From an uncultured Clostridia bacterium (lineage in GTDB: Bacteria; Bacillota; Clostridia; UBA1381; UMGS1253), in NCBI GenBank assembly GCA_934457145.1, contig CAKSHP010000009.1, positions 626 through 64,625 on the forward strand: DNA of 64,000 bases, written 5' to 3'. The notes under the pieces are model-generated. The model had not been told where the DNA came from. It was given only the letters and a program-made list of their open reading frames with translations, and did not search any database. This document shows, piece by piece, positions 1 through 64,000 of this stretch; positions within the stretch are counted from its first letter, which is position 1; every line of letters begins with the position of its first letter. The position numbers and the translations under genes were made by a program.

Positions 1-1
1 C

Positions 2-514
2 AAAGTAAGCATTGCAGCAAACCTGCCTTACTATATAACAACGCCGATACTCACCGGGCTGCTTGAAGACGATCTTATTGAGATAGAAAATATTGTTGTT
101 ATGGTTCAAAAGGAAGTTGCACAGCGCATCTGTGCCGCTCCGGGAAGCAAAAATTGTTCCGCACTTTCGGCTTTGGTACACTATCACAGTATCCCGGAAA
201 TGATTTGCACAGTCGGGGCAAATTCATTTTCGCCGCCGCCAAAAGTTGACTCCGCAGTAGTAAAGCTTAAGATATTAAAAACTCCGCCCGTACAGCCCAT
301 AAGCCGGGAAATGTTTTTTAAAACCATAAAGGCAGCTTTCGGTCAGAGACGAAAAACACTTCTCAATGCACTTCAGGGTTTTGGCGGATTTTCAATTTCA
401 AAAGACGAATTTAAAATAATATTTCAAAAAATCGGACTCAGCGAAAACATTCGCGGCGAGCAGCTCACATTAGAGGATTTCTGCCGCCTTTCCGACAGTA
501 TAGTTTCATATTAA
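2..514 (+). CDS. rsmA: 16S rRNA dimethyladenosine transferase RsmA/KsgA, C-terminal part (5' end lies outside the window)
   Basis: The frame is open from the window edge. Translation KVSIAANLPYYITTPIL...VMVQKEVAQRI...FSPPPKVDSAVV...FGQRRKTL carries the conserved NLPY and PPPKV motifs of the KsgA family. Stop is TAA at 512-514. Confidence 0.85.
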   Translation, partial: KVSIAANLPYYITTPILTGLLEDDLIEIENIVVMVQKEVAQRICAAPGSKNCSALSALVHYHSIPEMICTVGANSFSPPPKVDSAVVKLKILKTPPVQPISREMFFKTIKAAFGQRRKTLLNALQGFGGFSISKDEFKIIFQKIGLSENIRGEQLTLEDFCRLSDSIVSY

Positions 515-520
515 AGAACG

Positions 521-554
521 GCGCGCGGCATAAACTATTGCCGCGCGCAATTTT
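521..554. terminator. GC-rich hairpin between convergent rsmA and the 1017-aa gene (bidirectional terminator)
   Basis: GCGCGCGGCA (521-530) pairs with TGCCGCGCGC (539-548). It is followed by AATTTTA. Confidence 0.7.
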
Positions 555-556
555 AA

Positions 557-3500
557 TTATTCGCCGCTGTATTTTAAGTTTTCTATCCAGTATCCGCCCG
601 TTTTGCTTACCTGCACAGGCACGATTGTGCCGATATCGTTTATAGCGCCCGCACCTTCTCTGTATGCCATATCTTTAGCCACAAGCACTTCTTCTCTTAC
701 AGTCGGATAACTTTGCGAAATCCACACACTGTATTTTTTATTTGCAACATCAACACTTACTCTGAAATGATATTTATAGTTTGCCGCAACAGGGAACTGA
801 CTTTGGAAATATTTATTTCCGTTTCTTATGTTTATTCTGCCGGAGTTAAACTGAATAAGAATGTTTGCCTTTTTAAAGCTTATCGGATTTTCTTTGGCAC
901 CGCTGCCGTCGAATATAACAACACCGTCAAACGTACTTGAAATCACGTCTTTGTCAAAAGTTAAATCAAATTCGCTTTCAAATGTTTTTTTGTATTCTCC
1001 GATGCTTACAGCCGAATCTTTTGAAAATTCGCCGCTGCTCGGCTGAATAGTCGGCAGTGTTGCGCCCGCGGGAGCTTTTGTTATTCCGTTTTCGGGTTCT
1101 GCCGCAGGAGCCGGCAAAAGCTCAATGGGAGCATCGGGATTAGCCGCTGTTGTAACTTCTTCATTTCCCATACAATGGAAATTTCTCCATATATCTTTAT
1201 CCATTTTATATCCCATTGATGTTTTTGAATACTCAAATTCATCGCTGTGACTTCCCGACGATGAAGAATATCCGTGATAACCCTCTGTAAGTTTAAAAAT
1301 CAAATCCTCTGTTCCGATATAAATCAGCGAATCCAGCTTCTTTTGCCAGTCCTGAGTCGAATCCCATCCGTAGAGAAGCTTAAAATTAGCATACATAGGC
1401 ATAACAATCATCATTGAGTCGTAACAATATCCCGCACTGCTTCGCTTTGATGCCGCAAACTCATACATCATGCCGTTGTAGCCGTTATACGGCGACTCCT
1501 TGCCGCTTATTATATAACAATAATACTCGCCGTCCGGTGAACCGTATTTATCCTGTCCAACGGCGCTGTAAGTATAATTTTCAAGCATTGCAAAAATACC
1601 GTTTATGTTATCGAGTCCCATACCGTTATACTTAAACGGAATTTTTACGCCGGAGCCTGTTCCGCCGCTGTCGCCCTCTTTCATGTTGCTGAGTCCTATT
1701 CCGCCTTTAAGAATAACCGCGCCGCCTTTTTCCATAACATCTTTTCCGGCAACTGTCCATGTTGACAAAATATTTTTATATCCAAATTCTTCGAATTTCT
1801 TAATATACTCGTCATAGCTGAAGCTTGTAAAGATTTTGTCAAGCTCTTCTGCGCCGAAATACATTGCCCCGCTGATTACCACGTTAAGATAAGTATTTCT
1901 GTAGTTAGGATTCCAGCCTTTGCCGAAGTTTCCCAAAAGGTCAAATCCCGTTGAATAATTATTCGCGTCGTTAAATCCCCAGTTGCCGGCTATTGCAAGC
2001 GCACGCATAAGCCAGTCCATTCTTTGCTTTTCGCCTTCCGTAAGCTCATTATAAATTACGGGAGTATTTTTTATAAGCACCAGATCCGCCGCAACCACAG
2101 CATGGCTCCAATAAGCGCCTGTGCAGGCAAAGGGTTCTTTTCCTCCCGAGATTAAATCTTTTAATCTTCTTTTTGCTTCATCTTTTGCAAGCTTTCCGTC
2201 ACTTGATGCAGCCGTTTCATCAAGGTGCGCCGCAAGAGTTAAATAATAAAGCGATTTTGCCGCAATTGCGCCGTTCGGCGTGTTTCCCTTTTCGCCGTTA
2301 TAGTCAAAATCCGGAGCATTAAACGCTGCGTCTAAGATGTCTTTTGTAAACACCGGAGCCGCTGCATAATTAAGCGCGAGATTTCCTGTTTTTAAATATC
2401 CGTATATTGCGCTTATCAGTCTCTGATCTTTCGTTTCGTCAAGCGCGGCGGAAGAATTCGTTATTAAAATAAGGCCTCTCTGATCCCACAAAACATCTTT
2501 TCCGAGGCTTTCTGCCAAAGCTCTTAAGGGAAGCATTGTTCTGTTGTTTATAACCGTTGGCGCAACATCCGTCTGACTTGCCGTACCGTCGATAATAATC
2601 TGCGGGCTGTCTATAATAAAATCTATGACCTTGCCGTCAAGCACAACGCTTGCTTTTTGTTCATCGCCGTTCCAGCTGACATCTGCGCCGAAGTTTTCTG
2701 CAACAAATCTTACCGGCACAAGCGTGCGGTTATTTACAACAACAGGCATAACCTCTTTGTTCTGCTCGTCCACAACCGTAAGGCTGCCTTTTGCATATGC
2801 GTTTGAGCTGCCCAGCAAAAGCGCAACGGCGCCGTCAAGTTTTGACATATCCGCATAATTTATTTCATAGTTTTTGCCCGTGCCGGACTCAATTGCGCCG
2901 ATTGTCGGTTGAACGCTCGGCATTGCGGCAACTTCTTCATCGATATTTCTGGGCTTATCTCCTTCATAAATCGCAAGATTGTCCACCAAAAGGTCGCCCG
3001 TGCAGTTTTTTTCCATATACAGTCTGAACCAGCTGATGGTTTTTCCCGTTTTAACTGCAAGTTCTTTATCTTTTTCAACTATTTTTCCGTTTATATACGC
3101 ACTGTATGTGTTTTTTGAAAAGTCAACGGCATATGCCACGTTTGTCCACTTTCCGCTTTCCAAAGAAGTTAACGTTTCATTTGTTGCCGACGACATAACA
3201 CTGCTGTCTTTTTTCGTTTTGAAAAGCTTTCCTCTGTTATTTTCCGAGTCGCAATACTGGAAAGTAACCATTGCGCCGCCTACTTCAACAGACAAATCCA
3301 TTGAAACAACAATTTTTTCAAAATCCGACTTTGCATTAAGAGATACAAGCGCATCTTCAACAGCTTTTCCGTCCGCTGCGGCAATTTTCAGTGCCTTCAC
3401 ATTCTTTTTTCCCTCATACAAAGAAATCGAATTGGATTTCGGTGTGATGGTTGTTTTTCTGTAAATATCCTCGTTGAAATCATTAAAATAAACGATTCTG

Positions 3501-3610
3501 CTGCTGTCGGCGCTGTCGGCGGCAATTACCGCTCCGCTAAACGCGCCCGTCAAAATCATGCAGCACGATAAAACAAAACAAATAATTTTCTTCAAATCAA
3601 ATTCCTCCAA
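557..3610 (-). CDS. Secreted multidomain protein: signal peptide, LamG/ConA-like domain, two Cu-amine-oxidase-N-terminal-like repeats, large unassigned core, C-terminal LamG-like domain
   Basis: 1017-aa ORF with an N-terminal hydrophobic signal (ICFVLSCCMILTGAFSGAVIAAD). The two VNNRTLVPVRF.../INNRTMLPLRAL... segments are typical of the copper amine oxidase N-terminal-like fold. Function of the central region is unknown. Confidence 0.75.
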   Translation of the reverse strand: MEEFDLKKIICFVLSCCMILTGAFSGAVIAADSADSSRIVYFNDFNEDIYRKTTITPKSNSISLYEGKKNVKALKIAAADGKAVEDALVSLNAKSDFEKIVVSMDLSVEVGGAMVTFQYCDSENNRGKLFKTKKDSSVMSSATNETLTSLESGKWTNVAYAVDFSKNTYSAYINGKIVEKDKELAVKTGKTISWFRLYMEKNCTGDLLVDNLAIYEGDKPRNIDEEVAAMPSVQPTIGAIESGTGKNYEINYADMSKLDGAVALLLGSSNAYAKGSLTVVDEQNKEVMPVVVNNRTLVPVRFVAENFGADVSWNGDEQKASVVLDGKVIDFIIDSPQIIIDGTASQTDVAPTVINNRTMLPLRALAESLGKDVLWDQRGLILITNSSAALDETKDQRLISAIYGYLKTGNLALNYAAAPVFTKDILDAAFNAPDFDYNGEKGNTPNGAIAAKSLYYLTLAAHLDETAASSDGKLAKDEAKRRLKDLISGGKEPFACTGAYWSHAVVAADLVLIKNTPVIYNELTEGEKQRMDWLMRALAIAGNWGFNDANNYSTGFDLLGNFGKGWNPNYRNTYLNVVISGAMYFGAEELDKIFTSFSYDEYIKKFEEFGYKNILSTWTVAGKDVMEKGGAVILKGGIGLSNMKEGDSGGTGSGVKIPFKYNGMGLDNINGIFAMLENYTYSAVGQDKYGSPDGEYYCYIISGKESPYNGYNGMMYEFAASKRSSAGYCYDSMMIVMPMYANFKLLYGWDSTQDWQKKLDSLIYIGTEDLIFKLTEGYHGYSSSSGSHSDEFEYSKTSMGYKMDKDIWRNFHCMGNEEVTTAANPDAPIELLPAPAAEPENGITKAPAGATLPTIQPSSGEFSKDSAVSIGEYKKTFESEFDLTFDKDVISSTFDGVVIFDGSGAKENPISFKKANILIQFNSGRINIRNGNKYFQSQFPVAANYKYHFRVSVDVANKKYSVWISQSYPTVREEVLVAKDMAYREGAGAINDIGTIVPVQVSKTGGYWIENLKYSGE

Positions 3611-3767
3611 TACTTTATATTTTATAATTTTATTGTATCATATTAAAAAATTTTTTCTATACCTTTTTAGGTCATATAATAGCACAAAACAGTCGCTTGA
3701 CTTTTTTGATTTTATGTAGTAATATTAATTTATAAAACAAAAACAATTCGTTTTGCGAGGTGAAAAA

Positions 3768-4646
3768 ATGGAATCCTTTAACCGCTCATACGGCGCCTAT
3801 TTTGACACTATGTATCAAAAAAATATATATCCCGATCCCGCTATACATATGGATGTTTTTACATCTTCTTTTTCGCCGGAACAAAAAACCACAATTTTCC
3901 CCAGACACTTTCACGACGATATAGAACTTTGGTATCTTGTTTGCGGAACAGCTGAATTTGAAACAAACTTTAAAAAATATACTATCACTTCGGGAGATCT
4001 TGCAATTGTAAACAGCTTATACTGTCACAGTGCAAAAAATGTAAGCGCACAGGATATCAAGTATATCTGTATCCGTTTTGCATTTGATTATTTTGAAAAC
4101 CAAAACTTAAGCGAAATAAAAAATGTTATTTTTAATGATGTTGTATTAAACAATTCCGAGCTTAAATCAATTTTTGAAAAATTATACAGTGATCTGACAT
4201 ATGCCTTTGATTACAGCGGATTTGCAATAACAACTTATGTAAACGAAATTGTTCTTTTTTTAATGAGAAATTATTCAAAAAAACAAAATTTTTTCCCGTC
4301 CTCCGCTGTTTTGGAAAAGCGAACCGGAAAATACATACGTTTAAAGGACGCTTTGGAATACATCGACAAAAACTGCGAAAATATATACACCATTTCCGAT
4401 ATTGCAAATAAAATGCACATAAGTCCGACTCGTCTTACACATATTTTTAAAGAAACAACAGGTTTTTCCGTTATGCAGTTTGTAAACAGCCGAAAAATAT
4501 TTAAAGGTTATCAGCTTATTCAAAACACAGATTTATCAATATCGCAGATTGCCGAAAAAGTCGGAATAAAAAATGCCAACTATTTTTCAAGGCTTTTTAA
4601 AAAAGCATACACTTTTTCTCCCTCCGACGTACGGCGAAAAAAATAA
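3768..4646 (+). CDS. AraC-family transcriptional regulator (cupin-like N-terminus plus HTH_AraC)
   Basis: The C-terminal pattern ISDIANKMHISPTRLTHIFKE...ISQIAEKVGIKNANYFSRLFKK is a double AraC HTH. ATG at 3768 is preferred over the track TTG at 3753 because GAGGTG lies 5 nt upstream. Confidence 0.85.
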   Translation: MESFNRSYGAYFDTMYQKNIYPDPAIHMDVFTSSFSPEQKTTIFPRHFHDDIELWYLVCGTAEFETNFKKYTITSGDLAIVNSLYCHSAKNVSAQDIKYICIRFAFDYFENQNLSEIKNVIFNDVVLNNSELKSIFEKLYSDLTYAFDYSGFAITTYVNEIVLFLMRNYSKKQNFFPSSAVLEKRTGKYIRLKDALEYIDKNCENIYTISDIANKMHISPTRLTHIFKETTGFSVMQFVNSRKIFKGYQLIQNTDLSISQIAEKVGIKNANYFSRLFKKAYTFSPSDVRRKK

Positions 4647-4677
4647 TGACTGCAAAAACACAGTCATTATTTTTTTA
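4643..4677. terminator. Rho-independent terminator between the AraC gene and the convergent VanW gene
   Basis: ATAATGACTG (4643-4652) pairs with CAGTCATTAT (4661-4670), followed by T7. An A-run upstream allows bidirectional use. Confidence 0.8.
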
Positions 4678-4691
4678 TCTATATTAAATTT

Positions 4692-6431
4692 TTATATTCC
4701 CTCGGGATACTCTTGCTGAATTTCCTGAGGCGTTATAACCTCGGAATCCGGTTTTTGTTCGGTTTCGCCTCCGGCCGGCGCCGAAGGAGCAGGAGTTTGT
4801 TCGGGAGCTGCGGTCGGCTGCGGAGTCTGCGTTGCGGCAGGCGTTGTGCTTGCCGGCGCCGGCCCTACGCGCACAACTTTTTCTGCCATTCTGTACACGC
4901 TTGTTCCGAGTTTTTCTCTTTTTACTTCCGTACCGTTTTTATAGTAAACCTTATAAGTATTAACGCTGCTTCCGTTAAATCCGTTGCTTTCCGACACTCT
5001 CTTTCCCGGAGCCAGCGATGCGTCCGGAATTTCCTTTGTTGTGTAGGGAGTGTAGCTTGTTCTTTCGGTTATAATTTTAACTGTTTTGCTTTTATCTTCA
5101 TTTGTTCCGACAATTTTAACGTTTACAGTTCCGCCGCCTGCCGAGCAAACAACCTTAACAGGATAATTTGTTGTGTTTTTAAATTTGAAATCAAGGCTGT
5201 TCCATGCAACCGTTGCGTCCATCCCCAAAGGCACATAGCTTACCTCCAAAGAGTGGTTATGTCTTTCGACTATTCCCAAATCCGCATACAGCACAGCCGG
5301 ATAAAGAGTTGAGCAGGTTTGGCATATTCCTCCGCCCATGCCGTCTGCAACGCGGTTTGCCTCATACACAGATGCCACCTTAAAACCGCGCCCCGCAGTT
5401 CGCGGGCCGACAGATTCATTATATGAAAATACCTCGCCGGGCAAAAGCGTCTGTCCGTTGATATTTCTTCCCGCCTGTTCAACATTTGCCGAACGGTTTT
5501 TATTTGATGCCGCGTATTTTGAAGAATACTGTCCAAGCACATCAACAAAAAGCTTTGACGAAAGCGCCTGTTTTTTTATTTCTGCCGGAGTCACAATAAT
5601 TTTTATCTTAACATCGGGCGAACCAGGACCAAAACCCTTTAATTTTTCTTCGGCGTCTTTTCTGTCAAGCTCGCGTCCGTCAACTTCGTCTTTAACAACG
5701 ATAGTTCCGTTCTCACGGGCAAACTGAGCATTCTGAACATCCCGTTTAACGGTGTCATACAAAATATCTAAATCTATAGGCTCGGGATCGGTTTCTTTCA
5801 TGGTAACCTTTGCTTCCGTGCTCGAATTGGGCTTAAAGCTTTTTATAACAATCTCTGCCGCTTCATCGGCATGAACGCCGTTTCCTCTTTTGCCGGCTTT
5901 TATTAAAACATAGTCGCTTTCAATTGTAACCTCGTGTTCTTTTAAATCTCCTCCGACAATCACGCCAAACGATTCGATTATGCTTTTTAAAGCCTCTTTA
6001 TCATAATCAAATTCATATCCAACGTCAACTTTTTGCTTGCTTTTAAAAAACCCTGAGGAGTCTTTGCCGTATTTAAATGCTTTTTCGGCAGTTTTATCAA
6101 CATTAAACTTCAGCGATATGTCTTTTGCGTTAATCTTTTCCGTTTCGCTTCTTCCTTCAACTTCGAGCACAACGGAAGATTCGTCAAACGCATCGCTAAG
6201 ACCGCTTAATGCTTCCTTTATCTGATCCAGATTTTTTCCGCCTACATTTATATCTCCTACCATCACGCCGTCCGCCGCTTGTGCCGAATTGCCCCTGTTG
6301 CATGCCGACACCGTGAAAAACACGGCGGCAACAATCACTATAACCGCTGCGGCAACAATAATTCCGACATGGCTTTTTTTCGCCGCTCCCCTTCTGCGTC
6401 TGTTTGTTTTATTCTTTTCAATTTCTGCCAC
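4692..6431 (-). CDS. VanW-family protein with N-terminal membrane anchor, G5 domain and Pro/Thr/Ala-rich tail
   Basis: 579 aa. TM segment IIVAAAVIVIVAAVFF. VanW-like core LLPGEVFSYNESVGPRT...GGGICQTCSTLY. G5-like YTTKEIPDASLAPGKRVSESNGFNGSSVNTYKVYYKNG. Confidence 0.85.
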   Translation of the reverse strand: MAEIEKNKTNRRRRGAAKKSHVGIIVAAAVIVIVAAVFFTVSACNRGNSAQAADGVMVGDINVGGKNLDQIKEALSGLSDAFDESSVVLEVEGRSETEKINAKDISLKFNVDKTAEKAFKYGKDSSGFFKSKQKVDVGYEFDYDKEALKSIIESFGVIVGGDLKEHEVTIESDYVLIKAGKRGNGVHADEAAEIVIKSFKPNSSTEAKVTMKETDPEPIDLDILYDTVKRDVQNAQFARENGTIVVKDEVDGRELDRKDAEEKLKGFGPGSPDVKIKIIVTPAEIKKQALSSKLFVDVLGQYSSKYAASNKNRSANVEQAGRNINGQTLLPGEVFSYNESVGPRTAGRGFKVASVYEANRVADGMGGGICQTCSTLYPAVLYADLGIVERHNHSLEVSYVPLGMDATVAWNSLDFKFKNTTNYPVKVVCSAGGGTVNVKIVGTNEDKSKTVKIITERTSYTPYTTKEIPDASLAPGKRVSESNGFNGSSVNTYKVYYKNGTEVKREKLGTSVYRMAEKVVRVGPAPASTTPAATQTPQPTAAPEQTPAPSAPAGGETEQKPDSEVITPQEIQQEYPEGI

Positions 6432-6854
6432 TTTGATATTCTCCTTTTACCCGCATTTTAATACGCTTTAAAACCTGAGCCTGCAGCATAATAAAATGCA
6501 TTTTTATTTTGAAACTCAAATCAAAATATTGTGTGTATTTTTAAATTTACAATCATTTAAATCTATATACGGTATCATTCTACTACATTTTATTTTTAAT
6601 GTAAAGTCTTTTTATGTTACATTTATCAGCCTCTTTTTCATAAAAATATTACATTTGTTTTAATACTTTTTTTACCCTTTTGACGTCTTGATTTTTTAAC
6701 TTTTCTCAAATTTCATTAATATATTACAAATAAACTGCGTATATTTTTCTATATTTTGTAGATATTATATATAAAAAGCATGAAAAGTATGTCGTTTATT
6801 TTCCTTTTTATTCCTTTTAACTCCTCGAATTTGTTACAAAGTTATTAAAAAAAC

Positions 6855-6883
6855 TTGACAAATCTCAAAAAATGTTTTAAAAT
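6855..6883 (+). promoter_or_regulatory. Candidate sigma-A promoter for the YabE-like gene
   Basis: TTGACA (6855-6860), 17-nt spacer, TAAAAT (6878-6883). This would give a leader of about 165 nt. Confidence 0.45.
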
Positions 6884-7052
6884 AAAGAAGCCCTAAATCA
6901 AAAAATAAAAATACGCTTGTTTTTTTACCGGCTTTGTATTCTTTTTATATGGTGCAAATATATTTTGTCTTAATGCCCGGTAAAAATACGCTGCAAATAT
7001 TTTACGGCAGCTTTTATGTTATTATTGTCAAAGCGTAGAACGGAGGTAAATT

Positions 7053-8060
7053 ATGATATTTCGATTTTTAAAAAACCGTATATCCCAAAGAAAATTTTTG
7101 ATGACCGGTATACTCACTGCTATGGTTGTTGCAACATGTTTAACATTGATTGCCGCAACACAAAAGGAAATCAAAATTTCCGACAACGGAAATGTATTTG
7201 TTGTTAAAACAGCAAAAAACACTGTATCCGAAGTTTTTGAAGATGAAAACATAACGCTTGAGCCAAACGATATTTTAAATGTGGACCTTTCTTCAAAACC
7301 GGACAAAGACGTTTGCGTTGACATAACACGCGCCAAAGCATACACTTTAAAAAACGGCAGCTGCGCACCTTATGAAATAAAAAGCGCTTATGATAATGTA
7401 TATGATATTTTAAATCAGAATAATATCATATATGATGACGACGACAAAATCACAATGGATAACGGCTTTATCACTCTTACTCACGTAGACACAATTCAAA
7501 AAGCTCAAAACGAGGTTATCGGATTTGAAACGGTTTACGAAAACGACGACACCATGTATGAAGGAACTTCAAAAACCGTAACCGAAGGAAGCAACGGAAT
7601 CTGTTCCGTTTTGTACAACGAGCTTTATGAAAACGGCGCTTTCGTATCAAAAAGCGAGGTTTCAAGGGAAGTTGTGAAAGCTTCTGTAAACAAAGTTATA
7701 AAAAAGGGCACTAAAAAGAAGGTTTACAAAGCATCCCCGCTCACATCTTCTTATTCAAACGTTATAACATGCCGTGCAACGGCATATGACGGCTCATATG
7801 CAACACTAAAAAAATCAACTCCCAAAACCGCTATAGGAACCGTTCCGTCTTACGGAACAGTTGCTGTTGATCCGAAGGTTATTCCTTTGGGAACAAAGCT
7901 TTATATCGCATCGGTTGACGGTTCTTATATATACGGCTACTGCACAGCATCAGACACAGGCGGAGCAATAAAGGGCAACAGAGTTGACTTATTTATGAAT
8001 TCAAGATCAGATGCATTAAACTTCGGTTCAAGACAGGTTAATGTATTTATATTGGGATAA
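7053..8060 (+). CDS. YabE-like cell-wall protein (membrane anchor, DUF348-like region, G5 domain, C-terminal 3D/MltA-like domain)
   Basis: 335 aa. RBS GGAGG is 8 nt upstream of the ATG. G5-like VYENDDTMYEGTSKTVTEGSNGICSVLY. 3D-domain tail TCRATAYDG...GTVAVDPKVIPLGTKLYI...DTGGAIKGNRVDLF. Confidence 0.8.
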   Translation: MIFRFLKNRISQRKFLMTGILTAMVVATCLTLIAATQKEIKISDNGNVFVVKTAKNTVSEVFEDENITLEPNDILNVDLSSKPDKDVCVDITRAKAYTLKNGSCAPYEIKSAYDNVYDILNQNNIIYDDDDKITMDNGFITLTHVDTIQKAQNEVIGFETVYENDDTMYEGTSKTVTEGSNGICSVLYNELYENGAFVSKSEVSREVVKASVNKVIKKGTKKKVYKASPLTSSYSNVITCRATAYDGSYATLKKSTPKTAIGTVPSYGTVAVDPKVIPLGTKLYIASVDGSYIYGYCTASDTGGAIKGNRVDLFMNSRSDALNFGSRQVNVFILG

Positions 8061-8083
8061 AAAATACTTTCTAAATTCACTAC

Positions 8084-8123
8084 AGGAGTTGTATTAAATT
8101 AAATACAGCTCCTTATTTTTTTT
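8084..8123 (+). terminator. Rho-independent terminator of the YabE-like gene
   Basis: AGGAGTTGTATT (8084-8095) pairs with AATACAGCTCCT (8102-8113) with one G-T wobble, followed by a T-run (8116-8123). Confidence 0.8.
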
Positions 8124-8132
8124 GCAAAACAC

Positions 8133-8160
8133 TTGAAAATATTAAATCTTATGATATAAT
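8133..8160 (+). promoter_or_regulatory. Candidate extended -10 promoter for the ACT/UPF0210 operon
   Basis: TTGAAA (8133-8138), 16-nt spacer, TGaTATAAT (8152-8160). Confidence 0.55.
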
Positions 8161-8237
8161 ATATTCGTATATCTTTTGCAGGCAATAAATTTTTATGTCT
8201 GCAAAAATTTTTATCAACTAAAGAAAGGTGTAAAATT

Positions 8238-8507
8238 ATGAAAGCTGTTATAACCGTTATAGGAAAAGATAGAGTCGGAATTATATATTCCGTTACACAA
8301 ATTCTTGCAAAATCAAAAATAAATATCTTAGATATTTCCCAAACAATAATGCAGGATATTTTCACAATGATTATGTTAGTCGATATAAGCAAAAACGAAG
8401 TCAGCTTCGCAGAAATATCCGACAAACTCAAAGACTTGGGAGAAGAGCTCGGTCTTTCGATCAGAATTCAGCATGAAGATATTTTTAATTCGATGCACAG
8501 AATATAA
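8238..8507 (+). CDS. ACT domain protein (UPF0237 family)
   Basis: 89 aa. [36 protein letters not shown] is a typical ACT fold start. Its conserved pairing with the following UPF0210 gene supports the call. Confidence 0.8.
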
Positions 8508-8524
8508 TTTTATACCGGAAAGGA

Positions 8525-9898
8525 TTGTTATTTTTGATTAATTCGTTTGAAATAATGGAAACTATCAAAATGCTTGATGAAGAGCATCTTGATATAAGAA
8601 CTATCACTATGGGAATATCTTTAAAAGACTGTTCAGATCCCGATATCGACAAAATGTGTGATAAAATTTATAAAAAAATCACGACCTATGCAAAAGACCT
8701 GGTTAAAACCGGCGAAGATATTGAACGCGATTTCGGTATTCCTATTATAAACAAAAGAATTTCCGTAACCCCCGTTTCATATTTATGCGAAAACGCATCT
8801 TCAACAGACGACTGCATAAAAATAGCAAAAACGCTCGACCGTGCCGCAAAAGCCACAAAGGTGAATTTTATCGGCGGATACAGCGCATTGGTACATAAAG
8901 ACTACACAAAAGGCGACCGCCTTTTAATAGACTCTATCCCCGAAGCTCTTTCATGCACCGACATGGTTTGCTCAAGCGTAAACGTTGGCACAACGAGAGC
9001 CGGAATTAATATGGACGCTGTGCGCCACATGGGAAAAATTATAAAACAAGCCGCTCAAAATACAAAAGAAAGCGGCGGTTTTGCCTGTGCAAAACTCGTT
9101 GTTTTTGCAAATGCCGTTGAAGATAATCCGTTTATGGCGGGCGCTTTTCACGGAAGCGGAGAGGGCGAATGTGTTATAAATGTTGGAGTGAGCGGGCCAG
9201 GTGTTGTAAAATGCGCTCTTGAAAAGCTTGGAAAAAATGCCGATTTCGGCATGGTTGCAGACACCATAAAGAAAACAGCCTTTAAAATAACAAGAATGGG
9301 ACAGCTTGTTGCAAAAGAAGCTTCAAAGAGGCTTAACGTTCCTTACGGAATAGTTGATTTATCATTAGCGCCCACTCCCGCAGTCGGCGACAGCGTTGCC
9401 TATATATTAGAGGAAATGGGACTTGAAAAGTGCGGAACGCACGGCACAACCGCGGCGCTTGCCCTTTTAAACGATGCTGTTAAAAAAGGCGGAGTTATGG
9501 CGTCGAGCTTTGTCGGCGGACTTTCGGGCGCATTTATTCCCGTCAGCGAAGATGCCGGAATGATAGAAGCTGCGCTTTGCGGCGCGCTCTCGATTGAAAA
9601 GCTTGAGGCAATGACTTGCGTTTGCTCTGTCGGCCTTGATATGATAGTTGTTCCGGGCGACACGTCCGCTCAGACTATTTCGGCAATAATTGCCGACGAA
9701 GCCGCAATCGGAATGGTAAACAACAAAACGACCGCCGTCAGAATTATTCCCGCACCCGGCAAAAAAATAGGCGACACGGTAGAGTTCGGAGGTCTTTTGG
9801 GAAGCGGTCCGGTAATGAATATAAACAATTATAAAAGCGATGAATTTATTGCGCGCGGCGGAAGAATTCCCGCACCGCTGCACAGCTTGAGAAACTAA
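8525..9898 (+). CDS. UPF0210/DUF711 family protein
   Basis: The sequence [22 protein letters not shown] is the hallmark N-terminus of the UPF0210 family. The true start is probably TTG 8534 or ATG 8555 rather than the track start, since GGAAAGGA lies at 8516-8523. Confidence 0.85.
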
Positions 9899-9933
9899 AT
9901 AAATTTATATAAAAACACGTCATTAATTTTGGC

Positions 9934-9971
9934 AAAATTCCGCAGGCTCAAAAGTCTTGCGGAATTTTTTT
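9934..9971 (+). terminator. Rho-independent terminator after the UPF0210 gene
   Basis: AAAATTCCGCA (9934-9944) pairs with TGCGGAATTTT (9958-9968), followed by a T-run. Confidence 0.8.
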
Positions 9972-10118
9972 ATTAAAAATAAAACTTTTTTAATTACAAT
10001 AATTTTGAAAATCTATTGAATTTTTTAAAAAGACGTGATACAATATACTTGCGAAACAAATTGAATTAACAAAATTTGAAATCTCTTTTGCATGGGGGTA
10101 GTATACCCTTTTTTACAA

Positions 10119-10741
10119 TTACCATTTTTGAATTGGTAAAAATGCAAATTCCACTTGGTAATTGTAGGAGATTTTCCTCTTTAGCGTTAAATTTTTCATA
10201 TTGTTAAAAAACATAAATGTTGAAACGCCGTAAAAACTTCTGTTTTTGTCATACATTCCGCTGTTGCCGTAGCCTATTCTTTCGCGGTATGATTCTTCCC
10301 ATGTGCCGCCGTTTATGCTGATGTTAAAATTTTTATTTTCGTCTTTTATCGGCATATGAGTTCCGTCTTTTGTTGTTTCGTTTCTCATTAAAAGAGCCCT
10401 GCATCCCTCGCTTTGGCAAATAACGGCTCCGTCCTGCGCTTCAATTCTTCTGTTTGAGCCTATAATAAGAGAGTTATCTATATAATACTTTTCATCTCTT
10501 TTCGGAATAAAAACAAATTCATGCTCGTCAATAGCTTGTCAATAGCTTTCTGAAAGGCTTTTGTCCATATTTTAATGCCGTTTTTTTCTTCTGCCAGCGA
10601 TTCATATTCAAAAACGGAAACTCTGTCCGTTAAAGCGTCTATAAGCTTAAAATTTCTGTTTTTCATTTCATCTAATGTTTTATATGTTTGTTTTTTGTTA
10701 ATTTTTTTGCACCTTCTGATTTTTTTCTTTGATTTTACCAT
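10119..10741 (-). pseudogene. Right-handed beta-helix glycoside hydrolase-like gene (Pectate_lyase_3/GH28-like N-terminus), frameshifted by an 11-bp tandem duplication and apparently 3'-truncated
   Basis: Track ORFs 10478-10741 and 10119-10388 join into one frame if the duplicated GTCAATAGCTT (10527-10537 and 10538-10548) is reduced to one copy. The joined reading is ...TKAFQKAIDEHEFVFIPKRDEKYYIDNSLIIGSNRRIEAQDGAVI...NISINGGTWE..., a beta-helix hydrolase pattern. Confidence 0.55.
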
Positions 10742-10778
10742 ATTTATATGACTATTTCAAGTCATTTTCATTTTTTTC

Positions 10779-10807
10779 TTGCAAATTGCATGGTTATATG
10801 TTAATAT
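10779..10807 (+). promoter_or_regulatory. Candidate promoter of the GH36 gene (an identical copy lies at 13503-13531)
   Basis: TTGCAA (10779-10784), 17-nt spacer, TAATAT (10802-10807). Confidence 0.5.
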
Positions 10808-10845
10808 ATGCTTGATTTTAATTTTTTTAAAGGAGATTTTAATAT

Positions 10846-13041
10846 ATGGCAATAATATTTGACGAAAAATCCAAAATTTTTAATCTTAAAACAAAAACTT
10901 CATCATACATTTTCAAAATATTGTGTGATAAGGTTTTAATGCATATCCACTACGGAAAAAGAATTGAAAACACAGAGAATATGGATTATCTTTACCGCGA
11001 TTTTACGCATGCTTCGTTTGCGTCTGTTGATAAAGATTTAACCTTTAACGGCCACAATTTTTCAACCGACTCTTTAGAACAGGAATATTCGTTTTTCGGC
11101 AGCTGCGATTTGCGCACTCCCGCTTTTCACGCACAGTATAAAGACGGTTCAACAGTAACAAAAGCATATTATAAATCGCATAAAATATATAACGGCAAGC
11201 CGAAATTATGTGGTCTGCCCGCAACCTATGCAGAAGATGACAGCGAAGTGCAGACTCTTGAAATAACTCTTTTCGACGCTCTTACAAACATGAGCATAAT
11301 TTTATACTACAGCGTTTTTGAAAAGTTTGACGCAATAACAAGAAGCGTTAAGGTTATAAACGGCGGAAAAGACAACATAAACTTAAAATCGGTTCTCAGC
11401 TTCAGCGTTGATTTTCCGAATGATGACTTCGATTTTACCCATCTTTACGGTTCATGGTACCGCGAAAGATATATAGAAAAACGCCCGGTTGCTCACGCAA
11501 ATCTTTCAATCGACAGCAAAAGAGGTTCAAGCAGCCACTACCATAATCCGTTTTTTGCGCTTTCTTCTAAAAATGCAGATGAATTTGCCGGCGATGTGTA
11601 TGGTTTTTCATTGGTATACAGCGGCAATTTCATAGGCGGTGTTGAATGTGACACAACAAACATTGCGCGCGTGTATATGGGAATTAATCCTTTTAATTTT
11701 AACTGGCTTTTAAAAGAAGGCGAAAGTTTTCAGACTCCCGAAGCGGTTATGGTTTATTCCGACTGCGGATTTTCAAAAATGTCTAATATTTATCACACCT
11801 TATACAGAAAGCGCCTTTGCCGCGGCGAGTACCGCGATAAAGTCCGCCCTGTTCTGGCAAACAATTGGGATGCAACCGTTTTTGATTTTGACGAAGATAA
11901 GCTTTTACGCATTGCCGAAAACGCAAAGAAAATAGGCGTTGATTTATTTGTTTTAGACGACGGCTGGTTCGGAAAGAGAAACAATGATAACTGTTCTTTG
12001 GGCGACTGGGTAACAAACACCAAAAAGATCCCCAGCGGTATGGGCGGTCTTGCAAAAAAAATAAACGATTTGGGCATGGAGTTTGGTTTGTGGTTTGAAC
12101 CAGAAATGGTAAGCCCCGACAGCGATTTGTACCGCGCACACCCGGACTGGTGTATTCATGTTAAAAACCGCGACAGAAGCGAAGCAAGAAGTCAGCTTGT
12201 TTTGGATCTTTCAAGAAAAGACGTTTGCGATTATATTGTAAACACTCTTTCCGATGTGCTTTCAAATGCCAACATAACATATGTAAAATGGGATATGAAC
12301 AGAAATATAACCGAACCCGGCTCCGAGCTTTTGCCCCCCGAGCGTCAGATGGAGATATATCACAGATATATTTTGGGACTCTATAACGTGCTTGAACGCT
12401 TAACAACCAAGTTTCCTCATGTTTTGTGGGAGGGATGCAGCGGAGGCGGCGGCAGATTTGATCCCGCACTTTTATACTATTTTCCGCAAAGCTGGGCAAG
12501 CGACAACACAGATGCGTGCGACAGAATATTTATTCAGTACGGCACAAGCCTTGTTATGCCTTGCTCATCAATGGGTTCTCACGTTACATCGGCTCCGAAA
12601 TCAAACGGAAGAATAACTCCTCTTAAAACAAGAGGCAACGTTGCAATGACAGGACAGTTTGGATATGAGCTTGATTTGTCAAAATGCAGCGAAGAAGAAA
12701 TAGAAGAGATGAAAGAGCAGATTGTGTTTTATAAAAAATACCGCCATGTTATTCAAAACGGCGATATGTATCGTTTGCGCAGTCCGTATACAATGAAAAA
12801 CTGTGCGCTTGAGTTTATTTCGGAGGATAAAAACACCGTTATGGTATTTTACTTCACTCTCCACAGATTTGCAAACGATTTTTCAACGCGTCTTACTCTT
12901 CACGGACTTGACAAAACGGCCGTTTATAAAGAAGTTAACTCAAATCTTCTCTACGGCGGAGATATGCTTTTAAATGCAGGAATAAAGGTTCATGACCAAA
13001 AAGATTTCGACAGTTTTGTATTTATTTTTGAAAAACAATAA
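10846..13041 (+). CDS. Alpha-galactosidase, glycoside hydrolase family 36 (copy 1)
   Basis: 731 aa. GH36 signatures are FVLDDGWFGKRNNDNCSLGDW, YVKWDMNR (nucleophile region) and WEGCSGGGGRFD. RBS AAAGGAG lies upstream. Confidence 0.9.
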   Translation: MAIIFDEKSKIFNLKTKTSSYIFKILCDKVLMHIHYGKRIENTENMDYLYRDFTHASFASVDKDLTFNGHNFSTDSLEQEYSFFGSCDLRTPAFHAQYKDGSTVTKAYYKSHKIYNGKPKLCGLPATYAEDDSEVQTLEITLFDALTNMSIILYYSVFEKFDAITRSVKVINGGKDNINLKSVLSFSVDFPNDDFDFTHLYGSWYRERYIEKRPVAHANLSIDSKRGSSSHYHNPFFALSSKNADEFAGDVYGFSLVYSGNFIGGVECDTTNIARVYMGINPFNFNWLLKEGESFQTPEAVMVYSDCGFSKMSNIYHTLYRKRLCRGEYRDKVRPVLANNWDATVFDFDEDKLLRIAENAKKIGVDLFVLDDGWFGKRNNDNCSLGDWVTNTKKIPSGMGGLAKKINDLGMEFGLWFEPEMVSPDSDLYRAHPDWCIHVKNRDRSEARSQLVLDLSRKDVCDYIVNTLSDVLSNANITYVKWDMNRNITEPGSELLPPERQMEIYHRYILGLYNVLERLTTKFPHVLWEGCSGGGGRFDPALLYYFPQSWASDNTDACDRIFIQYGTSLVMPCSSMGSHVTSAPKSNGRITPLKTRGNVAMTGQFGYELDLSKCSEEEIEEMKEQIVFYKKYRHVIQNGDMYRLRSPYTMKNCALEFISEDKNTVMVFYFTLHRFANDFSTRLTLHGLDKTAVYKEVNSNLLYGGDMLLNAGIKVHDQKDFDSFVFIFEKQ

Positions 13042-13064
13042 AAACCGAAAGCGAAGTGATTTTT

Positions 13065-13237
13065 ATGCAGACTGCGCTTAAAAAAAAGCCTGAGTTTAAA
13101 ATTAAATCTGCGTCAAGAGATATATCTCTTGACGCAGTGAAGTTTTTTGCAATCATAGGCGTTTTATTTATACGTTCATGCAATTATTTTTACCCGTGCC
13201 GTTTGTGAACATATATATAACCTTTATTCCGTTAAAG
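13065..13237 (+). pseudogene. Remnant of the acyltransferase-3 gene at the duplication junction (5' 132 bp fused to about 40 bp of internal sequence)
   Basis: 13065-13196 matches 15789-15920 with three substitutions. 13197-13234 matches 16357-16394 with one small indel. The roughly 436 bp between those two intact-gene segments is missing here. Confidence 0.7.
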
Positions 13238-13465
13238 CGGAATAAAAACAATTTCATGCTCGTCAATAGCTTTCTGAAAGGCTTTTGTCCATATTTTAAT
13301 GCCGTTTTTTTCTTCTGCCAGCGATTCATATTCAAAAACGGAAACTCTGTCCGTTAAAGCGTCTATAAGCTTAAAATTTCTGTTTTTCATTTCATCTAAT
13401 GTTTTATATGTTTGTTTTTTGTTAATTTTTTTGCACCTTCTGATTTTTTTCTTTGATTTTACCAT
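13232..13465 (-). pseudogene. Truncated 5' fragment of the beta-helix hydrolase-like gene (duplicate of 10513-10741)
   Basis: The first 68 aa are identical to ORF 10478-10741. The frame then ends at the duplication junction (…AIDEHEIVFIPL*). Confidence 0.7.
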
Positions 13466-15920
13466 ATTTATATGACTATTTCAAGTCATTTTCATTTTTT
13501 TCTTGCAAATTGCATGGTTATATGTTAATATATGCTTGATTTTAATTTTTTTAAAGGAGATTTTAATATATGGCAATAATATTTGACGAAAAATCCAAAA
13601 TTTTTAATCTTAAAACAAAAACTTCATCATACATTTTCAAAATATTGTGTGATAAGGTTTTAATGCATATCCACTACGGAAAAAGAATTGAAAACACAGA
13701 GAATATGGATTATCTTTACCGCGATTTTACGCATGCTTCGTTTGCGTCTGTTGATAAAGATTTAACCTTTAACGGCCACAATTTTTCAACCGACTCTTTA
13801 GAACAGGAATATTCGTTTTTCGGCAGCTGCGATTTGCGCACTCCCGCTTTTCACGCACAGTATAAAGACGGTTCAACAGTAACAAAAGCATATTATAAAT
13901 CGCATAAAATATATAACGGCAAGCCGAAATTATGTGGTCTGCCCGCAACCTATGCAGAAGATGACAGCGAAGTGCAGACTCTTGAAATAACTCTTTTCGA
14001 CGCTCTTACAAACATGAGCATAATTTTATACTACAGCGTTTTTGAAAAGTTTGACGCAATAACAAGAAGCGTTAAGGTTATAAACGGCGGAAAAGACAAC
14101 ATAAACTTAAAATCGGTTCTCAGCTTCAGCGTTGATTTTCCGAATGATGACTTCGATTTTACCCATCTTTACGGTTCATGGTACCGCGAAAGATATATAG
14201 AAAAACGCCCGGTTGCTCACGCAAATCTTTCAATCGACAGCAAAAGAGGTTCAAGCAGCCACTACCATAATCCGTTTTTTGCGCTTTCTTCTAAAAATGC
14301 AGATGAATTTGCCGGCGATGTGTATGGTTTTTCATTGGTATACAGCGGCAATTTCATAGGCGGTGTTGAATGTGACACAACAAACATTGCGCGCGTGTAT
14401 ATGGGAATTAATCCTTTTAATTTTAACTGGCTTTTAAAAGAAGGCGAAAGTTTTCAGACTCCCGAAGCGGTTATGGTTTATTCCGACTGCGGATTTTCAA
14501 AAATGTCTAATATTTATCACACCTTATACAGAAAGCGCCTTTGCCGCGGCGAGTACCGCGATAAAGTCCGCCCTGTTCTGGCAAACAATTGGGATGCAAC
14601 CGTTTTTGATTTTGACGAAGATAAGCTTTTACGCATTGCCGAAAACGCAAAGAAAATAGGCGTTGATTTATTTGTTTTAGACGACGGCTGGTTCGGAAAG
14701 AGAAACAATGATAACTGTTCTTTGGGCGACTGGGTAACAAACACCAAAAAGATCCCCAGCGGTATGGGCGGTCTTGCAAAAAAAATAAACGATTTGGGCA
14801 TGGAGTTTGGTTTGTGGTTTGAACCAGAAATGGTAAGCCCCGACAGCGATTTGTACCGCGCACACCCGGACTGGTGTATTCATGTTAAAAACCGCGACAG
14901 AAGCGAAGCAAGAAGTCAGCTTGTTTTGGATCTTTCAAGAAAAGACGTTTGCGATTATATTGTAAACACTCTTTCCGATGTGCTTTCAAATGCCAACATA
15001 ACATATGTAAAATGGGATATGAACAGAAATATAACCGAACCCGGCTCCGAGCTTTTGCCCCCCGAGCGTCAGATGGAGATATATCACAGATATATTTTGG
15101 GACTCTATAACGTGCTTGAACGCTTAACAACCAAGTTTCCTCATGTTTTGTGGGAGGGATGCAGCGGAGGCGGCGGCAGATTTGATCCCGCACTTTTATA
15201 CTATTTTCCGCAAAGCTGGGCAAGCGACAACACAGATGCGTGCGACAGAATATTTATTCAGTACGGCACAAGCCTTGTTATGCCTTGCTCATCAATGGGT
15301 TCTCACGTTACATCGGCTCCGAAATCAAACGGAAGAATAACTCCTCTTAAAACAAGAGGCAACGTTGCAATGACAGGACAGTTTGGATATGAGCTTGATT
15401 TGTCAAAATGCAGCGAAGAAGAAATAGAAGAGATGAAAGAGCAGATTGTGTTTTATAAAAAATACCGCCATGTTATTCAAAACGGCGATATGTATCGTTT
15501 GCGCAGTCCGTATACAATGAAAAACTGTGCGCTTGAGTTTATTTCGGAGGATAAAAACACCGTTATGGTATTTTACTTCACTCTCCACAGATTTGCAAAC
15601 GATTTTTCAACGCGTCTTACTCTTCACGGACTTGACAAAACGGCCGTTTATAAAGAAGTTAACTCAAATCTTCTCTACGGCGGAGATATGCTTTTAAATG
15701 CAGGAATAAAGGTTCATGACCAAAAAGATTTCGACAGTTTTGTATTTATTTTTGAAAAACAATAAAAACCGAAAGCGAAGTGATTTTTATGCAGACTGCG
15801 CTTAAAAAAAAGCCTGAGTTTAAAATTAAATCTGCGTCAAGAGATATATCTCTTGACGCAGTGAAGTTTTTTGCAATTATAGGCGTTTTATTTATACATT
15901 CATGCAATTATTTTTATCCG
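13238..15920 (+). repeat. Tandem segmental duplication, copy 2
   Basis: See copy 1. The right end of homology is 13196 in copy 1 and 15920 in copy 2. Confidence 0.9.
13570..15765 (+). CDS. Alpha-galactosidase, glycoside hydrolase family 36 (copy 2, protein identical to copy 1)
   Basis: The 731-aa translation is identical to 10846-13041. Confidence 0.9.
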   Translation: MAIIFDEKSKIFNLKTKTSSYIFKILCDKVLMHIHYGKRIENTENMDYLYRDFTHASFASVDKDLTFNGHNFSTDSLEQEYSFFGSCDLRTPAFHAQYKDGSTVTKAYYKSHKIYNGKPKLCGLPATYAEDDSEVQTLEITLFDALTNMSIILYYSVFEKFDAITRSVKVINGGKDNINLKSVLSFSVDFPNDDFDFTHLYGSWYRERYIEKRPVAHANLSIDSKRGSSSHYHNPFFALSSKNADEFAGDVYGFSLVYSGNFIGGVECDTTNIARVYMGINPFNFNWLLKEGESFQTPEAVMVYSDCGFSKMSNIYHTLYRKRLCRGEYRDKVRPVLANNWDATVFDFDEDKLLRIAENAKKIGVDLFVLDDGWFGKRNNDNCSLGDWVTNTKKIPSGMGGLAKKINDLGMEFGLWFEPEMVSPDSDLYRAHPDWCIHVKNRDRSEARSQLVLDLSRKDVCDYIVNTLSDVLSNANITYVKWDMNRNITEPGSELLPPERQMEIYHRYILGLYNVLERLTTKFPHVLWEGCSGGGGRFDPALLYYFPQSWASDNTDACDRIFIQYGTSLVMPCSSMGSHVTSAPKSNGRITPLKTRGNVAMTGQFGYELDLSKCSEEEIEEMKEQIVFYKKYRHVIQNGDMYRLRSPYTMKNCALEFISEDKNTVMVFYFTLHRFANDFSTRLTLHGLDKTAVYKEVNSNLLYGGDMLLNAGIKVHDQKDFDSFVFIFEKQ

Positions 15921-16847
15921 ATTAATTCAGCCGCATGGACAACAAACATATTTTTAAGCTCTGTTTTGCGCTGCGCAGTTCCTTTGTTTTTAATGTGTAG
16001 CGGAGCACTTTTGTTAAACCCGAAAAAACAAATAACATTTAAAGCACTTTTTACAAAATATCTTCTAAGGCTTGTTATTGCAATGTTTTTCTGGGCAGCT
16101 TTCTACAAAGTGCTTGACCTTTATTTCCAAAATAACCTTTCTTATAAGAGCCTTGTAAAAGCAGCAAAAGAAGTTTTAAAGTTTGACCATAAATTTCATA
16201 TGTATTATATGCATATTATAATTTTGGTTTATGTTTTATTGCCGGTTACAAAAGTTTTGGTAAATAACATGAATAAAAAAGAACTTCTCTACACGCTTAT
16301 GGTATGGTTTTTAACCGGAATAATTATTCCGACATTTATATCGCTGAATTTTCTTATGCCGTTTGAACATATATATAACCTTTATTCCGTTAAAATGGCA
16401 TATGCTGCGGTAGGTTACTGCATTTTGGGATACTTTTTAAAAACATACAGTCAAAATAACTTTTTTTATACAGTTTGCGCCGCAGCGGGATTTTTAATTA
16501 TATTTTCCGGCACCGTGCTATGCTCTTTAAAATATAACTTTTTATACACCGAGTTTTTCAACGGATTTTCTCTGGGCGTGTTTTTATCGGCTGTCGGAAT
16601 TTTCGGTATATTAAACAATATTAAAAGCTTTGGAATTTTTAACGGTTTAATAACTTATATTTCAAAGGCCTCGTTTTGTATATACCTTGTCCATGTTGCA
16701 TTTTTAAATTTTACCGATTTCGGATTTTTTTTAAAATTTCCGCAAATCATAGCCGTGCCGTCAAAGGTTTTTATAAATCTTGTTTTAAGCACAGCCGTTT
16801 ATTTTGTAATATCTAAAATACCGGTTGCAAAAAAATATATTATATAA
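15789..16847 (+). CDS. Membrane acyltransferase family 3 protein
   Basis: About 10 predicted hydrophobic segments. The N-terminal DISLDAVKFFAIIGVLFIHS is typical of Acyl_transf_3. ATG 15789 is preferred over the track GTG 15780. Confidence 0.75.
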   Translation: MQTALKKKPEFKIKSASRDISLDAVKFFAIIGVLFIHSCNYFYPINSAAWTTNIFLSSVLRCAVPLFLMCSGALLLNPKKQITFKALFTKYLLRLVIAMFFWAAFYKVLDLYFQNNLSYKSLVKAAKEVLKFDHKFHMYYMHIIILVYVLLPVTKVLVNNMNKKELLYTLMVWFLTGIIIPTFISLNFLMPFEHIYNLYSVKMAYAAVGYCILGYFLKTYSQNNFFYTVCAAAGFLIIFSGTVLCSLKYNFLYTEFFNGFSLGVFLSAVGIFGILNNIKSFGIFNGLITYISKASFCIYLVHVAFLNFTDFGFFLKFPQIIAVPSKVFINLVLSTAVYFVISKIPVAKKYII

Positions 16848-16864
16848 TATTTTGCACAGACTCT

Positions 16865-16913
16865 AAAAAAACTCTTGAAAAACAGGATTAAACCTGATTT
16901 CAAGAGTTTTTTT
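16865..16913. terminator. Bidirectional terminator between the acyltransferase and GH31 genes
   Basis: AAAAAACTCTTGAAA pairs with TTTCAAGAGTTTTTTT, with A-run and T-run flanks. Confidence 0.8.
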
Positions 16914-16918
16914 AATCT

Positions 16919-18439
16919 TTATAATTTTTCAAAATAGGGTATTCTCTCTATAGGAGTGTCTATCTCTATTTCGCAGCCGCCGTCATAAACCGTGCCGTCG
17001 TCTGATTTCCATTTTCCGCCCGGAAGCTTTATTTTCTTTTTCGTCTGATCCTTTACTATAACTGGAGACACAAGGTATTTATCGCCCAACATAAAAGAAT
17101 CTTTAACATTTTCAAAGCCTTCGCCCGAAAATTCATATTCAAGCGCGCGCACTACCGGCTCACCTGTATTAACAGCGTCTTTTGCAAGCTTAAGTATGTA
17201 GTCTTTGAATTTATCGTGAAGCTTTGCAGCCTCAAAGCATAAATCACAATGCTTTTTATCCAAAACTCTCCACGGCGCCGCACTAAACTGCATCATGGGC
17301 ATAAGAGCCGCGCACTGCGCATAGCGGACGAAAAGCTGCTGGTCAACGCCTTTTTCCTTATCCGTAAAATATGAAAACTGTCCGCCGCCTATCATATCGG
17401 AGCAAACATAAGGATATCCCATAAGTCCCTGAGCTATTGTGTCTGCTATTAAAGAATCAATTCCGTTGTCGTCCCATGCAGGTCTTTTGTCGCAAAGTCT
17501 TTGAACAAGCGCAAGGTTTTGCGTGTTAAAAGCGGCGCGAAACTCATTATATTTATATTTTGCGCCGAGCTTTCCGAAAAGCGATGTATAGTGGTTTGCG
17601 GAAGGATATTCTTTATAAAAAGAATAATCGCCGTTATAATACTCACAGTCGCCCGCATCAAATTTAAAACCGTCTATACCGTAATCATCCATCAACCGCT
17701 TATTTTCATCATCATACCATTTAACGGCGTCCGGATTTGAAAAATCAAGTTCTGCGCTGTATCCGTTCCACCATTTTATAACTGCGGCATCTTCCGAGCC
17801 TTTCTTTTTTACCAAAAGCCCTTTTTTCTCAAGGCTTCTGAAAACCTCGCAATCCGGGCTTATAAAAGGAGATGTCCAAAGCATAACCTTAAATCCCATA
17901 TCGTGAAGCATATCAACCATTTTTTTAGGATCTTCAAATCTGTCTGCTCTGAATTTAAAAACTCCGTAGTCCTCCTGCCAGTTATCGTCAATCATCAAAA
18001 TTGCATTGTCTATGCCGAATTCTTTTATCTTTTTTGCATATTCAATTATATCCTTTTGATTTTGGTCATAGATAAGCTCTATCCATGTGTTAAACTGCGG
18101 AGATGTGAAAAATTCGTCTTCAACGCATTTTTCGGGTTTTAAATTCATTATCTCAACAGCTGTTAAATATGCTCCCTTTAAGGTCTTATTTGAGCTCTGA
18201 GCCAATTTTATATCATTTCCGTATAGTTTTATATTTTCTTCTTTTATTTCAAAATCAAAGGGATTTTCGCTGTATATGCATTTTCCCATATTTGTTATCA
18301 AAAACGAAGCACACTGATTTGAATGATTATTTCCGATTGTTTTTCTGCTGTAACCGTTTTTATAAGGCATTTCGTCGCCGTATCTGCTCAATCCGCCCCA
18401 AACATATTCATTTTTTTCAAGCGTGAAAACATATTCCAT
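16919..18439 (-). CDS. Glycoside hydrolase family 31 protein (alpha-glycosidase)
   Basis: GH31-like motifs WWNGYSAELDFSNPDAVKWY and GIDGFKFDAGD. ATG 18439 is preferred because AAGGAG lies 8 nt upstream, and the track start at 18490 would overlap gyrB. Confidence 0.75.
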   Translation of the reverse strand: MEYVFTLEKNEYVWGGLSRYGDEMPYKNGYSRKTIGNNHSNQCASFLITNMGKCIYSENPFDFEIKEENIKLYGNDIKLAQSSNKTLKGAYLTAVEIMNLKPEKCVEDEFFTSPQFNTWIELIYDQNQKDIIEYAKKIKEFGIDNAILMIDDNWQEDYGVFKFRADRFEDPKKMVDMLHDMGFKVMLWTSPFISPDCEVFRSLEKKGLLVKKKGSEDAAVIKWWNGYSAELDFSNPDAVKWYDDENKRLMDDYGIDGFKFDAGDCEYYNGDYSFYKEYPSANHYTSLFGKLGAKYKYNEFRAAFNTQNLALVQRLCDKRPAWDDNGIDSLIADTIAQGLMGYPYVCSDMIGGGQFSYFTDKEKGVDQQLFVRYAQCAALMPMMQFSAAPWRVLDKKHCDLCFEAAKLHDKFKDYILKLAKDAVNTGEPVVRALEYEFSGEGFENVKDSFMLGDKYLVSPVIVKDQTKKKIKLPGGKWKSDDGTVYDGGCEIEIDTPIERIPYFEKL

Positions 18440-18458
18440 ATCTTTTTCTCCTTTAACT

Positions 18459-20384
18459 TTATATATCAAGATTTTGAACAAATTTTGCATTCGTTTCTAT
18501 AAACTCTCTTCTCGGATCAACATTATCTCCCATAAGCACAGTGAACACCTCATCTGCTTTAACCGCATCGTCTAAAGTTACTCTGCGCATTGTTCTTGCC
18601 GATGGATCCATTGTTGTTTCCCAAAGCTGTTTAGATGTCATCTCACCCAAACCTTTGTAACGCTGAACATCGCATTTGCCGCCCATTTCTTCTGTTACTT
18701 TTGTTAAATCGTTATCATTGTAAACATATTTAACCGTTTTTCCTTTTTCAACTTTAAAAAGCGGCGGCTGGGCAAGATATATATATCCTCCCTCAACCAA
18801 AGGACGCATATGACGGAAAAAGAACGTTAAAAGAAGAGTTCTGATATGCGAACCGTCAACATCGGCATCCGCCATTATTATAATTTTATGATATTTAAGC
18901 TTTTCTATATTGAATTCATCGCCAATGCCGGCGCCCAATGCCATTATTATAGGCAAAAGCTTTTCATTTCCGTAAACCTTGTCAAGTCTTGCTTTTTCAA
19001 CGTTAAGCATCTTTCCCCAAAGCGGCAGAATAGCCTGAAAGCTTCTGTCTCTTCCCTGTTTTGCGCTGCCTCCTGCGGAGTCACCCTCAACTATATATAT
19101 TTCATTTTTTTCAGGATCTTTTCCAGAGCATTTTGCAAGTTTTCCCAAAAGCGAGCTGTCGCCCGAAGACGCCGACTTTCTCGTTGCTTCTCTTGCCTTT
19201 CTTGCAGCCTCTCTTGCTCTTGAAGCAGTCAGCGCTTTTTCCAAAATCATTTTTGCAACAATCGGGTTTTCTTCAAGAAAATCTCCGAATTTTTCTGTTA
19301 CAACTCTGTCTACCAGGCCTCTTATTTCGCTGTTTCCGAGCTTTGTTTTTGTCTGTCCTTCAAACTGAGCCTCGGTAACCTTAACGCTTATTACAACCGT
19401 TAATCCCTCTCTGACGTCATCGCCGGAAAGATTTTGGTCTTTTTCTTTTAAAATATTATATTTTCTTGCATAATCATTAAACACTCTTGTGAGCGCAGTT
19501 TTAAAACCTGCCTCATGAGTACCGCCCTCGGTCGTGTTTATGTTATTTGCAAATGTCATAAACGTTTCCGAATAGTTATCGGTATACTGCATTGCTATTT
19601 CAACATATGAGTCGCCCTTCTGACCGTCAAAATATATAACATCGTCATGAATCGGCACTTTTTTGCGGTTTATATGTTTAACAAACTCTCTTATGCCGCC
19701 CTCGTAGTGCATTTTGTTATGAACTTCTTCTTCTCCTCTTAAATCCGTGAACTCAATGTTTAGTCCCGCATTTAAAAATGCCTGTTCGCGAAGGCGCGTT
19801 AATAAAACGTCGTAATCGTAATCAAGCGTTTCAAAAATAGAATTATCCGCCAAAAACGTTACCTTTGTTCCCGTTTTATCCGTGTCGCCTATTATTTTTA
19901 CGCTGCCGCAGCTCTTTCCTCTTTCGTATCTCTGATAATAAACATGCTCGCCGTTTGAAACTTCAACTTCCAGGTATTCCGAAAGCGCATTAACAACCGA
20001 CGAACCAACACCGTGAAGACCGCCGGAAACCTTATATCCCCCGCCGCCGAATTTTCCTCCGGCGTGAAGTATTGTAAACACAACCTCCAAAGTTGAAATT
20101 CCCATTTTAGGATGTATTCCGACAGGTATGCCTCTGCCGTCGTCTATAACCGTAACAACATTACCCGGTTTTAATATAACGTTAATATTTTTGCAGTATC
20201 CTGCAAGAGCCTCATCTATAGCGTTGTCCACTATTTCATACACAAGATGATGCAATCCTCTTATTGATGTTGAACCTATATACATACCCGGTCTTTTTCT
20301 TACAGCCTCAAGACCTTCCAAAACCTGTATCTGGTTTTCATCATAATTGTTTTGTGTTGCGGTTATATTAATTTTGTCATCCAT
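18459..20384 (-). CDS. gyrB: DNA gyrase subunit B
   Basis: [21 protein letters not shown], the Toprim EGDSAGG motif and DADVDGSHI are all present. ATG 20384 is preferred because GGAGGA lies 10 nt upstream. Confidence 0.95.
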
Positions 20385-20419
20385 TTTAACAAAATCCTCC
20401 ATTTTATAATTTACATTTA

Positions 20420-20686
20420 TTAAAATTTATAATCTTTATCATTTGCTCTTTTCAAAATAGTTGATGCCGAAAGAGGCGAAATATAAAGCTTTGTTTTTTT
20501 GTTTTCTTCGCATAAAATATAGCTTTTCGGCAAGTCAAACCTGCTTACGTCTATAACTGCTCCGCTTTTTTGCGATGCCTCCAAAAACTCTCTTGTCCTT
20601 TTCGACATTGATGTGCTTTCAAGGTCAAAAATTGCAACAACTTCTTTTAAAGACACGCAAACGTCGCTTCCGAGATGCAAAAACAT
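20420..20686 (-). CDS. DUF370 (RemB-like) small protein
   Basis: 88 aa. The position between recF and gyrB is conserved in Firmicutes. Pattern ...VVAIFDLES...[10 protein letters not shown]...[12 protein letters not shown]. Confidence 0.7.
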
Positions 20687-20690
20687 TTTT

Positions 20691-21800
20691 TCACCCTTCC
20701 GTTATTTTTCTGTTACAAACATGAAAATACTTAACAAATCCTTTATTTTTAAGATTATTTTCTTTGTCCGTACAGGTTATAATAGTTTGTTTATTATTTA
20801 TGCTGCCGTTTAAATAGCTTCTTCTGTTTTCATCAAGCTCGCTTAAAATATCGTCAAGCAAAATAATCGGATAATCGTTTTTCTCGTTCTTTATAAGCTC
20901 TGAAAGAGCAAGCTTTAAGCTTAAAACAATGCTTCTCATCTGCCCCTGTGAGGCATATCTTCTGACTTCTCTTTTATTTATAAAAAACAAAATATCATCT
21001 TTATGAACTCCTGTTTGCGTAGCGCCTGTTTCTATATCTTTTTTTCTTGTTAAAAAAAGCTTTTCTTCAACGCTCTTTTTTATTTCGGATAAATCGCATC
21101 CGTTTTCAAAATTATCGTAAAAATTGCATAAATACTTTATTTTAAGGCTTTCAGATGATATATCCTTATAAATTTCATACAGATAAACTTTAAGCTGTTT
21201 AAAAAAATTAAATCTGTAAACACATATTCTTGCGCACAAATCAGATAAATAACTGTCCCACACGTCAAGCGTTTCCGTGCCGCATTCGTTTTGATTTATT
21301 CTTTTCAAAAGCGCATTTCTCTGACTTAAAATCTTTAAATATTCGTTTAAAAGTCCGACATAAACCGGCCTTATCTGACTTATTGCCATATCCGTAAAAC
21401 GCCTTCTTTCCGAAGGAAACCCCTTTATCAAAAAAAGATCCTCCGGAGAAAACATAACAACATTTATGTAGTTTGAAATTTCGCTTATTTTTTTTATTTC
21501 GATTTCATTTATGCAAAAAAGCTTTTTTTTATCGTTATAAAGAGAAAAGCTCCCGAAAAAATCTCTGCCGCAACTTTCAAACGACATTTCGATTTTTGCC
21601 ATATTTTTATTTTCGTTTATTAATTCTTTAACCGATGCTCTTCTGTGTGAGCGTCCGGTGCAAAACAAATACACAGCCTCCAAAACGTTTGTTTTCCCGG
21701 CGGCATTTAAGCCGTATATAATATTTGTTTTATCATAAAAGTTAATTTCAGCTTCTTCATAGCAGCGAAAATCGGTGAGCCTTAAGCTTTTTATAAACAT
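20691..21800 (-). CDS. recF: DNA replication and repair protein RecF
   Basis: The N-terminus MFIKSLRLTDFRCYE...GLNAAGKTNVLEAVY contains a Walker A motif. ILLDDILSELD is the Walker B/signature region. Gene order dnaN-yaaA-recF supports the call. Confidence 0.9.
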   Translation of the reverse strand: MFIKSLRLTDFRCYEEAEINFYDKTNIIYGLNAAGKTNVLEAVYLFCTGRSHRRASVKELINENKNMAKIEMSFESCGRDFFGSFSLYNDKKKLFCINEIEIKKISEISNYINVVMFSPEDLFLIKGFPSERRRFTDMAISQIRPVYVGLLNEYLKILSQRNALLKRINQNECGTETLDVWDSYLSDLCARICVYRFNFFKQLKVYLYEIYKDISSESLKIKYLCNFYDNFENGCDLSEIKKSVEEKLFLTRKKDIETGATQTGVHKDDILFFINKREVRRYASQGQMRSIVLSLKLALSELIKNEKNDYPIILLDDILSELDENRRSYLNGSINNKQTIITCTDKENNLKNKGFVKYFHVCNRKITEG

Positions 21801-21801
21801 A

Positions 21802-22026
21802 TTATTTCACCTTTATCAAAAGCGTTTCATCTTCAAATTCTATTTTAACAACATCGTTTGGTCTTATTTTTTTTCCGCGCATTGTGCACACGCTGCCGTT
21901 TACCAAAACAATCTCATCTAAAATCATGTCTTTTGCGTCACTGCCGTTTTCAGCAACACCGCTGAATTTTAAAAGCTGATCAAGTTTTATATATTCAGTA
22001 TTTATTTTAACTTCTTCACTTTGCAT
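21802..22026 (-). CDS. yaaA: S4-domain RNA-binding protein YaaA
   Basis: 74 aa. IKLDQLLKFSGVAENGSDAKDMI...VNG...RGKKIRPNDVV matches the family. It lies between dnaN and recF. Confidence 0.8.
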   Translation of the reverse strand: MQSEEVKINTEYIKLDQLLKFSGVAENGSDAKDMILDEIVLVNGSVCTMRGKKIRPNDVVKIEFEDETLLIKVK

Positions 22027-22052
22027 TTATTTTTCACCTGTTTTCGCAATTT

Positions 22053-23171
22053 TTATTGAGACTGTATATTAATAGGCATAACCATGTATATAAACTCTTC
22101 TCCTTCAACCGGACGAACTATGCATGGGTTTCTTGAAGATATAAAGTCTAACAAAACTTCGCTTTTTTCGCAGTTTCTAAAGACATTATACAAATATCTC
22201 TGATTAAGTCCTATTAAAAGCTCTCCCGATTTTAAAGCATCAGCGTTTATAACATCAGATATTTTTCCTATCTGCGAGCTGCAGTTTACGTTTATTTCAT
22301 CATCTTTTATGTCAAGCTTTAAAGGCGATTTTGCGCTGTCGGCATTAATTATAAGAGCCGCTCTTTCAAGAGAGGATAAAACGTTTGCCGTATCAACCTT
22401 AAGCTCTATTTCAAAATTTTTCTGTTTTTCTATAACGTTTTTATAATTTGTATACTCTCCGTCTCTTAATCTTGACGTTACGGTAAAGTTTTCAAACTCA
22501 AAAAGTATATGCTTTTCGCTGAAATATATTTTAACGTTTAAATCGTCATCGGAAATTATTTTTAAAAGCTCGTTTAATGTTTTTCCCGGAACAATAACTC
22601 TTATGTTTTTGCCGTTTTCCTCTATATTTTCATTTCTTATTGCCATTAAAAATCCATCGGTTGAAACGACAGATATTTTATTGTTTTCTATTTCAAACAA
22701 AGAGCCTGTCCATATAGGTTTTTTATCGTTTGTTGAAATTGCGAAAATTGTTTGCTTTATAAGGCTTTTTAAAACACGCTGATTTATTGTTATGCTGTCG
22801 TTTTTGTTAATCTGAGGAATTTTAGGATATTCGGAAGCGTCTAATCCTAAAATATCAAAATTAACGTTTGAGCATTTTATTTTTGTAACGAATTTATCGT
22901 CTGTTTCAATAAAAACAGGTGCATCGGGAAGTTTTCTTATTATTTCGCCAAACATTCTTGCATTTAAAACAACTTTTCCTTCTTCTATTACCTGAACTGT
23001 ACATTCGTGCTCTATTGCAAGTTCAAGGTCGTTGCCCGTAAGAGTTATTTTATCGTTTTTCGTTTCTATTAAAATTCCTTCCAGAACAGGAAGCGTTGAT
23101 TTTGAAGAAACTGCTTTTGAAACTATATTAACAGCTTCAATTAATATGTTTTTGTCACACAGTATTTTCAT
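22053..23171 (-). CDS. dnaN: DNA polymerase III beta sliding clamp
   Basis: 372 aa. MKILCDKNILIEAVNIVSKAVSSKSTLPVLEGILIE is a typical N-terminus. The position after dnaA supports the call. Confidence 0.9.
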   Translation of the reverse strand: MKILCDKNILIEAVNIVSKAVSSKSTLPVLEGILIETKNDKITLTGNDLELAIEHECTVQVIEEGKVVLNARMFGEIIRKLPDAPVFIETDDKFVTKIKCSNVNFDILGLDASEYPKIPQINKNDSITINQRVLKSLIKQTIFAISTNDKKPIWTGSLFEIENNKISVVSTDGFLMAIRNENIEENGKNIRVIVPGKTLNELLKIISDDDLNVKIYFSEKHILFEFENFTVTSRLRDGEYTNYKNVIEKQKNFEIELKVDTANVLSSLERAALIINADSAKSPLKLDIKDDEINVNCSSQIGKISDVINADALKSGELLIGLNQRYLYNVFRNCEKSEVLLDFISSRNPCIVRPVEGEEFIYMVMPINIQSQ

Positions 23172-23419
23172 AAAGTTTCAGACCTTTCAAAAAAAAATTC
23201 AAAATTATTATAATTATATATAATAAAATAAATATATAATGAATAGTAGTAATAGTAGTAGGTATGTGAAAACAGTGGAAAACGCTTAAAGATGCCGTAT
23301 ACAAAGTGTTTTTCGATGTTAATATATTATTGATAACATAAACGGTTTATCAACATAAATAACATATTGACATTGTTTAGGATAACTTATGCATATTTTC
23401 ACATATTTTTTATGGAAAA
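23172..23419. other. oriC, dnaA-dnaN intergenic part (DnaA boxes, DnaA-trio array, AT-rich unwinding region)
   Basis: Degenerate DnaA boxes TTATCAACA (23347-23355), TGTGAAAAC (23265-23273) and GTGGAAAAC (23275-23283). TAG-trios lie at 23244-23261. A tract of about 40 bp toward dnaN is over 90% AT. Confidence 0.65.
23244..23261. promoter_or_regulatory. DnaA-trio-like array (TAG TAG TAA TAG TAG TAG)
   Basis: Six consecutive trinucleotides, five of them TAG, lie immediately next to two DnaA-box-like 9-mers and next to the AT-rich tract. This is the same order as the Bacillus subtilis basal unwinding system. Confidence 0.5.
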
Positions 23420-24757
23420 CTACTTCAATATACTTTTTAACTGTTTCGTCATTATTTCTATTGCAGAAGCAACCTCTTTATTTGTTTTTATATTCTTTTC
23501 AATGTTGTCAACAGCATGTATAACGGTTGTGTAATGTCTTTTTCCGTATTCGTTTCCGATAACGACAAACGACATATCCGTCAGCTTTCTGCAAAGATAC
23601 ATGCAAATCTGTCTTGCGTCTGAAATATCTTGGGTTTTTCTTTTTCCTTTTATATCTTCAATCGGTATTCCGTAATATTTAGACACTGTTTCGTTAATTG
23701 ATTTCGCCGTAATTCTTATAACACCCTCTTTTGCTATAACAGAGCTTAAAGCTTCCTCTGCAAGCTCAAGATTTAATATTTTGCCCGTTATTTTTGCATA
23801 TGAAACAATTCTTGTTAAAGCTCCTTCAAGCTCTCTTATGTTTGATTTGATACTGTCGGCTATATAACAGTAAACATCATACGGCACATCAACATTTTCA
23901 AATGACGCTTTCTTTTGAAGAATTGCAATTCTTGTTTCATAGTCCGGCGGTTTAATATCGCCTATAAGTCCGCATTCAAATCTTGTGCGCAGTCTGTCTT
24001 CCAAGGTGCTTATTTCTCTCGGCAAACGATCCGATGTTAAAACTATTTGCTTGTTTGAATTAAAAAGATCGTTAAAAGTATGGAAAAATTCCTCCTGGCC
24101 AAGCTCTTTTCCGGCTAAAAACTGAATATCGTCTATCAAAAGAATATCGGCGTTTCTGTATTTATTTCGAAAATTTGCCGTTGTTCTTGATGAAATAGCG
24201 TTAATAAGCTCGTTTATAAACATTTCCGAAGAAATATACACTATATTTGAATTCGGATTAGCGGATTTTGCATAGTTTGCTATAGCATGCATAAGATGAG
24301 TTTTTCCGAGTCCCGAATCGCCGTATAAAAACAGAGGATTGTATGCCTGAGCGGGCGCCTGGGCAACCGCAACTGCCGCTGCATGCGCAAAGTAATTCGA
24401 ATTTCCGACAACGAACGTGTCAAATGTGTATCTCGGATTTATATATGAAGGCACATCATTTGAATTTTTTAATTCGTTTTTCTTTTCGTTTTTTTCAATA
24501 AAAGATATGTTTTCTGCTCCGCCTATAACAAATTCGATATCATAGCTGTTTTTTAAAACGGATTCAAATGCCCCTGATATAAGCGGTTTATATCTTTTTA
24601 TCATAGACAGTATTAAATCGTTTGAAACCGAAAGAGTAACTTTGTTTTCGGTTATGGAAAGAGGTTTTACATCTCCAAACCATGTATTAAAAGTAAGAGG
24701 TGTAACTTCAGGTTTTATAAGCTGTAAAACTTCGTCCCAAACATTAAAAATATTCAT
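23420..24757 (-). CDS. dnaA: Chromosomal replication initiator DnaA
   Basis: 445 aa. AAA+ Walker A LFLYGDSGLGKTHL, Walker B LLIDDIQFL, and the C-terminal DNA-binding motif YGKRHYTTVIHAVDNI. Confidence 0.95.
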   Translation of the reverse strand: MNIFNVWDEVLQLIKPEVTPLTFNTWFGDVKPLSITENKVTLSVSNDLILSMIKRYKPLISGAFESVLKNSYDIEFVIGGAENISFIEKNEKKNELKNSNDVPSYINPRYTFDTFVVGNSNYFAHAAAVAVAQAPAQAYNPLFLYGDSGLGKTHLMHAIANYAKSANPNSNIVYISSEMFINELINAISSRTTANFRNKYRNADILLIDDIQFLAGKELGQEEFFHTFNDLFNSNKQIVLTSDRLPREISTLEDRLRTRFECGLIGDIKPPDYETRIAILQKKASFENVDVPYDVYCYIADSIKSNIRELEGALTRIVSYAKITGKILNLELAEEALSSVIAKEGVIRITAKSINETVSKYYGIPIEDIKGKRKTQDISDARQICMYLCRKLTDMSFVVIGNEYGKRHYTTVIHAVDNIEKNIKTNKEVASAIEIMTKQLKSILK

Positions 24758-25082
24758 TTATAAAACCCCTTGCAACAATTTGTAGTGTTAGGCTTATGTT
24801 TAAAAGTTATCCATATAGTTATCCATAAGTGTGGATAACTTTTTTAATTATAAAATAATATTGCCGTTTTACTTAAAGAAACCGAATTTTTTATATTGTG
24901 GATAAAAGTGTGCAAAATATAAGTATAAAGATTTTAAGTAAAACAAAAAAACAATATATTGTGGTTTTTAATTAAATTTGTCAAATTATATTTTAATATG
25001 AAAAATATTAAAAATGAGCCTATACATCTAATATTAATTATATCAAAAATAAAAATATTAATCAAGTGATTTTACAAATTTA
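24758..25082. other. oriC, region upstream of dnaA (DnaA-box cluster plus AT-rich tract)
   Basis: TTATCCATA at 24807-24815 and 24819-24827. Perfect TGTGGATAA (complement of TTATCCACA) at 24830-24838 and 24897-24905. Roughly 150 bp of highly AT-rich sequence follows. Confidence 0.7.
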
Positions 25083-25142
25083 TTGACAAATAAAAAAGCA
25101 CAGTGTATAATTTATATAAAAATAAGAAAGAGGGAGATTATT

Positions 25143-25433
25143 ATGGTAAAGCATATTGTTATATGGAAATTAAAAGATGAAAATAAAAAAGAAAATGCTG
25201 CCGAGATAAAGAAAAGGCTTGAAAATCTTGTCGGCATTGTAAAAGAAATAAAGAGTCTTGAGGTCGGAATTAATTTTAATAGCTCCGATGCCGCATATGA
25301 TTTATGCCTGATTTGCGAGTTTGAAAATGAAGATGATCTTAATTCATATCAGGTAAATGAAAATCATGTTAAGGTAAGTAAATTTGTAAGAAGCGTTATA
25401 ACAGACAGAAAGGTTATAGATTTTAACTTCTAA
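25143..25433 (+). CDS. Dabb (stress-responsive alpha/beta-barrel) domain protein
   Basis: 97 aa. MVKHIVIWKLKD...LVGIVKEIKSLEVGINF...YDLCLICEFENEDDLNSYQVNENHVKV is the Dabb pattern. ATG 25143 has a GAGGGAG RBS. Confidence 0.75.
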   Translation: MVKHIVIWKLKDENKKENAAEIKKRLENLVGIVKEIKSLEVGINFNSSDAAYDLCLICEFENEDDLNSYQVNENHVKVSKFVRSVITDRKVIDFNF

Positions 25434-25437
25434 AAAG

Positions 25438-25486
25438 AAAAACGGGATTTGAAAAGCTAACAGCTGTTATTTCAAATCCCGTTTTA
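25438..25486. terminator. Bidirectional terminator between the Dabb and SleB-like genes
   Basis: AAAAACGGGATTTGAAA pairs with TTTCAAATCCCGTTTT. Confidence 0.85.
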
Positions 25487-25493
25487 AATTTTA

Positions 25494-26273
25494 TTATAAA
25501 TAAAAATCGTGATTTCCTATTGAAGTATAAAAAGTTCTGTTGTTTTTAATCCATGAGCTTGAAGCTGTTTTTGGGTTAAAAAAATATAAACAGTCGGCAA
25601 CAACGTTAAAACCGTTTAAAGAAAGTTTTGCAGCCTTTATACTTTCATATGACGGGGTGTTGTATATTGTTTTATTTATAACAGGTTCATACTGCACGGC
25701 GTATTTTGTGTCAAATATAACCGTGTAAATTGTGTTTGGAAATTCATCTGATTTAACTCTGTTTAATATAACATTTCCGACAGCTATTTTTCCTAAAAGT
25801 GTTTCGCCTTCGCTTTCGGCGTTTATTATTCTTGAAAGCCAGTAAATATGGTCGTTTGTATAGTCATATTTTATTTGTGAGGGCAAGAGGTTTATATTTT
25901 CATTATCTATATTTATGCAGTAATACTCCTGATCCCATGAAAAATCAATATCAAATATATCAAAAAAATCTCTTGCGCCGACATATAAAGTGTTGTCTTT
26001 AATTACGGGACAGTCATTTAAGTAATAATTTTTTAAATTTTTTGCATAGTAGTTTTTATCTTTGTAGAAAATAACATCTTCAACCTCTGCGCTTTGATTT
26101 GTATAGTCCCATGTTACATCTTTGTTTAAAATTTCGCTTATTTTTCTTAGCGGAATATAGGTTTTGTCATTAATAATATGAGCATACGATAAATCAAAAT
26201 CGGCAAAGTTTCCGTTTATTACAACATCAACAATTATGTCTTCGCTGTAACAGCTGAAAGAAAAAGACATCAA
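25494..26273 (-). CDS. SleB/CwlJ-family cell-wall hydrolase with an N-terminal Cu-amine-oxidase-like domain
   Basis: Hydrolase_2 motifs WLSRIINAESEGETLLGKIAVGNVILNRV...YTVIFDTKYAVQYEP...FFNP. See the finding on the ATG-TGA start-stop at 26301-26306. Confidence 0.8.
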   Translation of the reverse strand: MMSFSFSCYSEDIIVDVVINGNFADFDLSYAHIINDKTYIPLRKISEILNKDVTWDYTNQSAEVEDVIFYKDKNYYAKNLKNYYLNDCPVIKDNTLYVGARDFFDIFDIDFSWDQEYYCINIDNENINLLPSQIKYDYTNDHIYWLSRIINAESEGETLLGKIAVGNVILNRVKSDEFPNTIYTVIFDTKYAVQYEPVINKTIYNTPSYESIKAAKLSLNGFNVVADCLYFFNPKTASSSWIKNNRTFYTSIGNHDFYL

Positions 26274-26484
26274 AACAAAAAATAATATAAAAAATTTCTT
26301 TCACATAATAAAAACCCTCCTTAAAAATAATAATATTATGGCTGCAATTAAATTATAATATATATTATAATTTAATTCAATGATATATATATGGAAAAAA
26401 AGTAAATAAATTTGTTGCAAAAACCAAAGTTATTTGATAAAATAAGAAAAGAAGATGTATAAATTATGAAAGGATTTGATATAA

Positions 26485-27186
26485 ATGAGCAGATGCGTTT
26501 TGATAGTTGACGATGAAAAGCCTATAGTTGATATATTAAAATATAATCTTGAAAAGGAAGGATATGAAACAATAGAAGCGTATGACGGGGAGCAGGCATA
26601 TAAATATGCTTTGGAAAAGTCTCCGGATATAATACTTTTAGACGTTATGCTTCCTAAAATGGACGGTTTTGAAGTGTGCAGAAAAGTAAGAGAAAAGCTA
26701 AATGTTCCTATTTTAATGCTGACTGCAAGAGAAGAAGAGGTAGATAAAGTTCTCGGGCTTGAGCTTGGCGCCGACGATTATATAACAAAGCCTTTTTCTC
26801 CGAGAGAGTTAATGGCAAGAGTTAAGGCAAATTTAAGAAGAACCATGCCCTATGAAAATAAAGAAGATGAAAAAGATAAAAATATTATAGAAAGAGGACG
26901 TCTTGTTTTAAATCTTGACAGATATGAAGTTAAAAAAGACGGCGAAATAATAGATTTAACATTAAGAGAATTTGAACTTTTAAAATTTCTTGCGCTTCAG
27001 CCGGACAAGGTTTTTACAAGGGAAATGCTTTTGGAAAAAGTGTGGGACTATGATTACTACGGCGATGTAAGAACGGTTGACGTTACAATAAGGCGTCTGC
27101 GCGAAAAAATAGAAGACGATCCGGGAATACCTTCTTTTGTTGTTACAAAAAGAGGAGTCGGATATTGTTTTAATAAAAATAATTAA
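26485..27186 (+). CDS. OmpR-family response regulator (WalR/YycF-like)
   Basis: Receiver domain with LIVDDE and a phospho-acceptor D in ILLDVMLP. The winged-helix output domain reads LTLREFELLKFLA...VDVTIRRLREKIE. Confidence 0.9.
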   Translation: MSRCVLIVDDEKPIVDILKYNLEKEGYETIEAYDGEQAYKYALEKSPDIILLDVMLPKMDGFEVCRKVREKLNVPILMLTAREEEVDKVLGLELGADDYITKPFSPRELMARVKANLRRTMPYENKEDEKDKNIIERGRLVLNLDRYEVKKDGEIIDLTLREFELLKFLALQPDKVFTREMLLEKVWDYDYYGDVRTVDVTIRRLREKIEDDPGIPSFVVTKRGVGYCFNKNN

Positions 27187-27208
27187 ACCTAAGATAAAGG
27201 TGAAGTAA

Positions 27209-29002
27209 ATGTTTAAAAAGCGTTTAAGATTAAAAATTATAACAATGTTTGTGCTGCTTGCACTGGCAATGATGATAATAGCCGGCACGGTTTTGATAAC
27301 TCAGATAGGAAAGTTTTACACGCAAAAGTTTTCCGAAGAAATGAACATTGTTTTTTCAGACAGTCAGATAAATAAAGAATTTTTAAACGCAGTTGAAAAC
27401 GACGGAGGCGTTGAAAAATTAACCGAAGTTGTTAAAGCGTATTCCGGTTCGGGACGGCTCGGAATAAACAAAAACAGAAACTATTATATTTTAGACGGAA
27501 AAACGGGAAGATGTCTTGAAAGCTCGGACACAAATATAAGCGTTACAAAAACGGAAAATATAATAACGGCTCTGACCGGCGAAATCGGGAAAAAATCGGA
27601 TTATTCCGCCTCGGGAATGGATTATGCGTATCCCGTAAAAGACAGCAATCAAAAGGTTTTGTATATTGTTTATATAAATGATAACCGCTCAGAGGTTAAA
27701 GGCGTTATAGAAAGCATATTTTTAATACTTTTGCAGGTAATGGGCTGGTGTGTTTTAATTTCGTTTATACTCGGTTATTTTATTTCAAAAACAATAACCG
27801 ATCCTATATTAAACTTAACAAAAAAAGCCGAAAAGCTTGCAAAGGGCGAAAAGCCAGACAGCGACAGCGTTAAAAAATCAAACGACGAAATCGGTATTTT
27901 GTCAGACACGTTTAACTTTATGTCGGCTGAGCTTTTTAACACATTAGAACAGGTCAGAAACGAAAAAATAAAGATGGAAACTATTTTGGCAAACCTTACA
28001 GACGGCGTTATGGCGTTTGATTTGGACGGAAAAATAGTTCATATAAATAATAAGGCAAAAGAAATGTTTTCGGTTGTCGACGAAAATATTATTGAGTTTG
28101 ACAGATTTTTTAAAGATATAGACGTTAATATACATATGGGCGATATAGTGTATCTTAACAAAGACAAGATAGAAGAAAGAATAATATATTTTAACAAACA
28201 GATTTTAATGGCTTATTTTGTTGTTTATAAAATATCAGACGACAGCGGAAACAAGAGAACAGGCGGCGTTGTAACGGCTGTTCAGGATATAACAAAGCAG
28301 CAAAAGCTCGACGAATCAAGACGCGAATTTGTGGCAAATGTTTCGCATGAGCTTCGCACCCCGCTAACAACAATAAAATCTTATACTGAAACTTTAATAG
28401 ACGGTATGGAAAATAAAACTTCAATGGAATATAACTTTTTGGGAGTTATAAATTCTGAAATAGACAGAATGACAAGAATAGTAAAAGACCTTTTAACTCT
28501 TTCGCGTCTTGACCATGGCGAAAGTATTAAAAAGAGCCTGTTTAATATAAAGGATATTATTTCTGAAATAGTTAATAAAATGAGCATGAATGCCAAAAAG
28601 CATAATCAGACAATTAACTTCACATCAACAACGGATATTCCCGATTATATGGGAGATAAAGATAAAATAGAAAGAGTTATAATAAATATAGTTTCAAACT
28701 CTTTAAAATACACTCCCGACGGCGGAAAAATAGATATATATGCAGGCTGCGTTTATAATGAAATATATATAAGAATAAAGGATAACGGAATAGGTATACC
28801 GCAAAAGGATCTTGCAAGAATTTTTGAAAGATTTTACAGGGTTGATAAGGCTCGCACAAGGTCAATGGGAGGCACAGGACTCGGGCTTGCAATTGCAAAA
28901 GAAATTGTTGAAAAACATGAAGGAAAAATAAAAATAAACTCAGAAGTTGATAAAGGAACCGAGGTTTTAATAACGCTCCCGTTAAAAACCATTAACAGTT
29001 AA
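27209..29002 (+). CDS. Sensor histidine kinase (WalK/YycG-like: 2 TM, HAMP, PAS, HisKA, HATPase_c)
   Basis: H-box FVANVSHELRTPLT, N-box IINIVSNSLKYT, G-boxes DNGIGIP and GGTGLGLAI. Confidence 0.9.
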   Translation: MFKKRLRLKIITMFVLLALAMMIIAGTVLITQIGKFYTQKFSEEMNIVFSDSQINKEFLNAVENDGGVEKLTEVVKAYSGSGRLGINKNRNYYILDGKTGRCLESSDTNISVTKTENIITALTGEIGKKSDYSASGMDYAYPVKDSNQKVLYIVYINDNRSEVKGVIESIFLILLQVMGWCVLISFILGYFISKTITDPILNLTKKAEKLAKGEKPDSDSVKKSNDEIGILSDTFNFMSAELFNTLEQVRNEKIKMETILANLTDGVMAFDLDGKIVHINNKAKEMFSVVDENIIEFDRFFKDIDVNIHMGDIVYLNKDKIEERIIYFNKQILMAYFVVYKISDDSGNKRTGGVVTAVQDITKQQKLDESRREFVANVSHELRTPLTTIKSYTETLIDGMENKTSMEYNFLGVINSEIDRMTRIVKDLLTLSRLDHGESIKKSLFNIKDIISEIVNKMSMNAKKHNQTINFTSTTDIPDYMGDKDKIERVIINIVSNSLKYTPDGGKIDIYAGCVYNEIYIRIKDNGIGIPQKDLARIFERFYRVDKARTRSMGGTGLGLAIAKEIVEKHEGKIKINSEVDKGTEVLITLPLKTINS

Positions 29003-29040
29003 ATAAAAAAATGTTAAAAAACTTCGGAAAGTGCAGAAAA

Positions 29041-29071
29041 AAGGGGCTGTTTAAAAAATAAACAGCCCCTT
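29041..29071. terminator. Bidirectional terminator between the kinase and the convergent AraC gene
   Basis: AAGGGGCTGTTTA (29041-29053) pairs with TAAACAGCCCCTT (29059-29071). It overlaps the AraC stop codon. Confidence 0.7.
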
Positions 29072-29894
29072 AAATTTTATGTTTATATTCTGTCGGAGCA
29101 AATCCGTTATATTTTTTAAAAAGCTTTGAAAAATAAAAAATATCGCCTATTCCAACGCTTTTTGAAATTTGAGAAATACTCATATTTCCCTCGGAAAGAA
29201 GCTGTTTTGCTCTGTTCATCCGCATGTTGTTTATAAATTTTATAGGAGAAGAACCGAAAAATGATTTAAAGTATCTTATAAAATAATTGGGATGCAGATG
29301 CATAACATCGGCAAGCTCGTTAATAGTTAGCTTTTTTTCCATGTTTTTTTCTATATATTGCAAAACATTACGAAAGTCTGTTTCGTATTGCTGCGTGCCG
29401 TCGTTTGGAAGTTTGCTGTCCATTTTTAAATAAAATGATATTATTTCCAATATCAATCCCTTTATTGCAACAGTGTTATAAACGGTTTCTTCCTGATTTG
29501 TTAAATCTATAAGCCTTATAAACAAATTTTTTATATGCTCGCCGTCATCATCTAATTTTATGCAAAATCTCGGGTGAACAAGATTAAAAAGATTCATATT
29601 CCCTACCTTTGCGGAAAAATGAAACCAGTATTTTGTAACAAAATTATCGTTAATATGATAAAAAGACTGCTTGGTTTCTGCCGGCATAAGATAAATATTG
29701 CCGGGAACTAAATGATATTTAACATTATTAACAACTATCTCGCCCTCTCCGTCGGTCGGAAGCAAAAATTTATTATACTGCGGAACATAATCTATTGATT
29801 TCCAGCCTGCCCAGCAATGGGTAAACGAACCGGAGAGAAAATTTACGTATATATTATCAAGGTATTTGCAATTTATATTGTTTTTGTAAGGCAT
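29070..29894 (-). CDS. AraC-family transcriptional regulator
   Basis: Cupin-like N-terminus and C-terminal double HTH (INELADVMHLHPNYFIRYFK...ISQISKSVGIGDIFYFSKLFKK). Confidence 0.85.
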   Translation of the reverse strand: MPYKNNINCKYLDNIYVNFLSGSFTHCWAGWKSIDYVPQYNKFLLPTDGEGEIVVNNVKYHLVPGNIYLMPAETKQSFYHINDNFVTKYWFHFSAKVGNMNLFNLVHPRFCIKLDDDGEHIKNLFIRLIDLTNQEETVYNTVAIKGLILEIISFYLKMDSKLPNDGTQQYETDFRNVLQYIEKNMEKKLTINELADVMHLHPNYFIRYFKSFFGSSPIKFINNMRMNRAKQLLSEGNMSISQISKSVGIGDIFYFSKLFKKYNGFAPTEYKHKI

Positions 29895-30060
29895 AAATTA
29901 TTCCCCCAAAAGCGTCTTTATAGTTTTAATTATACACAACTATAATTAAAAAGTCAATAAAAAAACAATATAAATTATTTAATTATACTAAAAAACAAAC
30001 AAAAATACAGATTTCCATAATTAACTATAAAAATCTGTATTTTGATTTATTTTATCTTAT

Positions 30061-30510
30061 TTATTTCATGTTGTTTGCCTTATCATAAAATCCCGGTAAA
30101 ACGGCTTCAAGCTCTTCTTTTGAAAAGTTTGCAAGCTGCTGCTTAACAGAGGATTTGTTGTTTGAAAGGTAAGCGTTTAAAAGGGAAAATAATTTTTTAT
30201 TAGACGCATCAATAAAATTTTTATCACTGTTTACCAATTCATATTGTTTAACAAGTTCTTCGTTTGAAGCTTTTGCATTTTCATATTCTTTAGTAACGGA
30301 ATCAAGTTTATTTTTTAAATCAACGTTTTCCTGAGTGAGCTGATCTATGCGCTGATTTGAATTTTGAGAAAAACTTTTTAAAACCTGAAGATTTCCGTTT
30401 TCCGGAATAAGCTTCCATTGAGTTATTGTTGTTATGCTTATGAGTGCAATTGCAATTATAAATAATATGCCTGCATAAATCCACATCTGCTTTGTGTTTT
30501 TGTTTTTCAT
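30061..30510 (-). CDS. Membrane-anchored coiled-coil protein, function unknown
   Basis: 149 aa. A single N-terminal TM (WIYAGILFIIAIALISITTI) is followed by heptad-like Q/E/K/L-rich sequence. RBS AAAGGAG lies upstream. Confidence 0.6.
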   Translation of the reverse strand: MKNKNTKQMWIYAGILFIIAIALISITTITQWKLIPENGNLQVLKSFSQNSNQRIDQLTQENVDLKNKLDSVTKEYENAKASNEELVKQYELVNSDKNFIDASNKKLFSLLNAYLSNNKSSVKQQLANFSKEELEAVLPGFYDKANNMK

Positions 30511-30677
30511 ATTAAAATCTCCTTTAAAAAATACAAAATTTTAAAATCATGTAAAACACCTTTAAAATGCGCTGTATTAAAAAAACTGATTAAAACGCAT
30601 AAGTATATCAAAATTTTCTGAAAATTGATTACACGAAGGGCGTTTTTAAGAAAAATACTCAATAATTTTACAAAATA

Positions 30678-31556
30678 TTACAAGTTTAATAAATTTAAAA
30701 CTCTTTCAAAATCATCTTTACCGTAATACTCTATTTCTATTTTCCCCTTTTTATCTTTTGATATTATTTTCACTTTTGTGCCTAATTTTGTTGATAACCT
30801 CGATTGAATTTCTTTAAGCTGCATTTCAATAGCGGTGTCTTTGTTTTCGGTTTTCTTTTCTTTAATATTTTCTTCGCGCAGCTTTTGAGCCATTTTTTCA
30901 GCCTGGCGAACGCTTAACCCGGCAGATACTATTTGATTTGCAAATTCGTCTTGATATTTTTCATCAACTGAAAGAATTGCGCGTGCATGTCCGCCGGAAA
31001 TAAGTCCGTCTGAAATCATTTTTTGAATATTGTCTTTAAGTGAGAGCAAACGCAACGAATTTGCAACCGCACTTCTGCTTTTTCCGACTCTTTGCGAAAC
31101 GGTTTCCTGTGTCAGCGAAAATTCATCTAATAACGATTTATACCCTAAAGCTTCTTCAATCGGATTTAAATCTTCTCTTTGAAGATTTTCAACCAATGCA
31201 ATTTCCATTGACTGCTGTTTTTCATATGAACGAACTATTGCCGGAATTTCTTTAAGCCCGGCAAGCCTTGATGCTCTCCAGCGTCTTTCGCCGGCAATGA
31301 TTTGGTAGTAGCCGTTATCAGCTTCGCTCACTATTATCGGCTGTATAACGCCGCAAGTTTTAATTGAATCAGATAAAACTTTAAGTTTTTCTTCGTCAAA
31401 CACTTTTCTTGGCTGTTCTTTATTTGGTTCTATTAAAGAAATTTTTATATTAACAACAGCATTTTCAGATGTTTTATCTTTTTCCGGATAAAAAACTTTT
31501 GAATCTTCTGTATCAAAAAGAGCTCCAAGTCCTTTTCCGAGTCCTTTTTTAGCCAT
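30678..31556 (-). CDS. parB: Chromosome partitioning protein ParB/Spo0J
   Basis: MAKKGLGKGLGALF N-terminus, ParB box GERRWRA, and HTH LTQETVSQRVGKSRSAVANSLRLL. ATG 31556 has a GGAG RBS. Confidence 0.9.
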   Translation of the reverse strand: MAKKGLGKGLGALFDTEDSKVFYPEKDKTSENAVVNIKISLIEPNKEQPRKVFDEEKLKVLSDSIKTCGVIQPIIVSEADNGYYQIIAGERRWRASRLAGLKEIPAIVRSYEKQQSMEIALVENLQREDLNPIEEALGYKSLLDEFSLTQETVSQRVGKSRSAVANSLRLLSLKDNIQKMISDGLISGGHARAILSVDEKYQDEFANQIVSAGLSVRQAEKMAQKLREENIKEKKTENKDTAIEMQLKEIQSRLSTKLGTKVKIISKDKKGKIEIEYYGKDDFERVLNLLNL

Positions 31557-31701
31557 AATAATCTCCATTCTGCCGTTCTGCGCCGGCATAAACAGTAATT
31601 AAAATTCTCTTATCCGCAGAAAAAATAATAAGAGATTTTTTGATTTTATAAAAATTTATGAGGGTAATTTGATTTTTTACAGGTTAGATTAAATTTTTGC
31701 G

Positions 31702-32472
31702 TTAAATATTTTTATTTTTGCTTATAACTTCATTTGCCAAAGCCAGGTATGCATCGGCGCCTTTTGACGTTATATCGTATGATAAAATTGATTCGCCAAA
31801 GCTTGGAGCTTCGCTTAAACGCACGTTTCTCGGAATTGCCGTTGCGTAAAGCTTGTCCGGAAAATATTTTTTAAGCTCGTCTAAAACCTGTATTGCAAGA
31901 TTTGTTCTTGAGTCATACATTGTTGCCAAAACGCCCTCAAGTGAAAGAGAGGGGTTTATTGTTTTTTTAACTTGTTTTATTGTTCCGGTAAGCTGTGAAA
32001 GTCCTTCAAGTGCATAATATTCACACTGAATTGGAATTAAAACCGAGTCTGCTGCGGAAAATGCATTTAAGGTTATAAGTCCGAGTGACGGAGGACAGTC
32101 GATAATTATATAATCGTAATTGTCTAAAACAGGTTTTAAAGATTTTTTTAATCTTGATTCTCTGTCGGAAATGCCGACTAATTCAATTTCGGCGCCCGCC
32201 AAAGAAATATTTGAAGGCAGACAGTCTAAATTGTTTTGAGTTGTGCTGCAAATTGCATTTTGCACAGGTGCTTCATTTATTATGCAATCATATATTGAAT
32301 ATTTTATATCTTTTCGGTTAATGCCTATTCCGCTTGTGGCATTTCCCTGCGGATCCGCATCTGCAAGAAGCGTTTTTTTCTTTTTATATGCCAATGCTGC
32401 GGACAGATTAACGGAGGTTGTGGTCTTCCCCACTCCGCCTTTTTGGTTTACTACAGCAATTACTTTTGCCAT
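31702..32472 (-). CDS. parA: Chromosome partitioning ATPase ParA/Soj
   Basis: Deviant Walker A NQKGGVGKTTT and IIIDCPPSLG. ATG 32472 is preferred (MAKVIAVVNQKGG). Confidence 0.9.
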   Translation of the reverse strand: MAKVIAVVNQKGGVGKTTTSVNLSAALAYKKKKTLLADADPQGNATSGIGINRKDIKYSIYDCIINEAPVQNAICSTTQNNLDCLPSNISLAGAEIELVGISDRESRLKKSLKPVLDNYDYIIIDCPPSLGLITLNAFSAADSVLIPIQCEYYALEGLSQLTGTIKQVKKTINPSLSLEGVLATMYDSRTNLAIQVLDELKKYFPDKLYATAIPRNVRLSEAPSFGESILSYDITSKGADAYLALANEVISKNKNI

Positions 32473-32634
32473 GTGTAAGCGTCCTTTCATTATTTATTGC
32501 ACTTACTATTTTAGCACATTTATATTAAATAGTAAAGAAAAATTTAAAAAAGTGTTTGAAAACATAAATATAACTGTCAAAAACTAAATATACTTTTTGT
32601 AAACAACAGGCTGTGTAATAAAAAAAACAACAAA

Positions 32635-32650
32635 TGTTTCACGTGAAACA
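32635..32650. promoter_or_regulatory. parS site 1 (perfect TGTTTCACGTGAAACA)
   Basis: This 16-bp palindrome matches the Firmicutes parS consensus tGTTNCACGTGAAACA. It is embedded in a longer palindrome AACAACAAATGTTTCACGTGAAACATTTGTTGTT (32626-32659). Confidence 0.9.
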
Positions 32651-32681
32651 TTTGTTGTTTTTAAATATATGGGGGTAAAAA

Positions 32682-32697
32682 TGTTTCACGTGAAACA
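32682..32697. promoter_or_regulatory. parS site 2 (perfect TGTTTCACGTGAAACA)
   Basis: A second identical 16-mer starts 47 bp after the start of the first. Confidence 0.9.
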
Positions 32698-32705
32698 TTT
32701 TTAAA

Positions 32706-34580
32706 TTAATCAACCAAATCGCAGAGGTTGTTTGAAAATTCAACAGGATCTTCGATATTAAGTCCTTCAATAAGCAATGCACTTGAATAAAGAAGATTTG
32801 TGTATTTTGTTAGCTTATCTTTATCGGTATTGTAAAGAGTTTTTAAAGTGTCGAAAACTTTATGATTAATGTTAATTTCCAAAATTTTCTGAGCGTTTAC
32901 TTTATTATCATTCGGCATTTTATTTAACACTTTTTCCATCTCAACCGATAAATCTCCTTCGCTTGTTATGCAAACGGGATGGTTTTTAAGTCTTGCAGTT
33001 GCTTTAACTGCTGTAATTTTGCCGTCTAACGCTTTTGTCATAAAGTCAAACAAATCTTTATTTTCTTCTTTTGTTTCCTTTTCCTTTTTAGCGTCCTCGT
33101 CGGATTCAAGTCCGGAGTCGCTTGCTGAAACTGATTTAAACTCTTTATCTTTATAGGTGTTTAAAATTTTGAGTGCAAATTCGTCAACGTCTTCGGTCAG
33201 ATACAATATCTCATATCCTTTGTCGCGCGCTGCTTCAACCTGAGGAAGTTTGTCAATCTTGTCTGCGCTGTCACCCGTTGCATAATAGATATATTTTTGC
33301 TCCTCGCTCATGTTCTTGGCATATTCGCTAAGTGTTGTGTACTTCTTTTCTTTTGAAGAAATAAACATTATAAGGTCTTTTAGAACGTCTTTGTCAGCGC
33401 CGTAATTATCATATATGCCGAATTTCAGCTGACGGGCAAAAGCTTTATAAAAAGCTTCATAGTTTTCGCGGTCGTTTTTAAGCATCGATTCCAATTCGTT
33501 TTTGATTTTTTTCTTGATATTTGATGCGATTGCCTTAAGCTGACGGTCGTGCTGAAGAATTTCTCTTGAAATATTAAGCGATAAATCAGCAGAGTCAACC
33601 AAACCTTTAACAAAGCCGAAATAGTCCGGAAGTAAATCTGCACATTTGTCCATAATTAAAACGCCGTTTGAATAAAGCTGCAAGCCTTTTTCGTATTCTT
33701 TTGTATAGTAATCAAAGGGCGGGTGCTTTGGAATAAACATAAGAGCCGTATAGCTTACTATACCGTCGGCGCTTGTGTGAATAACCTTTGCCGGAGTTTC
33801 ATAGTCATAAAATTTGTCGCGGTAAAAATTGTTATAATCCTCGTCTTTAAGTTCGGATTTTGACTTTTTCCATATAGGAATCATGCTGTTAAGAGTTTCA
33901 TCTTCCTGATATTCTTCAAAATCCTCGCTGCCCTCTTTTTTGCGGCTTTTTGTAACAAGCATCTTTATCGGATACTTAATGTAGTCGGAATATTTTTTAA
34001 CAAGCATACGGATTTTGTATTCGTCTAAAAATTCGTCATAATTTTCGTCTTCCGTGTTTTTCTTTATCGAAAGAGTAATCTGTGTGCCGTTTGTGTCATA
34101 ACTGCAAGGCGTTATGTCATATCCCGATGCCCCTTTAGACTGCCACATAAAAGCTTCGTCGCTTCCGAATTTTCGGCTTACTACGCTGACGCAGTCGGCA
34201 ACCATAAATGCCGAATAAAATCCAACACCGAACTGACCTATAATATCGATATCGTCGGAAAGCTCATTCGACTTTTTAAAAGCAAGCGATCCGCTTTTTG
34301 CAATTGTGCCGAGGTTTTCTTCAAGCTCCTTTTCGCTCATTCCGATACCCGTATCGGTAATGGTTAAAAGGCGTTTTTCCTTGTCGGCGCTTATTCTTAT
34401 ATAAAAATTATCGCGGTTAAATTCAATGTTTTCATCCGAAAGCGACATATAGTAGAGTTTATCTATGGCGTCGTTTGCATTTGAAATAAGTTCACGCAAA
34501 AAAATTTCTTTATGCGTATAAATTGAATTAATCATCATATCCAAAAGTCTTTTCGACTCGGATTTAAATTGTTTTGCCAT
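32706..34580 (-). CDS. htpG: Molecular chaperone HtpG (Hsp90)
   Basis: 624 aa. [37 protein letters not shown] and [16 protein letters not shown] are Hsp90 N-domain signatures. Confidence 0.95.
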
Positions 34581-34616
34581 TTATAACATCCTCTTTCTTT
34601 AGTATATACAAAATTA

Positions 34617-34643
34617 TTAGCACTCTCATCTTACGAGTGCTAA
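34617..34643. promoter_or_regulatory. CIRCE operator (HrcA binding site) upstream of htpG
   Basis: TTAGCACTC-N9-GAGTGCTAA is a perfect match to the CIRCE consensus. It lies 37 bp upstream of the htpG ATG and immediately downstream of the -10 element. Confidence 0.85.
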
Positions 34644-34647
34644 TATA

Positions 34648-34675
34648 ATTCTACCATATATTTCGTATTTGTCAA
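34648..34675 (-). promoter_or_regulatory. Candidate sigma-A promoter of htpG
   Basis: On the minus strand: TTGACA (34675-34670), 16-nt spacer, TAGAAT (34653-34648) preceded by TGG. Confidence 0.6.
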
Positions 34676-34812
34676 TATTTTTTTTGTAGTTTTAACTATT
34701 TGTTCATAGTTGAAAATTTTTTGTTACATTGAATATAAAAACGTTGACCGCAAATAATTAAAATGGTACAATATAAAAAAGCATAAAAATAAAAGAAGGT
34801 GTGTAAAAGCTT

Positions 34813-35688
34813 ATGAAAAAAGGAAAAAGAAAAGCGGCAAAGATAATATGCGTGGTTTTTGCGGTTTTGATTGCTGTCGTTTCCGGCGCTGCAATCTGGC
34901 AAAAAGATAACATAAAAGCCTTTATACTGTCAAGAAAATATTCTTCAAAAGAGCTTTTGGCACAGATGTCTGAAAATGATAAACAGTTAAAAGAAGAAAT
35001 AGAAAAATACTTCCCCGAAGGAATAAGAGAATATACGGACGAAGAAAAAGAACAGATTGAATCGGGCGAATTAAGCGAAAAACAGGTTCTTGCAAAAATT
35101 TTGTCGGAAAAGAGCGAAGAGCTTGAAAACAAAGAAAATATGACAGATGAAGAACGCGAAATATATGAAAAAATAGAGCAAATACAAAAGAAAATAAATC
35201 CAAACGTTAAAGTGAGCGTCGACACAAGCGATGTTTTGGTTCCAAAACCCGCAAAAGACGCAAACAGCAGCGGCGAGATAGTTGTTATAGGAAAACCGTC
35301 GCAGACGGGCGCAAATAACTCATCAAAAAGCGACCACTCCCCCACTGCCGAGTCAATAATAAGCAAATATGTTTCGCAGCTTTACGCGCTTGAGGGAAAA
35401 TATATCGGATATATTGAAGGAGTTGTTTCATCGGCAAAGGGCGAAGCAAAATCAAAAGGACTTACCAAAAAGGATACATCCGCACTTTTGAGCATCGGCG
35501 CAAAATACACAAGCAGAATAAATTCGCTTGAGGCTTCATGCGACGGAGAAGTTGAAAACGTTATTTCAAATCTAAAGCGCGAGCTTAATGCAATCGGGGC
35601 AGATACCGGCATAATTTCAACCATACGCTCGGCATATTCAAATGAAAAAAGCCTGAAAAGAGCATATTATATGAATATGATTTACTAA
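34813..35688 (+). CDS. Membrane-anchored protein with E/K-rich coiled-coil region, function unknown
   Basis: 291 aa. N-terminal TM IICVVFAVLIAVVSGAAIW. No recognisable catalytic motif. Confidence 0.6.
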   Translation: MKKGKRKAAKIICVVFAVLIAVVSGAAIWQKDNIKAFILSRKYSSKELLAQMSENDKQLKEEIEKYFPEGIREYTDEEKEQIESGELSEKQVLAKILSEKSEELENKENMTDEEREIYEKIEQIQKKINPNVKVSVDTSDVLVPKPAKDANSSGEIVVIGKPSQTGANNSSKSDHSPTAESIISKYVSQLYALEGKYIGYIEGVVSSAKGEAKSKGLTKKDTSALLSIGAKYTSRINSLEASCDGEVENVISNLKRELNAIGADTGIISTIRSAYSNEKSLKRAYYMNMIY

Positions 35689-35724
35689 ATTTACGGCAAA
35701 AATCAAAAAAATTTGAAAAAAACA

Positions 35725-35753
35725 TTGATAAATACTACAAAATATGATATATT
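35725..35753 (+). promoter_or_regulatory. Candidate promoter of serS
   Basis: TTGATA (35725-35730), 17-nt spacer, TATATT (35748-35753). Confidence 0.55.
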
Positions 35754-35788
35754 ATTCTTTAAAGAAACAATAAGGAGATATAGTTGGT

Positions 35789-37084
35789 ATGTTAGATATT
35801 AAATTTGTTAAAGAAAATCCCGAAATTGTAAAGGAGAATATAAAAAAGAAGTTTAAAGACGAAAAACTTTCGCTGGTTGACGAGGCAATAAAGCTTTACG
35901 ACGCTAAAAAAGAGGCAAACAGCAAAGCCGGCGACCTTCGCGCTAACCGCAATAAATACAGCAAACAGATAGGCGCGTTGATGGGACAGGGCAAGCGCGA
36001 TGAAGCTGAGGAGCTTAAAAAGCTTGTAAATGCCCAGGCAGATGAACTTCGCGAGCTTGAGGCAAAAGAAAACGAGTATGAAACAAAACTTAAAGACGTT
36101 ATGATGAAAATTCCGAACATTGTTGATGCTTCGGTGCCGGTTGGCAGAAACGACGAAGAAAACGTTGAAGTTGAGCAGTTTGGCGAAAAAACAAAAGTTG
36201 ATTTTGAAATTCCTTACCACACCGATATAATGGCAAAGTTTAACGGTATTGATAAAGAAGCGGCAGGCCGCGTTGCGGGTGAAGGTTTTTACTATTTAAT
36301 GGGCGATATTGCAAGACTTCACAGCGCCGTTACGGCATATGCAAGAGACTTTATGATAGATAAAGGCTTTACTTATTGCATACCTCCGTTTATGATAAGA
36401 AGCAACGTTGTTACAGGCGTTATGAGCTTTGAAGAAATGGATGCAATGATGTATAAAATTGAAGGCGAGGATTTGTATCTTATCGGTACGAGCGAACACT
36501 CCATGATCGGTAAATTTATAGACACTATGACTCCCGAGGCAGACCTTCCCTTAACTCTTACAAGCTATTCGCCGTGCTTCAGAAAAGAAAAAGGCGCACA
36601 CGGTATAGAGGAAAGAGGAATATACAGAATACATCAGTTTGAAAAACAGGAAATGATTGTTATATGCAAGCCTGAAGAAAGCATGGACTGGTTTAATAAA
36701 ATGTGGAGCTACAGCGTTGAACTTTTCCGCTCAATGGATATACCGGTAAGAACGCTTGAGTGCTGCACGGGCGACCTTGCAGACCTTAAAGTTAAATCAT
36801 ATGATGTTGAGGCATGGTCGCCGAAACAAGGCAAATATTTTGAAGTTTGCTCGTGCTCTAATCTGGGAGATGCACAGGCAAGACGTTTGGGCATAAAAGT
36901 TAAAGGTGCGGACGGCAGAAAATATCTTGCACACACCTTAAACAACACGGTTGTTGCGCCTCCGAGAATGCTTATTGCGCTTTTGGAAAACAATCTTTGC
37001 TTTGACGGCAAAAAATACAGCGTAAAAATTCCTAAAGCTTTAAGACCGTATATGGGCGGTAAGGAAATTATAGAAGAAAAATAA
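35789..37084 (+). CDS. serS: Seryl-tRNA synthetase
   Basis: 431 aa. N-terminal coiled-coil arm MLDIKFVKENPEIV. Class II motifs are present (FRKEKGAHG, GDLADLK..., LNNTVVAPPR). Confidence 0.95.
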   Translation: MLDIKFVKENPEIVKENIKKKFKDEKLSLVDEAIKLYDAKKEANSKAGDLRANRNKYSKQIGALMGQGKRDEAEELKKLVNAQADELRELEAKENEYETKLKDVMMKIPNIVDASVPVGRNDEENVEVEQFGEKTKVDFEIPYHTDIMAKFNGIDKEAAGRVAGEGFYYLMGDIARLHSAVTAYARDFMIDKGFTYCIPPFMIRSNVVTGVMSFEEMDAMMYKIEGEDLYLIGTSEHSMIGKFIDTMTPEADLPLTLTSYSPCFRKEKGAHGIEERGIYRIHQFEKQEMIVICKPEESMDWFNKMWSYSVELFRSMDIPVRTLECCTGDLADLKVKSYDVEAWSPKQGKYFEVCSCSNLGDAQARRLGIKVKGADGRKYLAHTLNNTVVAPPRMLIALLENNLCFDGKKYSVKIPKALRPYMGGKEIIEEK

Positions 37085-37092
37085 TCTGATAT

Positions 37093-37128
37093 AAAAAATC
37101 GGTGTGAATTTTTTCACACCGATTTTTT
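37093..37128. terminator. Bidirectional terminator after serS
   Basis: AAAAAATCGGTGTGAA pairs with TTCACACCGATTTTTT. Confidence 0.9.
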
Positions 37129-37187
37129 ATATATTTGCATTGTTTTATGCTGTTTTAAGAATTAAAAAGATGTAATCTGTGCGTGTT

Positions 37188-39179
37188 TTATATTATTTTC
37201 ATTATATCGCGCGTAAGGGCAAGCAAATCCGAGCAGTATTGCGATTTTTTGAATTTTGCGATTTGTCCGTTTTCACCGTAAAGCGTTATTGTTTCTTTTT
37301 CAAACTTTAAATAGTTTAGATAATATATAAATCCGCAAACATCTTCTTTTTCAAAGAAATCTTTGATACACGAATATAAAATAAATTCTTTTTCGGAATT
37401 AATATAAAGCTCCGGAAGTGTTTGTGCATTTTTTAATAAAAACATATTCGTAAACATGCAAACATCGGCAAAATCCTTAGGCTTTATCGGAGTTTCAAGC
37501 TTTTGCCACTGTTTTATGTCAAACCTGTAATAAAGCTCGGGGGAGTCTTTAAAAATTTCTTTTATATATCTTCTTTCAGTCAGCGTTTGTTTTGCAACCT
37601 CGCCGTAGTATAAAATGCCGCTTTCGGCTCCGAACAGTGATTTTGACTGATATATTGCAACATATTTAACCGGTAGATTTTCCTTAAAAACATATTTTTG
37701 CGGTATATAGTAAAAATTTTTTGATATATTTATTTCAAATTGCGCCCTTGTTTTCACAACGCCCGTCAAAACGTTTTTCCTTTCAAACATCATGTTGTTT
37801 TTTAACCTGCAAAAAACGTTCTGGTATTTTAAATCGTCGCTGTCGCCTGTTATTTCTTTTAAAAACTTATCAAAATCCGAATCGTAATCGGGCGAAAGCG
37901 CGATTGCGTTTTCAAATTCCGAATGTTTGTCATCAAAATAGAAAAGACTGCATTTTGAAATAATGCGGCGTTTGCTCGTTTTGCCTGTTAAAAGATTCGG
38001 ATATGCGCAAGTTTTAATAATATCCGTTTTATCGGGAGCTTTTTTATAAACGGCGTCAAATGCATAAATGTTTAAAAGCGATGCGCGTTCGTCATTTGTT
38101 TTAACGCTTATGAAAATGCACGGCAAATCAGGTTTCGGATCGTATTTAACCGAAATTGCAAGGTTTGCTTTGGTGTTTACAAATTTTGTTTCGCATGGCT
38201 TTGTTATATCCGCAAAAAACTTTGTTTCATCAAAAGTAAAAATATTTAAACAAACTTTCTGGCAGAGCTTTAAAAGCATATCGTTTATTTTTGCAAAACA
38301 CCAGAATTTATAAAGCATATCGGCATTATCTAACCCGCAAAAATAAAACAGAGATGTGTTTTGAGCTTTGATATCATCTATTAAAGAAAGCGGAGCTGAT
38401 AGAAGCGGTATGTTTTTTAGCATATCGCAAAGACCGGGGTAAAATACTTTTAATTCATTTAAAAGGTTTATGGTCTTTAAAATATTTTGCTTTAAATTTT
38501 TGTTTTTCTCTGTGTTGTATGCATCAATTATTTTATAGCCTTTAAAGGTTCTTTTGGGTGCGGCATTTCTTTTTGAAAACACAGCGGCAAATTTTCGTCT
38601 GCTTTTCGGTTTTAAAAATTTTAACGACTTGTCAGAAACCTTAAAGCTTCGCGGTTTAACGGACGAAATAAGCGTATTTAAGTGATCATATATATAAAAC
38701 GGCGTTTTGTGGTTTTTCACATTATAAAAGCTTAAACCGTCTAATGCGCCGCAATCGTCAAGAAACTTGCGGATTTGCGAGTCTGCATATTTTCCGATAA
38801 AGGAAAGCATGGCGTGCAAATCTTCTTTATATGAATCCATGCCTGCAAACGCTTCAAGTTCGGCATAACCGTAAAGAGAGGAATTTATATATAATTCAAG
38901 CCTGTTAATTCCTGAAAGAAAATTTATCCCGGCGCAGTATATGCCGGAAAAAATTTTTGTAAGAGCCAGCGGATTTCCGTTTAACAAAAGCTCGGTTCTA
39001 TCTTCCGGGCTTTTGTTAAGATAAAGAAAATACTTTCCGCTTTGGTATAGCGCATAATTTTTTTCGCATTTAAAATTTTCGCTCAGGCTGATATTTCCCG
39101 CGCTTTCAGGTCGGTTTTCGTTTTCGCAAAATATGCATATGCTGACCGTGCCGGAAGTTATGTTTAAAACTTCTGTCAA
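37188..39179 (-). CDS. Orphan large protein with DUF2357/McrC-like N-terminus, degenerate PD-(D/E)xK (DUF524-like) core and a PUA-like C-terminal module. This assignment is a hypothesis.
   Basis: Start is placed at TTG 39179 (AAGGAGG at 39194-39188, 8-nt spacer) because the track start at 39236 lies inside the metQ terminator stem. Motifs: MLYKFWCFAKI, PDLPCIFISV...(18 aa)...FDAVYKK, and VKYVAIYQS...GILYYGEV...YYRFDIKQWQKLETPI. Confidence 0.7.
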   Translation of the reverse strand: MTEVLNITSGTVSICIFCENENRPESAGNISLSENFKCEKNYALYQSGKYFLYLNKSPEDRTELLLNGNPLALTKIFSGIYCAGINFLSGINRLELYINSSLYGYAELEAFAGMDSYKEDLHAMLSFIGKYADSQIRKFLDDCGALDGLSFYNVKNHKTPFYIYDHLNTLISSVKPRSFKVSDKSLKFLKPKSRRKFAAVFSKRNAAPKRTFKGYKIIDAYNTEKNKNLKQNILKTINLLNELKVFYPGLCDMLKNIPLLSAPLSLIDDIKAQNTSLFYFCGLDNADMLYKFWCFAKINDMLLKLCQKVCLNIFTFDETKFFADITKPCETKFVNTKANLAISVKYDPKPDLPCIFISVKTNDERASLLNIYAFDAVYKKAPDKTDIIKTCAYPNLLTGKTSKRRIISKCSLFYFDDKHSEFENAIALSPDYDSDFDKFLKEITGDSDDLKYQNVFCRLKNNMMFERKNVLTGVVKTRAQFEINISKNFYYIPQKYVFKENLPVKYVAIYQSKSLFGAESGILYYGEVAKQTLTERRYIKEIFKDSPELYYRFDIKQWQKLETPIKPKDFADVCMFTNMFLLKNAQTLPELYINSEKEFILYSCIKDFFEKEDVCGFIYYLNYLKFEKETITLYGENGQIAKFKKSQYCSDLLALTRDIMKII

Positions 39180-39195
39180 AAAAGCCGCCTCCTTA

Positions 39196-39243
39196 CTAAA
39201 AATATAATAAAGGGCGCGCAGCAAAATATGCCGCACACCCTTT
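39196..39243 (-). terminator. Rho-independent terminator of metNIQ
   Basis: On the minus strand, AAAGGGUGUGCGGC (39243-39230) pairs over 14 bp, including 3 G-U pairs, with GCUGCGCGCCCUUU (39222-39209). AUUAUAUUUUU follows. Confidence 0.75.
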
Positions 39244-39254
39244 TAAGGATTTAA

Positions 39255-40073
39255 TTAAAATATTGCAACAACAGCGCCTTCATATTTGTCTTCTATGAAT
39301 TTGCGGATTTCTTCTGTTTGCAAAGCTTTTAATAAAGCTTTGGTTTTTTCGCTGTTTTCGTTGCCTTCTTTAACCGCAACTATGTTTGCATAGCGTTTTG
39401 CGGCTTCGGAGTTTGCGTCTTCTGTTGCAAGAGCCTGCGAAACCTTAAGTCCGCCGCCTATAGCATAGTTACCGTTGATAACTGCCATGTCAACGTCTGC
39501 CAAAGCGCGAACAAGCTGCGCTGCTTCAATTTCTTCAATAACAAGGTTTTTCGGATTTTCCGCAATATCAAGAACGGTTGCCGTGAATCCAATGCCCTCG
39601 CGGAGCTTTATAAGATCTAAAGACTCTAAAAGGAAGAGCGCTCTTGCTTCGTTTGTTCCGTCGTTGGGGATAGCAATTTTAGCTCCGTCTGCCAAAGCGT
39701 CTAAAGAGTTTGTTTTTCCGGCATACAAACCGAACGGCTCATAGTGAATTGCGCCTGCGGAAACAAGATGTGTGTTGTTGTTTTTGTTAAAGTCTTCAAG
39801 ATAGGGCAAGTGCTGGAAGTAGTTTGCATCAAGCTCGCCGCTTTCGGTTGCCGTGTTGGGAAGAACATAATCGTTATACTCAACAACTTCGAGAGTGTAG
39901 CCTTCTTTTGCAAGTGCGTCTTTTGCAGCTGCCAAAATTTCAGCATGCGGAGTTACGCTTGCGCCGACTTTGATAACCTTTTCTTTTGAAGCGCTGTTTT
40001 TGCCGCAGCCTGTAAATGAGAAAATCATAACTATTCCCAATACAACTGCCAATACCTTTGATAATTTTTTCAT
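39255..40073 (-). CDS. metQ: Methionine ABC transporter substrate-binding lipoprotein (NlpA/MetQ family)
   Basis: Lipobox FSFTGC. The NlpA-family pattern reads IKVGASVTPHAEIL...LDANYFQHLPYL... Confidence 0.9.
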   Translation of the reverse strand: MKKLSKVLAVVLGIVMIFSFTGCGKNSASKEKVIKVGASVTPHAEILAAAKDALAKEGYTLEVVEYNDYVLPNTATESGELDANYFQHLPYLEDFNKNNNTHLVSAGAIHYEPFGLYAGKTNSLDALADGAKIAIPNDGTNEARALFLLESLDLIKLREGIGFTATVLDIAENPKNLVIEEIEAAQLVRALADVDMAVINGNYAIGGGLKVSQALATEDANSEAAKRYANIVAVKEGNENSEKTKALLKALQTEEIRKFIEDKYEGAVVAIF

Positions 40074-40090
40074 TTTAAAACATCTCCTTT

Positions 40091-40750
40091 TTATTTTATT
40101 CGTTTGTCGGACAGTTTGGCAAGCGCCATGCCCAACTCCTGAAATATTTGAACAATGACTACCAGCAAAAGCACCGTAATCATCATTACATCATTTTGAT
40201 AACGGTAATAACCGTAGTTAATGCCTATTGCGCCCAAACCGCCGCCGCCTACAAAGCCTGCCATTGCAGAGTAACCCAAAATGGTTGTAATGGCAATTGC
40301 AGCGCCCGTTATAAGAGAGGGCGTTGCCTCGGGAATAAGCACTTTATAAATAATCTGAAATGCATTAGAGCCCATCGACTCCGCAGCTTCTATAACGCCT
40401 AAGTCAACCTCTTTTAAAGATGATTCAACCATTCTTGCAACAAACGGTGCCGACGCTATAACAAGCGGAACAATTGTTGCCGTTGAGCCTATGGTTGTGC
40501 CGATAAGCCAGCGCGTGAACGGAAGTATCGCAACGAGCAAGATGATAAACGGAACCGAGCGCAAAAGATTTATTATAACGCCCAAAACAGTGTTTATTAT
40601 TTTGTTTCTGCAAATTCCGTCTTTGTCCGTTATATATAATATAATGCCCAAAGGAAGACCGAAAACATATGCCAAAGCTGTTGAAACGATAACCATATAC
40701 AGCGTTTCCAAAACGCCGTTTATAAGCAAATCAATTATTGATTGTGTCAT
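40091..40750 (-). CDS. metI: Methionine ABC transporter permease
   Basis: 219 aa, 5 TM. The EAA-like loop reads VDLGVIEAAESMGSNAFQIIYKVLIPEA. Confidence 0.9.
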   Translation of the reverse strand: MTQSIIDLLINGVLETLYMVIVSTALAYVFGLPLGIILYITDKDGICRNKIINTVLGVIINLLRSVPFIILLVAILPFTRWLIGTTIGSTATIVPLVIASAPFVARMVESSLKEVDLGVIEAAESMGSNAFQIIYKVLIPEATPSLITGAAIAITTILGYSAMAGFVGGGGLGAIGINYGYYRYQNDVMMITVLLLVVIVQIFQELGMALAKLSDKRIK

Positions 40751-41744
40751 CTTTTCTTTCCTCCTCTTTGTAGATTAAATTTTTGTTTTTTAAATATTCG
40801 AGCACCCTTTTTGAATCCTCCTCGCTTTCGGGCAGCTGCAAAACCATTTGTCCGTAAGCTATGCCGTCTATAGTTTGAGTGTTTGCCGCCAAAATATTTA
40901 CCGCCGCGTGACATTCAAACGCAAGGTTTGAAATTGTCGGCTCAAAGGCGGAGGCGCCGTCGAAAACAATTCTTATGCACTTTTTGCCCGCCATGCGCTC
41001 TATTGCCTCGGTTTTCGGCAAGATAAGCTCTTTTGCAATCTGCGATTTCGGACGCATAAAAATTTCTTTAACGCTTCCCTGTTCAACAATGTGGCTTTTG
41101 TCTATAACGGCAACCTTGTTGCATATCTGCTCAATAACTTTCATTTCATGAGTTATAACAACAATTGTAACGTTCATTTTTTTGTTGATATCTTTTAAAA
41201 GCTGCAAAATCGAGCGTGTCGTGTTAGGATCAAGCGCGCTTGTTGCCTCGTCGCAAAGCAAAACCTTCGGATTTGTTGCAAGCGCCCTTGCAATGGCAAC
41301 TCTTTGTTTTTGTCCGCCGGAAAGCTGAGCCGGATACGAATTTGCTTTATCCGAAAGTCCGACAAGCTCTAAAAGCTCTTTTGCTCTTTTTTTTGCTTCG
41401 TGCGACGGTACTTTTGCAATTTCAAGCGGATAACATATGTTTTTTAAAACGGTTCTCTGCGCTAAAAGGTTAAAGCCCTGAAAAATCATTGACATAGACT
41501 GTCTTGTTTTTAAAAGCTCTTTTTTTGAAAGCTTTGAAAGGTCTTTGCCGTCAAAAACAACCGTTCCGCCGGTCGGAATTTCAAGATAGTTTATACAGCG
41601 TACAAGCGTGCTCTTGCCGGCGCCCGACAAACCGATTATCCCGAAAATATCGCCCTTTTCGATGTCTAAATTGATATCTTTGATTGCTTCAACGCTGTTT
41701 TCGCCGCTTCCGTAAACCTTTGTGAGGTTTTGTAGTTTAATCAA
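40731..41744 (-). CDS. metN: Methionine ABC transporter ATP-binding protein with C-terminal NIL domain
   Basis: Walker A GLSGAGKST, signature LSGGQKQR, Walker B LLCDEATSALD. TTG start with a GGGGAG RBS. A 20-bp overlap with metI supports operon structure. Confidence 0.9.
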   Translation of the reverse strand: MIKLQNLTKVYGSGENSVEAIKDINLDIEKGDIFGIIGLSGAGKSTLVRCINYLEIPTGGTVVFDGKDLSKLSKKELLKTRQSMSMIFQGFNLLAQRTVLKNICYPLEIAKVPSHEAKKRAKELLELVGLSDKANSYPAQLSGGQKQRVAIARALATNPKVLLCDEATSALDPNTTRSILQLLKDINKKMNVTIVVITHEMKVIEQICNKVAVIDKSHIVEQGSVKEIFMRPKSQIAKELILPKTEAIERMAGKKCIRIVFDGASAFEPTISNLAFECHAAVNILAANTQTIDGIAYGQMVLQLPESEEDSKRVLEYLKNKNLIYKEEERKDDTINN

Positions 41745-41779
41745 AGTTTGTTCACTCCCCCAAATATAGTTGCCGTATA

Positions 41780-41810
41780 ATAAAAACGGCAGGATATCTG
41801 CGCTCCTGCC
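41780..41810 (-). terminator. Leader terminator (attenuator) between the leader ORF and metN
   Basis: On the minus strand: GGCAGGA (41810-41804), loop GCGCAGAUA, UCCUGCC (41794-41788), then GUUUUUAUUAU. It lies 44 nt upstream of the metN TTG. Confidence 0.7.
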
Positions 41811-41849
41811 AAAATAATATTCATCAAAATTATTAAAAAGATGAAATAA

Positions 41850-41936
41850 TTATATGATAGAACGCGCTGCAAAAAGATATGTATCCATGCACATATCCAT
41901 AAAACACATACCACATGTCATACAAAGCTTTTTCAT
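41850..41936 (-). CDS. 28-codon Met/Cys-rich leader ORF (MKKLCMTCGMCFMDMCMDTYLFAARSII)
   Basis: Not in the ORF track because it is under 60 aa. ATG is at 41936. AAGGAGG lies 8 nt upstream. Ten of 28 codons are AUG or UGY. Stop is TAA at 41852-41850. Confidence 0.55.
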   Translation of the reverse strand: MKKLCMTCGMCFMDMCMDTYLFAARSII

Positions 41937-41984
41937 ATTCAGCGCCTCCTTTTTTAAATACTACTAATTCACTATGTTTAGTTT

Positions 41985-42013
41985 ATTATAGCACCGGGAC
42001 GCCTGTATGTCAA
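41985..42013 (-). promoter_or_regulatory. Consensus sigma-A promoter of the met leader/metNIQ operon
   Basis: On the minus strand: TTGACA (42013-42008), 17-nt spacer, TATAAT (41990-41985). Both hexamers match the consensus perfectly. Confidence 0.7.
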
Positions 42014-42094
42014 CAAAAAATTAGCTTCTAATTCTGTTTTTTGCAGATAACTTAAAAAGTTATCTGCAAATATGTTTTAAATGCATAAAATTTA

Positions 42095-43855
42095 TTATTT
42101 AAGTCTGTCTGCCATAGTGTAAAATTTAGCATATATTCCGTTTTCGCGCATCAAAAAATCATGAGTGCCGCTTTCGGCAATGCCGTCGCAGGTTAAAACC
42201 AAAATTCTGTCGGAATTTTTTATGCTTGAAAGACGGTGCGCAATGGTGATGGTTGTGCGCCCCTGTGCAAGAGCGTTTAAAGATTTTGCAACTTCAAACT
42301 CGCTTTCGTTGTCAAGAGCGCTCGTTGCTTCGTCTAAAATGATAATCGGCGGATTTTTTAAAAATATGCGCGCGATGCTTATGCGTTGTTTCTGTCCGCC
42401 GGAGAGCTTTACGCCTCTTTCGCCGACATAGGTGTTATATCCGTCTTTTAGCTTTGATATAAACTCATCTGCGCCGGCGCGGCGTGCCGCTTCTTTCACT
42501 TCTTCAAAAGAAGAACCCGGTTTTCCGTAAGAAATATTTTCAAAAACCGTTCCGGAAAATAAATAAACGTCCTGCTGAACCATGCCGATGTTTCGGCGAA
42601 GGCTTTTTAGCGTAAATTCTTTAATATCGTGACCGTCGATAAAAATGGTTCCTCCGGTGGTGTCGTAAAAACGGGGAATAAGGTTGCAAAGGGTTGTTTT
42701 TCCGCCACCCGACGGACCGACTATTGCCACTTTTTCGCCGGGGCTGACGCTAAGATTTAAGTTTTTAAACACCGTATTGTGATCGTCGGGATATTCAAAG
42801 GAAACATTTTTAAAAACGATATTTCCCTTTGGCGATACCATCTCTTTTGCGTCCGGCGAATCAAAAATTTCAATATCGGAGTCTATTATTTGCAAAAACC
42901 TTTCTATTCCCGTCATACCGCGCTGAAATTGCTCGGTAAACTCTATTATTTTGCGGATTGTGGTAATCAGCGTTGAAACATACATAACATATGCAACCAT
43001 ATCACCCGGCAAAATACTGCCGTTTACCAGAAATATTCCGCCGCCGATAATTACGGCTAAATACATAAGTCCGTCAAACACGCGCGTTGAGGTTTGAAAA
43101 AGCCCCATTATTTTATAGGTGTGCTGTTTGATGTCGAAAAAATTTTGGTTTCCTTTTTCAAACTTATTAATTTCCAAGTCCTCGTTTGCAAAAGCTCTAA
43201 CAACCTTTTGCCCGAGAAGAGTATCTTCAATATCCGCGTTAAGCTCGCCTATCTGATAGCGCTGTTTTGCAAAGGCGCTGCGCATTTTTTTATTTATTTT
43301 TTTGCATACAATAAACATAACCGGAACAAATATAAATATCATCAGCGTTAAAAGAAAGTTTATGTTTGCAAGTATTATAAACGAAAAAACTATCTTAACC
43401 CCGGCGATAAAAATTTCCTCCGGGCAATGGTGGGCAAACTCTGTTATGTCAAATAAATCGTTTGTTATGCGCCCCATTATCTGCCCTACTTTTGTGTTGT
43501 TAAAATATGAATCGGACAGCTTCTGAAGATGCGCATAAGCATCGCGGCGCATATCCGTTTCGATTTTTGTGCCCATGATATGACCCGTGCTTGCCATGTA
43601 GTAGTTTGCGAAGCTGTCGATAATTCTTAAAACAAAATATAAAAAACCGAGCGACAAAACGGTTTGCATGGTTAAAAGAGCCGTGTCTTTTAAGGCGGTG
43701 TTTGTTATGTAGCGAATTATCATCGGCAGCACTATTTCACACACCGTTGTCAGCGACGCGCAAAATAAATCTGCAATCAATGTTTTTACATACGGTTTAA
43801 AATACGGAGAAAACCGCATTATCAGTTCTTTGTTTGAATAGCTTTTGTTTTCCAT
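42095..43855 (-). CDS. ABC transporter, fused permease/ATPase (MsbA/multidrug-exporter type)
   Basis: 586 aa. Six N-terminal TM segments, Walker A GPSGGGKTT, signature LSGGQKQR, Walker B IIILDEATSALD. Confidence 0.85.
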   Translation of the reverse strand: MENKSYSNKELIMRFSPYFKPYVKTLIADLFCASLTTVCEIVLPMIIRYITNTALKDTALLTMQTVLSLGFLYFVLRIIDSFANYYMASTGHIMGTKIETDMRRDAYAHLQKLSDSYFNNTKVGQIMGRITNDLFDITEFAHHCPEEIFIAGVKIVFSFIILANINFLLTLMIFIFVPVMFIVCKKINKKMRSAFAKQRYQIGELNADIEDTLLGQKVVRAFANEDLEINKFEKGNQNFFDIKQHTYKIMGLFQTSTRVFDGLMYLAVIIGGGIFLVNGSILPGDMVAYVMYVSTLITTIRKIIEFTEQFQRGMTGIERFLQIIDSDIEIFDSPDAKEMVSPKGNIVFKNVSFEYPDDHNTVFKNLNLSVSPGEKVAIVGPSGGGKTTLCNLIPRFYDTTGGTIFIDGHDIKEFTLKSLRRNIGMVQQDVYLFSGTVFENISYGKPGSSFEEVKEAARRAGADEFISKLKDGYNTYVGERGVKLSGGQKQRISIARIFLKNPPIIILDEATSALDNESEFEVAKSLNALAQGRTTITIAHRLSSIKNSDRILVLTCDGIAESGTHDFLMRENGIYAKFYTMADRLK

Positions 43856-44120
43856 TTTTTATCCTCTTTAAATAATAATCAAAAACATTTTATCACAATC
43901 AAAAGCGTTTTTCAACAAAAATTATTGCAAAGCGGCAAAATGAACGAAAAAAAACGTCTTACGGGAAAATTTTAATTATTATTTATTAAATAGGAAGAAA
44001 AAGAAAAAAATAAAAAAAATAAAAAATTTTTTTATTTTAATGCAACTTTTCGGGCTTTTAAAATGTATTATAAGTGAAAAGGGTAAAACACCTAAAAAAA
44101 TTCATAAAAGGAAAAGAGGA

Positions 44121-45686
44121 ATGAAAATGAAAAAAATTATTTCAATTGCTTTAACGGCAGCAATGGTATTTTCATCAATGGTATTTACTGCTTTTGCAGA
44201 AGATGAAGAAAACGGCGTTGTACCGATTTCGGCGCCTGTGGATTCTTCAAAACCTGTACCGATTTCAGCTCCGGTGGATTCTTCGGAAGCACCCGTGCAG
44301 AATATAGAAAAGGTTACATATAACGGCACTGTTGAAGAAGCCGGCGAAGGTTATATCACATTAAAGGAAGAAAAAATTCAGCTTAACTATGATGAAAGCA
44401 CTCTTGTTTGCGACTACGACTTTATGCCTTATGAGAGCATAAAGGCAGGCGACAGCGTAACGGTTGTTGCAGACACAGTTACAACAATGAGCATACCGGC
44501 TCAGTCTTATGCATACTACATTTTGGTTAACACCAAAAATTCTTCGGCAGCGCCGATATATGCAAAGGTTTTGTCAAATGACGGCAAAGAGATAATGTCT
44601 GCGGATAATCAGAACAAAATTATTATCTCAGACGAAACTCCCACATCTCACTACAGAGCAAAAATAAAAATAATGGCAAAAGATATTCCCGCGGGTTCTG
44701 AAATATTTGCATTTGCGACAACCGTAGGTCTTAGCATGCCGGCATATGTGCCCGCAGAGAAAATTGTTGTAATAAACATGGGAGAAGAAGCAAAAGAGCC
44801 TTCAGAAGGCGCAGAAAATATAACAATTTCAAAACCTGCTGATACCGACAGCGTTACATATAACGGCACTGTTGAAGAAGCCGGCGAAGGTTATATCACA
44901 TTAAAGGAAGAAAAAATTCAGCTTAACTATGATGAAAGCACTCTTGTTTGCGACTACGACTTTATGCCTTATGAGAGCATAAAGGCAGGCGACAGCGTAA
45001 CGGTTGTTGCAGACACGGTTACAACAATGAGCATACCGGCTCAGTCTTATGCATACTACATTTTGGTTAATACCAAAAATTCTTCGGCAGCGCCGATATA
45101 TGCAAAGGTTTTGTCAAATGACGGCAAAGAGATAATGTCTGCAGATAATCAGAACAAAATTATTATCTCAGACGATACCCCCACAGCTCATTACAGAGCA
45201 AAAATAAAAATAATGGCAAAAGATATTCCCGCGGGTTCTGAAATATTTGCTTTTGCAGAAACTGTAGGTCTTAGTATTCCGGCATATGTTGCACCCGAGA
45301 AAATCACGGTTGTAAACCTTGCCCAGGATACGGCTGCGGCAGATGTTGAAAAAATTATTGTTGACGATAAAACATATGAGGTATCGTTTAACTTTGAAAA
45401 AAAAGAAGAATTCGGCGAAAACCCAACTGCAAGATTTGCGTTAAGGCCGGTTTGCGAAGCTTTGGGCTATGATGTTTCCTGGGTTGGCGAAACGCAGAGC
45501 ATCGTTCTTTCAAAAGGCGGAAAAGACGTAAGCTTGGATATTGGCGTTGCAGTGCAGAAAATCGGCCACACACCGATGATTATTGACGGCAAAACATATG
45601 TTACACTTTCTTTGTTTAAAGTTTTATACGGAGATGAGGCAGAAGTTTCACTTAAAGACAACGCAGTAGTTGTTACAACAAAGTAA
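44121..45686 (+). CDS. Secreted protein with an internally duplicated 180-aa unit and a C-terminal Cu-amine-oxidase-N-like domain
   Basis: ATG 44121 is preferred (AAGAGGA RBS; signal peptide MKMKKIISIALTAAMVFSSMVFTAFA). The C-terminus RFALRPVCEALGYDVSWVGETQSIVL...IIDGKTYVTLSLF is stalk-like. Confidence 0.8.
   Translation: MKMKKIISIALTAAMVFSSMVFTAFAEDEENGVVPISAPVDSSKPVPISAPVDSSEAPVQNIEKVTYNGTVEEAGEGYITLKEEKIQLNYDESTLVCDYDFMPYESIKAGDSVTVVADTVTTMSIPAQSYAYYILVNTKNSSAAPIYAKVLSNDGKEIMSADNQNKIIISDETPTSHYRAKIKIMAKDIPAGSEIFAFATTVGLSMPAYVPAEKIVVINMGEEAKEPSEGAENITISKPADTDSVTYNGTVEEAGEGYITLKEEKIQLNYDESTLVCDYDFMPYESIKAGDSVTVVADTVTTMSIPAQSYAYYILVNTKNSSAAPIYAKVLSNDGKEIMSADNQNKIIISDDTPTAHYRAKIKIMAKDIPAGSEIFAFAETVGLSIPAYVAPEKITVVNLAQDTAAADVEKIIVDDKTYEVSFNFEKKEEFGENPTARFALRPVCEALGYDVSWVGETQSIVLSKGGKDVSLDIGVAVQKIGHTPMIIDGKTYVTLSLFKVLYGDEAEVSLKDNAVVVTTK
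44313..44780 (+). repeat. Intragenic tandem repeat, unit 1
   Basis: The offset to unit 2 is exactly 540 bp. Only 3 substitutions were seen by eye in the first roughly 330 bp, and divergence rises toward the 3' end. Confidence 0.9.
44853..45320 (+). repeat. Intragenic tandem repeat, unit 2
   Basis: See unit 1. Both encode VTYNGTVEEAGEGYITLKEEKIQLNYDESTLVCDYDFMPYESIKAGDSVTVVADTVTTMSIPAQSYAYYILVNTKNSSAAPIYAKVLSNDGKEIMSADNQNKIIISD... Confidence 0.9.
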
Positions 45687-45703
45687 ATCCCTTCCCTTTT
45701 TTC

Positions 45704-45748
45704 GGGGGCGCGCCGGCGCAAAAAGCCGGTGCGCCCCCGGCTTTTTTT
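45704..45748 (+). terminator. GC-rich rho-independent terminator
   Basis: GGGGGCGCGCCGGC (45704-45717) pairs with GCCGGTGCGCCCCC (45725-45738), followed by GGCTTTTTTT. Confidence 0.85.
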
Positions 45749-45853
45749 ATGCATAACGGCAAAATATATCTCATATATATTACAAAGGAAAGTTTTAAAA
45801 ATCTTAAGGTCTGCCAAAAAGCTTTATTACGGCGGACGGAAAGGCGAATATGT

Positions 45854-47413
45854 ATGGATATAAAAAAAGAAACGATAACAGTCAGCGAAACTGTTATGAG
45901 AACAAATGAAAAAGTGCTTGTGAGTTCGGATATTATTGTGCCGGATGTGAAAAGCGATATTGCAAAGGTTCTGCGCCTTGATGCAGACGCAATTGTGGAA
46001 AGCTGCACCTACACCGGATCCCATATAGAAATTGACGGCAAAATATATCTCACAATTTTATATGTTCCGGAAAATAACGAAAATCAGCCCGTTTGCTCGA
46101 TAGTAACGGACATACCTTTTGAAACGCAGATAGAAGATTCGCGCCTTACGGAGGGAGTAAAGGCTGTTTGCAAGGCGGATGTTTATAATATAGAATTTAA
46201 TCTTTTAAACTCCAGAAAGCTTTGCGCAAAAACGCTGGTCGACTTAAATCTGCACGTGATAAGACTAAAACAGGAGGATTTTGTTGTTTCAATGGACGAT
46301 AGCTCCTTTGAAGTTTATGACGACAGTGCGAAAATTTTTTCTTTGATTGATTTTAAAAACACAAAATTCACAGCCGAGGAGGTTTTGGATTTTCCGAGCG
46401 GAAAACCGGGTGCGGTTTCGGTTTTAAAAACCGACGTTAGGCTCATGGATTATCAAACGCATATAATAACCGGCAAAATCATAGTAAAGGGCAGCGTTGA
46501 AAGCTGCTGCTTATATGTGGGCGACAACGGCAAAATAGAATTTGTGAACCACGAAATACCGTTTACGGAGGTGATTGACGCTTCGGGCGTTAATGAAAAC
46601 AGTATTTGCGATTTAACGCTCGGAGTGTGTGTATCGTCGGCAAGGCTTCGCGCCGATTCTGACGGAGATATGAGGCTTTTGGAGCTTGAGATGCTTTTTT
46701 CCGCCGAGGTTTTGGCATATGAGCAAAGCGAAATAAAATTAATATCCGATTGCTTTTCCGTAAGCGACAACGCAGTTTGCAAACAAAAGAAAATAAACCT
46801 TGAAAAACTTGTTTACAGCGAATGTTTAAGAAAAGACATAAAGGGCAGCATAGTGCTTGGCGAAAACATGCCCCCGGTTGAAACGGTTTACAATATTCTG
46901 GTTAAGCCGTATATCGAAAAAACAACCGTGTCGGACGGACAGATAAACATAGAGGGCAGCTGCGACTGTTATGCTTTGTATTTAAGCAGCAAGGAAAACA
47001 TGCCGATTTTCAGCGCAATGTCATCTGTGGAGTTTTCGCTTAGCGTTAATTCAAATCAGATAAACGAAAACTGCATATGTTCGGCTGCTGCAAAGGTTAA
47101 TTCATCCTCGTATAACATAACGCTTTCGGGAGAAATTGAGATAAGATGTGCGCTTGATGTGTGCGTGTCTGCAACGGATACATATGAAAAGGAATTTGTG
47201 AGCGAAATTGAGCCGGCGCAAGATGAGCCAAAAAACAAAAGACACGGGGTTTGCGTGTATTTTGTAAAAAAGGGCGACAGCCTTTGGAAGATAGCAAAGA
47301 AATATAAAGTTCCGCTCGGACTTCTGATAAAGTTAAACAAGCTTGAAAACCCGGATTTGATTTATCCCGGTCAGCCTGTTTTGGTGCCTATGCCGCAAAA
47401 GGCATGTAAGTAA
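45854..47413 (+). CDS. DUF3794-repeat protein with C-terminal LysM domain (SipL-like sporulation protein)
   Basis: ATG 45854 is preferred (MDIKKETITVSETV...). The C-terminal LysM reads YFVKKGDSLWKIAKKYKVPLGLLIKLNKLENPDLIYPGQPVLVP. This architecture matches clostridial SipL; the assignment rests on architecture only. Confidence 0.65.
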   Translation: MDIKKETITVSETVMRTNEKVLVSSDIIVPDVKSDIAKVLRLDADAIVESCTYTGSHIEIDGKIYLTILYVPENNENQPVCSIVTDIPFETQIEDSRLTEGVKAVCKADVYNIEFNLLNSRKLCAKTLVDLNLHVIRLKQEDFVVSMDDSSFEVYDDSAKIFSLIDFKNTKFTAEEVLDFPSGKPGAVSVLKTDVRLMDYQTHIITGKIIVKGSVESCCLYVGDNGKIEFVNHEIPFTEVIDASGVNENSICDLTLGVCVSSARLRADSDGDMRLLELEMLFSAEVLAYEQSEIKLISDCFSVSDNAVCKQKKINLEKLVYSECLRKDIKGSIVLGENMPPVETVYNILVKPYIEKTTVSDGQINIEGSCDCYALYLSSKENMPIFSAMSSVEFSLSVNSNQINENCICSAAAKVNSSSYNITLSGEIEIRCALDVCVSATDTYEKEFVSEIEPAQDEPKNKRHGVCVYFVKKGDSLWKIAKKYKVPLGLLIKLNKLENPDLIYPGQPVLVPMPQKACK

Positions 47414-47414
47414 T

Positions 47415-47452
47415 AAAAACCGCCGCTGTTTTTTCCATAGCGGCGGTTTTTT
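47415..47452 (+). terminator. Rho-independent terminator
   Basis: AAAAACCGCCGCT pairs with AGCGGCGGTTTTTT. Confidence 0.9.
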
Positions 47453-47485
47453 GTGTATTTTTGAAAATGGTTTGCGATATATATT

Positions 47486-47564
47486 GTAGGGAAAGGGCTT
47501 GCTCTTTCCGTTTTTGCAATCAGTTTTTATCTGCGTTTGCGGCAGGACGGGGCCCCTGCCCTAC
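47486..47564. repeat. GC-rich structured intergenic repeat, copy A (diverged)
   Basis: GTAGGGAAAGGGCTTGCTCTTTCCG...GCGGCAGGACGGGGCCCCTGCCCTAC. It shares both ends and the internal hairpins with copies B and C. Flanking modules AAAATGGTTTGNNATATATA and TACCTATTCCCTCAAA are also shared with copy C. Confidence 0.8.
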
Positions 47565-47624
47565 AAGATTTTATTTAACTTTTTCACTATTCACTATTAC
47601 CTATTCCCTCAAATCGCCTCTGCC

Positions 47625-47966
47625 CTACAGGGCGGAAAAATATTCTTCTTTACTTACAACTTTAATAAACGGATACTCTTTTTGCAAACGCCGGAGTATA
47701 TTTGCGCTTTCATCATTGCTGCCCATATCGACTGCCGTGAGCGATAAAAACATTTTCTCCCTCGAGGTGAAAAATATTTCTTCTGCCAGAAGCCGCACGG
47801 TGTTTTCTATTGTATCCTCGTCATTTTTAAATTTTACAACGATTTCCGACTTTAAAACTCTGCATTTTTTAATCAGATAAAAGCTGCACAGCATACGAAG
47901 CGCGCTGAAAAGCCCGAAAATCGAAAAAATCCAGAAAAGTGCAGTAAAAACGCTTTCTAAAAACAT
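47625..47966 (-). CDS. Small membrane protein with a GT2-N-terminal-like segment, function unknown
   Basis: 114 aa counted from ATG 47966 (AAAGGA RBS). TM segment FTALFWIFSIFGLFSALRML. The stop codon lies within repeat-related sequence GCCCTACAGGGC. The coding call is weak. Confidence 0.45.
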   Translation of the reverse strand: MFLESVFTALFWIFSIFGLFSALRMLCSFYLIKKCRVLKSEIVVKFKNDEDTIENTVRLLAEEIFFTSREKMFLSLTAVDMGSNDESANILRRLQKEYPFIKVVSKEEYFSAL

Positions 47967-48132
47967 AAAATCCGTCCTTTCTTTGATTTTGGCATATTGC
48001 GGCCGTTTTTTTGATGCCTGTGGTAATATAATATGCAAAAGGAAAAAAATACGTGCTTAAAAAGTGTTGCAATTTTTTCGGTTTTGTTGTATAATCGGTT
48101 ATATAGATTAAGTAGTCAAAGAGGAAAACGTA

Positions 48133-50310
48133 ATGAAAACAAAAAAATATTTTAACAGAATATTTGGCGTTTGTGTGGCTTTGTGCGCTGCGTTTTCGCT
48201 TTTATTTTCGCTTACATATTACATTACTTCTGCAAAAAGAATTTATACGGATTTTTGCGCGGACAAACAAATTCAAACCGCAAACGAATCTGCCGCTTTG
48301 GAGCAGATTTTTAAAATGTGCGAAAAATCTGCGCAGTATTCAGCAAAAAATATCGATTATACGCCGGCCTCTTTTCAAAACGCGCTGCAAAGCGCACAGG
48401 ATTTTTTCGACTTCGGCAGCATATATGTCATGGACGAAAACAAAACGGTCTATAAAAAGGACGACAGCTTTTTTTTAGACGCGTCCGTGCGAGAAAAGCT
48501 TGCGGCAATGAAAACTGATTTTAAACTCTTTTCATTTTCGGAGGGCGGCAGAGAATATATAGCGATTGCAAACCGCATAAACACGGATGATAAAAATATA
48601 TATTTCCTGCGTGCGTCGGAAAAGGGCGAGTTTTTAAGAGCGGGCAAAATAAGTTCCGATTCGCTCGTGTTTTTAAATGACACAAATGCAATATATCTCG
48701 GCAGCGAAAAATATTTTGCGGATATGAAAAGTCATATAAACGAAAAGGGCGCCCAAAGCGTGTTTTCAAATATAATCGATGGAGAATACAAAGGAAAAGA
48801 CTGTGTGTACACAGCAGCGCAGAGCGAATATATTAAAAATGCCGGAGAGGTGTTTATTTATTCAACAGCGTCTGTTTCTTCAAAATATGCCGAGTTTGCG
48901 CTTATCTGCGTGGCGGTGTTTTTTATTGTTTTAATACTGCTGTCGCTTTTGTGCTTTGCGGCTGCAAAAATAGCGTATCACCCGATAGACGAACTAAACG
49001 CCCTCGCCGTCAGATACACAAACGAAAGCGATTCGGCAGACGAGGTTGCGCATATTTCGTCGGCGCTTAAGGCTATGGCAGAAAAGATAAATGTTTTAAA
49101 AGCCGACGCACAAAAAAAACAGCAGCTTTTAAGAGAACACTTTGTTAAAGACCTTCTTTCCGGCATTGTCGGCGAAGAATCGTATGCATCATATGCCGGG
49201 GAGTTTTTTATGACGGAATATGAAACGCCTTTTTATGCGGGCGTGTTTGAAATAGCGGATTATGAGTCTTTGTCGGAGGTATTTGGCGAAAGAAACCTTT
49301 TGCAGATAAAAAAACAGATTTGCTCGTTTATAGATAACGAGCTTATGGGCAGAAGCATACAAAGCGCCGTTGAAATTGATAAAAAACGCTTTGCCGTGGT
49401 AACGTACGGGTGCGATGTTTCAAGAATACATCAGAATTTTTCTTATATAGTGTCGGTGATTAACGGCGAGTTTGACGTTGAAATGATTGCGCTTATCGGA
49501 AGCCGCTGCGACAATCTGTTTTATATAAACGAAAGCTATGCAAACTGTGTTAAAGCTCTGGACGAGTCGGGCGTGCTCGGATTTTGCGGCACAGTTATTT
49601 CTTATGAAGATATTGAAACCAAAGCAAACTTTTACTATCCCGTAAATCTTGAGCGCGATCTGATAAGCAGCGTTATAAGATTAAAGCGCGGGGAAAGCAT
49701 GCGCATAATAAATAATATCTTAGATGAAAACCTGAACGGAAAAACGCTCACAAAAGAAAAACACAATGCAATTATATTTGCCTTTACCGCCACGATTAAC
49801 AGAATTGTTGAGGCAATTAACAAAACGGTCGACGAGGTGTACGGCAAGGACAATATAGTGTTTCTGGAGCTTAAAATGTGTGACGGTGCGCCGGCGCTGC
49901 GCGCAAAGGTGATACAGTGCTTTGACAAAATTTTAAACTATATGTCGGGCGATGAGGACGCGGATATGTCAAAAAGGCTTATGGACTATATACACTCTCA
50001 CTATAACGAAGACATTTCCCTAACCGAAATCGGAGCATATTTTAAACGCTCAAAGTGCTATATAAGCACGGTGTTTAAAGAAACAACCGGCGAAAACTTC
50101 AAAGACTATTTAAGCCGTTACCGCATAAAAAAGGCAAAGGAAATCCTTTTAAAAAACCCGAACATCAAAAACAAAGAGCTTGCCGCGATGATCGGCTGCA
50201 ACACGCCCGCAACGCTGTTTCGTTTGTTTAACAAATATGAAAATATGTCTCCGGGGCAGTTTGCAAAAAACGGCACCGACGGCAAAGACGGCTCTGAAAA
50301 ATCAAATTAG
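48133..50310 (+). CDS. Membrane-bound AraC-family regulator (two TM segments flanking an extracytoplasmic sensor domain, C-terminal HTH_AraC)
   Basis: 725 aa. TM1 FGVCVALCAAFSLLFSLTYYI and TM2 FALICVAVFFIVLILLSLLCFAA. The C-terminus reads ISLTEIGAYFKRSKCYISTVFKE...NKELAAMIGCNTPATLFRLFNK. Confidence 0.8.
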   Translation: MKTKKYFNRIFGVCVALCAAFSLLFSLTYYITSAKRIYTDFCADKQIQTANESAALEQIFKMCEKSAQYSAKNIDYTPASFQNALQSAQDFFDFGSIYVMDENKTVYKKDDSFFLDASVREKLAAMKTDFKLFSFSEGGREYIAIANRINTDDKNIYFLRASEKGEFLRAGKISSDSLVFLNDTNAIYLGSEKYFADMKSHINEKGAQSVFSNIIDGEYKGKDCVYTAAQSEYIKNAGEVFIYSTASVSSKYAEFALICVAVFFIVLILLSLLCFAAAKIAYHPIDELNALAVRYTNESDSADEVAHISSALKAMAEKINVLKADAQKKQQLLREHFVKDLLSGIVGEESYASYAGEFFMTEYETPFYAGVFEIADYESLSEVFGERNLLQIKKQICSFIDNELMGRSIQSAVEIDKKRFAVVTYGCDVSRIHQNFSYIVSVINGEFDVEMIALIGSRCDNLFYINESYANCVKALDESGVLGFCGTVISYEDIETKANFYYPVNLERDLISSVIRLKRGESMRIINNILDENLNGKTLTKEKHNAIIFAFTATINRIVEAINKTVDEVYGKDNIVFLELKMCDGAPALRAKVIQCFDKILNYMSGDEDADMSKRLMDYIHSHYNEDISLTEIGAYFKRSKCYISTVFKETTGENFKDYLSRYRIKKAKEILLKNPNIKNKELAAMIGCNTPATLFRLFNKYENMSPGQFAKNGTDGKDGSEKSN

Positions 50311-50695
50311 AGCGGGTGCGCCAAAACGGTTATTAGTCATTATAACCATAAAACGCAGTGCAATTTTGTTGAAAATTACAGAAAATATTTTTTAAAAATT
50401 AAAAATTTTAAAAAAACATAAAAAATATAATAAAATTACAAAAATTATAATTTACATAACGGCAAATATGTGTTATTATACTATATGTTAATATATGTGC
50501 AGTGTCTTTAGAAGAGGACGGTGCATGGTTTTTATAAAAATAAGGCCGTGTTTTGGGCAAATATCAATAAAGAAAATATGGTTTTATTTTTATTGTGTTA
50601 AGTATATTTTTTGCGAAGCGCAAGCCTTTTTGGCGGGCGCGAGCGATAATATAAAAAAATTTATTAAAATTTTTTGTAAACGAGGGGGAATCTTC

Positions 50696-53600
50696 ATGTT
50701 TAAGAAGTTTGTGTGTATAGCGCTTTCTTTGATGATGGTGCTTTGCACAGTTTCTGTAACCGGATTTGCAGCTTCCTATGAGAGCGGCGATTTGGTTGCT
50801 TCAAACGTAGTATTTTCAGATGCGGCAGACGCGTCGGGAAATAAAACGGTAACAGCGCAGATTAATGTTTCAAATAATTCTGCGTCGGAGAGCGGCAGCG
50901 CCGTTTTCTGGGTTGGTAAGTATGACGCAAACGGCGTTTTGGTTGACTCTGCAAAGCAGGACATAAGCCTTGCTGCAGGTGAAAACAAAGACGCAAGCGC
51001 AGCGGTAAGCCTTGCTTCGGATGAAACGGGCTACAGCATTAAAGCTTACATTTGGGAAAAGATGATAGGCGGTAAAGCTATAGCAACTGCTGCTACATAC
51101 AACAGCTCAAGCACGGAAATTCTCTATGCAATGGCAGGAGACGAAGCTTGGGAAGCGTTTGACGAAAACACTTCGGAATATGATATAGTTCTTGAAAGAA
51201 CTCAGTTTGATATTCCAGAGTACAAGCTTTTTGCAAAAGACAATGCAACAAAGGTTACAGAGCCTGCTGCATTTGTTTTGGGCGAAAACAAAATCACGGT
51301 AACTTCGGGCGACGGTTCGGCAACGAAAGAGTATAAATTAAATATCTCTTACAAGGCTCCCGAATTTGCAAACTTTAACTGTGCAGGTAAAGTATACGGA
51401 ACATATCCTGTTCAGAATATAGACGTTAAATTTGAAGATCTTGATACTATGCCGAGAGACATTCTTGAAGGTACAGACGGCTGGAATAAATATCCCGGAA
51501 AGGACGGAAGTGCGGTTAACTCGCCCGGTAAAATAACAACATATCTTGACTCACTTGGCTATAATGTCGGCGAATTGTTTGTGTTTAAAACAGACAAGGG
51601 TCCCGGAGATGCAGCAAATTATTATAAGGGCGGTATCGGCAAGTATGACGGTACAGCCGGCGGTTACTTTATGACCTTCGATATCGAAAAAGCAGGTACA
51701 ATGTATCTTTTGGATAAAGAAGGCAAAGGTATGCCGAATGCAACAAAAGAAGGTTATACAAAAGTTGCAGGCACAGACGCTTACAAAAAGCACTATGAAG
51801 CAGGCGAAACAGTAAAAGTTCCTTCCTACGGTTGGGATAACAGCTGGAAATCGGCCAATGACAGATATTTCTGGAACTCCACAATCTTTATGTTCGGTTA
51901 TGATGCAGGCTGGGAAATCCCGGACAAATTCGATACAACGGATGCAACACTTAAAGCTCTTAAGTACACAGCAGACGGAGCAGAATACGATGTTGACGGT
52001 TTTGATCCGGCAGACGCAGGCGAAAAAGTTTATGACGCAGTTCTTCCTTACGGCACAAAAGACGTAACGGTTGCGGCAACGAAAAACGAAGGTCATGCAA
52101 CAGTTTCAGTAGAGCCTGAAACAATCGCTTTGACAGACGGCAAAGCAACAGCAAAGGTAACAGTTGTATCTTTTGATAAAACAGTTACAAACACATACAC
52201 GATTAACTTCACAACAGACATTCCGGCAGACAACAATGCAGACTTGAAAGCTCTTGAATACAAATACGGCGACAGCGACTATGTATCGGTAGACTCCTTT
52301 GACGCAGCAACCGACACATACAGCGTAACTCTTCCCGAGAAGACAACAACAGCCGAAGTAAGAGCAACAGCATATGTTTTTGATAAAGCAACAGTTGAAA
52401 TAACTCAGCCGGTTATTGAAAACTATAAAGCAACTGCAACGGTTAAAGTAACTGCTGCGGATGGCACAACAGTAAAAACATACACAATTAACTTTACTGT
52501 TGAATTGGCTTTTGAAGAAAGACCTAACAAGATTTATAACTTAACAGCTAAGGAATCTTATAAAACAGATAACCACGGTTATCAGACAGACGACGAGGCT
52601 GTTGGACAGGCGGGCAAGATCGTAATCGGCGAAAATCTGTCAACCTCTTCTCTGAGATATTACGACAGAACAACAACATATCCGAAAACATCCGATGATA
52701 TGGTTGGCGCTTCGTATATCCGTTTGATGAGAAACTATCATGGTATGTATGATGTTGCAACAAGCGGTACGTTTAAGAGAAACGGCGTTGAAATGACAAG
52801 CTACAACGGTGCACCTACCGGTAACTTCAGAAAATTCAAATATGATACGGCAGCGTTCTATTCCGATGAATACACAGGTATAGGCGATGCAGACGGTTGG
52901 GTTGAGTTTAATGTAACAAGCGACTGTACTGTAGTTTTGGGCGACGTTGGTAACTTCGGATATCCGAATGCAAACCTTGCAGGCTGGACAAAAGCTGTTG
53001 ACACAACTAAAAACTATCTCGGCTACGCATCTTATTATAAAACGTTTAACGCAGGCGACAGAGTTAAAATCCCGAGCTATGGTAAATCTTCAGGAAAGCT
53101 TGCCGATAAAACACCTGTAGTTTATGAGTATACAGACAAAAACGGCAATGCTCAGGTTTTCACAACAACAGCCGGATATGATTCAGCTCACTGGGATGCT
53201 ATCACGGTAGCAATAAAGTGGGGCAAAGAAGTTTCAAAAAATGCTAACCTTTCTTCAATCAAGGTTGACGGCGCAGAAGTTGAAGGCTTTGCAGCAGACA
53301 AGACTGACTACACAGTTATGGTTGACAAATCAAAAACAAGTGTTAGCCTTGAGGCTGTTGCAGCAGACTCAAAAGCAACTGTTGACTGCCCTGCAACAAT
53401 AAACGTTGGCAGCAGCGCAACTATCACAGTAACAGCAGAAGATAAAACAACGGTTAAAACTTATAAAGTAACGGTTAAAGCAAAAGAGCCAAACAATGCA
53501 ATGCTTTCATCTTTGAAGTATGCAATAGGCTCTGCGGCTCCCGTTGATGTTGAAGGCTTTGACGCATCGGTTGAAGGCGGTTCGTACACGGTAGCAGCAT

Positions 53601-55852
53601 TTGAATATTCAAAAACTCCTATCGTTATAACCTTAAGCGGTACAACAGTTGACGAAGAAGCAACAATTTCAACAACTCCGGTAACTCTTTCGGCTCCCGG
53701 AAAGGTTGAAGCAGTTTTAAGCGTAACAAGTGCAGACGCTACTGTTACAAAAGAATATAAAGTAACATTTGAAATGCTTGCAAAGGTAGCAAGCGCAGTT
53801 GTTGTCGGTACAGATGAATATCAGGCGCTCCTTAATGACGGTAAGTATGACGGAAAGTACAGAATTATTTTGGCAGATCCGGTTTCTTATACAGACGGTC
53901 AGAAAAGTCTTATGTTGACATGGGACGAAAACGGTCTTGCAAAGAACAGACTTTATGAAATCAGCGTTGACGGAACTGTTTACACTGAAACGCAGGCAGG
54001 CAAGGTGGTTAATCTCTTTAAGCTTTCAAAAGCTAAAGAGGTTAAGGCTGCTAAAGAGGCAGAAGGCAAAACAGTTACATTAACTGCAAAAGATTATAAC
54101 TATGAAGAATCAAAGGTTGTTGCTTCAAGAGGTTCTGCATTTAACCTTGCAGGAATTCATAACTTCGGTGCAGCGGGCGCAAAGATTAAAACGGCAATGC
54201 AGATTATGACAAGCCGCGAGGTAGCGCCCGGAAGAATCGGCGCTTCATACACTTCGGAATATAAAAATCCGACAGATGCAAGAAATTGGCTTGCAACAGA
54301 CGGCAACTATTTGTTTACTGTTACACCGAACACAAAGGCTACTGTTTATGTAACAATGGCACACACAAATGCGAAAGACGCTAAAACATATAAAGCAGAC
54401 GGTTGGACATTTTTGGATTACTCTGCAGAGTTTACAAGAGATAAACTTAATGCACTTCCTGAGGAAGCAATTATTGAAACATACAGAAATCTTCCCACAG
54501 GTATAGCAAGACAGTGGTTTATGGTTGAGCCTTCGTTCACATATCCGAACGCTCCGTTCTCACTTACAAAGATACAGTATGATGTAGGCTCTGACACAGT
54601 TTGCGCAAACTATCCTTATGTTTGGTATAAAACAGTTGAAGAAGACGAAACATTAAAGGTTCCGACAATCGGAAGTATTTCGCCTAACGGTGATCAGGCT
54701 CCGCTGAAAGCATTTGTATTGTATGAAGAGCATGACTTGAGCTTAAATCCCGCAAGCGGAGATGCAACATTAAAATCAATCACAATCGGCGGCACAGCGC
54801 TTGAAGGTTTTGCAGCAGATAAAACTGATTACACTGTAGACCTTCCCTATGGAAGCACAATTCCGGAAGTTGAAGCTGCGGCAAATGATGCAGGCGCAAG
54901 CGTTGCTAAAAATGCAGACGGCAATGTTGTAAAAATTACGGTAACTGCTAAAAACGGTACTGTTAAAACATACACAATTACGTTTAACATTAAAGCAGCT
55001 AAAACAGATGCAACATTAAAATCAATTTCAGTTGGCGGCGCAGCACTTGAAGGCTTTGCAGCAGATAAAATTGATTACACAGTAGAGCGTGCATACGGTG
55101 ACAGTGTTGTTCCCGAGGTTACATATGAAGTAAACGACGCAGACGCAACGGCAGTTAAAAATGTTGCAGGCGATGTGGTTACTATCAAGGTAACAGCTCA
55201 GGACGGTGCAACCAAAAAGACATACACAATCACGTTTACAAATAAAGCGCCCAAAACAGATGCAACATTAAAATCAATTTCGGTAAACGAAACACCGATT
55301 GCAGATTTTGCAGCAGGTACGCTTAATTACACAGTTAAGCTCCCCTACGGCAGCGAAACCAAAATCGAATATGAAGCAAACGATGCAGACGCAACAGCAG
55401 TTGTAAACGATTTGGGATCAAATGTATTTGAAATTGTAGTAACAGCTCAGGATGGCAAAACAAAACTGACATATAAAATAACATTGGATATTGAATCCGC
55501 AGTAAGCTCAGACGCTACGCTTAAGTCTTTAATCGTTGGCGGCACACCTATCACCTTAGAGGACGCTAAGTTTGAATATGAGTGCACATTGATTGACGGA
55601 TTTGTAAAAGTAGTAGCTGTTGCAAACCATGCCGGCGCAACTGTTACAATCGCAGACGCTGATAATAACGTAACAGATAAGTTCTACGGCGGAACAGCTG
55701 TAATAACAGTAAAAGCAGCTGACAACACAACAACAAACATCTATAAAGTAATCTTCAAGAGCGGTACTCCCGGCGGAATTGAAGACGGCGGCGAAACAGG
55801 CGACGGACTTATCACCGATATAACCGGCAGCGAAGACGGCGGAGATGTTTAA
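50696..55852 (+). CDS. Giant secreted surface protein: Ig-like N-terminal domain, about 9 cadherin-like beta-sandwich modules, 3 copies of an unassigned module, acidic Gly/Asp tail
   Basis: ATG 50696 is preferred (GAGGGGGA RBS; signal peptide MFKKFVCIALSLMMVLCTVSVTGFAAS). Repeated segments of the form DATLKSISVGGAALEGFAADKIDYTV...VTAQDGATKKTYTITF match the Cadherin-like (PF12733-type) pattern. Confidence 0.85.
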   Translation: MFKKFVCIALSLMMVLCTVSVTGFAASYESGDLVASNVVFSDAADASGNKTVTAQINVSNNSASESGSAVFWVGKYDANGVLVDSAKQDISLAAGENKDASAAVSLASDETGYSIKAYIWEKMIGGKAIATAATYNSSSTEILYAMAGDEAWEAFDENTSEYDIVLERTQFDIPEYKLFAKDNATKVTEPAAFVLGENKITVTSGDGSATKEYKLNISYKAPEFANFNCAGKVYGTYPVQNIDVKFEDLDTMPRDILEGTDGWNKYPGKDGSAVNSPGKITTYLDSLGYNVGELFVFKTDKGPGDAANYYKGGIGKYDGTAGGYFMTFDIEKAGTMYLLDKEGKGMPNATKEGYTKVAGTDAYKKHYEAGETVKVPSYGWDNSWKSANDRYFWNSTIFMFGYDAGWEIPDKFDTTDATLKALKYTADGAEYDVDGFDPADAGEKVYDAVLPYGTKDVTVAATKNEGHATVSVEPETIALTDGKATAKVTVVSFDKTVTNTYTINFTTDIPADNNADLKALEYKYGDSDYVSVDSFDAATDTYSVTLPEKTTTAEVRATAYVFDKATVEITQPVIENYKATATVKVTAADGTTVKTYTINFTVELAFEERPNKIYNLTAKESYKTDNHGYQTDDEAVGQAGKIVIGENLSTSSLRYYDRTTTYPKTSDDMVGASYIRLMRNYHGMYDVATSGTFKRNGVEMTSYNGAPTGNFRKFKYDTAAFYSDEYTGIGDADGWVEFNVTSDCTVVLGDVGNFGYPNANLAGWTKAVDTTKNYLGYASYYKTFNAGDRVKIPSYGKSSGKLADKTPVVYEYTDKNGNAQVFTTTAGYDSAHWDAITVAIKWGKEVSKNANLSSIKVDGAEVEGFAADKTDYTVMVDKSKTSVSLEAVAADSKATVDCPATINVGSSATITVTAEDKTTVKTYKVTVKAKEPNNAMLSSLKYAIGSAAPVDVEGFDASVEGGSYTVAAFEYSKTPIVITLSGTTVDEEATISTTPVTLSAPGKVEAVLSVTSADATVTKEYKVTFEMLAKVASAVVVGTDEYQALLNDGKYDGKYRIILADPVSYTDGQKSLMLTWDENGLAKNRLYEISVDGTVYTETQAGKVVNLFKLSKAKEVKAAKEAEGKTVTLTAKDYNYEESKVVASRGSAFNLAGIHNFGAAGAKIKTAMQIMTSREVAPGRIGASYTSEYKNPTDARNWLATDGNYLFTVTPNTKATVYVTMAHTNAKDAKTYKADGWTFLDYSAEFTRDKLNALPEEAIIETYRNLPTGIARQWFMVEPSFTYPNAPFSLTKIQYDVGSDTVCANYPYVWYKTVEEDETLKVPTIGSISPNGDQAPLKAFVLYEEHDLSLNPASGDATLKSITIGGTALEGFAADKTDYTVDLPYGSTIPEVEAAANDAGASVAKNADGNVVKITVTAKNGTVKTYTITFNIKAAKTDATLKSISVGGAALEGFAADKIDYTVERAYGDSVVPEVTYEVNDADATAVKNVAGDVVTIKVTAQDGATKKTYTITFTNKAPKTDATLKSISVNETPIADFAAGTLNYTVKLPYGSETKIEYEANDADATAVVNDLGSNVFEIVVTAQDGKTKLTYKITLDIESAVSSDATLKSLIVGGTPITLEDAKFEYECTLIDGFVKVVAVANHAGATVTIADADNNVTDKFYGGTAVITVKAADNTTTNIYKVIFKSGTPGGIEDGGETGDGLITDITGSEDGGDV

Positions 55853-55957
55853 TAACCGTTAAACAATCGGATATAATAACATGAAAATTTATATGCCCTG
55901 CAAGCCGGGAAAGCAAAAATGCTTTTCCGGCGGGAAAGGGAGAGGAGGAATAGACAA

Positions 55958-57682
55958 ATGAAACATACTAAGTTTTGTAAGCTTCTTTCGGTTGTGTTGA
56001 CAGTTGTGATGGTAATGTTAAGTTCTGTAAGCGTATTTGCAGGCTCAACATTGACCGCTTCGCAGGATATCGCAACCACAGAGGTAAATTTAACATACAC
56101 CGGAACTGCTGAAGGTATCAACCCGGTAGGTCTTGCAGTTGTTATGATCGGACCTGCAACGGAGGATGCTGAAGGTAATTTGGTTTTTGATGAAACAAAA
56201 GACATTATAAGCGGTATGCAGGTGTTCGTTGATGAAAACGGCAGCTACACAGGCAAGTTTGTATTGTCATCAGACACAGATGCAGACGGCAATTCTGTTG
56301 TAAAGGCAGGTTATTACAAAATCGTTGCTTCTTCAAATGATGAAGTTGTTGACACTGTAATTTACTTTGCTGCTCCTTCCGACAGAAAAGGCGCTCTTAA
56401 GAGAATTTTGGAAGCTACAGACGATGCAACTGTTGTAAGCATAATTGATTCTTCGGCAGATATGCTCGGTATTGATGAAGATATCTGGGATCTTCTTCCC
56501 GATACAAAAGCTAAAGAAAAAGCTGCAAAAGCAATCAGAGCCAATGCAGTTATGAAAACTATCGACAAAGACAACATCAAAGATTCAGATGTTGCCAAAG
56601 CAGCAGATCAGATTAATAAAGAAGCTTTAACAGCAATATTAAATTCTGATAAAGGTCTTGTAAGCGATCTTAACGATTATAAAGACGTTATAGACAACAC
56701 AGACGCTATGACTCTTTATGACGGTTTGAAAGACGCTAAAAAGGAAATGATTAAGCTTATTTCCGGCAAAAACTATGAAAACTATGAAGCTTTGGACAAA
56801 GACCTTGGCGACATGGCAAGACTTGCTTATATCAATGCAGACGGCGGCGATATAGAAACAGTTTCAAAGTATGCAAAAAATCTTGGTCTTGACAAAGCAG
56901 ACGATTTTGATAAAATTGCTTCATCTCGTTTGAAGAAAGAAGCTATTGACGCAGTTAAGGCTGCAAAAGCAACAACAATTGAAGATCTTAACAAAGCATT
57001 CACAAAGGCTGTAAACGCAAGATTGACAGGCGGCAGCAGCGGCGGTGTTGCTGACAGAGATAACAGCGGCAGCGGAAGTGGCAGCGGTAACACAACAATA
57101 ATTAAGTCCGATACTGTAAAGCCTGATGACAGCAAGGCTCTTGATTATATTGATATTGATAACTATCCCTGGGCAAAAGATTCTATCAACGAACTCACAA
57201 AGCTTAACGTTTTGACAGGTTACGGCGATGGCTTGTTCGGACCTGCAAACCTGATTAAGAGAGAAGAGTTTGCAAAGGTTATAGTTGCTGCTATGTATGG
57301 TGAAGAAGCAGACAAGGCAAATGTGGTTCCCGCATTTGTTGATGCTCAGAACGCTTGGTATTCTTCATATGTAGGCTACGGCGCACAGATCGGAATTATT
57401 TCCGGCTACAGCGCAGACACATTCGGTGTTGGTCAGAATATTAAACGTCAGGATATTATGGCAATCCTATATCGTATAATGGTAGCAAAGGGATACGCTG
57501 TAAACACAACTCCTATAGCTTATTCTGATGCAGCAGACATTTATGATTATGCAAAAGACGCTGTTTACGCTCTTGCAAATGCAGGCGTTGTAAGCGGTTA
57601 TAACGGAGCAATCAATCCTAACGGTGAAGCAACAAGAGCAGAAGTTGCAGTTATGGTTGCTAACTTTATAAAATTATTCTAA
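55958..57682 (+). CDS. S-layer-homology (SLH) domain cell-wall-anchored protein
   Basis: ATG 55958 (GAGAGGAGGA RBS, signal peptide). Three C-terminal SLH repeats: DNYPWAKDSINELTKLNVLTGYGDGLFGP, AWYSSYVGYGAQIGIISGYSADTFG and YAKDAVYALANAGVVSGYNGAINPNGEATRAE. Confidence 0.85.
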   Translation: MKHTKFCKLLSVVLTVVMVMLSSVSVFAGSTLTASQDIATTEVNLTYTGTAEGINPVGLAVVMIGPATEDAEGNLVFDETKDIISGMQVFVDENGSYTGKFVLSSDTDADGNSVVKAGYYKIVASSNDEVVDTVIYFAAPSDRKGALKRILEATDDATVVSIIDSSADMLGIDEDIWDLLPDTKAKEKAAKAIRANAVMKTIDKDNIKDSDVAKAADQINKEALTAILNSDKGLVSDLNDYKDVIDNTDAMTLYDGLKDAKKEMIKLISGKNYENYEALDKDLGDMARLAYINADGGDIETVSKYAKNLGLDKADDFDKIASSRLKKEAIDAVKAAKATTIEDLNKAFTKAVNARLTGGSSGGVADRDNSGSGSGSGNTTIIKSDTVKPDDSKALDYIDIDNYPWAKDSINELTKLNVLTGYGDGLFGPANLIKREEFAKVIVAAMYGEEADKANVVPAFVDAQNAWYSSYVGYGAQIGIISGYSADTFGVGQNIKRQDIMAILYRIMVAKGYAVNTTPIAYSDAADIYDYAKDAVYALANAGVVSGYNGAINPNGEATRAEVAVMVANFIKLF

Positions 57683-57822
57683 AATAATTCAGTCTCAATA
57701 AATCCTTATAAAAGAAGGGCTGTCGGACATTGATCCGGCAGCCTTTTGCATTTGTGCTGGCAAATATTTTTTATTATAATTCCTCTTTTTTATGTTACTT
57801 ACCCTCCCTTGCATCGGACGTT

Positions 57823-57904
57823 GTAGGGAAAGGGCTTGCTTTTTCCGTTTTGTTTTCAGTCAAATTTTATCTAAACCCGCGGCAGGGCGGGGCCCCTGCC
57901 CTAC
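57823..57904. repeat. GC-rich structured intergenic repeat, copy B
   Basis: 82 bp, identical to copy C. The outer inverted ends GTAGGG/CCCTAC enclose the hairpins GGAAAG..CTTTTTCC and GGCAGGG-CGGGGC-CCCTGCC. Confidence 0.85.
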
Positions 57905-58010
57905 AGGGTTTGACGTGGTTTTCACTGTACATTTTTCCTGCTTTTTTAAATATATTTAAAAAAATGGTTTGAAATATATAAAAGGGAAAATAAAATTTAC
58001 GGTTGGTTTT

Positions 58011-58092
58011 GTAGGGAAAGGGCTTGCTTTTTCCGTTTTGTTTTCAGTCAAATTTTATCTAAACCCGCGGCAGGGCGGGGCCCCTGCCCTAC
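58011..58092. repeat. GC-rich structured intergenic repeat, copy C
   Basis: Identical to copy B and located 188 bp downstream of it. Confidence 0.85.
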
Positions 58093-58164
58093 AGGGATTT
58101 ACCTATTCCCTCAAAAAAATACGCCGCATACAAAAACTGCGGCGCATTTTTCTTTATTAAAAAC

Positions 58165-59475
58165 TTATTTTAAAAACAGTTCAATAACGGGAACAACAAC
58201 GTTTGGCTTAACTTCGGGGAGCGTTATAACCAAAAGACCGGCATTTTCCGAGGCAGACTCGCTGAAGTGTTCAACCTTGCCTTCGGTGTATAAAAGTTCG
58301 CTTCCGTCATGCAAAAACTGTGCATAGTCAACTTTTCCGGCAAAACCGTCAAGCTCTAAGAACTTATAAGGATAGTCGAAAAGATGAATGTAAAGGCGCG
58401 AACCATCCTCCGATTGAGTAAGTCGGCAACCATTCGGCGCTTTAAACTCCGGCTCTGCCATCGTGCAGCCATAGATTGAACGTGAGTTATATTTCATCCA
58501 GTCGCCGTAAACCTTTAGTGCGTTTTCGGCGCGGTAGTCAAAATATCCTCTTGAAGTTGGGCCAACGTTCATTAAAAGGTTACCACCGCAGGAAACGGTG
58601 TTTACAAGCATCTGAATAAGCATTTCGGGCGATTTCCATGTCATTTCATCTCTGTAGTAACCCCATGAACCGGAAAACGTCTGGCAAGCCTCCCATGTGA
58701 CAAGCTCGCCGGTTTCCTTGTGTTTAACCCAGCTTAACGGCTGATACTGTTCAGGCGTCCACAAATCCTGTTCAATTTCGGTGCGGTTATCGATTATAAT
58801 ATGCGGCTGAAGAGAGCGTGCGGTTTTAATAAGCTCCTCTGCCTCCCAGTCATCCTTGCCTTTTCCCTGCATCCAGTCCGGAAAATCGGGATTTTTTTTG
58901 TATGAAAAGTCAAACCACAAAATGTCGATTTTGCCATAGTTGGTTAAAAGCTCGGTCACCTGGTTTCTCATATACTCGGCATATTTGTGCATATCTCTGC
59001 CTTCGTTTAACTCCTGTGCGTTTGGCTCATTTTTTCTTGGGTGAATATGGTCAATCGTAAAATCCGGATGGTGCCAGTCGAGCAGCGAATAATAAAAGCC
59101 TATGTGCAGTCCTTCGCTGCGAAAAGCGTCGACATATTCGCGGACAAGGTCGCGGCCGGCTTTTGTGTTGGTGCATTTGTAGTCGGTGTATTTTGAATCG
59201 AACATACAAAAGCCCTCGTGGTGTTTGGTTGTTAAGACAACATATTTCATGCCGGCGTCTTTTGCCTGTCTTGCCCACTCTTTCGGATCATACATATCGG
59301 GATCAAAATACTTAAAATACTTATCGTATTTTTCCTCGGAAATGGCCTCTCTTGTTTTAACCCATTCGTGACGCGCAGGCATGGAATAAAGTCCCCAGTG
59401 GATAAACATGCCGAAACGGTCATGCGTAAACCATGAGGTGTCGCCCGGAGTTTTTCTTGTTACATAGCTTGACAT
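58165..59475 (-). CDS. Alpha-L-fucosidase, glycoside hydrolase family 29
   Basis: DRFGMFIHWGLYS, YVVLTTKHHEGFCMFDS and GKIDILWFD are GH29 signatures. ATG 59475 is preferred (AAAGGA RBS). Confidence 0.85.
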   Translation of the reverse strand: MSSYVTRKTPGDTSWFTHDRFGMFIHWGLYSMPARHEWVKTREAISEEKYDKYFKYFDPDMYDPKEWARQAKDAGMKYVVLTTKHHEGFCMFDSKYTDYKCTNTKAGRDLVREYVDAFRSEGLHIGFYYSLLDWHHPDFTIDHIHPRKNEPNAQELNEGRDMHKYAEYMRNQVTELLTNYGKIDILWFDFSYKKNPDFPDWMQGKGKDDWEAEELIKTARSLQPHIIIDNRTEIEQDLWTPEQYQPLSWVKHKETGELVTWEACQTFSGSWGYYRDEMTWKSPEMLIQMLVNTVSCGGNLLMNVGPTSRGYFDYRAENALKVYGDWMKYNSRSIYGCTMAEPEFKAPNGCRLTQSEDGSRLYIHLFDYPYKFLELDGFAGKVDYAQFLHDGSELLYTEGKVEHFSESASENAGLLVITLPEVKPNVVVPVIELFLK

Positions 59476-59633
59476 AAAAAACATTCCTTTCAAAATTATA
59501 TTTTTAATTATTTTACCATGAAAATATTTTATTGTAAATAGACAATACTAACCTTTGATGCGTTTAATTTGTAAAATGCTAACCTCTTTTTACACATATG
59601 AATTAATTGTCATTTTATGAAAACAGTTTTTAG

Positions 59634-59662
59634 TTGACAATTGTGCGAAAAAGAGTTATAAT
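59634..59662 (+). promoter_or_regulatory. Consensus sigma-A promoter for the SCP2-domain gene
   Basis: TTGACA (59634-59639), 17-nt spacer, TATAAT (59657-59662). Confidence 0.6.
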
Positions 59663-59777
59663 TTATATGATAGGTGATACAGAAAATGTTTTGTATTGCG
59701 TATTTTTCAATAGATAGGGTTTTCACAGGCTTATTTTTAACCGCGAAAAGTAAATTTTTTTGAAAGGTGGAATAGAA

Positions 59778-60275
59778 ATGACGTTTATTGAAAAATTTGA
59801 AGCTATAGAAAAGAAAATGAAAAATATTGAGGCAGACGCTTTAAAAGAGGAGTTTGCAATTCAGGTTACCATGAATGATAAGGATTGCGGCGGAACGTTT
59901 TATGTTGCAAACATCGGCGGAGACTTTAATGTTAAGCCGTATAATTATTATGATAACACGGTGGCAATCGTGTGCGCTGCAAAAGATTTTATCGATCTTA
60001 TAGGCGGTAAGGCGGATTTTGAAAAGTCGGTTGCAGAAAATAAAATTGAAGTGTACGGAAACGAAGAACATGCAAAGCTTTTGGGAAAGCTTGTGAAAAA
60101 GCCCGCAAAAAGAACGGTTAAAAAGCCTGCTGCAAAGAAACCGGCAGCTGCAAAGCCCGCGGCTAAAAAAACGGTGCAGAAAGTTGCAGCGGAAGTGAAA
60201 AAAGAAGAAACAAAGCCTTTGGCAGCGGAGAAAAAAACCGAAGTTAAAAAGGCTGCTGATAAGAAAATAAAATAA
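59778..60275 (+). CDS. SCP2 sterol-carrier-like domain protein with a Lys/Ala/Pro-rich histone-H1-like tail
   Basis: 165 aa counted from ATG 59778 (AAAGGTGG RBS). The N-terminal roughly 100 aa is SCP2-like (GGTFYVANIGGDFNVKPYNYYD...DLIGGKADFEKSVAENKIEVYG). The tail reads KKPAKRTVKKPAAKKPAAAKPAAKKTVQK... Confidence 0.7.
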   Translation: MTFIEKFEAIEKKMKNIEADALKEEFAIQVTMNDKDCGGTFYVANIGGDFNVKPYNYYDNTVAIVCAAKDFIDLIGGKADFEKSVAENKIEVYGNEEHAKLLGKLVKKPAKRTVKKPAAKKPAAAKPAAKKTVQKVAAEVKKEETKPLAAEKKTEVKKAADKKIK

Positions 60276-60280
60276 ATTAT

Positions 60281-60309
60281 AAAAGGTGCTGTTTTTGCAG
60301 CACCTTTTA
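60281..60309 (+). terminator. Rho-independent terminator
   Basis: AAAAGGTGCTG pairs with CAGCACCTTTT. Confidence 0.85.
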
Positions 60310-60401
60310 TGTTAGATTGTGGATTTATGATATGCTCAAACTGAAAATCTATCATTTGTATCAGTCCCTTTGGTTTACTAACCTATAGATTTACACTACT
60401 C

Positions 60402-60545
60402 TCAAACGCCGTCAACTTCTGCAAATGAAGTCTCGCAGTAATCGTCATAAAATATAGGAAACTTCGGTATTGTGTTTTTGACGTTCTTTTTGCAGCAGTC
60501 ACACTGTGCAAAAGCTTTTACCTCGGGCATAAGTTTTGTTTTCAT
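60402..60545 (-). CDS. 47-aa Cys-rich small protein (MKTKLMPEVKAFAQCDCCKKNVKNTIPKFPIFYDDYCETSFAEVDGV)
   Basis: A strong RBS AAAGGAGG lies 8 nt upstream of ATG 60545. The longer track ORF (to 60632) lacks an RBS. The gene is divergent from the XRE/S24 repressor gene. Confidence 0.45.
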   Translation of the reverse strand: MKTKLMPEVKAFAQCDCCKKNVKNTIPKFPIFYDDYCETSFAEVDGV

Positions 60546-60752
60546 GTTTACTACCTCCTTTCGAAAATTTGACTTATTTTTTCTTTTGTGGTATGATTGA
60601 TTGGTAATCGCTGTGGCCATAGTATAATTCAATCTTGTTCGATTGTCAACAGACTAATTCGTTTAATTTCAATTTAATCACCTTAGACAAATTTTATGAT
60701 TGAATATAGTTGAATTTGCACAAAAACAATTGTAATTTTGAGGTGGTAAAAA

Positions 60753-61382
60753 ATGTTTTGGGAAATTTTTGACGACTTATGCAAACAAAATGGAATATCA
60801 GCAACCGCTGTTTGCAAAAAACTTTCAATTGCTTCCGGAATGGTTACAGAATGGAAGAAAGGGCGAACGCCGTATAATGCAACATTAAAAAAAATAGCAG
60901 ATTATTTCAACGTTTCGGTTGATTATCTGCTCGGCAAAGAAGAAAAAGCAGACATTGCGGCAGCACTATTAAAGCAATACGGACTAATGCCTATAAAACA
61001 TAAAAAATTCCGTATGCTTGGTGAAACAGCTTGTGGCGAACCGATATTTTGCGATGAGGAATACGATACCTTTGTCGACGCGAGTGCCAATATAGATGCA
61101 GATTTTTGTTTAAAAGCAAAGGGAGACAGCATGGTAAATGCCCGCATATATGATGGTGATATCGTGTTTATCAAACAAACGACTATGGTTAATAACGGTG
61201 AAATTGCTGCCGTAATTGTTGGTGATGAAGCAATGTTAAGAAGAGTTTATTATAACGAAGATAACACGTTTGTTTTATCTGCTGAAAATCCGCAATATGA
61301 GCCCCTTGTTTATACAAAGGAGGAACTTAACAATATAAATATTCTTGGTCGTGCAGTTGCTTTTATGAGTCATGTAAAATAA
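60753..61382 (+). CDS. XRE-family HTH / S24 peptidase repressor (CI/HdiR/LexA-like)
   Basis: The N-terminal HTH_3 reads ISATAVCKKLSIASGMVTEWKKGRTPYNATLKKIADYFNVSVDYLLG. The C-terminal S24 fold carries GDSM. Confidence 0.8.
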   Translation: MFWEIFDDLCKQNGISATAVCKKLSIASGMVTEWKKGRTPYNATLKKIADYFNVSVDYLLGKEEKADIAAALLKQYGLMPIKHKKFRMLGETACGEPIFCDEEYDTFVDASANIDADFCLKAKGDSMVNARIYDGDIVFIKQTTMVNNGEIAAVIVGDEAMLRRVYYNEDNTFVLSAENPQYEPLVYTKEELNNINILGRAVAFMSHVK

Positions 61383-61473
61383 AAAATAATGAAAGCGCAT
61401 GAAGCAAAGAGTATTTTGAAAGCTTTTTTTATTGAGCGTTTACGCTGAAATAACCAATAAAAAACACGCAAAA

Positions 61474-61513
61474 AGCCTATGAACATTAGATTTTCTAACA
61501 TTCATAGGCTTTA
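61474..61513 (+). terminator. Hairpin downstream of the repressor gene (probable terminator)
   Basis: AGCCTATGAA (61474-61483) pairs with TTCATAGGCT (61501-61510), extended by inner TTAG/CTAA pairing. Moderately T-rich sequence follows. Confidence 0.55.
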
Positions 61514-61520
61514 ATGATTT

Positions 61521-61597
<77 letters not shown>

Positions 61598-61613
61598 ATA
61601 ACGCAACTCGTTT

Positions 61614-61641
61614 AAAAATACTGCCCTAAGGCAGTATTTTT
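61614..61641 (-). terminator. Rho-independent terminator of ptsH
   Basis: AAAAATACTGCC pairs with GGCAGTATTTTT around a 4-nt loop. Confidence 0.8.
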
Positions 61642-61655
61642 AAACTGCATTTTAC

Positions 61656-61919
61656 TTACTCTGCAAAATTATTTTCAACAAGAGCTACCAATGCGTCAAC
61701 AGCTTCTTTTTCATCGATACCGTCGGCAATAACATTAATAGATGTTCCTCTTGTAATTCCTAATGACAAAACGCCAAGCAAGCTTTTTGCGTTCACTTTT
61801 CTTTCTTCTTTTTCAACCCAAATACTGGACTTAAACTCATTTGCTTTCTGAATGAAAAAGGTTGCCGGTCTGGCATGAAGCCCTACCTGGTTCTGAAGAA
61901 CAACTTCCTTAGAATACAT
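61656..61919 (-). CDS. ptsH: Phosphocarrier protein HPr
   Basis: 87 aa. The His15 motif GLHARPA and the Ser46 regulatory motif KSLLGVLSLG are both present. Confidence 0.9.
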   Translation of the reverse strand: MYSKEVVLQNQVGLHARPATFFIQKANEFKSSIWVEKEERKVNAKSLLGVLSLGITRGTSINVIADGIDEKEAVDALVALVENNFAE

Positions 61920-62065
61920 TACACACTATCTCCTCTCAGAAATATATGACAAACCCTTAACTGTAACGATACAAATCTACTTTAATTACTATACACTTTA
62001 TTTTGTAAATAGTCAAGAACTTTTTAATATATTTTTAAAATTCTACTTTATTACCTAAATTTCCG

Positions 62066-63196
62066 CTATATACGGGTAGAAATTTTATTTATATTTTCAG
62101 CTTTAAATTCTTTAAAACGTCCTTCGTCGAGTGCGTCGCGGATTTGCTTTGTTAAATTGTTATAAAAATACAAATTGTGCAGCACACATAAACGCTGCGC
62201 AAGCATTTCTTTTGCTTTAAATAAATGCCTGATGTATGCCCGGCTGTAAAATCTGCATGCCTCGCATCCGCAGCCCTCCTCAATGGGATTTGTGTCAAGT
62301 TCATATTTTGCATTCATTATATTCATTATGCCGTTTTTTGTAAAAACATGTCCGTGACGGGCATTTCTGCTCGGCATAACACAGTCAAAAAAGTCCACGC
62401 CGCGGTCCACCGCTTCTATAATGTTTGCCGGTGTGCCAACGCCCATCAGATAACGCGGTTTGTCCTTTGGCATAAACGGCTCAACCTGTTCAATTATATG
62501 ATACATCTCCTCATGGCTCTCGCCGACCGCAAGACCGCCGATTGCATACCCGTCAAGATTAAGTTCTGCAATCTTTTGCATGTGCTCTGTGCGTATGTCA
62601 TCATATGTGCCGCCCTGATTAATGCCGAAAAGCATCTGTTTTTTATTTATGGTATTTGGCATTTCGTTTAGCCTGTCAAGCTCTTTTTTGCATCTTTCAA
62701 GCCAGCGTGCCGTTCTGTCAACCGATTTTCGTGTGTAGTCATATTCCGACGGATTTTCTATACATTCGTCAAATGCCATTGCAATTGTTGATGCAAGGTT
62801 CGACTGTATGCGCATGCTTTCCTCCGGACCCATAAATATTCTTTTGCCGTCAATATGCGAAGAAAAATAAACTCCTTCTTCTTCAATTTTCCGCAGTCCC
62901 GCAAGCGAAAACACCTGAAAACCGCCGCTGTCCGTTAAAATCGGTCTGTCCCAGTTCATCATTTTGTGAAGTCCGCCAAGTTTATATACAACTTCGTCGC
63001 CCGGACGAAGATGCAAATGATAAGTGTTTGAAAGCTCTATCTGACAGCCGACCTCTTTTAAATCAACCGTTGAGACCGCTCCTTTTATTGCGGCAATTGT
63101 GCCGACATTCATAAAAACAGGGGTTTGAATTGTGCCGTGAATTGTTTTAAATTCTCCCCGCCTTGCTTTTCCTTCCGTTTTTTTTAGTGTAAACAT
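62066..63196 (-). CDS. tgt: Queuine tRNA-ribosyltransferase
   Basis: TPVFMNVGT, LTDSGGFQV and the zinc motif CxCxxC (CGCEAC)...H are present. ATG 63196 is preferred over TTG 63208. Confidence 0.9.
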   Translation of the reverse strand: MFTLKKTEGKARRGEFKTIHGTIQTPVFMNVGTIAAIKGAVSTVDLKEVGCQIELSNTYHLHLRPGDEVVYKLGGLHKMMNWDRPILTDSGGFQVFSLAGLRKIEEEGVYFSSHIDGKRIFMGPEESMRIQSNLASTIAMAFDECIENPSEYDYTRKSVDRTARWLERCKKELDRLNEMPNTINKKQMLFGINQGGTYDDIRTEHMQKIAELNLDGYAIGGLAVGESHEEMYHIIEQVEPFMPKDKPRYLMGVGTPANIIEAVDRGVDFFDCVMPSRNARHGHVFTKNGIMNIMNAKYELDTNPIEEGCGCEACRFYSRAYIRHLFKAKEMLAQRLCVLHNLYFYNNLTKQIRDALDEGRFKEFKAENINKISTRI

Positions 63197-63221
63197 TGTT
63201 TCCCCCAAATATAACTAAAAT

Positions 63222-64000
63222 TTAATAAATAAACATTGCATCACCGAAACTGAAAAATCTGTATTTTTCTTTAACGGCTGTTTCATATGCATGCATAATG
63301 ATCTCTTTTGAAGCAAATGCACTCACAAGCATAATAAGAGTGGACTCGGGAAGATGAAAATTTGTTATAAGTGCGTCAACGCATTTAAATTTATACCCCG
63401 GATATATAAAAATATCCGTCCAGCCCGTTTCGGGCGACACAAACCCGTTTTCGTCAGATACCGTTTCAATAACGCGGTTAGACGTTGTACCGACGCAAAT
63501 AATGCGTTTGCCTGCCTTTTTTGCACCGTTTATCACATCACATGTTTTTTGGTCTATGCAGTAAAACTCTGAATGCATTTTATGATCCGTTATTTCGTCT
63601 GCTTTCACCGGACGAAATGTTCCGAGTCCGACGTGAAGCGTGACATATGCAATTTTTACGCCTTTGTTTTCAATCTGGGCCAAAAGCTCTTTTGTAAAAT
63701 GAAGTCCCGCGGTCGGTGCAGCGGCAGAACCTTCGTTTTTTGAATATACTGTCTGATAGCGCTCTTTGTCCGTAAGTTTTTTTGTTATATAAGGCGGCAG
63801 CGGCATCTGTCCGAGACGGTCTAAAATTTCTTCAAACACGCCGTCGTAATAAAACTTAACTAAGCGGTTGCCGTCGTTTACAATTTCAAGCACTTCCGCT
63901 TTTAAAAGTCCGCCGCCAAATTCAAAAACAGCCCCCGGCTTTGCCCGGCGCCCCGGCTTTAAAATAACCTCCCACACATCAAGCGAGTGTTTGTGTAAAA
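63222..64000 (-). CDS. queA: S-adenosylmethionine:tRNA ribosyltransferase-isomerase, partial (5' end outside the window)
   Basis: [37 protein letters not shown] and the end [11 protein letters not shown] are QueA signatures. The frame is open to the window edge. Confidence 0.9.

Follow-up and report, generated by a model that had tools for sequence, protein, structure and literature searches.

Concerted evolution of duplicated bacterial genes by conversion is known from, for example, tufA/tufB and the rRNA operons (surveyed by Wang & Chen 2018, PMC6053082). Replication template switching of the FoSTeS/MMBIR type has been described (PMC2583991), gene amplification arising from template switching has been reported in yeast (PMC11790251), and a classification scheme for bacterial duplications is available (bioRxiv 10.64898/2026.05.22.727201). 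Most of the documented bacterial cases were selected in the laboratory and are unstable. In bacteria, as work in Salmonella and E. coli has established, tandem duplications are rapidly formed and lost. Strain-level variation in gene copy number reportedly also occurs in gut commensals.

The locus described here, a tandem array of two GH36 alpha-galactosidase genes, touches on each of these systems. It resembles concerted evolution of the tufA/tufB type in that paralogues are closer to each other than orthologues are, and in that a homogenized homologous interior lies between divergent edges. Unlike tufA/tufB and the rRNA operons, however, the GH36 copies are adjacent and direct, so that unequal crossing-over can homogenize them as well as conversion. 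The timescale is also that of a single species rather than hundreds of millions of years, and the gene encodes an accessory glycosidase rather than a core component of translation. With RecA-independent duplications that carry filler at their junction the array shares the absence of a long breakpoint repeat, very short matches at the joints and an insertion templated from close by, whereas its mechanism is read from the scar alone and a two-step route would give the same product. In contrast to the laboratory-selected cases, the array is fixed in natural lineages. As in copy-number variation of gut commensals, a carbohydrate-utilization gene varies among strains of one species across human samples; here the exact junction can be followed at the level of single bases, as can the ancestral allele and the history of conversion. 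Most probably, the locus represents a genuine, inherited 2.7-kb cassette duplication of single illegitimate origin that varies between strains and whose interior has been homogenized by recombination.

The window, i.e. the whole stretch of 64,000 nucleotides that was analyzed, comes from an uncultured human-gut Clostridia bacterium; judged by GyrB, Candidatus Aphodoplasma (86%) is the nearest relative that has a name. Replication meets the GH36 gene head-on, 8–14 kb from oriC. This position next to the origin, proposed in the preliminary description of the sequence, is supported by the presence of gyrB, recF, dnaN and dnaA at 18.4–24.8 kb and by a cumulative GC-skew minimum at 22–26 kb. The features of the locus are as follows.

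10119–10741, minus strand: upstream beta-helix-like gene, a pseudogene in the window genome.
10503–13196, plus strand: duplication unit copy 1, 2694 bp, delimited by repeat search, comparison and single-copy alleles.
10742–10845, plus strand: intergenic region upstream of GH36 copy 1, with a second copy at 13466–13569.
10846–13041, plus strand: GH36 alpha-galactosidase copy 1, 731 aa, intact, with Pfam domains Glyco_hydro_36N, Melibiase and Glyco_hydro_36C.
13065–13208, plus strand: ORF of the acyltransferase 5' remnant, 47 aa; the same 47-aa product is called in L102.
13108–13137, no strand assigned: 30-bp perfect palindrome, a terminator-like hairpin with T-run, with a second copy at 15832–15861.
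13197–13237, plus strand: junction filler, 41 bp, templated from 16355–16394 and common to the window, L002, L094, L102, L092 and L093.
13232–13465, minus strand: 5' end of the beta-helix-like gene, second copy, truncated, a 77-aa ORF ending in the filler.
13238–15920, plus strand: duplication unit copy 2, 2683 bp, without the 11-bp insertion of copy 1.
13570–15765, plus strand: GH36 alpha-galactosidase copy 2, 731 aa, identical to copy 1.
15789–16847, plus strand: Acyl_transf_3 gene, intact, downstream of copy 2; the repeat covers its first 132 bp.
16355–16394, plus strand: filler template inside the acyltransferase gene, about 436 bp beyond the right breakpoint on its downstream side.

Repeat search and base-by-base comparison of the window bore out the earlier observation that the segment 10503–13196 is found again, in direct orientation, at 13238–15920. 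The copies are adjacent and direct and meet at a novel junction, which is missing from a single-copy allele that is continuous across both breakpoints; this identifies a tandem (direct, head-to-tail) segmental duplication. Copy 1 comprises 239 bp from the 5' end of the upstream minus-strand gene, the intergenic promoter region, the first GH36 gene, the hairpin and the initial 132 bp of the acyltransferase ORF. Positions 10538–13153 equal 13262–15877 at every base (2616 bp, offset 2724), so the lack of differences originally noted over 2.2 kb of the GH36 copies holds over a longer tract. An exact repeat of 2.6 kb cannot be due to chance. Every difference between the copies in the window lies no more than 35–43 bp from the unit ends. 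At the right edge there are exactly three mismatches (13154, 13174 and 13193), all within the last 43 bp. These had been described as three substitutions in the acyltransferase remnant; their number and place were exact, but not all of them are changes in the remnant. The G at 13174 is the sole remnant-specific change among the three, and is found in some carriers only. At 13193 the remnant has the allele of the more distant single-copy contigs L004–L011, and the polarity of this site is uncertain since L099 and L100 carry the other allele. The left edge, for which no differences had been listed previously, has one substitution between the copies (10517 A/T) and an 11-bp tandem duplication, GTCAATAGCTT, at 10527–10537 in copy 1 only.

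The GH36 product has the complete three-domain architecture (PF16875, 5.6e-87; PF02065, 1e-159; PF16874, 1.7e-17; all above curated cut-offs), as in AgaA/AgaB of Geobacillus stearothermophilus (PDB 4FNQ, 4FNR), and aligns over its full length to AgaB 4FNQ (E=2.7e-265). The aspartates of the KWD and SD motifs are conserved, with D483 and D553 (...YVKWDMNR..., ...SWASDNTDA...) aligned to AgaB D478 and D548, which are reportedly the catalytic nucleophile and the acid/base, respectively (Merceron et al. 2012). The product is likely a cytoplasmic alpha-galactosidase for melibiose or raffinose-family sugars, although substrate preference (raffinose or melibiose vs transglycosylation) is, relative to AgaA/AgaB, not readable from its sequence. 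All GH36 copies are intact with dN/dS of 0.03–0.2, and both genes of the array are under purifying selection. A search of the genome contigs with the GH36 protein returned only distant GH36 genes of at most 54% identity, with no congener among the matches.

Each unit looks self-sufficient, its intact GH36 gene being preceded by a putative promoter region and a ribosome-binding site and followed by a terminator-like hairpin. A Shine-Dalgarno-like AAAGGAG is located 7 nt before the GH36 ATG, and a weak promoter-like pair, TTGCAA-17-TAATAT, was assigned by sequence inspection and scores below the promoter-scan threshold. The hairpin lies 67 nt after the GH36 stop and 59 nt upstream of the right breakpoint. 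Its predicted RNA fold has an energy of -23 kcal/mol (z = -6.2), and its stem shows a compensatory change in L099 and L100 (13112 G>A with 13133 C>T). An apparent insertion in the promoter region of L102 was rejected as a scaffold mis-join, consisting of N10 and a foreign 221-nt sequence that is repeated at the contig end.

The upstream gene is frameshifted by the 11-bp duplication, removal of which restores a 203-aa ORF equal to that called in single-copy strains, and is furthermore truncated by a deletion of roughly 1 kb relative to L003 and L098–L100. Its initial naming as a beta-helix hydrolase is weakly supported, as the Pfam Beta_helix match (E=0.002) is below the curated cut-off; we therefore refer to it as beta-helix-like. 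The 11-bp insertion occurs in copy 1 of all carriers and in the single-copy contigs L003 and L098, and is absent from copy 2. This pattern is not cleanly explained, and needs either collapse of the array in L003 and L098 or precise loss in copy 2.

A single copy is present in 12 other contigs of the species (L003–L011 and L098–L100). Their alleles align up to 13196 and resume at 13238, which sets the breakpoints exactly. Copy number thus varies among strains, with at least three carrier lineages on one side and many single-copy strains on the other. The same junction, with identical breakpoints and the same TG insertion, was found in five other metagenome assemblies, L002, L094, L102, L092 and L093, the latter two being detected by exact-pattern scan. 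L002, an 86.7-kb contig from a Hadza gut metagenome, is collinear with the window over 22.2 kb at 99.05%, and L094 is a 102-kb scaffold. As all six carriers have the same breakpoints and the same TG insertion, a single origin is indicated. L001 is a 2674-bp Logan contig whose ends, at 10518 and 13192, fall immediately inside 10517 and 13193, two sites that tell the copies apart. This is suggestive of a collapsed repeat, but strain mixtures could give the same ends and L001 was excluded from the carriers.

The junction reads ...CCGTTAAA[T/G]CGGAATAAAAAC. As first proposed, it is not a simple head-to-tail join. The 132-bp acyltransferase piece (13065–13196) is followed by the filler, within which the remnant ORF reaches its stop, and the filler in turn joins 10503, which falls near codon 80 of the upstream gene, read on the minus strand from its start at 10741. 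The proposal that some 40 bp from the middle of the acyltransferase gene had been attached via CCG/GCC microhomology was likewise upheld, with the template now placed at 16355–16394. The filler matches this template except for a 2-bp TG insertion and the last bases, with +TG and -A as small indels. Matches at the joints are limited to 1–3 nt (CCG, T/GG), with the small indels adjoining. No direct repeat was found at the breakpoints, the longest exact match within +/-150 bp in single-copy L004 being 11 nt and off the breakpoints. A homologous-repeat origin (RecA-type, R-D-R-D-R), which needs a direct repeat of at least about 35 bp at the ancestral breakpoints, was rejected on that account. An origin by IS or transposon was rejected as well, since there is no transposase-sized ORF in or beside the unit and no terminal inverted repeats; the only inverted repeat that the repeat search found at the locus was the internal 30-bp palindrome. 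The duplication was accordingly formed by illegitimate recombination without homologous repeats, and the joint, with matches inside the 0–5 nt expected of microhomology and a short templated insertion from nearby, is of the microhomology/template-switch (FoSTeS/MMBIR-like) kind.

Most likely, the junction was made by a double template switch during replication or repair. One breakpoint lies in the downstream acyltransferase gene, within its 5' end, and the other in the upstream beta-helix-like gene, which was already decaying; the filler of about 40 bp inserted at the join has its template 436 bp further downstream. The main competitor, which we rate at somewhat under an even chance, is a simple tandem duplication of 10503–16394, from mid-acyltransferase to the upstream gene, followed by a deletion of about 435 bp between short CCG repeats (15921–16354 equivalent) that left the 132-bp and 40-bp pieces. 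The filler is collinear, in the same orientation and only 436 bp past the right breakpoint, as the product of an internal deletion would be, CCG is present at both deletion ends, and such a deletion would be neutral because the remnant is non-functional. An intermediate with an undeleted remnant of about 600 bp is, however, absent among the 18 loci, although the pattern of the metagenome scan is blind to such an allele, and the +TG and -A of the filler fit error-prone template-switch synthesis at least equally well. Of the original suggestion of a recent amplification followed by a deletion, the sequence of duplication and deletion stays viable beside a double template switch in one step, while the word recent is unsupported.

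Whichever route is taken, the history of the copies after formation can be read from comparison of carriers. Within the interior (10922–12977, 2056 bp) there are no differences between paralogues in the window, L002 or L094, whereas between genomes the window differs from L002 at 33 sites and from L094 at 31, and L002 differs from L094 at 6. At the unit edges the relation is reversed, with orthologous copies differing at 5–10 columns and paralogous copies at 22–37. Paralogues within a genome are hence closer than orthologues between genomes even though the duplication predates their split, which is the signature of concerted evolution. The identical tract has different boundaries in each of the three carriers (10538–13153, 10645–13141 and 10922–12977). 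Recombination between the copies, by gene conversion or by cycles of unequal crossing-over, appears to have homogenized the interior repeatedly. The outer few hundred bp, having homology on one side only, have escaped and still record the age of the duplication. Out of the explanations offered in the preliminary description, gene conversion keeping the GH36 copies identical is the best supported.

It is improbable, though worth weighing, that the duplication is old and real but that its interior identity is overstated through collapse of scattered true differences by short-read assemblers. The contigs are likely draft or MAG contigs, De Bruijn graph assemblers merge near-identical repeats, and a loop walked twice would give identity by construction and smooth isolated differences; the confinement of the window's copy differences to the outermost bases fits such smoothing. 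Against this, L002 phases copy differences that are 55–66 bp of shared sequence apart, up to 420 bp inside the unit; as these were kept and phased, its assembler did not smooth such sites. The three genomes moreover have three different tract boundaries, and the k=141 contigs L095 and L096 (MEGAHIT) break at the innermost differing site of the other assemblies, precisely where the repeat was predicted to branch. L096 matches window 15737–30402 with 100% identity; its terminal 141-mer is present in both copies of the window, but the 142-mer in one place only, and L095 shows the same end behavior relative to L002. L095 and L096 may re-assemble reads of L002 and the window, in which case they are assembler-independent but not sample-independent. 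The collapse caveat applies more weakly to L002 and L094, where well-separated edge differences were kept. True copy number may be two or more, as assemblies alone do not fix it.

Homogenization of an old array is also far preferable to a very recent amplification, of the unstable laboratory type under selection, in which the copies would be identical through youth. The absence of differences over the 2616 bp of the window and the speed at which bacterial tandem duplications form and vanish would suit it, but we give it very little credence, as the junction is common to strains whose flanking genes differ by 0.25–0.5%, the unit edges differ between copies by 15–37 columns with orthologous edges nearer than paralogous ones, and strain-specific interior alleles sit in both copies. 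Independent recurrence would predict differing breakpoints and fillers, in conflict with the uniformity of the six carriers. Two of the 41 positions of the filler itself also distinguish the window lineage from that of L002, L094 and L102. The duplication is old, not recent, and has been inherited since before the carrier lineages split.

Least credible of all is expansion of a single GH36 gene into two by the assembler with a chimeric junction, an artefact that had been raised from the outset and that the probable draft or MAG origin of the window, the perfect interior identity expected from loop traversal and the N10 mis-join in the related scaffold L102 might suggest, but that is rejected for the structure because the idiosyncratic filler with its TG recurs in the five other assemblies, from other samples and pipelines, and is not confined to this one, because the junction has diverged by substitution between lineages where a random chimera would neither recur nor evolve, and because the k=141 contigs break where a true repeat should end them.

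The array exemplifies, cleanly and in nature, a process that is well known and involves no new mechanism or gene family; a literature search for the locus or the species retrieved general background only and no prior account of either. It provides a well-resolved, stable natural duplication in bacteria, in which one can see the ancestral allele, the scar left by formation, the difference in copy number between strains and ongoing homogenization. It also illustrates that, for a draft or MAG contig, a suspiciously perfect tandem repeat can be put to the test even without read data, by looking for the junction elsewhere, for the single-copy allele and for assembler break points. With regard to the organism, a plausible predicted effect is an approximately twofold dosage of alpha-galactosidase near the replication origin, and we infer selection for keeping two copies. 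That the array is maintained by selection on dosage and that one- and two-copy states interconvert in human-gut populations is a tentative and rather doubtful extension. Single-copy L003 and L098 have the left edge of copy 1 and the right edge of copy 2, as collapse of the array would be expected to leave them. If this extension is true, the locus would be a natural, diet-responsive copy-number switch in uncultured Clostridia, the age and conversion dynamics of which are readable at its edges, and if dosage is selected, the copy number of a raffinose/melibiose enzyme would be tied to strain-level adaptation to the gut.

Comparison of the window with itself, by repeat search and base by base, showed that 10538-13153 is identical to 13262-15877 (2616 bp, offset 2724). 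The alignment of the copies confirmed the tandem repeat with a scarred junction reported in the preliminary description, with gapped repeat limits at 10503/13238 on the left and 13196/15920 on the right. The array and its surroundings consist of:

9930-10741, minus strand, upstream gene
10503-13196, copy 1 of the unit
10846-13041, plus strand, first GH36 alpha-galactosidase ORF (731 aa)
13065-13196, plus strand, acyltransferase remnant
13197-13237, filler (41 bp)
13238-15920, copy 2 of the unit
13570-15765, plus strand, second GH36 ORF (731 aa), identical to the first
15789-16847, plus strand, intact acyltransferase gene

Copy 1 stops 132 bp into the acyltransferase ORF and is followed by the filler, which is copied from 16355-16394 in the middle of the acyltransferase gene with a TG insertion. 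On the 3' side of the filler the sequence picks up at the equivalent of 10503, within the upstream gene, which runs on the minus strand from 10741. The three right-edge mismatches described earlier are found at 13154, 13174 and 13193, while differences on the left had been overlooked: A/T at 10517 and, in copy 1, 11 additional bp, GTCAATAGCTT (10527-10537), that form a tandem repeat. The 12-mer TCCGTTAAAGCG at the joint of filler and copy 2 (13228-13239) recurs roughly 125 bp inside each unit (10627-10638 and 13351-13362), which may be coincidence or the trace of a switching event; its equivalent in two other two-copy contigs, L002 and L094, shares only 9 nt.

The window GH36 protein (P0130) is recorded on one contig of 65,015 bp. 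The window is therefore probably part of a draft or MAG assembly, which made the suspicion of an assembly artefact legitimate. Such an artefact was ruled out by the occurrence of the same junction in five other assemblies, by the ends of k141 contigs and by the presence of a single-copy allele in others. L002, an 86.7-kb contig from a Hadza gut metagenome, has this junction with its breakpoints, filler and TG insertion, and aligns collinearly with 22.2 kb of the window at 99.05%. All three features recur in the 102-kb scaffold L094 and in L102, and an exact-pattern scan of a metagenome collection returned two further junction-bearing contigs, L092 and L093. Independent support for the duplication comes from two MEGAHIT k141 contigs that end where the two copies become indistinguishable. 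L096 matches window 15737-30402 at 100%; its terminal 141-mer is found in both copies of the window, but extended by one base to a 142-mer it is unique. L095 relates to L002 in the same way, stopping 141 nt inside the innermost copy-distinguishing site of L002. Two assembly blemishes were observed, namely a GC-rich foreign 221-nt sequence with N10 inserted in L102 at the repeat-unit position where the scaffold ends (2028-2258, 4969-5189), and a terminal Nextera adapter, CTGTCTCTTATACACATCT, in L093 (2504-2523).

Comparison with related strains, as had been proposed, revealed the duplication in some and a single copy in others. Twelve contigs (L003-L011 and L098-L100) have the single-copy arrangement and are continuous across the breakpoints, exactly at 13196 and 13238, meaning that the duplication is a structural difference varying among strains. 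Eight of these (L004-L011), from different samples and studies, share an identical 2682-bp unit (10503-13196 equivalent) in differing flanks, a haplotype that is widespread and apparently clonal at the locus. The single-copy contigs L003 and L098 combine the left edge of copy 1, including the 11-bp insertion, with the right edge of copy 2. Collapse of the array would be expected to give this combination and may have occurred, but by flanking divergence L003 falls outside the two-copy contigs.

The age of the duplication was evaluated from its edges. Over 640 alignment columns, paralogous edges within a genome differ at 15 (window), 22 (L094) and 37 (L002) positions. Between L002 and L094, orthologous copies differ at 5 and 10 positions and paralogous copies at 27 and 32. 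Orthologues being closer than paralogues, the duplication is older than the divergence of these strains. The junction has also evolved since its formation, as the filler differs at 2 of 41 positions between the L002/L094/L102 and window/L092/L093 lineages. The recent amplification considered initially is thus not supported, the junction having been inherited by diverged strains. Nor are the three substitutions of the remnant, although present, simply its decay. At 13193 the remnant has C in common with L004-L011, the more distant single-copy strains, T being found in L099/L100 and in the functional acyltransferase gene of the window clade; at 13154 it is the functional copy of the window that has T, as do L004-L011. 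Only G at 13174 is specific to the remnant, and it is absent from L092/L093.

The interior of the unit (10922-12977, 2056 bp) behaves differently from the edges. Paralogues are identical within the window, L002 and L094 while 33 (window and L002), 31 (window and L094) and 6 (L002 and L094) differences separate the genomes, a comparison that carries the caveat that short-read assemblers can output one collapsed interior twice. Two observations argue against serious smoothing by assemblers: edge variants that lie well apart are kept and phased in L002, and the ends of the k141 contigs agree with that assembly. Strain-specific changes, including apparent imported blocks, appear to have been copied into the interiors of both paralogues. 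Interior identity is thus probably the result of concerted evolution, either by gene conversion, as had been suggested, or by cycles of unequal crossing-over. The boundaries of the identical tract vary by genome (10538-13153, 10645-13141 and 10922-12977), as expected of independent conversion events. None of the GH36 copies is disrupted, and dN/dS is 0.03-0.2. Flanking DUF711, GH31 and gyrB genes differ by 0.25-0.5% between the window and L002/L094, while the GH36 and acyltransferase region (10846-16847) is about 1.6-2% diverged, about 4-8 times as much. This, together with 12 substitutions that L003 and the 2674-bp Logan contig L001 share in a stretch of only 47 bp (11012-11058), suggests recombinational imports at the locus.

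With respect to formation, the joints show matches of 1-3 nt, the CCG microhomology noted previously and T/GG, and the insert was copied from a 40-bp template 436 bp downstream and differs from it by the indels +TG and -A. We give about an even chance to a double template switch during replication or repair that would have inserted the filler. The short joint matches, templated insertion and indels fit FoSTeS/MMBIR-type models (PMC2583991, PMC11790251). A fork might, speculatively, have stalled at the perfect 30-bp palindrome located 59 nt before the right breakpoint. An equally simple two-step route, which we rate somewhat below even, starts with a larger duplication, of 10503-16394, from whose non-functional remnant 435 bp were later deleted; it implies an intermediate junction of uninterrupted 15921-16394 followed by CGGAATAAAAAC. 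Origins through homologous repeats or insertion sequences were ruled out, as the breakpoints of the single-copy allele have no direct repeat (in L004 no match within +/-150 bp exceeds 11 nt, and the longest one lies elsewhere) and no transposase was found.

The upstream gene is decaying stepwise across strains. It is intact in L099/L100 (461-474 aa; L099 19481-20866), broken into three fragments in L003/L098 (L003 8462-9822), cut to 203 aa by a deletion of approximately 1 kb in L004-L011, and in the window truncated with a frameshift from the 11-bp repeat. Its earlier assignment as a beta-helix hydrolase holds only as a weak beta-helix likeness (Pfam E=0.002, under the cut-off).

The duplicated gene is a canonical GH36 alpha-galactosidase matching Pfam Glyco_hydro_36N, Melibiase and Glyco_hydro_36C, with the KWD and SD aspartate positions of Geobacillus AgaB (4FNQ, E=2.7e-265) conserved. 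The enzyme is probably cytoplasmic since a signal peptide is not obvious. Downstream follow the Acyl_transf_3 gene, a minus-strand GH31 gene, gyrB, recF, dnaN and dnaA. These neighbours and a cumulative GC-skew minimum at 22-26 kb support the proposed location next to oriC, and the locus therefore lies 8-14 kb from the probable origin. While dnaA, dnaN, recF, gyrB and GH31 occupy one strand, both GH36 genes and the acyltransferase gene (10846-16847) occupy the other and are thus head-on to a fork leaving the skew minimum near dnaA. L099 (11962-14451), L100 (11962-14451) and L101 (3879-6161) have an additional Glyco_hydro_2_C gene of 760-829 aa between gyrB and GH31 that is missing from the window (equivalent position ~18458), so that the gene content of this origin-proximal glycosidase cluster differs among strains. 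The organism, whose nearest named GyrB relative is Candidatus Aphodoplasma excrementigallinarum (86% identity), is an uncultured Clostridia species of the gut, and gut metagenomes are the source of all related contigs.

In each unit the GH36 ORF is preceded by an intergenic region that has a Shine-Dalgarno sequence and a weak pair of promoter-like elements, below the scan threshold. Each unit also includes a strong terminator-like hairpin (-23 kcal/mol, z = -6.2) with a T-run behind it; in L099/L100 the stem has A-T in place of one G-C pair, through compensatory substitutions (13112 G>A, 13133 C>T). The hairpin palindrome (13108-13137, 15832-15861) falls among the acyltransferase codons for the conserved N-terminal residues SASRDISLDAV, and transcription from the putative GH36 promoter would consequently end within that gene. 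From their sequence, two such self-sufficient units should roughly double the enzyme dosage. Homologous recombination usually removes tandem repeats of this size readily, and persistence of the array in diverged strains thus hints at selection. Overall, the tandem duplication of this alpha-galactosidase cassette is genuine and fairly old; some strains have it and others do not, its junction is illegitimate and contains filler, and its interior shows the pattern of concerted evolution. Concerted evolution in bacteria has been surveyed (PMC6053082), and the array represents an unusually well-documented case of a known kind rather than a new mechanism.

Follow-up and report, generated by a model that had tools for sequence, protein, structure and literature searches.

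An orphan McrC-like protein with a substituted nuclease core and a conserved, predicted PUA-like domain in uncultured Clostridia

Genes and features at the locus

The gene considered here encodes a 663-residue McrC-like protein and lies within a 64-kb window, by which we mean the whole stretch of 64,000 nucleotides that was analyzed (Table 1). Upstream and on the same strand are metQ (39255-40073), then metI and metN, while serS (35789-37084) is convergent with the gene, in agreement with the placement between metNIQ and serS in the first-pass annotation. Pfam assignments of the flanking genes were made on orthologous neighbors. The coordinates given earlier, 37188-39236, describe a real minus-strand open reading frame of 682 codons counted from its first GTG, but the 663-residue coding sequence is shorter and starts at a TTG. 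The GTG start was rejected, as it lacks a ribosome binding site and TTG is used in all gene calls. Identical boundaries were chosen by gene callers in at least 10 metagenome or metagenome-assembled genome (MAG) copies; they recur in P0001 and P0259, the latter identical to the window protein, and in eight further 663-residue variants.

Table 1. Features of the McrC-like gene and its product in the window
Feature	Position	Strand	Basis
Coding sequence of the 663-residue protein	37188..39179	-	TTG start at 39179, stop codon 37188-37190; ORF list and translation
Shine-Dalgarno sequence AAGGAGG, 8 nt 5' of the TTG	39188..39194	-	Direct sequence reading
Terminator-like hairpin after metQ	39209..39243	-	Terminator scan and RNA fold
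Terminator-like hairpin common to the McrC-like gene and convergent serS	37089..37132	both	Terminator scan
Ig-like beta-sandwich, residues 1-111	38847..39179	-	Full-length AF2 model; Foldseek; alignment to the N terminus of DUF2357 proteins
Probable degenerate, shortened helical DUF2357 remnant, residues 117-281	38337..38831	-	hhalign against the long family
PDDEXK_7-type PD-(D/E)xK fold with substituted catalytic positions, residues 282-445	37845..38336	-	Pfam, motif columns, HMMER
Predicted PUA-like (YTH/EVE-like) beta-barrel, residues 465-610	37350..37787	-	AF2, Foldseek, conservation
Four-strand-plus-helix tail subdomain, residues 611-663	37191..37349	-	AF2 secondary structure

Directly 5' of the ribosome binding site, the metQ hairpin comprises 15 pairs, 8 of them G-C, and runs into a T-rich tail (centroid of the RNA fold, -26.7 kcal/mol; z = -3.8 against shuffled sequences), and no sigma-70-like promoter was found between this hairpin and the TTG start. 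The earlier description of a metQ terminator and a good ribosome binding site with no evident promoter is consistent with these results. Rfam searches over 34500-44200 revealed no riboswitch or other RNA. Recent horizontal insertion was considered and rejected, since the neighbors have similar GC and GC3 values and the synteny is old.

No McrB-like open reading frame was detected within the window, either by phmmer with an McrB-like query (E <= 10) or by a Walker-A scan, and DNA-methyltransferase motifs were found in none of its open reading frames. Likewise, neither PADLOC nor NCBIfam returned a match for the 663-residue query. The gene had been described as an orphan, and a McrB-like neighbor is indeed lacking in the window, as it is in four further lineages.

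Domain organization of the protein

All motifs on which the first-pass annotation was built are present in the 663-residue translation, namely, MLYKFWCFAKI (residues 288-298), PDLPCIFISV (349-358), FDAVYKK (374-380), VKYVAIYQS (504-512), GILYYGEV (521-528), and YYRFDIKQWQKLETPI (550-565). The spacing between PDLPCIFISV and FDAVYKK is 15 residues and not the 18 reported earlier.

The N terminus had been likened to the beta-rich region of DUF2357 proteins. It is beta-rich, but residues 1-111, modeled with a pLDDT of about 85-92 in the full-length AF2 prediction, match beta-sandwich/Ig-like modules in Foldseek and form a sandwich that precedes the helical DUF2357 part. The latter would correspond to the McrB-binding domain of McrC in proteins of the LlaJI.R2/PcaIB type (PMC1459862, PMC8989522). 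Pfam DUF2357 matched neither the query nor its orthologue P0002 (45% identity), but the N-terminal 250 residues of the clade of short relatives described below could be aligned by hhalign to the DUF2357-bearing family with 97.8% probability (E = 7.9e-13), so that the region is still recognizably conserved between the short and long families. The alignment stops at about position 309 of 391, covering roughly the first three quarters, with the last 60-80 residues of DUF2357 absent. In addition, there is a 50-residue internal gap relative to the more distant homologues P0003 and P0004, and overall the region is about 100 residues shorter than in the long relatives and poorly conserved. The full-length model has pLDDT values below 50 at residues 144-222 and 241-281.

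For the nuclease core, Pfam PDDEXK_7 scored 15.8 bits on the query against a gathering cutoff of 22.1 (E = 0.015), with profile positions 2-68 only. While the query thus falls below threshold, P0002 exceeds it with 34.6 bits, and homology was therefore accepted. P0003 and P0004 match both DUF2357 and PDDEXK_7 strongly and carry the same C-terminal domain, and HMMER alignments with the long relatives run unbroken from about residue 282 into that domain. The McrC/DUF2357-like origin proposed in the first-pass annotation is supported by these matches together with the hhalign result (E = 8e-13). Among the Pfam families considered here, only PDDEXK_7 gave a signal on the query, below its cutoff; DUF2357, EVE, YTH, and ASCH gave none.

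Of the four canonical catalytic positions, three carry other residues in the query. The helix Glu has become K291 (LYEYW to LYKFW), the column of the canonical PD Asp is occupied by C354, with a PD occurring three residues upstream, and V377 replaces the Lys of DAK (FDAKY to FDAVY), D375 being kept. Also, the query has CAYPN in place of HRYRD. The replacement of the catalytic Lys by Val had been recognized earlier; the losses of the helix Glu and the PD Asp had been missed.

The C-terminal residues 455-663 were modeled by AF2 with high confidence (pLDDT, 94.6; pTM, 0.88). The best 50 PDB matches found by Foldseek consisted of AF2351, about 45 YTH chains, and the EVE protein PH1033 (prob, 0.8-1.0; E, 4e-3 to 0.14; TM [target], 0.35-0.53); YTHDF2/3, YTHDC1/2, and Mmi1 were among the YTH proteins matched by residues 465-610. 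Matches to phage proteins in BFVD included ASCH- and DUF3850-like ones. Modest as the Foldseek E-values are, a PUA-like fold is supported by the predicted structure, and the PUA-like tail noted in the first pass holds. At the sequence level, Pfam EVE, YTH, and ASCH did not match the query domain, and 51 homologues showed no consistent family, the only signals being marginal ones for LON_substr_bdg (three members; E = 0.04) and for EVE on P0004 (E = 0.035). Searches of PDB sequences with family-profile HMMs retrieved no McrC, EVE, or YTH chain. When the full-length model was used in Foldseek, a check that the first pass had suggested, the YTH-like tail was again found, alongside generic beta-sandwich matches (a weak MspJI match is considered below), but McrC was not, owing to the low confidence of the model in its middle part.

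The C-terminal module is shared by about 400 clusters defined at 50% identity; it also occurs as a stand-alone protein, on YitT-type membrane proteins, and on XRE helix-turn-helix (HTH) proteins. In most of the stand-alone and fused homologues, the PUA-like domain is accompanied by the tail subdomain (residues 611-663). The neighborhoods of three stand-alone or 349-residue homologues had no theme in common. Four aromatic residues, Y490, Y510, Y550, and W558, are invariant in the domain and might line a base-binding pocket.

Relatives with and without McrB

The homologues of about 800-840 residues have a McrB-like gene directly upstream, overlapping or abutting, in all six loci that were counted (L002, L013, L025, L027, L028, and L031), whereas no McrB-like gene lies beside the short genes in any of five independent contexts (the window/L004, L001, L005, L006, and L007). 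The partner-gene comparison proposed in the first pass thus separates the two groups. In a neighbor-joining tree of the PUA-like domain, the short proteins form a single bipartition in 38/40 bootstraps; they measure 580-725 residues, come from uncultured Clostridia, and are encoded in conserved non-defense neighborhoods. In L001, for instance, the open reading frame is intact at 45% identity and occupies the same slot between the ABC exporter and serS, and the L006 homologue (about 29-35% identity) adjoins a sipL-like and an AraC-like gene whose identities to their counterparts in the window are 59% and 52%, respectively.

One of the long relatives (L013) resides in a cassette that encodes two m5C methyltransferases, a McrB-like protein, and a McrC-like protein with the same C-terminal domain. 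Similarly, the plasmid DUF2357 proteins H1 and H2 are encoded in methyltransferase/AAA/DUF2357 cassettes. Searching plasmids with P0003 by tblastn recovered DUF2357 proteins, none with the C-terminal domain; LlaJI.R2 was not recovered. Wherever the context is visible, such methyltransferase neighbors suggest that the relatives belong with restriction-modification systems of the LlaJI/PcaI type rather than strictly with type IV. The LlaJI/PcaI arrangement restricts unmethylated DNA (PMC8989522). Of the type IV restriction or defense assignment made in the first pass, the McrBC-type origin stands, but the methyltransferase-linked relatives, the degenerate nuclease, and the lack of a PADLOC match do not fit it.

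Selection on the gene

Strong selection acts on the PUA-like domain, whereas constraint is relaxed in the rest of the protein. In comparison with P0002, dN/dS is about 0.07 for residues 461-610, equal to that of the ABC exporter, and about 0.4 for residues 1-460. Across 10 strain variants, variable sites number 57/460 in the N-terminal part versus 8/203 in the C-terminal part (Fisher p = 6e-4), and conservation peaks in the PUA-like domain, where 4 of 150 positions vary. The N-terminal two-thirds evolve rapidly: within the species, the 10 replacements lie without exception in residues 179-460, and dN/dS is 0.45, compared with 0.07 for metQ. In one low-coverage metagenome assembly, codon 391 is a TAG, and given this allele the full-length protein may be dispensable.

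Discussion

The window protein most resembles the nuclease subunits of McrC type that combine DUF2357 with PDDEXK_7 (DUF524), such as LlaJI.R2 and PcaIB of methyltransferase-linked McrBC-like restriction-modification systems (PMC1459862, PMC8989522). The order of a beta-rich N terminus, a probable helical DUF2357 region, a PD-(D/E)xK core, and a C-terminal extension is shared with LlaJI.R2/PcaIB, and homology to this type is demonstrable via HMMER and hhalign. In contrast, the window protein has no McrB-like GTPase or methyltransferase nearby, its DUF2357 region is shortened, its catalytic positions are substituted, and its gene is chromosomal and syntenic and not carried on a mobile element. 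Unlike the window protein, the plasmid DUF2357 proteins lack a PUA-like tail.

An N-terminal Ig-like beta-sandwich and a catalytically dead nuclease fold are also features of CoCoNuT CnuC/McrC (PMC11090510), and the inactivated PD-(D/E)xK domain of type II/III CoCoNuT CnuC has been proposed to persist in a binding or scaffolding role (Bell et al. 2024, PMC11090510). CnuC, however, shares its operons with genes for CnuB/McrB GTPases and for HEPN or other effectors, and it carries coiled-coils and zinc ribbons, none of which is seen for the window protein. In McrBC-type systems, YTH/EVE-like domains are specificity modules, and McrC homologues can bear EVE-superfamily fusions (PMC7641849, PMC11090510). 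Thermococcus gammatolerans McrB, for example, has a YTH-like N-terminal domain, and EVE-McrB fusions occur too (Bell et al. 2020, PMC7641849). Residues 465-610 are predicted to fold like YTH and EVE readers, and in the long relatives the domain is likewise attached to McrBC-type machinery. It differs in its location at the C terminus of a McrC-like protein instead of on McrB, in the extra 50-residue tail, and in the absence of significant sequence-profile similarity to Pfam EVE/YTH or any PDB chain.

We believe that the protein is probably a McrC derivative that works without McrB and no longer cuts, with the reader module as its working part. In other words, the gene looks like a repurposed defense protein rather than a new kind of system. 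The comparisons above show that the gene's McrB-like GTPase partner was lost in an ancestor of this small group of uncultured Clostridia, that the McrB-docking part of DUF2357 became shorter, and that the catalytic residues of the PD-(D/E)xK fold were replaced. Thereafter, the gene was inherited vertically within a non-defense chromosomal neighborhood, where selection still guards the PUA-like domain and the small tail. The protein is probably a non-cleaving binder. If the model is correct, the PUA-like barrel would bind nucleic acid or possibly a nucleotide, probably with a flipped-out base, modified or not, held in its pocket, and the beta-sandwich and dead nuclease fold might serve as a scaffold for oligomerization or nonspecific nucleic acid contacts. 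Expression would probably occur via read-through of the metQ terminator or from a promoter that deviates from the sigma-70 consensus.

The first-pass annotation had left three outcomes open, a decaying defense gene, a nuclease-dead binding protein, and a stand-alone system, and the evidence favors a retained nuclease-dead binding protein over simple decay. It seems unlikely that the gene is a functionless relic, already turning into a pseudogene, of a McrBC/LlaJI-like restriction system that was lost, although such decay would account for the absent partner, the substituted catalytic residues, the truncated DUF2357, the relaxed constraint over residues 1-460, the nonsense allele at codon 391, and an upstream terminator with no promoter found. 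An unselected 2-kb open reading frame, however, would not be expected to stay open past synonymous saturation, as it does in L001 (dS > 1.8), or to last across lineages whose neighbor genes are just 52-59% identical. Moreover, the C-terminal domain and the ABC exporter are under equally strong purifying selection, the open reading frame is intact (580-725 residues) in each of seven short-clade clusters (P0001, P0002, P0005, P0007, P0008, P0013, and L005), and the N-terminal region remains recognizable between the short and long families.

Very improbable, in our view, is an active stand-alone nuclease of the MspJI type that cuts marked DNA via the relocated residues D350, D375, and K379. Members of the MspJI family likewise combine, in one polypeptide without an NTPase partner, a fold of the modified-base-reader type with PD-(D/E)xK, but the domain order of the window protein is reversed, its catalytic motif is not intact, and sequence-level homology is lacking; the sole fold match to MspJI, obtained with the full-length model in Foldseek, was weak (prob, 0.38). 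Migration of catalytic residues is known in the PD-(D/E)xK superfamily and provides a precedent, D375 is kept, an acidic residue three positions ahead of the canonical PD Asp (position 350) is retained in 6/6 clade members, and a basic residue follows the DxK strand. With the acid at position 350, D375, and K379 in place, there is a slim chance that some metal binding or catalysis persists. On the other hand, the helix Glu is absent throughout the clade, the DxK columns read DAV, DAK, EPV, ESI, IPL, and VPI, so that the Lys is lost in five of six members, and the acidic residue of this motif is missing from P0008, P0013, and L005. The region is also fast evolving and modeled with low to moderate confidence, and PADLOC found no match. 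A split system, in which the protein would still work with a McrB-like GTPase, and perhaps also a methyltransferase, from another part of the genome, is scarcely credible: the visible genome amounts to 64 kb only and DUF2357 is partly kept, but the McrB-like gene overlaps or abuts its partner in 6/6 long relatives and is found in 0/5 short-clade contexts, the poorly conserved DUF2357 region is some 100 residues shorter, and a complex with a dead nuclease would have nothing to deliver.

Recruitment of defense parts to other roles is common, while documented cases that show the steps are few. Here, long, McrB-linked, catalytically intact relatives can be compared directly with a short, McrB-less, nuclease-dead clade, and the selection data indicate that the reader module is the part that was kept. 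Should this module prove specific for a modified base or nucleotide, the protein would count among the few bacterial readers that act alone, and the wider family, with its stand-alone forms and its fusions to YitT and HTH proteins, would merit description as a new sensor domain; otherwise, the gene would be an ordinary restriction-system relic in a gut Clostridia genome. It is a long shot that the C-terminal module, for which Pfam has no model, defines an as yet undescribed PUA-like family of portable modified-base or nucleotide sensors and that the orphan is a bacterial "epigenetic reader." As such a reader, carried over from a restriction system and now fixed in this Clostridia clade's core genome, it might read DNA or RNA methylation or a modified mononucleotide, and as a portable sensor the module might be used on McrC-type nucleases, YitT-type membrane proteins, and XRE HTH regulators as well as alone.

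The target gene and its neighborhood

As the first-pass annotation had it, the target gene lies between metNIQ and a convergent serS. The reading frame proposed at 37188-39236 does exist, but it is on the minus strand and, counted from its first GTG, encodes 682 aa; the start that makes biological sense is a TTG (39179) lying 8 nt 3' of AAGGAGG, from which 663 aa are encoded. The same 663-aa boundaries were chosen by metagenome gene calls, one cluster member (P0259) equals the window protein exactly, and nine other 663-aa variants were found. All peptides quoted earlier are present in the translation, except that PDLPCIFISV and FDAVYKK are separated by 15 residues and not 18. The description of a metQ terminator followed by a ribosome-binding site with no evident promoter likewise held, in that the hairpin and AAGGAGG are present and no sigma-70-like site was found between the hairpin and the target start. 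The region upstream of metN contains a sigma-70-type promoter that is perfect (12/12) and has an extended -10, and the metN leader of ~240 nt had no Rfam match at gathering thresholds (no SAM riboswitch, no T-box).

Features of the locus, the target protein, and related proteins
Feature	Position	Remarks
metN, metI, metQ	41744-39255	Same strand as target gene (minus), preceding it
metN upstream region	41745-42013	Minus strand; promoter at 42013-41985
Hairpin, 15 bp + T-rich tail	39243-39209	Between metQ stop and target RBS; z = -3.8 vs shuffles
Bidirectional terminator	37089-37132	At the end of the target gene
serS	35789-37084	Convergent with target gene
Origin-type cluster	18459-34580	gyrB, RecF-like P-loop ORF, DnaA-like ORF, parB, parA
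Tandem direct repeat	10538-13153, 13262-15877	2,616 bp, exact, 0 mismatches, offset 2,724
GH36 alpha-galactosidase (melibiase) ORFs	10846-13041, 13570-15765	One complete ORF per repeat copy
Predicted surface protein	44040-45686	548 aa; C-terminal Cu_amine_oxidN1-like domain
Ig-like beta-sandwich	Residues 1-111	Confident in AlphaFold model
Helical stretch	Residues 117-281	Poor prediction in AlphaFold model
Alpha/beta core	Residues 286-443	Moderate confidence in AlphaFold model
C-terminal (PUA-like) domain	Residues 465-610	Very high confidence in AlphaFold model
Small tail	Residues 611-663	AlphaFold model
YitT fusions		L008, L009, L010, L012, L029; P0026, P0165, P0168, P0183 and others; Oscillospiraceae/Eubacteriales MAGs

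In the related genome L001, an orthologue lies at the corresponding position (orf548, ABC exporter, target gene, convergent serS), with identities to the window of 82% for the ABC exporter, 94% for SerS, and 45% for the target protein. The metNIQ operon is missing from the orthologous interval between exporter and target gene (L001 2500-2583), an operon-sized indel. A further orthologue in L006 (580 aa, 35% identity over 360 residues) is directly 5' of sipL-like and AraC-like genes whose window counterparts, 45749-47413 and 48133-50310, share 59% and 52% identity with them. This synteny, together with a GC content (0.344) and GC3 (0.352) inside the neighbors' range, marks the gene as an old resident, as opposed to a recent island.

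Descent from the McrC family

Direct searches with the protein gave little: Pfam reported PDDEXK_7 alone (residues 289-351, E 0.015, 15.8 bits where the cut-off is 22.1), and PADLOC and NCBIfam had no match. We assign it to the McrC family because its relatives carry the domains that these searches barely detect. A word-indexed search of 5.8 billion proteins returned four homologues; P0002 (641 aa, 45% identity) exceeds the PDDEXK_7 cut-off, and P0003 (825 aa) and P0004 (834 aa) score 229 to 240 bits for DUF2357 and 159 to 173 bits for PDDEXK_7, followed by the same C-terminal region with which the target protein ends. Profile-profile comparison of the N termini of the query's subfamily and the long family gave 97.8% probability (E 7.9e-13), in agreement with the McrC/DUF2357-like origin proposed earlier. 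This alignment ends ~60 to 80 residues short of the DUF2357 end, and pairwise alignment places a 50-residue deletion in the same part. Judged by sequence, these comparisons show that the protein descends from the McrC family and that its apparent DUF2357 part, the McrB-binding domain, is truncated. The full-length AlphaFold model (mean pLDDT 72.7) has five regions; Foldseek confirmed the annotated N-terminal beta-rich region as an Ig-like sandwich and found no useful match for the middle region.

The suspected degeneracy of the PD-(D/E)xK motif was, if anything, understated. The long family has the signature LYEYWCF ... (Q/K)PD-NVLSL ... FDAKYR ... DDINTMHRYRD, with D-x-K kept in roughly 20 of 45 aligned sequences, and the target protein reads LYKFWCF ... 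KPDLPC-IFISV ... FDAVYKK ... TDIIKTCAYPN. The catalytic Lys is Val, as claimed, but the helix Glu is also replaced (by Lys) and Cys occupies the canonical Asp column, PD being three residues upstream, which leaves D375 as the sole canonical residue. Six subfamily members have DAV, DAK, EPV, ESI, IPL, and VPI in the D-x-K columns, and none keeps the helix Glu. The alignment thus shows the catalytic residues to be substituted, and we infer that the protein is inactive and no longer cuts. This falls short of proof: the subfamily conserves an acidic residue at position 350, and D375 and K379 share one face of their strand. An active nuclease whose catalytic residues have been relocated is possible but unlikely.

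Loss of McrB adjacency

Neighborhoods of homologues, which the first-pass annotation had suggested examining, divide the family. In all six long relatives with upstream sequence available (L002, L013, L025, L027, L028, L031), a gene for a McrB-like AAA_5 GTPase abuts or overlaps the start, whereas none was found in five independent contexts of the short clade (P0001/window, P0002, P0005, P0007, P0008, P0013, and the L005 and L007 proteins; 580 to 725 aa). No McrB-like ORF occurs in the 64-kb window, which bears out the reported absence of a partner gene; the P-loop proteins there are limited to RecF, DnaA, MetN, and an ABC exporter, and a search for methyltransferase motifs found none. In a neighbor-joining tree of the PUA-like domain, the seven subfamily sequences in the alignment form one bipartition (38/40 bootstraps), an argument that the McrB-less form arose once. 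McrB adjacency has, on this genomic evidence, been lost in the lineage, and a partner encoded at a distance, though possible, is unlikely. Since the protein fails three of four defining tests, we do not class it as a functional McrC.

The cassette at L013 4213-11479 (Synergistaceae MAG), which the ancestral system probably resembled, comprises two m5C methyltransferases, a 254-aa unknown, a McrB-like protein that is a bare GTPase (381 aa; PADLOC PDC-M26A), an 807-aa McrC-like protein (DUF2357, PDDEXK_7, PUA-like), and a 281-aa unknown. Plasmid DUF2357 proteins occur in methyltransferase/AAA/DUF2357 cassettes and lack the PUA-like tail. Both arrangements are that described for LlaJI and PcaI; restriction by PcaI is directed at unmethylated DNA, and unexplained N- and C-terminal extensions are present in its DUF2357 subunit (PMC8989522). 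Hence, the earlier type IV label is too narrow for a parent family linked to methyltransferases.

A conserved PUA-like domain

When 1.84 billion cluster representatives were scanned exhaustively with HMMER, 400 matched at E <= 1e-3, most of them over query residues ~460 to 650 only. No Pfam model covers this C-terminal domain in any member tested, and a PDB sequence search with it had no match. Residues 455-663, modeled by AlphaFold with 50 homologues (pLDDT 94.6, pTM 0.88), matched the PDB folds of AF2351 (E 4e-3, prob 1.0), ~45 YTH-domain chains (YTHDF2/3, YTHDC1/2, Mmi1), and the EVE protein PH1033, bearing out the predicted PUA-like tail. Besides McrC-like proteins, the module occurs in stand-alone proteins of 220 to 270 aa, some of which begin with a transmembrane helix, at the C terminus of YitT-family membrane proteins (PF02588, often with PF19700; ~405 to 415 aa), and fused to an XRE-type HTH (P0231). 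The module is mobile, and the fusions and transmembrane forms hint that it may also serve as a sensor outside restriction systems. Fusion to membrane and HTH proteins leaves room for a small-molecule ligand; a recent preprint gives a precedent for m6-dAMP sensed by a PUA domain (bioRxiv 10.64898/2026.01.15.699771).

Constraint is unevenly distributed. Against L001, dN/dS values, which are rough because dS is saturated, were ~0.40 (residues 1-280), ~0.37 (281-460), and ~0.07 (461-610), the last equal to that of the ABC exporter. Against the same-species gut contig L004, all 10 replacements fell inside residues 179-460, and gene-wide dN/dS was 0.45, compared with 0.07 for metQ. Ten variants of 663 aa differ among themselves at 57 of 460 N-terminal and 8 of 203 C-terminal positions (Fisher p 6e-4), and at only 4 of 150 in the PUA-like domain. 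The main rival explanation, a relic drifting to loss, draws on this relaxed N-terminal constraint, on the missing promoter, and on a nonsense allele (L023/L024 1871-1873, gut metagenome). There, codon 391 (window 38007-38009; TGC in the window, TAT in L004) is TAG, so that the gene falls into two ORFs, one of 390 aa and a separate one of 201 aa holding the tail, in one assembly at ~2.6x coverage, where sequencing error is possible. Against a relic stand reading frames kept open across very deep divergence and the tightly conserved tail; the data show long-term retention with strong constraint on the PUA-like domain.

McrC homologues with EVE-superfamily fusions, PD-(D/E)xK nucleases carrying YTH-like domains, and McrC homologues with inactivated PD-(D/E)xK domains are known (PMC11090510, PMC7641849). 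No description seems to exist of a McrC derivative that lacks McrB, is nuclease-dead, and has become fixed among conserved chromosomal neighbors, or of the Pfam-less PUA-like family containing its tail. We propose that the protein would act via binding by its reader-type domain, for which the beta-sandwich and dead nuclease fold may serve as scaffold; candidate ligands are modified DNA, RNA, or a nucleotide. The protein offers a clean, testable example of a defense protein kept for a putative other use.

Other features of the window

The target gene is ~13 to 19 kb from the replication-origin-type cluster, which htpG and serS adjoin. Such proximity is noteworthy for a putative methyl-base reader, though it is probably coincidental. 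The predicted surface protein has an internal near-perfect duplication of ~190 aa, seen in translation, and two of its BLAST segments match one L001 fragment. The tandem repeat with its two melibiase genes may have arisen by duplication very recently, or it may be an assembly artifact.

Follow-up and report, generated by a model that had tools for sequence, protein, structure and literature searches.

A short ORF rich in Met and Cys codons ahead of a clostridial metNIQ operon as a likely ribosome-mediated transcription attenuator

How is a methionine importer operon controlled when the leader in front of it belongs to none of the expected RNA families? In Firmicutes, S-box riboswitches and T-boxes are regarded as the usual regulators of methionine genes. 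The DNA analysed here (the window, 64,000 nucleotides of a contig from an uncultured Clostridia bacterium) carries a metNIQ operon on its minus strand, and an initial annotation had pointed to a short ORF upstream of it, rich in Met and Cys codons and followed by a terminator. We consider it likely that this leader is a classical ribosome-mediated transcription attenuator which controls the importer MetNIQ and reports charged elongator tRNA-Met, probably together with tRNA-Cys.

The features of the locus are collected in Table 1. The upstream neighbour of the leader is an ABC-exporter gene with ABC_membrane and ABC_tran domains (ORF 42095-43855, minus strand, 3' end at 42095); the perfect hairpin beyond its end is likely its terminator, insulating the metN leader as a separate transcription unit. 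The leader promoter is present as first described, scores 12/12 with the TG element in place and ranks at the top of the 16 promoter-like sites within 39000-44200; transcription would start at about 41978. A leader of about 40 nt precedes the ORF in the transcript, and the ORF has its own SD, with 8 nt between AAGGAGG and the ATG (41936). The 28 codons, including 6 Met and 4 Cys, were recovered on the minus strand exactly where the initial annotation had placed them: Met stands at codons 1, 6, 10, 13, 15 and 17 and Cys at codons 5, 8, 11 and 16. We propose codons 5-17 as the zone in which ribosomes stall. Region 2, close to the end of the ORF, falls inside the footprint of a ribosome placed at the leader stop codon. 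The two structures that had been described after the ORF, the small UUCAUC/GAUGAA hairpin and the intrinsic terminator, are likewise there, the terminator stem with a folding energy of -11.4 kcal/mol. A pattern scan missed this terminator because its 9-nt loop exceeds the 8-nt limit of the scanner, and folding confirmed it. Its 5' arm and loop contain AGGAGCGC (41807-41800), an SD-mimicking octamer that supplies the 3' strand of the candidate antiterminator; it is rare in the window, and the SD/region 1 sequence AGGAGGCGC occurs there once.

Table 1. Coordinates of the metNIQ leader, the operon and the adjoining terminators in the window
Feature	Position	Strand	Details or basis
Terminator of upstream gene, candidate	42040..42070	.	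Perfect 14-bp hairpin; 14 pairs, loop 3
Promoter, sigma-70-type	41985..42013	-	TTGACA 42013-42008; 17-nt spacer; TGcTATAAT (extended -10), hexamer at 41990-41985
Region 1, leader-ORF SD plus GCGCUG	41940..41951	-	AAGGAGG 41951-41945; pairs with region 2
Leader ORF, 28 codons plus TAA: MKKLCMTCGMCFMDMCMDTYLFAARSII	41850..41936	-	ORF translation, Met/Cys density, homology
Proposed sensor cluster, codons 5-17	41886..41924	-	Five AUG, four Cys (3 UGU, 1 UGC)
Region 2 CAGCGCGUUCU, codons 23-26, pivot strand	41859..41869	-	Alternative pairings in folding
Small AU-rich hairpin	41820..41845	-	UUCAUC 41845-41840; 14-nt loop; GAUGAA 41825-41820
Intrinsic terminator	41777..41810	-	GGCAGGA 41810-41804; GCGCAGAUA 9-nt loop; UCCUGCC 41794-41788; GUUUUUAUUAU 41787-41777
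metN SD, GGGGGAG	41755..41761	-	Sequence
metN, ABC ATPase with C-terminal NIL domain	40731..41744	-	TTG start at 41744; PF00005 and PF09383
metI, permease	40091..40750	-	BPD_transp_1
metQ, lipoprotein substrate-binding protein	39255..40073	-	Lipoprotein_9/NlpA family
Operon-end intrinsic terminator	39209..39243	-	15 pairs, 8 GC

The identification of this leader as a SAM riboswitch or T-box was considered and rejected. At gathering thresholds the Rfam SAM, T-box and other families have no match in the whole window, and over the leader (41650-42150) a search at E<=10 returned only noise, with no SAM, T-box or other family, which bears out the initial annotation's reading that a SAM-I core and a T-box are missing from it. 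Covariance models also found no match in leaders L001-L020, yet the same kind of search does match orthologous metN loci: SAM-I (RF00162) at L066-L077 with 82-89 bits, and the T-box RF00230 at L029, L032, L034-L037 and L050 with 97-106 bits. The slot before metN in more distant orthologues is occupied by a T-box or a SAM-I riboswitch. The window leader shares with these S-box and Met T-box leaders its position immediately upstream of metN, its output (an intrinsic terminator against an antiterminator) and its logic, with the importer on when Met or SAM is low. What differs is the sensor, which for the window leader would be a translating ribosome on AUG/UGY codons, as opposed to the SAM aptamer of the S-box and the Stem I/T-box of the T-box leader that binds uncharged tRNA.

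An ORF of this size could have arisen by chance, or be a decayed remnant without a regulatory role, with the operon expressed constitutively past a leaky hairpin. The window leader does lie near the family minimum for Met, with 5 internal AUG per 13 codons, and its antiterminator is not individually significant (see below). Against this stands its composition: the best 13-codon stretch of the leader ORF holds 9 Met plus Cys, compared with a maximum of 5 among the 947 other short ORFs of the window. It is clearly homologous to leaders L003, L083 and L084, and both its promoter and its SD are perfect. Contigs of the same species show five differences, none of them within the ORF or the terminator stem; the flanks vary while these two elements are invariant, and one SNP falls in the loop of the small hairpin. 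Together these observations make a chance or decayed ORF scarcely credible. At the six contig places displayed that carry an identical MetN (13 contigs read), gene finders had left the ORF uncalled.

The search for similar short ORFs upstream of metN in relatives, which the initial annotation had suggested, uncovered a family of such leaders. Across 129 non-redundant metN upstream regions, the number of in-frame AUG per 13 stop-free codons is bimodal, with 4-10 in 30 regions and <=3 in the remainder. These 30 loci are metN genes of other uncultured Clostridia, and their short ORFs differ in sequence from that of the window. The internal ATG triplets of the 30 leaders are almost confined to a single reading frame (211 in frame, as against 7 and 8 in the other two). 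An SD-like sequence is present in all 30 and also in four independently retrieved leaders, and between the ORF stop and metN every one of the 30 has a terminator, a GC-rich hairpin with a U-tract and a dG of -11 to -29 kcal/mol. As in the window, a TTGACA/TATAAT promoter lies upstream of the leader ORFs of relatives. When the peptides are aligned, the Met columns alone are invariant or nearly so, at a mean column identity of 28%. Retrieval by peptide added 11 further leaders; in each of the four whose context was examined, the leader lies directly upstream of a Met ABC transporter operon, operons with the order metQ-N-I included. The leader peptide of L003 occurs on 111 contigs. The design recurs with divergent peptides in at least 35 distinct leaders. 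Its weighting varies: the best 13-codon stretch of L102 holds 10 Met, with 12 internal Met in the ORF, whereas L040 (3 Met, 6 Cys) is a Cys-weighted example.

The cluster is also specific to its location. In 798 kb of fetched DNA read in six frames, a stop-free run of 13 codons holding >=5 ATG is confined to metN leaders, apart from a single antisense case. Since the window and the flanks of about 150 loci yielded no further Met-cluster ORF of this kind apart from that antisense case, there is no sign in them of a wider regulon.

The AUG array could alternatively be a set of binding triplets in an RNA recognized by a protein or ligand, either TRAP-like or an unrecognised SAM/Met riboswitch, with the ORF incidental. 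The repeats, which often take the form AUGUGCAUG, do make up a triplet array before a terminator and superficially resemble the sites of the Bacillus subtilis TRAP protein, which binds 11 (G/U)AG repeats with 2-3 nt spacers in the trp leader (PMC3064811), likewise upstream of an antiterminator/terminator pair. Moreover, 84% of the Cys codons in the leaders are UGC, AT-rich leaders included, which hints at an RNA-level constraint; part of the apparent Cys signal could thus be a preference for AUGUGCAUG in the RNA and not Cys sensing, and this bias makes Cys codon usage weak proof of selection at the amino-acid level, except in the window itself. However, the TRAP repeats are not an ORF and require a dedicated protein, whereas the window triplets lie in frame inside an ORF led by an SD. 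Across the family, 211 AUG triplets share one reading frame and 15 fall outside it, their spacings are multiples of three, including zero (adjacent AUGAUGAUG), and an SD and start codon precede every array, which then runs without stops until region 2. Outside the terminator and the Met codons the leaders show neither conserved nucleotides nor aptamer-like covarying helices, and no Rfam family matches. We regard a binding RNA as quite improbable.

A different possibility is that the peptide itself matters: that the ORF encodes a functional Met/Cys-rich small peptide, acting in metal or redox binding or as an accessory of the transporter, which is merely co-transcribed with the operon, and that the hairpin is an ordinary partial terminator. 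Peptides of such composition can bind metals, and gene callers at times annotate these leader ORFs as hypothetical proteins. Yet peptide sequence and length vary while only the Met positions are kept, and between ORF and operon there is always a strong terminator, its 5' arm complementary to the 3' end of the ORF. The T-boxes and SAM-I riboswitches that fill the same slot in orthologues also speak against a functional peptide, which is in our view highly improbable. The comparison across loci strongly favours the attenuator. The analysis shows its elements, a design that is conserved as such, AUGs specific to one frame, the association with the operon and, in silico, the alternative pairings.

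These pairings put region 2 between two partners. The antiterminator that the initial annotation proposed, GCGCGUUCU (41867-41859) with AGGAGCGC, does exist as the minimum-free-energy pairing once the 5' part of the leader is masked, and its helix encloses the small AU-rich hairpin; relatives have analogous inner hairpins. What that annotation missed is a competing helix of about -17 kcal/mol between AGGA-G-GCGCUG (41950-41940) and CAGCGC-G-UUCU (41869-41859), that is, between the SD region and region 2. In the window this SD:region 2 duplex reaches -17.4 kcal/mol against -10.9+-3.2 for random segments of the same locus (p about 0.035), whereas the duplex of region 2 with the terminator arm, at -11.3 kcal/mol against -11.1+-3.2 for GC-matched random segments (p 0.49), shows no excess over chance.

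The family gives the antiterminator the support that the window duplex alone does not. Against GC-matched controls, the family-wide p values are 0.002 for region 2 with the arm and 1e-5 for the SD with region 2, and in a swap (chimera) test none of 20,000 permutations equalled the native sum. As GC matching may have inflated the swap test, we repeated it with random segments of the same locus; the family signal holds and the window antiterminator is not significant. The 5' arm of the terminator is paired upstream with a mean probability of 0.73 when the ribosome is stalled and 0.27 when it is at the stop codon, compared with 0.59 for shuffled sequences (p = 5e-5 and 1e-5). A ribosome at the stop codon fails to mask the predicted antiterminator in 4-6 of 26 leaders. 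Compared with its closest leader relatives (L003, L083), the window has the helix in the same register, but the matrix of cross-duplexes is not diagonal-dominant, so we claim no compensatory covariation. At the family level, these folding results support an antiterminator formed by the 3' end of the ORF with the 5' arm and loop of the terminator. Region 1 can pair with region 2 and would in this way act as an anti-antiterminator and sequester the SD.

Comparison strongly supports the core of the mechanism first suggested, in which a ribosome stalled at the Met/Cys codons would free the end of the ORF for antitermination; its simple thermodynamic version was rejected. When the full leader of the window is folded at equilibrium with a single ribosome footprint and the SD free, P(terminator) is 0.99 in all ribosome states, because a free SD captures region 2. 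Masking the 5' part, in contrast, yields a P(terminator) of 0.09 for the stalled ribosome and 0.99 for the ribosome at the stop codon. Folding with masking, which had been proposed as a check, reproduces the switch when the 5' part is masked and shows no change when the SD is free; the antiterminator model therefore needs either occupancy of the SD or kinetic trapping. Across the family, the net advantage of the terminator shifts from -6.7 kcal/mol (stalled) to -15.2 kcal/mol (ribosome at the stop; p = 6e-7).

The same results lend some weight to a reading in which translation of the ORF does sense Met/Cys but the output, instead of the classic terminator/antiterminator choice, lies mainly in SD:region 2 remodelling, mRNA stability or Rho, with a hairpin that acts constitutively. 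The SD:region 2 helix is the stronger and better supported of the two, in the window as in the family, equilibrium folding with a free SD never opens the terminator, and the Streptomyces metL and actinobacterial Cys leaders do without clear terminators (PMC8079986; PMC1262725). This is nevertheless unlikely given the canonical GC-rich hairpin and U-tract in all 30 leaders, the family-level complementarity of region 2 to the arm above both GC-matched and swapped controls, and the low P(terminator) of the window once its 5' part is masked.

Under the attenuator reading, which we prefer, we infer that the ORF is translated, that ribosomes stall in it and occupy the SD while doing so, that folding follows a kinetic order and that Cys contributes. 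After initiation at about 41978, a ribosome would load at the strong leader SD. With Met and Cys plentiful, it would reach the UAA and cover region 2; the terminator (41810-41788) would then form, RNA polymerase would halt at the U-tract and metNIQ would be off. Once the ribosome is released, region 2 would pair with the SD region and close the leader. With Met or Cys scarce, ribosomes would stall in codons 5-17, the SD and the 5' part being occupied by the stalled ribosome plus queued or initiating ones, and the exposed region 2 would pair with AGGAGCGC as soon as this is transcribed, blocking the terminator and letting the polymerase enter metN. Without translation, the SD:region 2 helix would form and the terminator act, a default-off state like the 1:2 pairing of the trp attenuator. 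Methionine starvation also affects the charging of initiator tRNA, which could blunt such a sensor.

We also put forward, much more tentatively, a broader joint claim: the leaders may constitute a so far uncharacterised class of attenuators, widespread among uncultured gut and rumen Clostridia, that sense Met as well as Cys and range from Met-weighted to Cys-weighted variants. In this three-way switch the SD and the SD-mimicking terminator arm would compete for the pyrimidine-rich pivot, and the outcome would depend on whether ribosomes occupy the AUG/UGY cluster and the SD alike. As part of the same claim, this class would coexist, on the same operon in sister lineages, with a second peptide-based sensor, xIYFxxLLRxNFRCGRM, conserved in sequence and akin to an arrest peptide.

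The proposed mechanism is a known one, textbook leader-peptide attenuation, and it is the amino-acid specificity that is barely described. If the reading is correct, AUG codons can report starvation despite the need for Met-tRNA in initiation, and one operon with one terminator output would have four interchangeable sensors: a SAM aptamer, a T-box, a codon-cluster ORF and a conserved leader peptide. Such ORFs are missed by gene callers or labelled 'hypothetical protein', and a regulon reconstruction built on riboswitches and T-boxes would mistake these metNIQ operons for unregulated ones. Short modular leaders of this type could also become Met/Cys-responsive switches for anaerobes.

The closest known systems include the classical attenuators of E. 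coli and Salmonella (trp, his, leu, thr, pheA, ilvGMEDA and ilvBN). They share with the window leader a short SD-led ORF with a cluster of cognate codons, an intrinsic terminator before the structural genes begin, alternative pairings (1:2, 2:3 and 3:4, predicted in the window), an antiterminator that falls short of the terminator in strength and must therefore act kinetically, and a peptide conserved at its regulatory codons only. The window leader differs from them in its codons, AUG plus UGY, in preceding an importer instead of biosynthetic genes, and in its host, a Firmicute of the class Clostridia, where T-box and riboswitch control dominate; furthermore, its region 1 is its own SD, whereas in the classical attenuators region 1 comprises the regulatory codons. 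We know of no Met-specific attenuator of this type in the textbook set, nor, to our knowledge, is methionine on the classical list of sensed amino acids. Nor does Rfam 15 contain one. Leader peptides in Firmicutes include RF01743, which we take to be the Lactococcus Leu/Phe leader. Others are the His leader of hisS/hisZ in Bacilli (PMC2965389) and the Leu-rich ilv attenuator peptide of Staphylococcus aureus (PMC5794164). These leaders indicate that classical attenuation exists in the phylum, rarely, and is able to replace T-boxes; they differ from the window leader in amino acid and taxon, and none of them senses Met or Cys.

Sensing of sulfur amino acids by leader ORFs is known from Actinobacteria, where runs of Cys codons in polycysteine leader ORFs make downstream sulfur-metabolism genes respond to amino-acid supply via ribosome stalling (Seliverstov 2005, PMC1262725; Canestrari et al., bioRxiv 10.1101/834739). 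Those leaders use Cys only, are mostly leaderless and lack a conserved intrinsic terminator, so that Rho has been suggested (PMC1262725); they govern cysteine biosynthesis genes, whereas the window leader precedes a Met importer. The suggestion that a Met/Cys attenuator might be undescribed is nearly right: full-text searches, subscription-only papers aside, yielded a single precedent for a Met leader-peptide attenuator, 'metL' of Streptomyces lividans TK24, a short ORF that immediately precedes metNIQ and in which Cys and Met alternate (…CMCRRMCAF) (Droste et al. 2021, PMC8079986). Its authors read it as a methionine-dependent leader peptide, an annotation made in a single genome without experiments or comparative analysis; its transcript is leaderless, with no SD and 2 internal Met codons, and they note the lack of a typical Rho-independent terminator (PMC8079986). 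The alternation of Cys and Met and the operon that follows are common to metL and the window leader, but the window transcript also has some 40 nt ahead of its ORF, including an SD, and a canonical terminator after it.

Read on the minus strand, the 270 bases ahead of the metN TTG hold every element that the initial annotation had assigned to them (see table). At 12/12, the leader promoter outscores every other promoter-like site within 39000-44200; because a perfect hairpin comes after the upstream ABC-exporter gene, the leader has this promoter to itself. The leader ORF has Met codons at positions 1, 6, 10, 13, 15 and 17 and Cys codons at 5, 8, 11 and 16, and its best 13 codons contain nine Met plus Cys, against at most five in any of the window's 947 remaining short ORFs. 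An Rfam 15 scan of the leader gave no match at gathering thresholds or at E<=10, in agreement with the earlier statement that neither a SAM-I core nor a T-box sequence is visible; assessed for SAM riboswitch and for T-box identity, the leader qualified as neither, and five of the six defining features of a leader-peptide attenuator were found, one of them, the antiterminator pairing, at the family level.

Features of the metN leader and its surroundings, and of the Cys-weighted variant
Feature	Position	Strand	Remarks
Hairpin (perfect)	42040-42070		3' of upstream ABC-exporter gene
Promoter TTGACA	42013-42008	-	17-nt spacer, then TGcTATAAT; -10 hexamer 41990-41985
Leader SD AAGGAGG	41951-41945	-	8 nt to ATG
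Leader ORF	ATG 41936; TAA 41852-41850	-	28 codons, MKKLCMTCGMCFMDMCMDTYLFAARSII
Region 2	41869-41859	-	codons 23-26, CAGCGCGUUCU
AU-rich hairpin	41845-41820	-	between leader ORF and terminator
Intrinsic terminator	41810-41788	-	GGCAGGA, 9-nt loop, UCCUGCC, then GUUUUUAUUAU; dG -11.4 kcal/mol
metN SD GGGGGAG		-	ahead of metN TTG (41744)
metN, metI, metQ	downstream of leader	-	in this order; ABC_tran + NIL, BPD_transp_1, Lipoprotein_9
Operon terminator	39243-39209	-	after metQ
Cys-weighted leader (L040, L057, L061)	~320 to 227 nt upstream of assigned metN start		promoter, AAGGAGG, ORF MKKNNCRHAMCMCTGKSKDRRYGRCCCARM
Terminator (L040, L057, L061)	~190 nt ahead of assigned metN start		UGGAAGCC…GGCUUCCA-U5

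Directly downstream of the metNIQ terminator lies a GTG-initiated ORF of 682 aa (37188-39236, minus strand). Elsewhere in the window, a 100% identical direct repeat (10534-10833/13258-13557, spacing 2724 nt) spans at least ~1.1 kb, includes identical short ORFs at 11210/13934 and 11489/14213, and is probably a tandem duplication or duplicated gene segment. A 548-aa ORF with a signal-peptide-like N-terminus (44040-45686, plus strand) has an internal tandem duplication of 540 nt (180 aa) with 98% identity (repeats 44302-44601 and 44842-45141).

A MetN query yielded 80 species-representative genome loci, 63 metagenome loci and six same-species contigs; gene callers had called the leader ORF on none of the six. 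For 129 non-redundant metN upstream regions we recorded the maximum number of in-frame ATG per stop-free 13-codon stretch, which is bimodally distributed, with 4-10 in 30 regions and <=3 in 99. All 30 Met-rich leaders have an SD-like sequence ahead of the ORF and a GC-rich hairpin plus U-tract (-11 to -29 kcal/mol) between ORF and metN, i.e., the short AUG-rich ORF and terminator for which a search of relatives had been proposed. Their internal ATG triplets number 211 in frame versus 7 and 8 in the two remaining frames. As a specificity control, a six-frame scan of all 798 kb of fetched DNA found stretches of at least five ATG confined to metN leaders, bar one antisense case, and four-ATG stretches as ordinary background. 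Together with the Met+Cys outlier status in the window, these counts exclude a chance ORF. Against a TRAP-like or riboswitch RNA in place of a translated ORF stand the bias towards one frame, an SD and a start codon in every leader, the absence of a conserved aptamer and the blank Rfam scan.

The leader peptides vary in length (23-45 aa) and sequence, and in a MAFFT alignment only Met forms invariant or near-invariant columns. Met makes up 22.8% and Cys 9.7% of residues, Trp is absent and no leader lacks Cys. That the sequence is not conserved and that a terminator always follows the ORF speak against a functional Met/Cys peptide. A leader-peptide profile searched against 5.8 billion proteins retrieved 19 short proteins, unnamed or labelled 'hypothetical', 11 of them new; all four whose genomic context was examined immediately precede methionine ABC transporter operons and show the same leader anatomy. 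Since operons of the order metQ-metN-metI are among them, the leader tracks the operon rather than a particular first gene. The leaders of L003, L083 and L084 are recognisable homologues of the window leader, and the four have a ATGGATATGTGCATGGAT block and a GCAGG…CCTGC terminator in common; the five same-species differences, too few to test, all fall outside the ORF and terminator stem. In a subfamily of four loci (L010, L018, L019, L020), the ORFs have a common block MMMC[KT]GM[ER]MP and the RNA a perfect hairpin, GGGCAUG-(G/A)(A/G)A-AUGCCC, with two Met codons inside, possibly a pause hairpin or one of the 1:2 type within the sensor cluster.

The Cys content is about eight-fold above a typical proteome frequency of ~1.2%, and the Cys-weighted variant, an ORF with three internal Met and six Cys followed by a terminator, occurs at three loci; both support a Cys arm of the sensor. 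Cys codons are UGC in 62 cases and UGU in 12, and because UGC is in excess even in AT-rich leaders, part of the Cys signal may be an RNA-level AUGUGCAUG preference. The three variant loci also have a second promoter-like AT-rich stretch between this leader and the assigned metN start.

More distant metN orthologues carry T-box leaders (L029, L032, L034-L037, L050) or SAM-I riboswitches (L066-L075 and L077) in the same slot; neither occurs in any of the 20 loci L001-L020. This swap argues that the leader ORF performs the task of Met/SAM-sensing RNAs elsewhere. Because at least four sensor types precede closely related MetN (55-71% identity to the window's), namely Met-codon ORF, conserved-peptide ORF, T-box and SAM-I, the comparison implies one terminator-based output with repeatedly replaced sensors; several loci (e.g., L016, L022-L027, L085, L113/L114) have no recognisable sensor upstream of metN. 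The conserved-peptide ORF lies directly upstream of metN in Feifaniaceae MAGs (L007:2806-2917, L009, L014) and Ruminococcaceae UMGS1279-like loci (L012, L087-L090, L100), and has no Rfam match. Its first 18 codons are kept at the amino-acid level via synonymous changes (M-[NS]-[IY]-[YI]-F-x-x-LLR-[ET]-NFRCGRM), after which the peptide diverges; the antiterminator strand comes immediately next, and at L007 the pairing is that of AACUCCCGAG with CUCGGGAGUU, the terminator 5' arm. This ORF resembles a sensor of the arrest-peptide type, its logic being TnaC/SpeFL-like.

Once the RNA on the 5' side of a ribosome stalled at the final Met of the cluster is taken away, the MFE fold is the antiterminator of the initial annotation, GCGC·GUUCU with AGGA·GCGC (41807-41800), enclosing the small hairpin. 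In a set of 26 distinct leaders, upstream pairing of the terminator 5' arm has a mean probability of 0.73 with the ribosome stalled in the cluster, 0.27 with it at the stop codon and 0.59 with dinucleotide-shuffled region 2 (Wilcoxon, stalled versus stop p = 1e-5, versus shuffles p = 5e-5). Native region 2:arm energies sum to -319.7 versus -254.1±12.3 kcal/mol when swapped (0/20,000 permutations reach native), and at the family level these duplexes are also stronger than random same-locus segments of matched GC (p = 0.002). The antiterminator thus has its support at the family level, but the window's own duplex (-11.3 versus -11.1±3.2 for GC-matched same-locus segments) is indistinguishable from chance.

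The earlier scheme had missed a stronger partner of region 2, the leader SD region (AGGA-G-GCGCUG, 41950-41940; 10 bp, about -17 kcal/mol), with which it pairs in the unconstrained MFE fold. This pairing exceeds GC-matched same-locus controls in the window (p≈0.035) and is significant across the family (p = 1e-5; swap test 0/20,000). Because region 2 pairs with both, the arm of the terminator together with its loop (AGGAGCGC) mimics the SD region (AGGAGGCGC); on both strands of the whole window the former occurs only twice and the latter once. That SD:region 2 is the best-supported pairing favours a translated sensor with non-classical output (SD remodelling, stability or Rho), which we nevertheless regard as improbable. 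In equilibrium folding with one ribosome footprint and the SD free, the terminator forms with P = 0.99 in every ribosome state; with the 5' part occupied, P is 0.09 in the stalled state versus 0.99 once the ribosome is at the stop. The proposed folding check thus favours the antiterminator only if the 5' part is occupied and the ribosome is stalled. Family-wide, the net advantage of the terminator shrinks from -15.2 to -6.7 kcal/mol when region 2 is freed (p = 6e-7). As in E. coli trp, the antiterminator is in most cases weaker than the terminator and would have to prevail by forming earlier.

With these corrections, the attenuator interpretation is supported: the leader is most likely a classical ribosome-mediated attenuator of four elements, the SD region (1), codons 23-26 (2), the terminator 5' arm plus loop (3) and the 3' arm (4). 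With ample Met and Cys, a translating ribosome at UAA would cover region 2, 3:4 would form and transcription would end at 41786-41777. When Met or Cys is scarce, ribosomes would stall within codons 5-17, a 39-nt cluster with room for two ribosomes, one leading and one trailing; with initiating ribosomes the SD would stay occupied, and region 2 would pair with 3, letting polymerase read into metNIQ. If translation fails, 1:2 and 3:4 would form, a default-off state. The data establish the elements, their recurrence as a design, the frame specificity, the linkage to the operon and, in silico, the alternative pairings; translation, stalling, SD occupancy, the kinetics of folding and the role of Cys are inferred.

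The suggestion that such a leader is possibly undescribed holds for the most part: in openly searchable full-text literature, the scope of our search, the one precedent for a Met leader ORF is 'metL' (…CMCRRMCAF), which was annotated in Streptomyces lividans ahead of metNIQ (Droste et al. 2021, PMC8079986). That annotation, made without experiments, describes a leaderless ORF at which a typical terminator is stated to be missing, whereas the window leader has SD and terminator. Cys leaders but no methionine ones were found in Actinobacteria (Seliverstov 2005, PMC1262725), and the rarity of leader peptides in Firmicutes has been stressed (Naville and Gautheret 2010, PMC2965389). Mycobacterial polycysteine uORFs (bioRxiv 10.1101/834739) are the closest sulfur-amino-acid analogue studied by experiment. 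The metN leader would work in the same mode as the enterobacterial trp/his/leu/thr/phe/ilv attenuators; the principle is textbook and partly anticipated by the Streptomyces annotation, and the finding itself is solid, conserved and directly testable. New are the amino-acid specificity, the taxon, the control of an importer operon and the SD-mimicry three-way switch.
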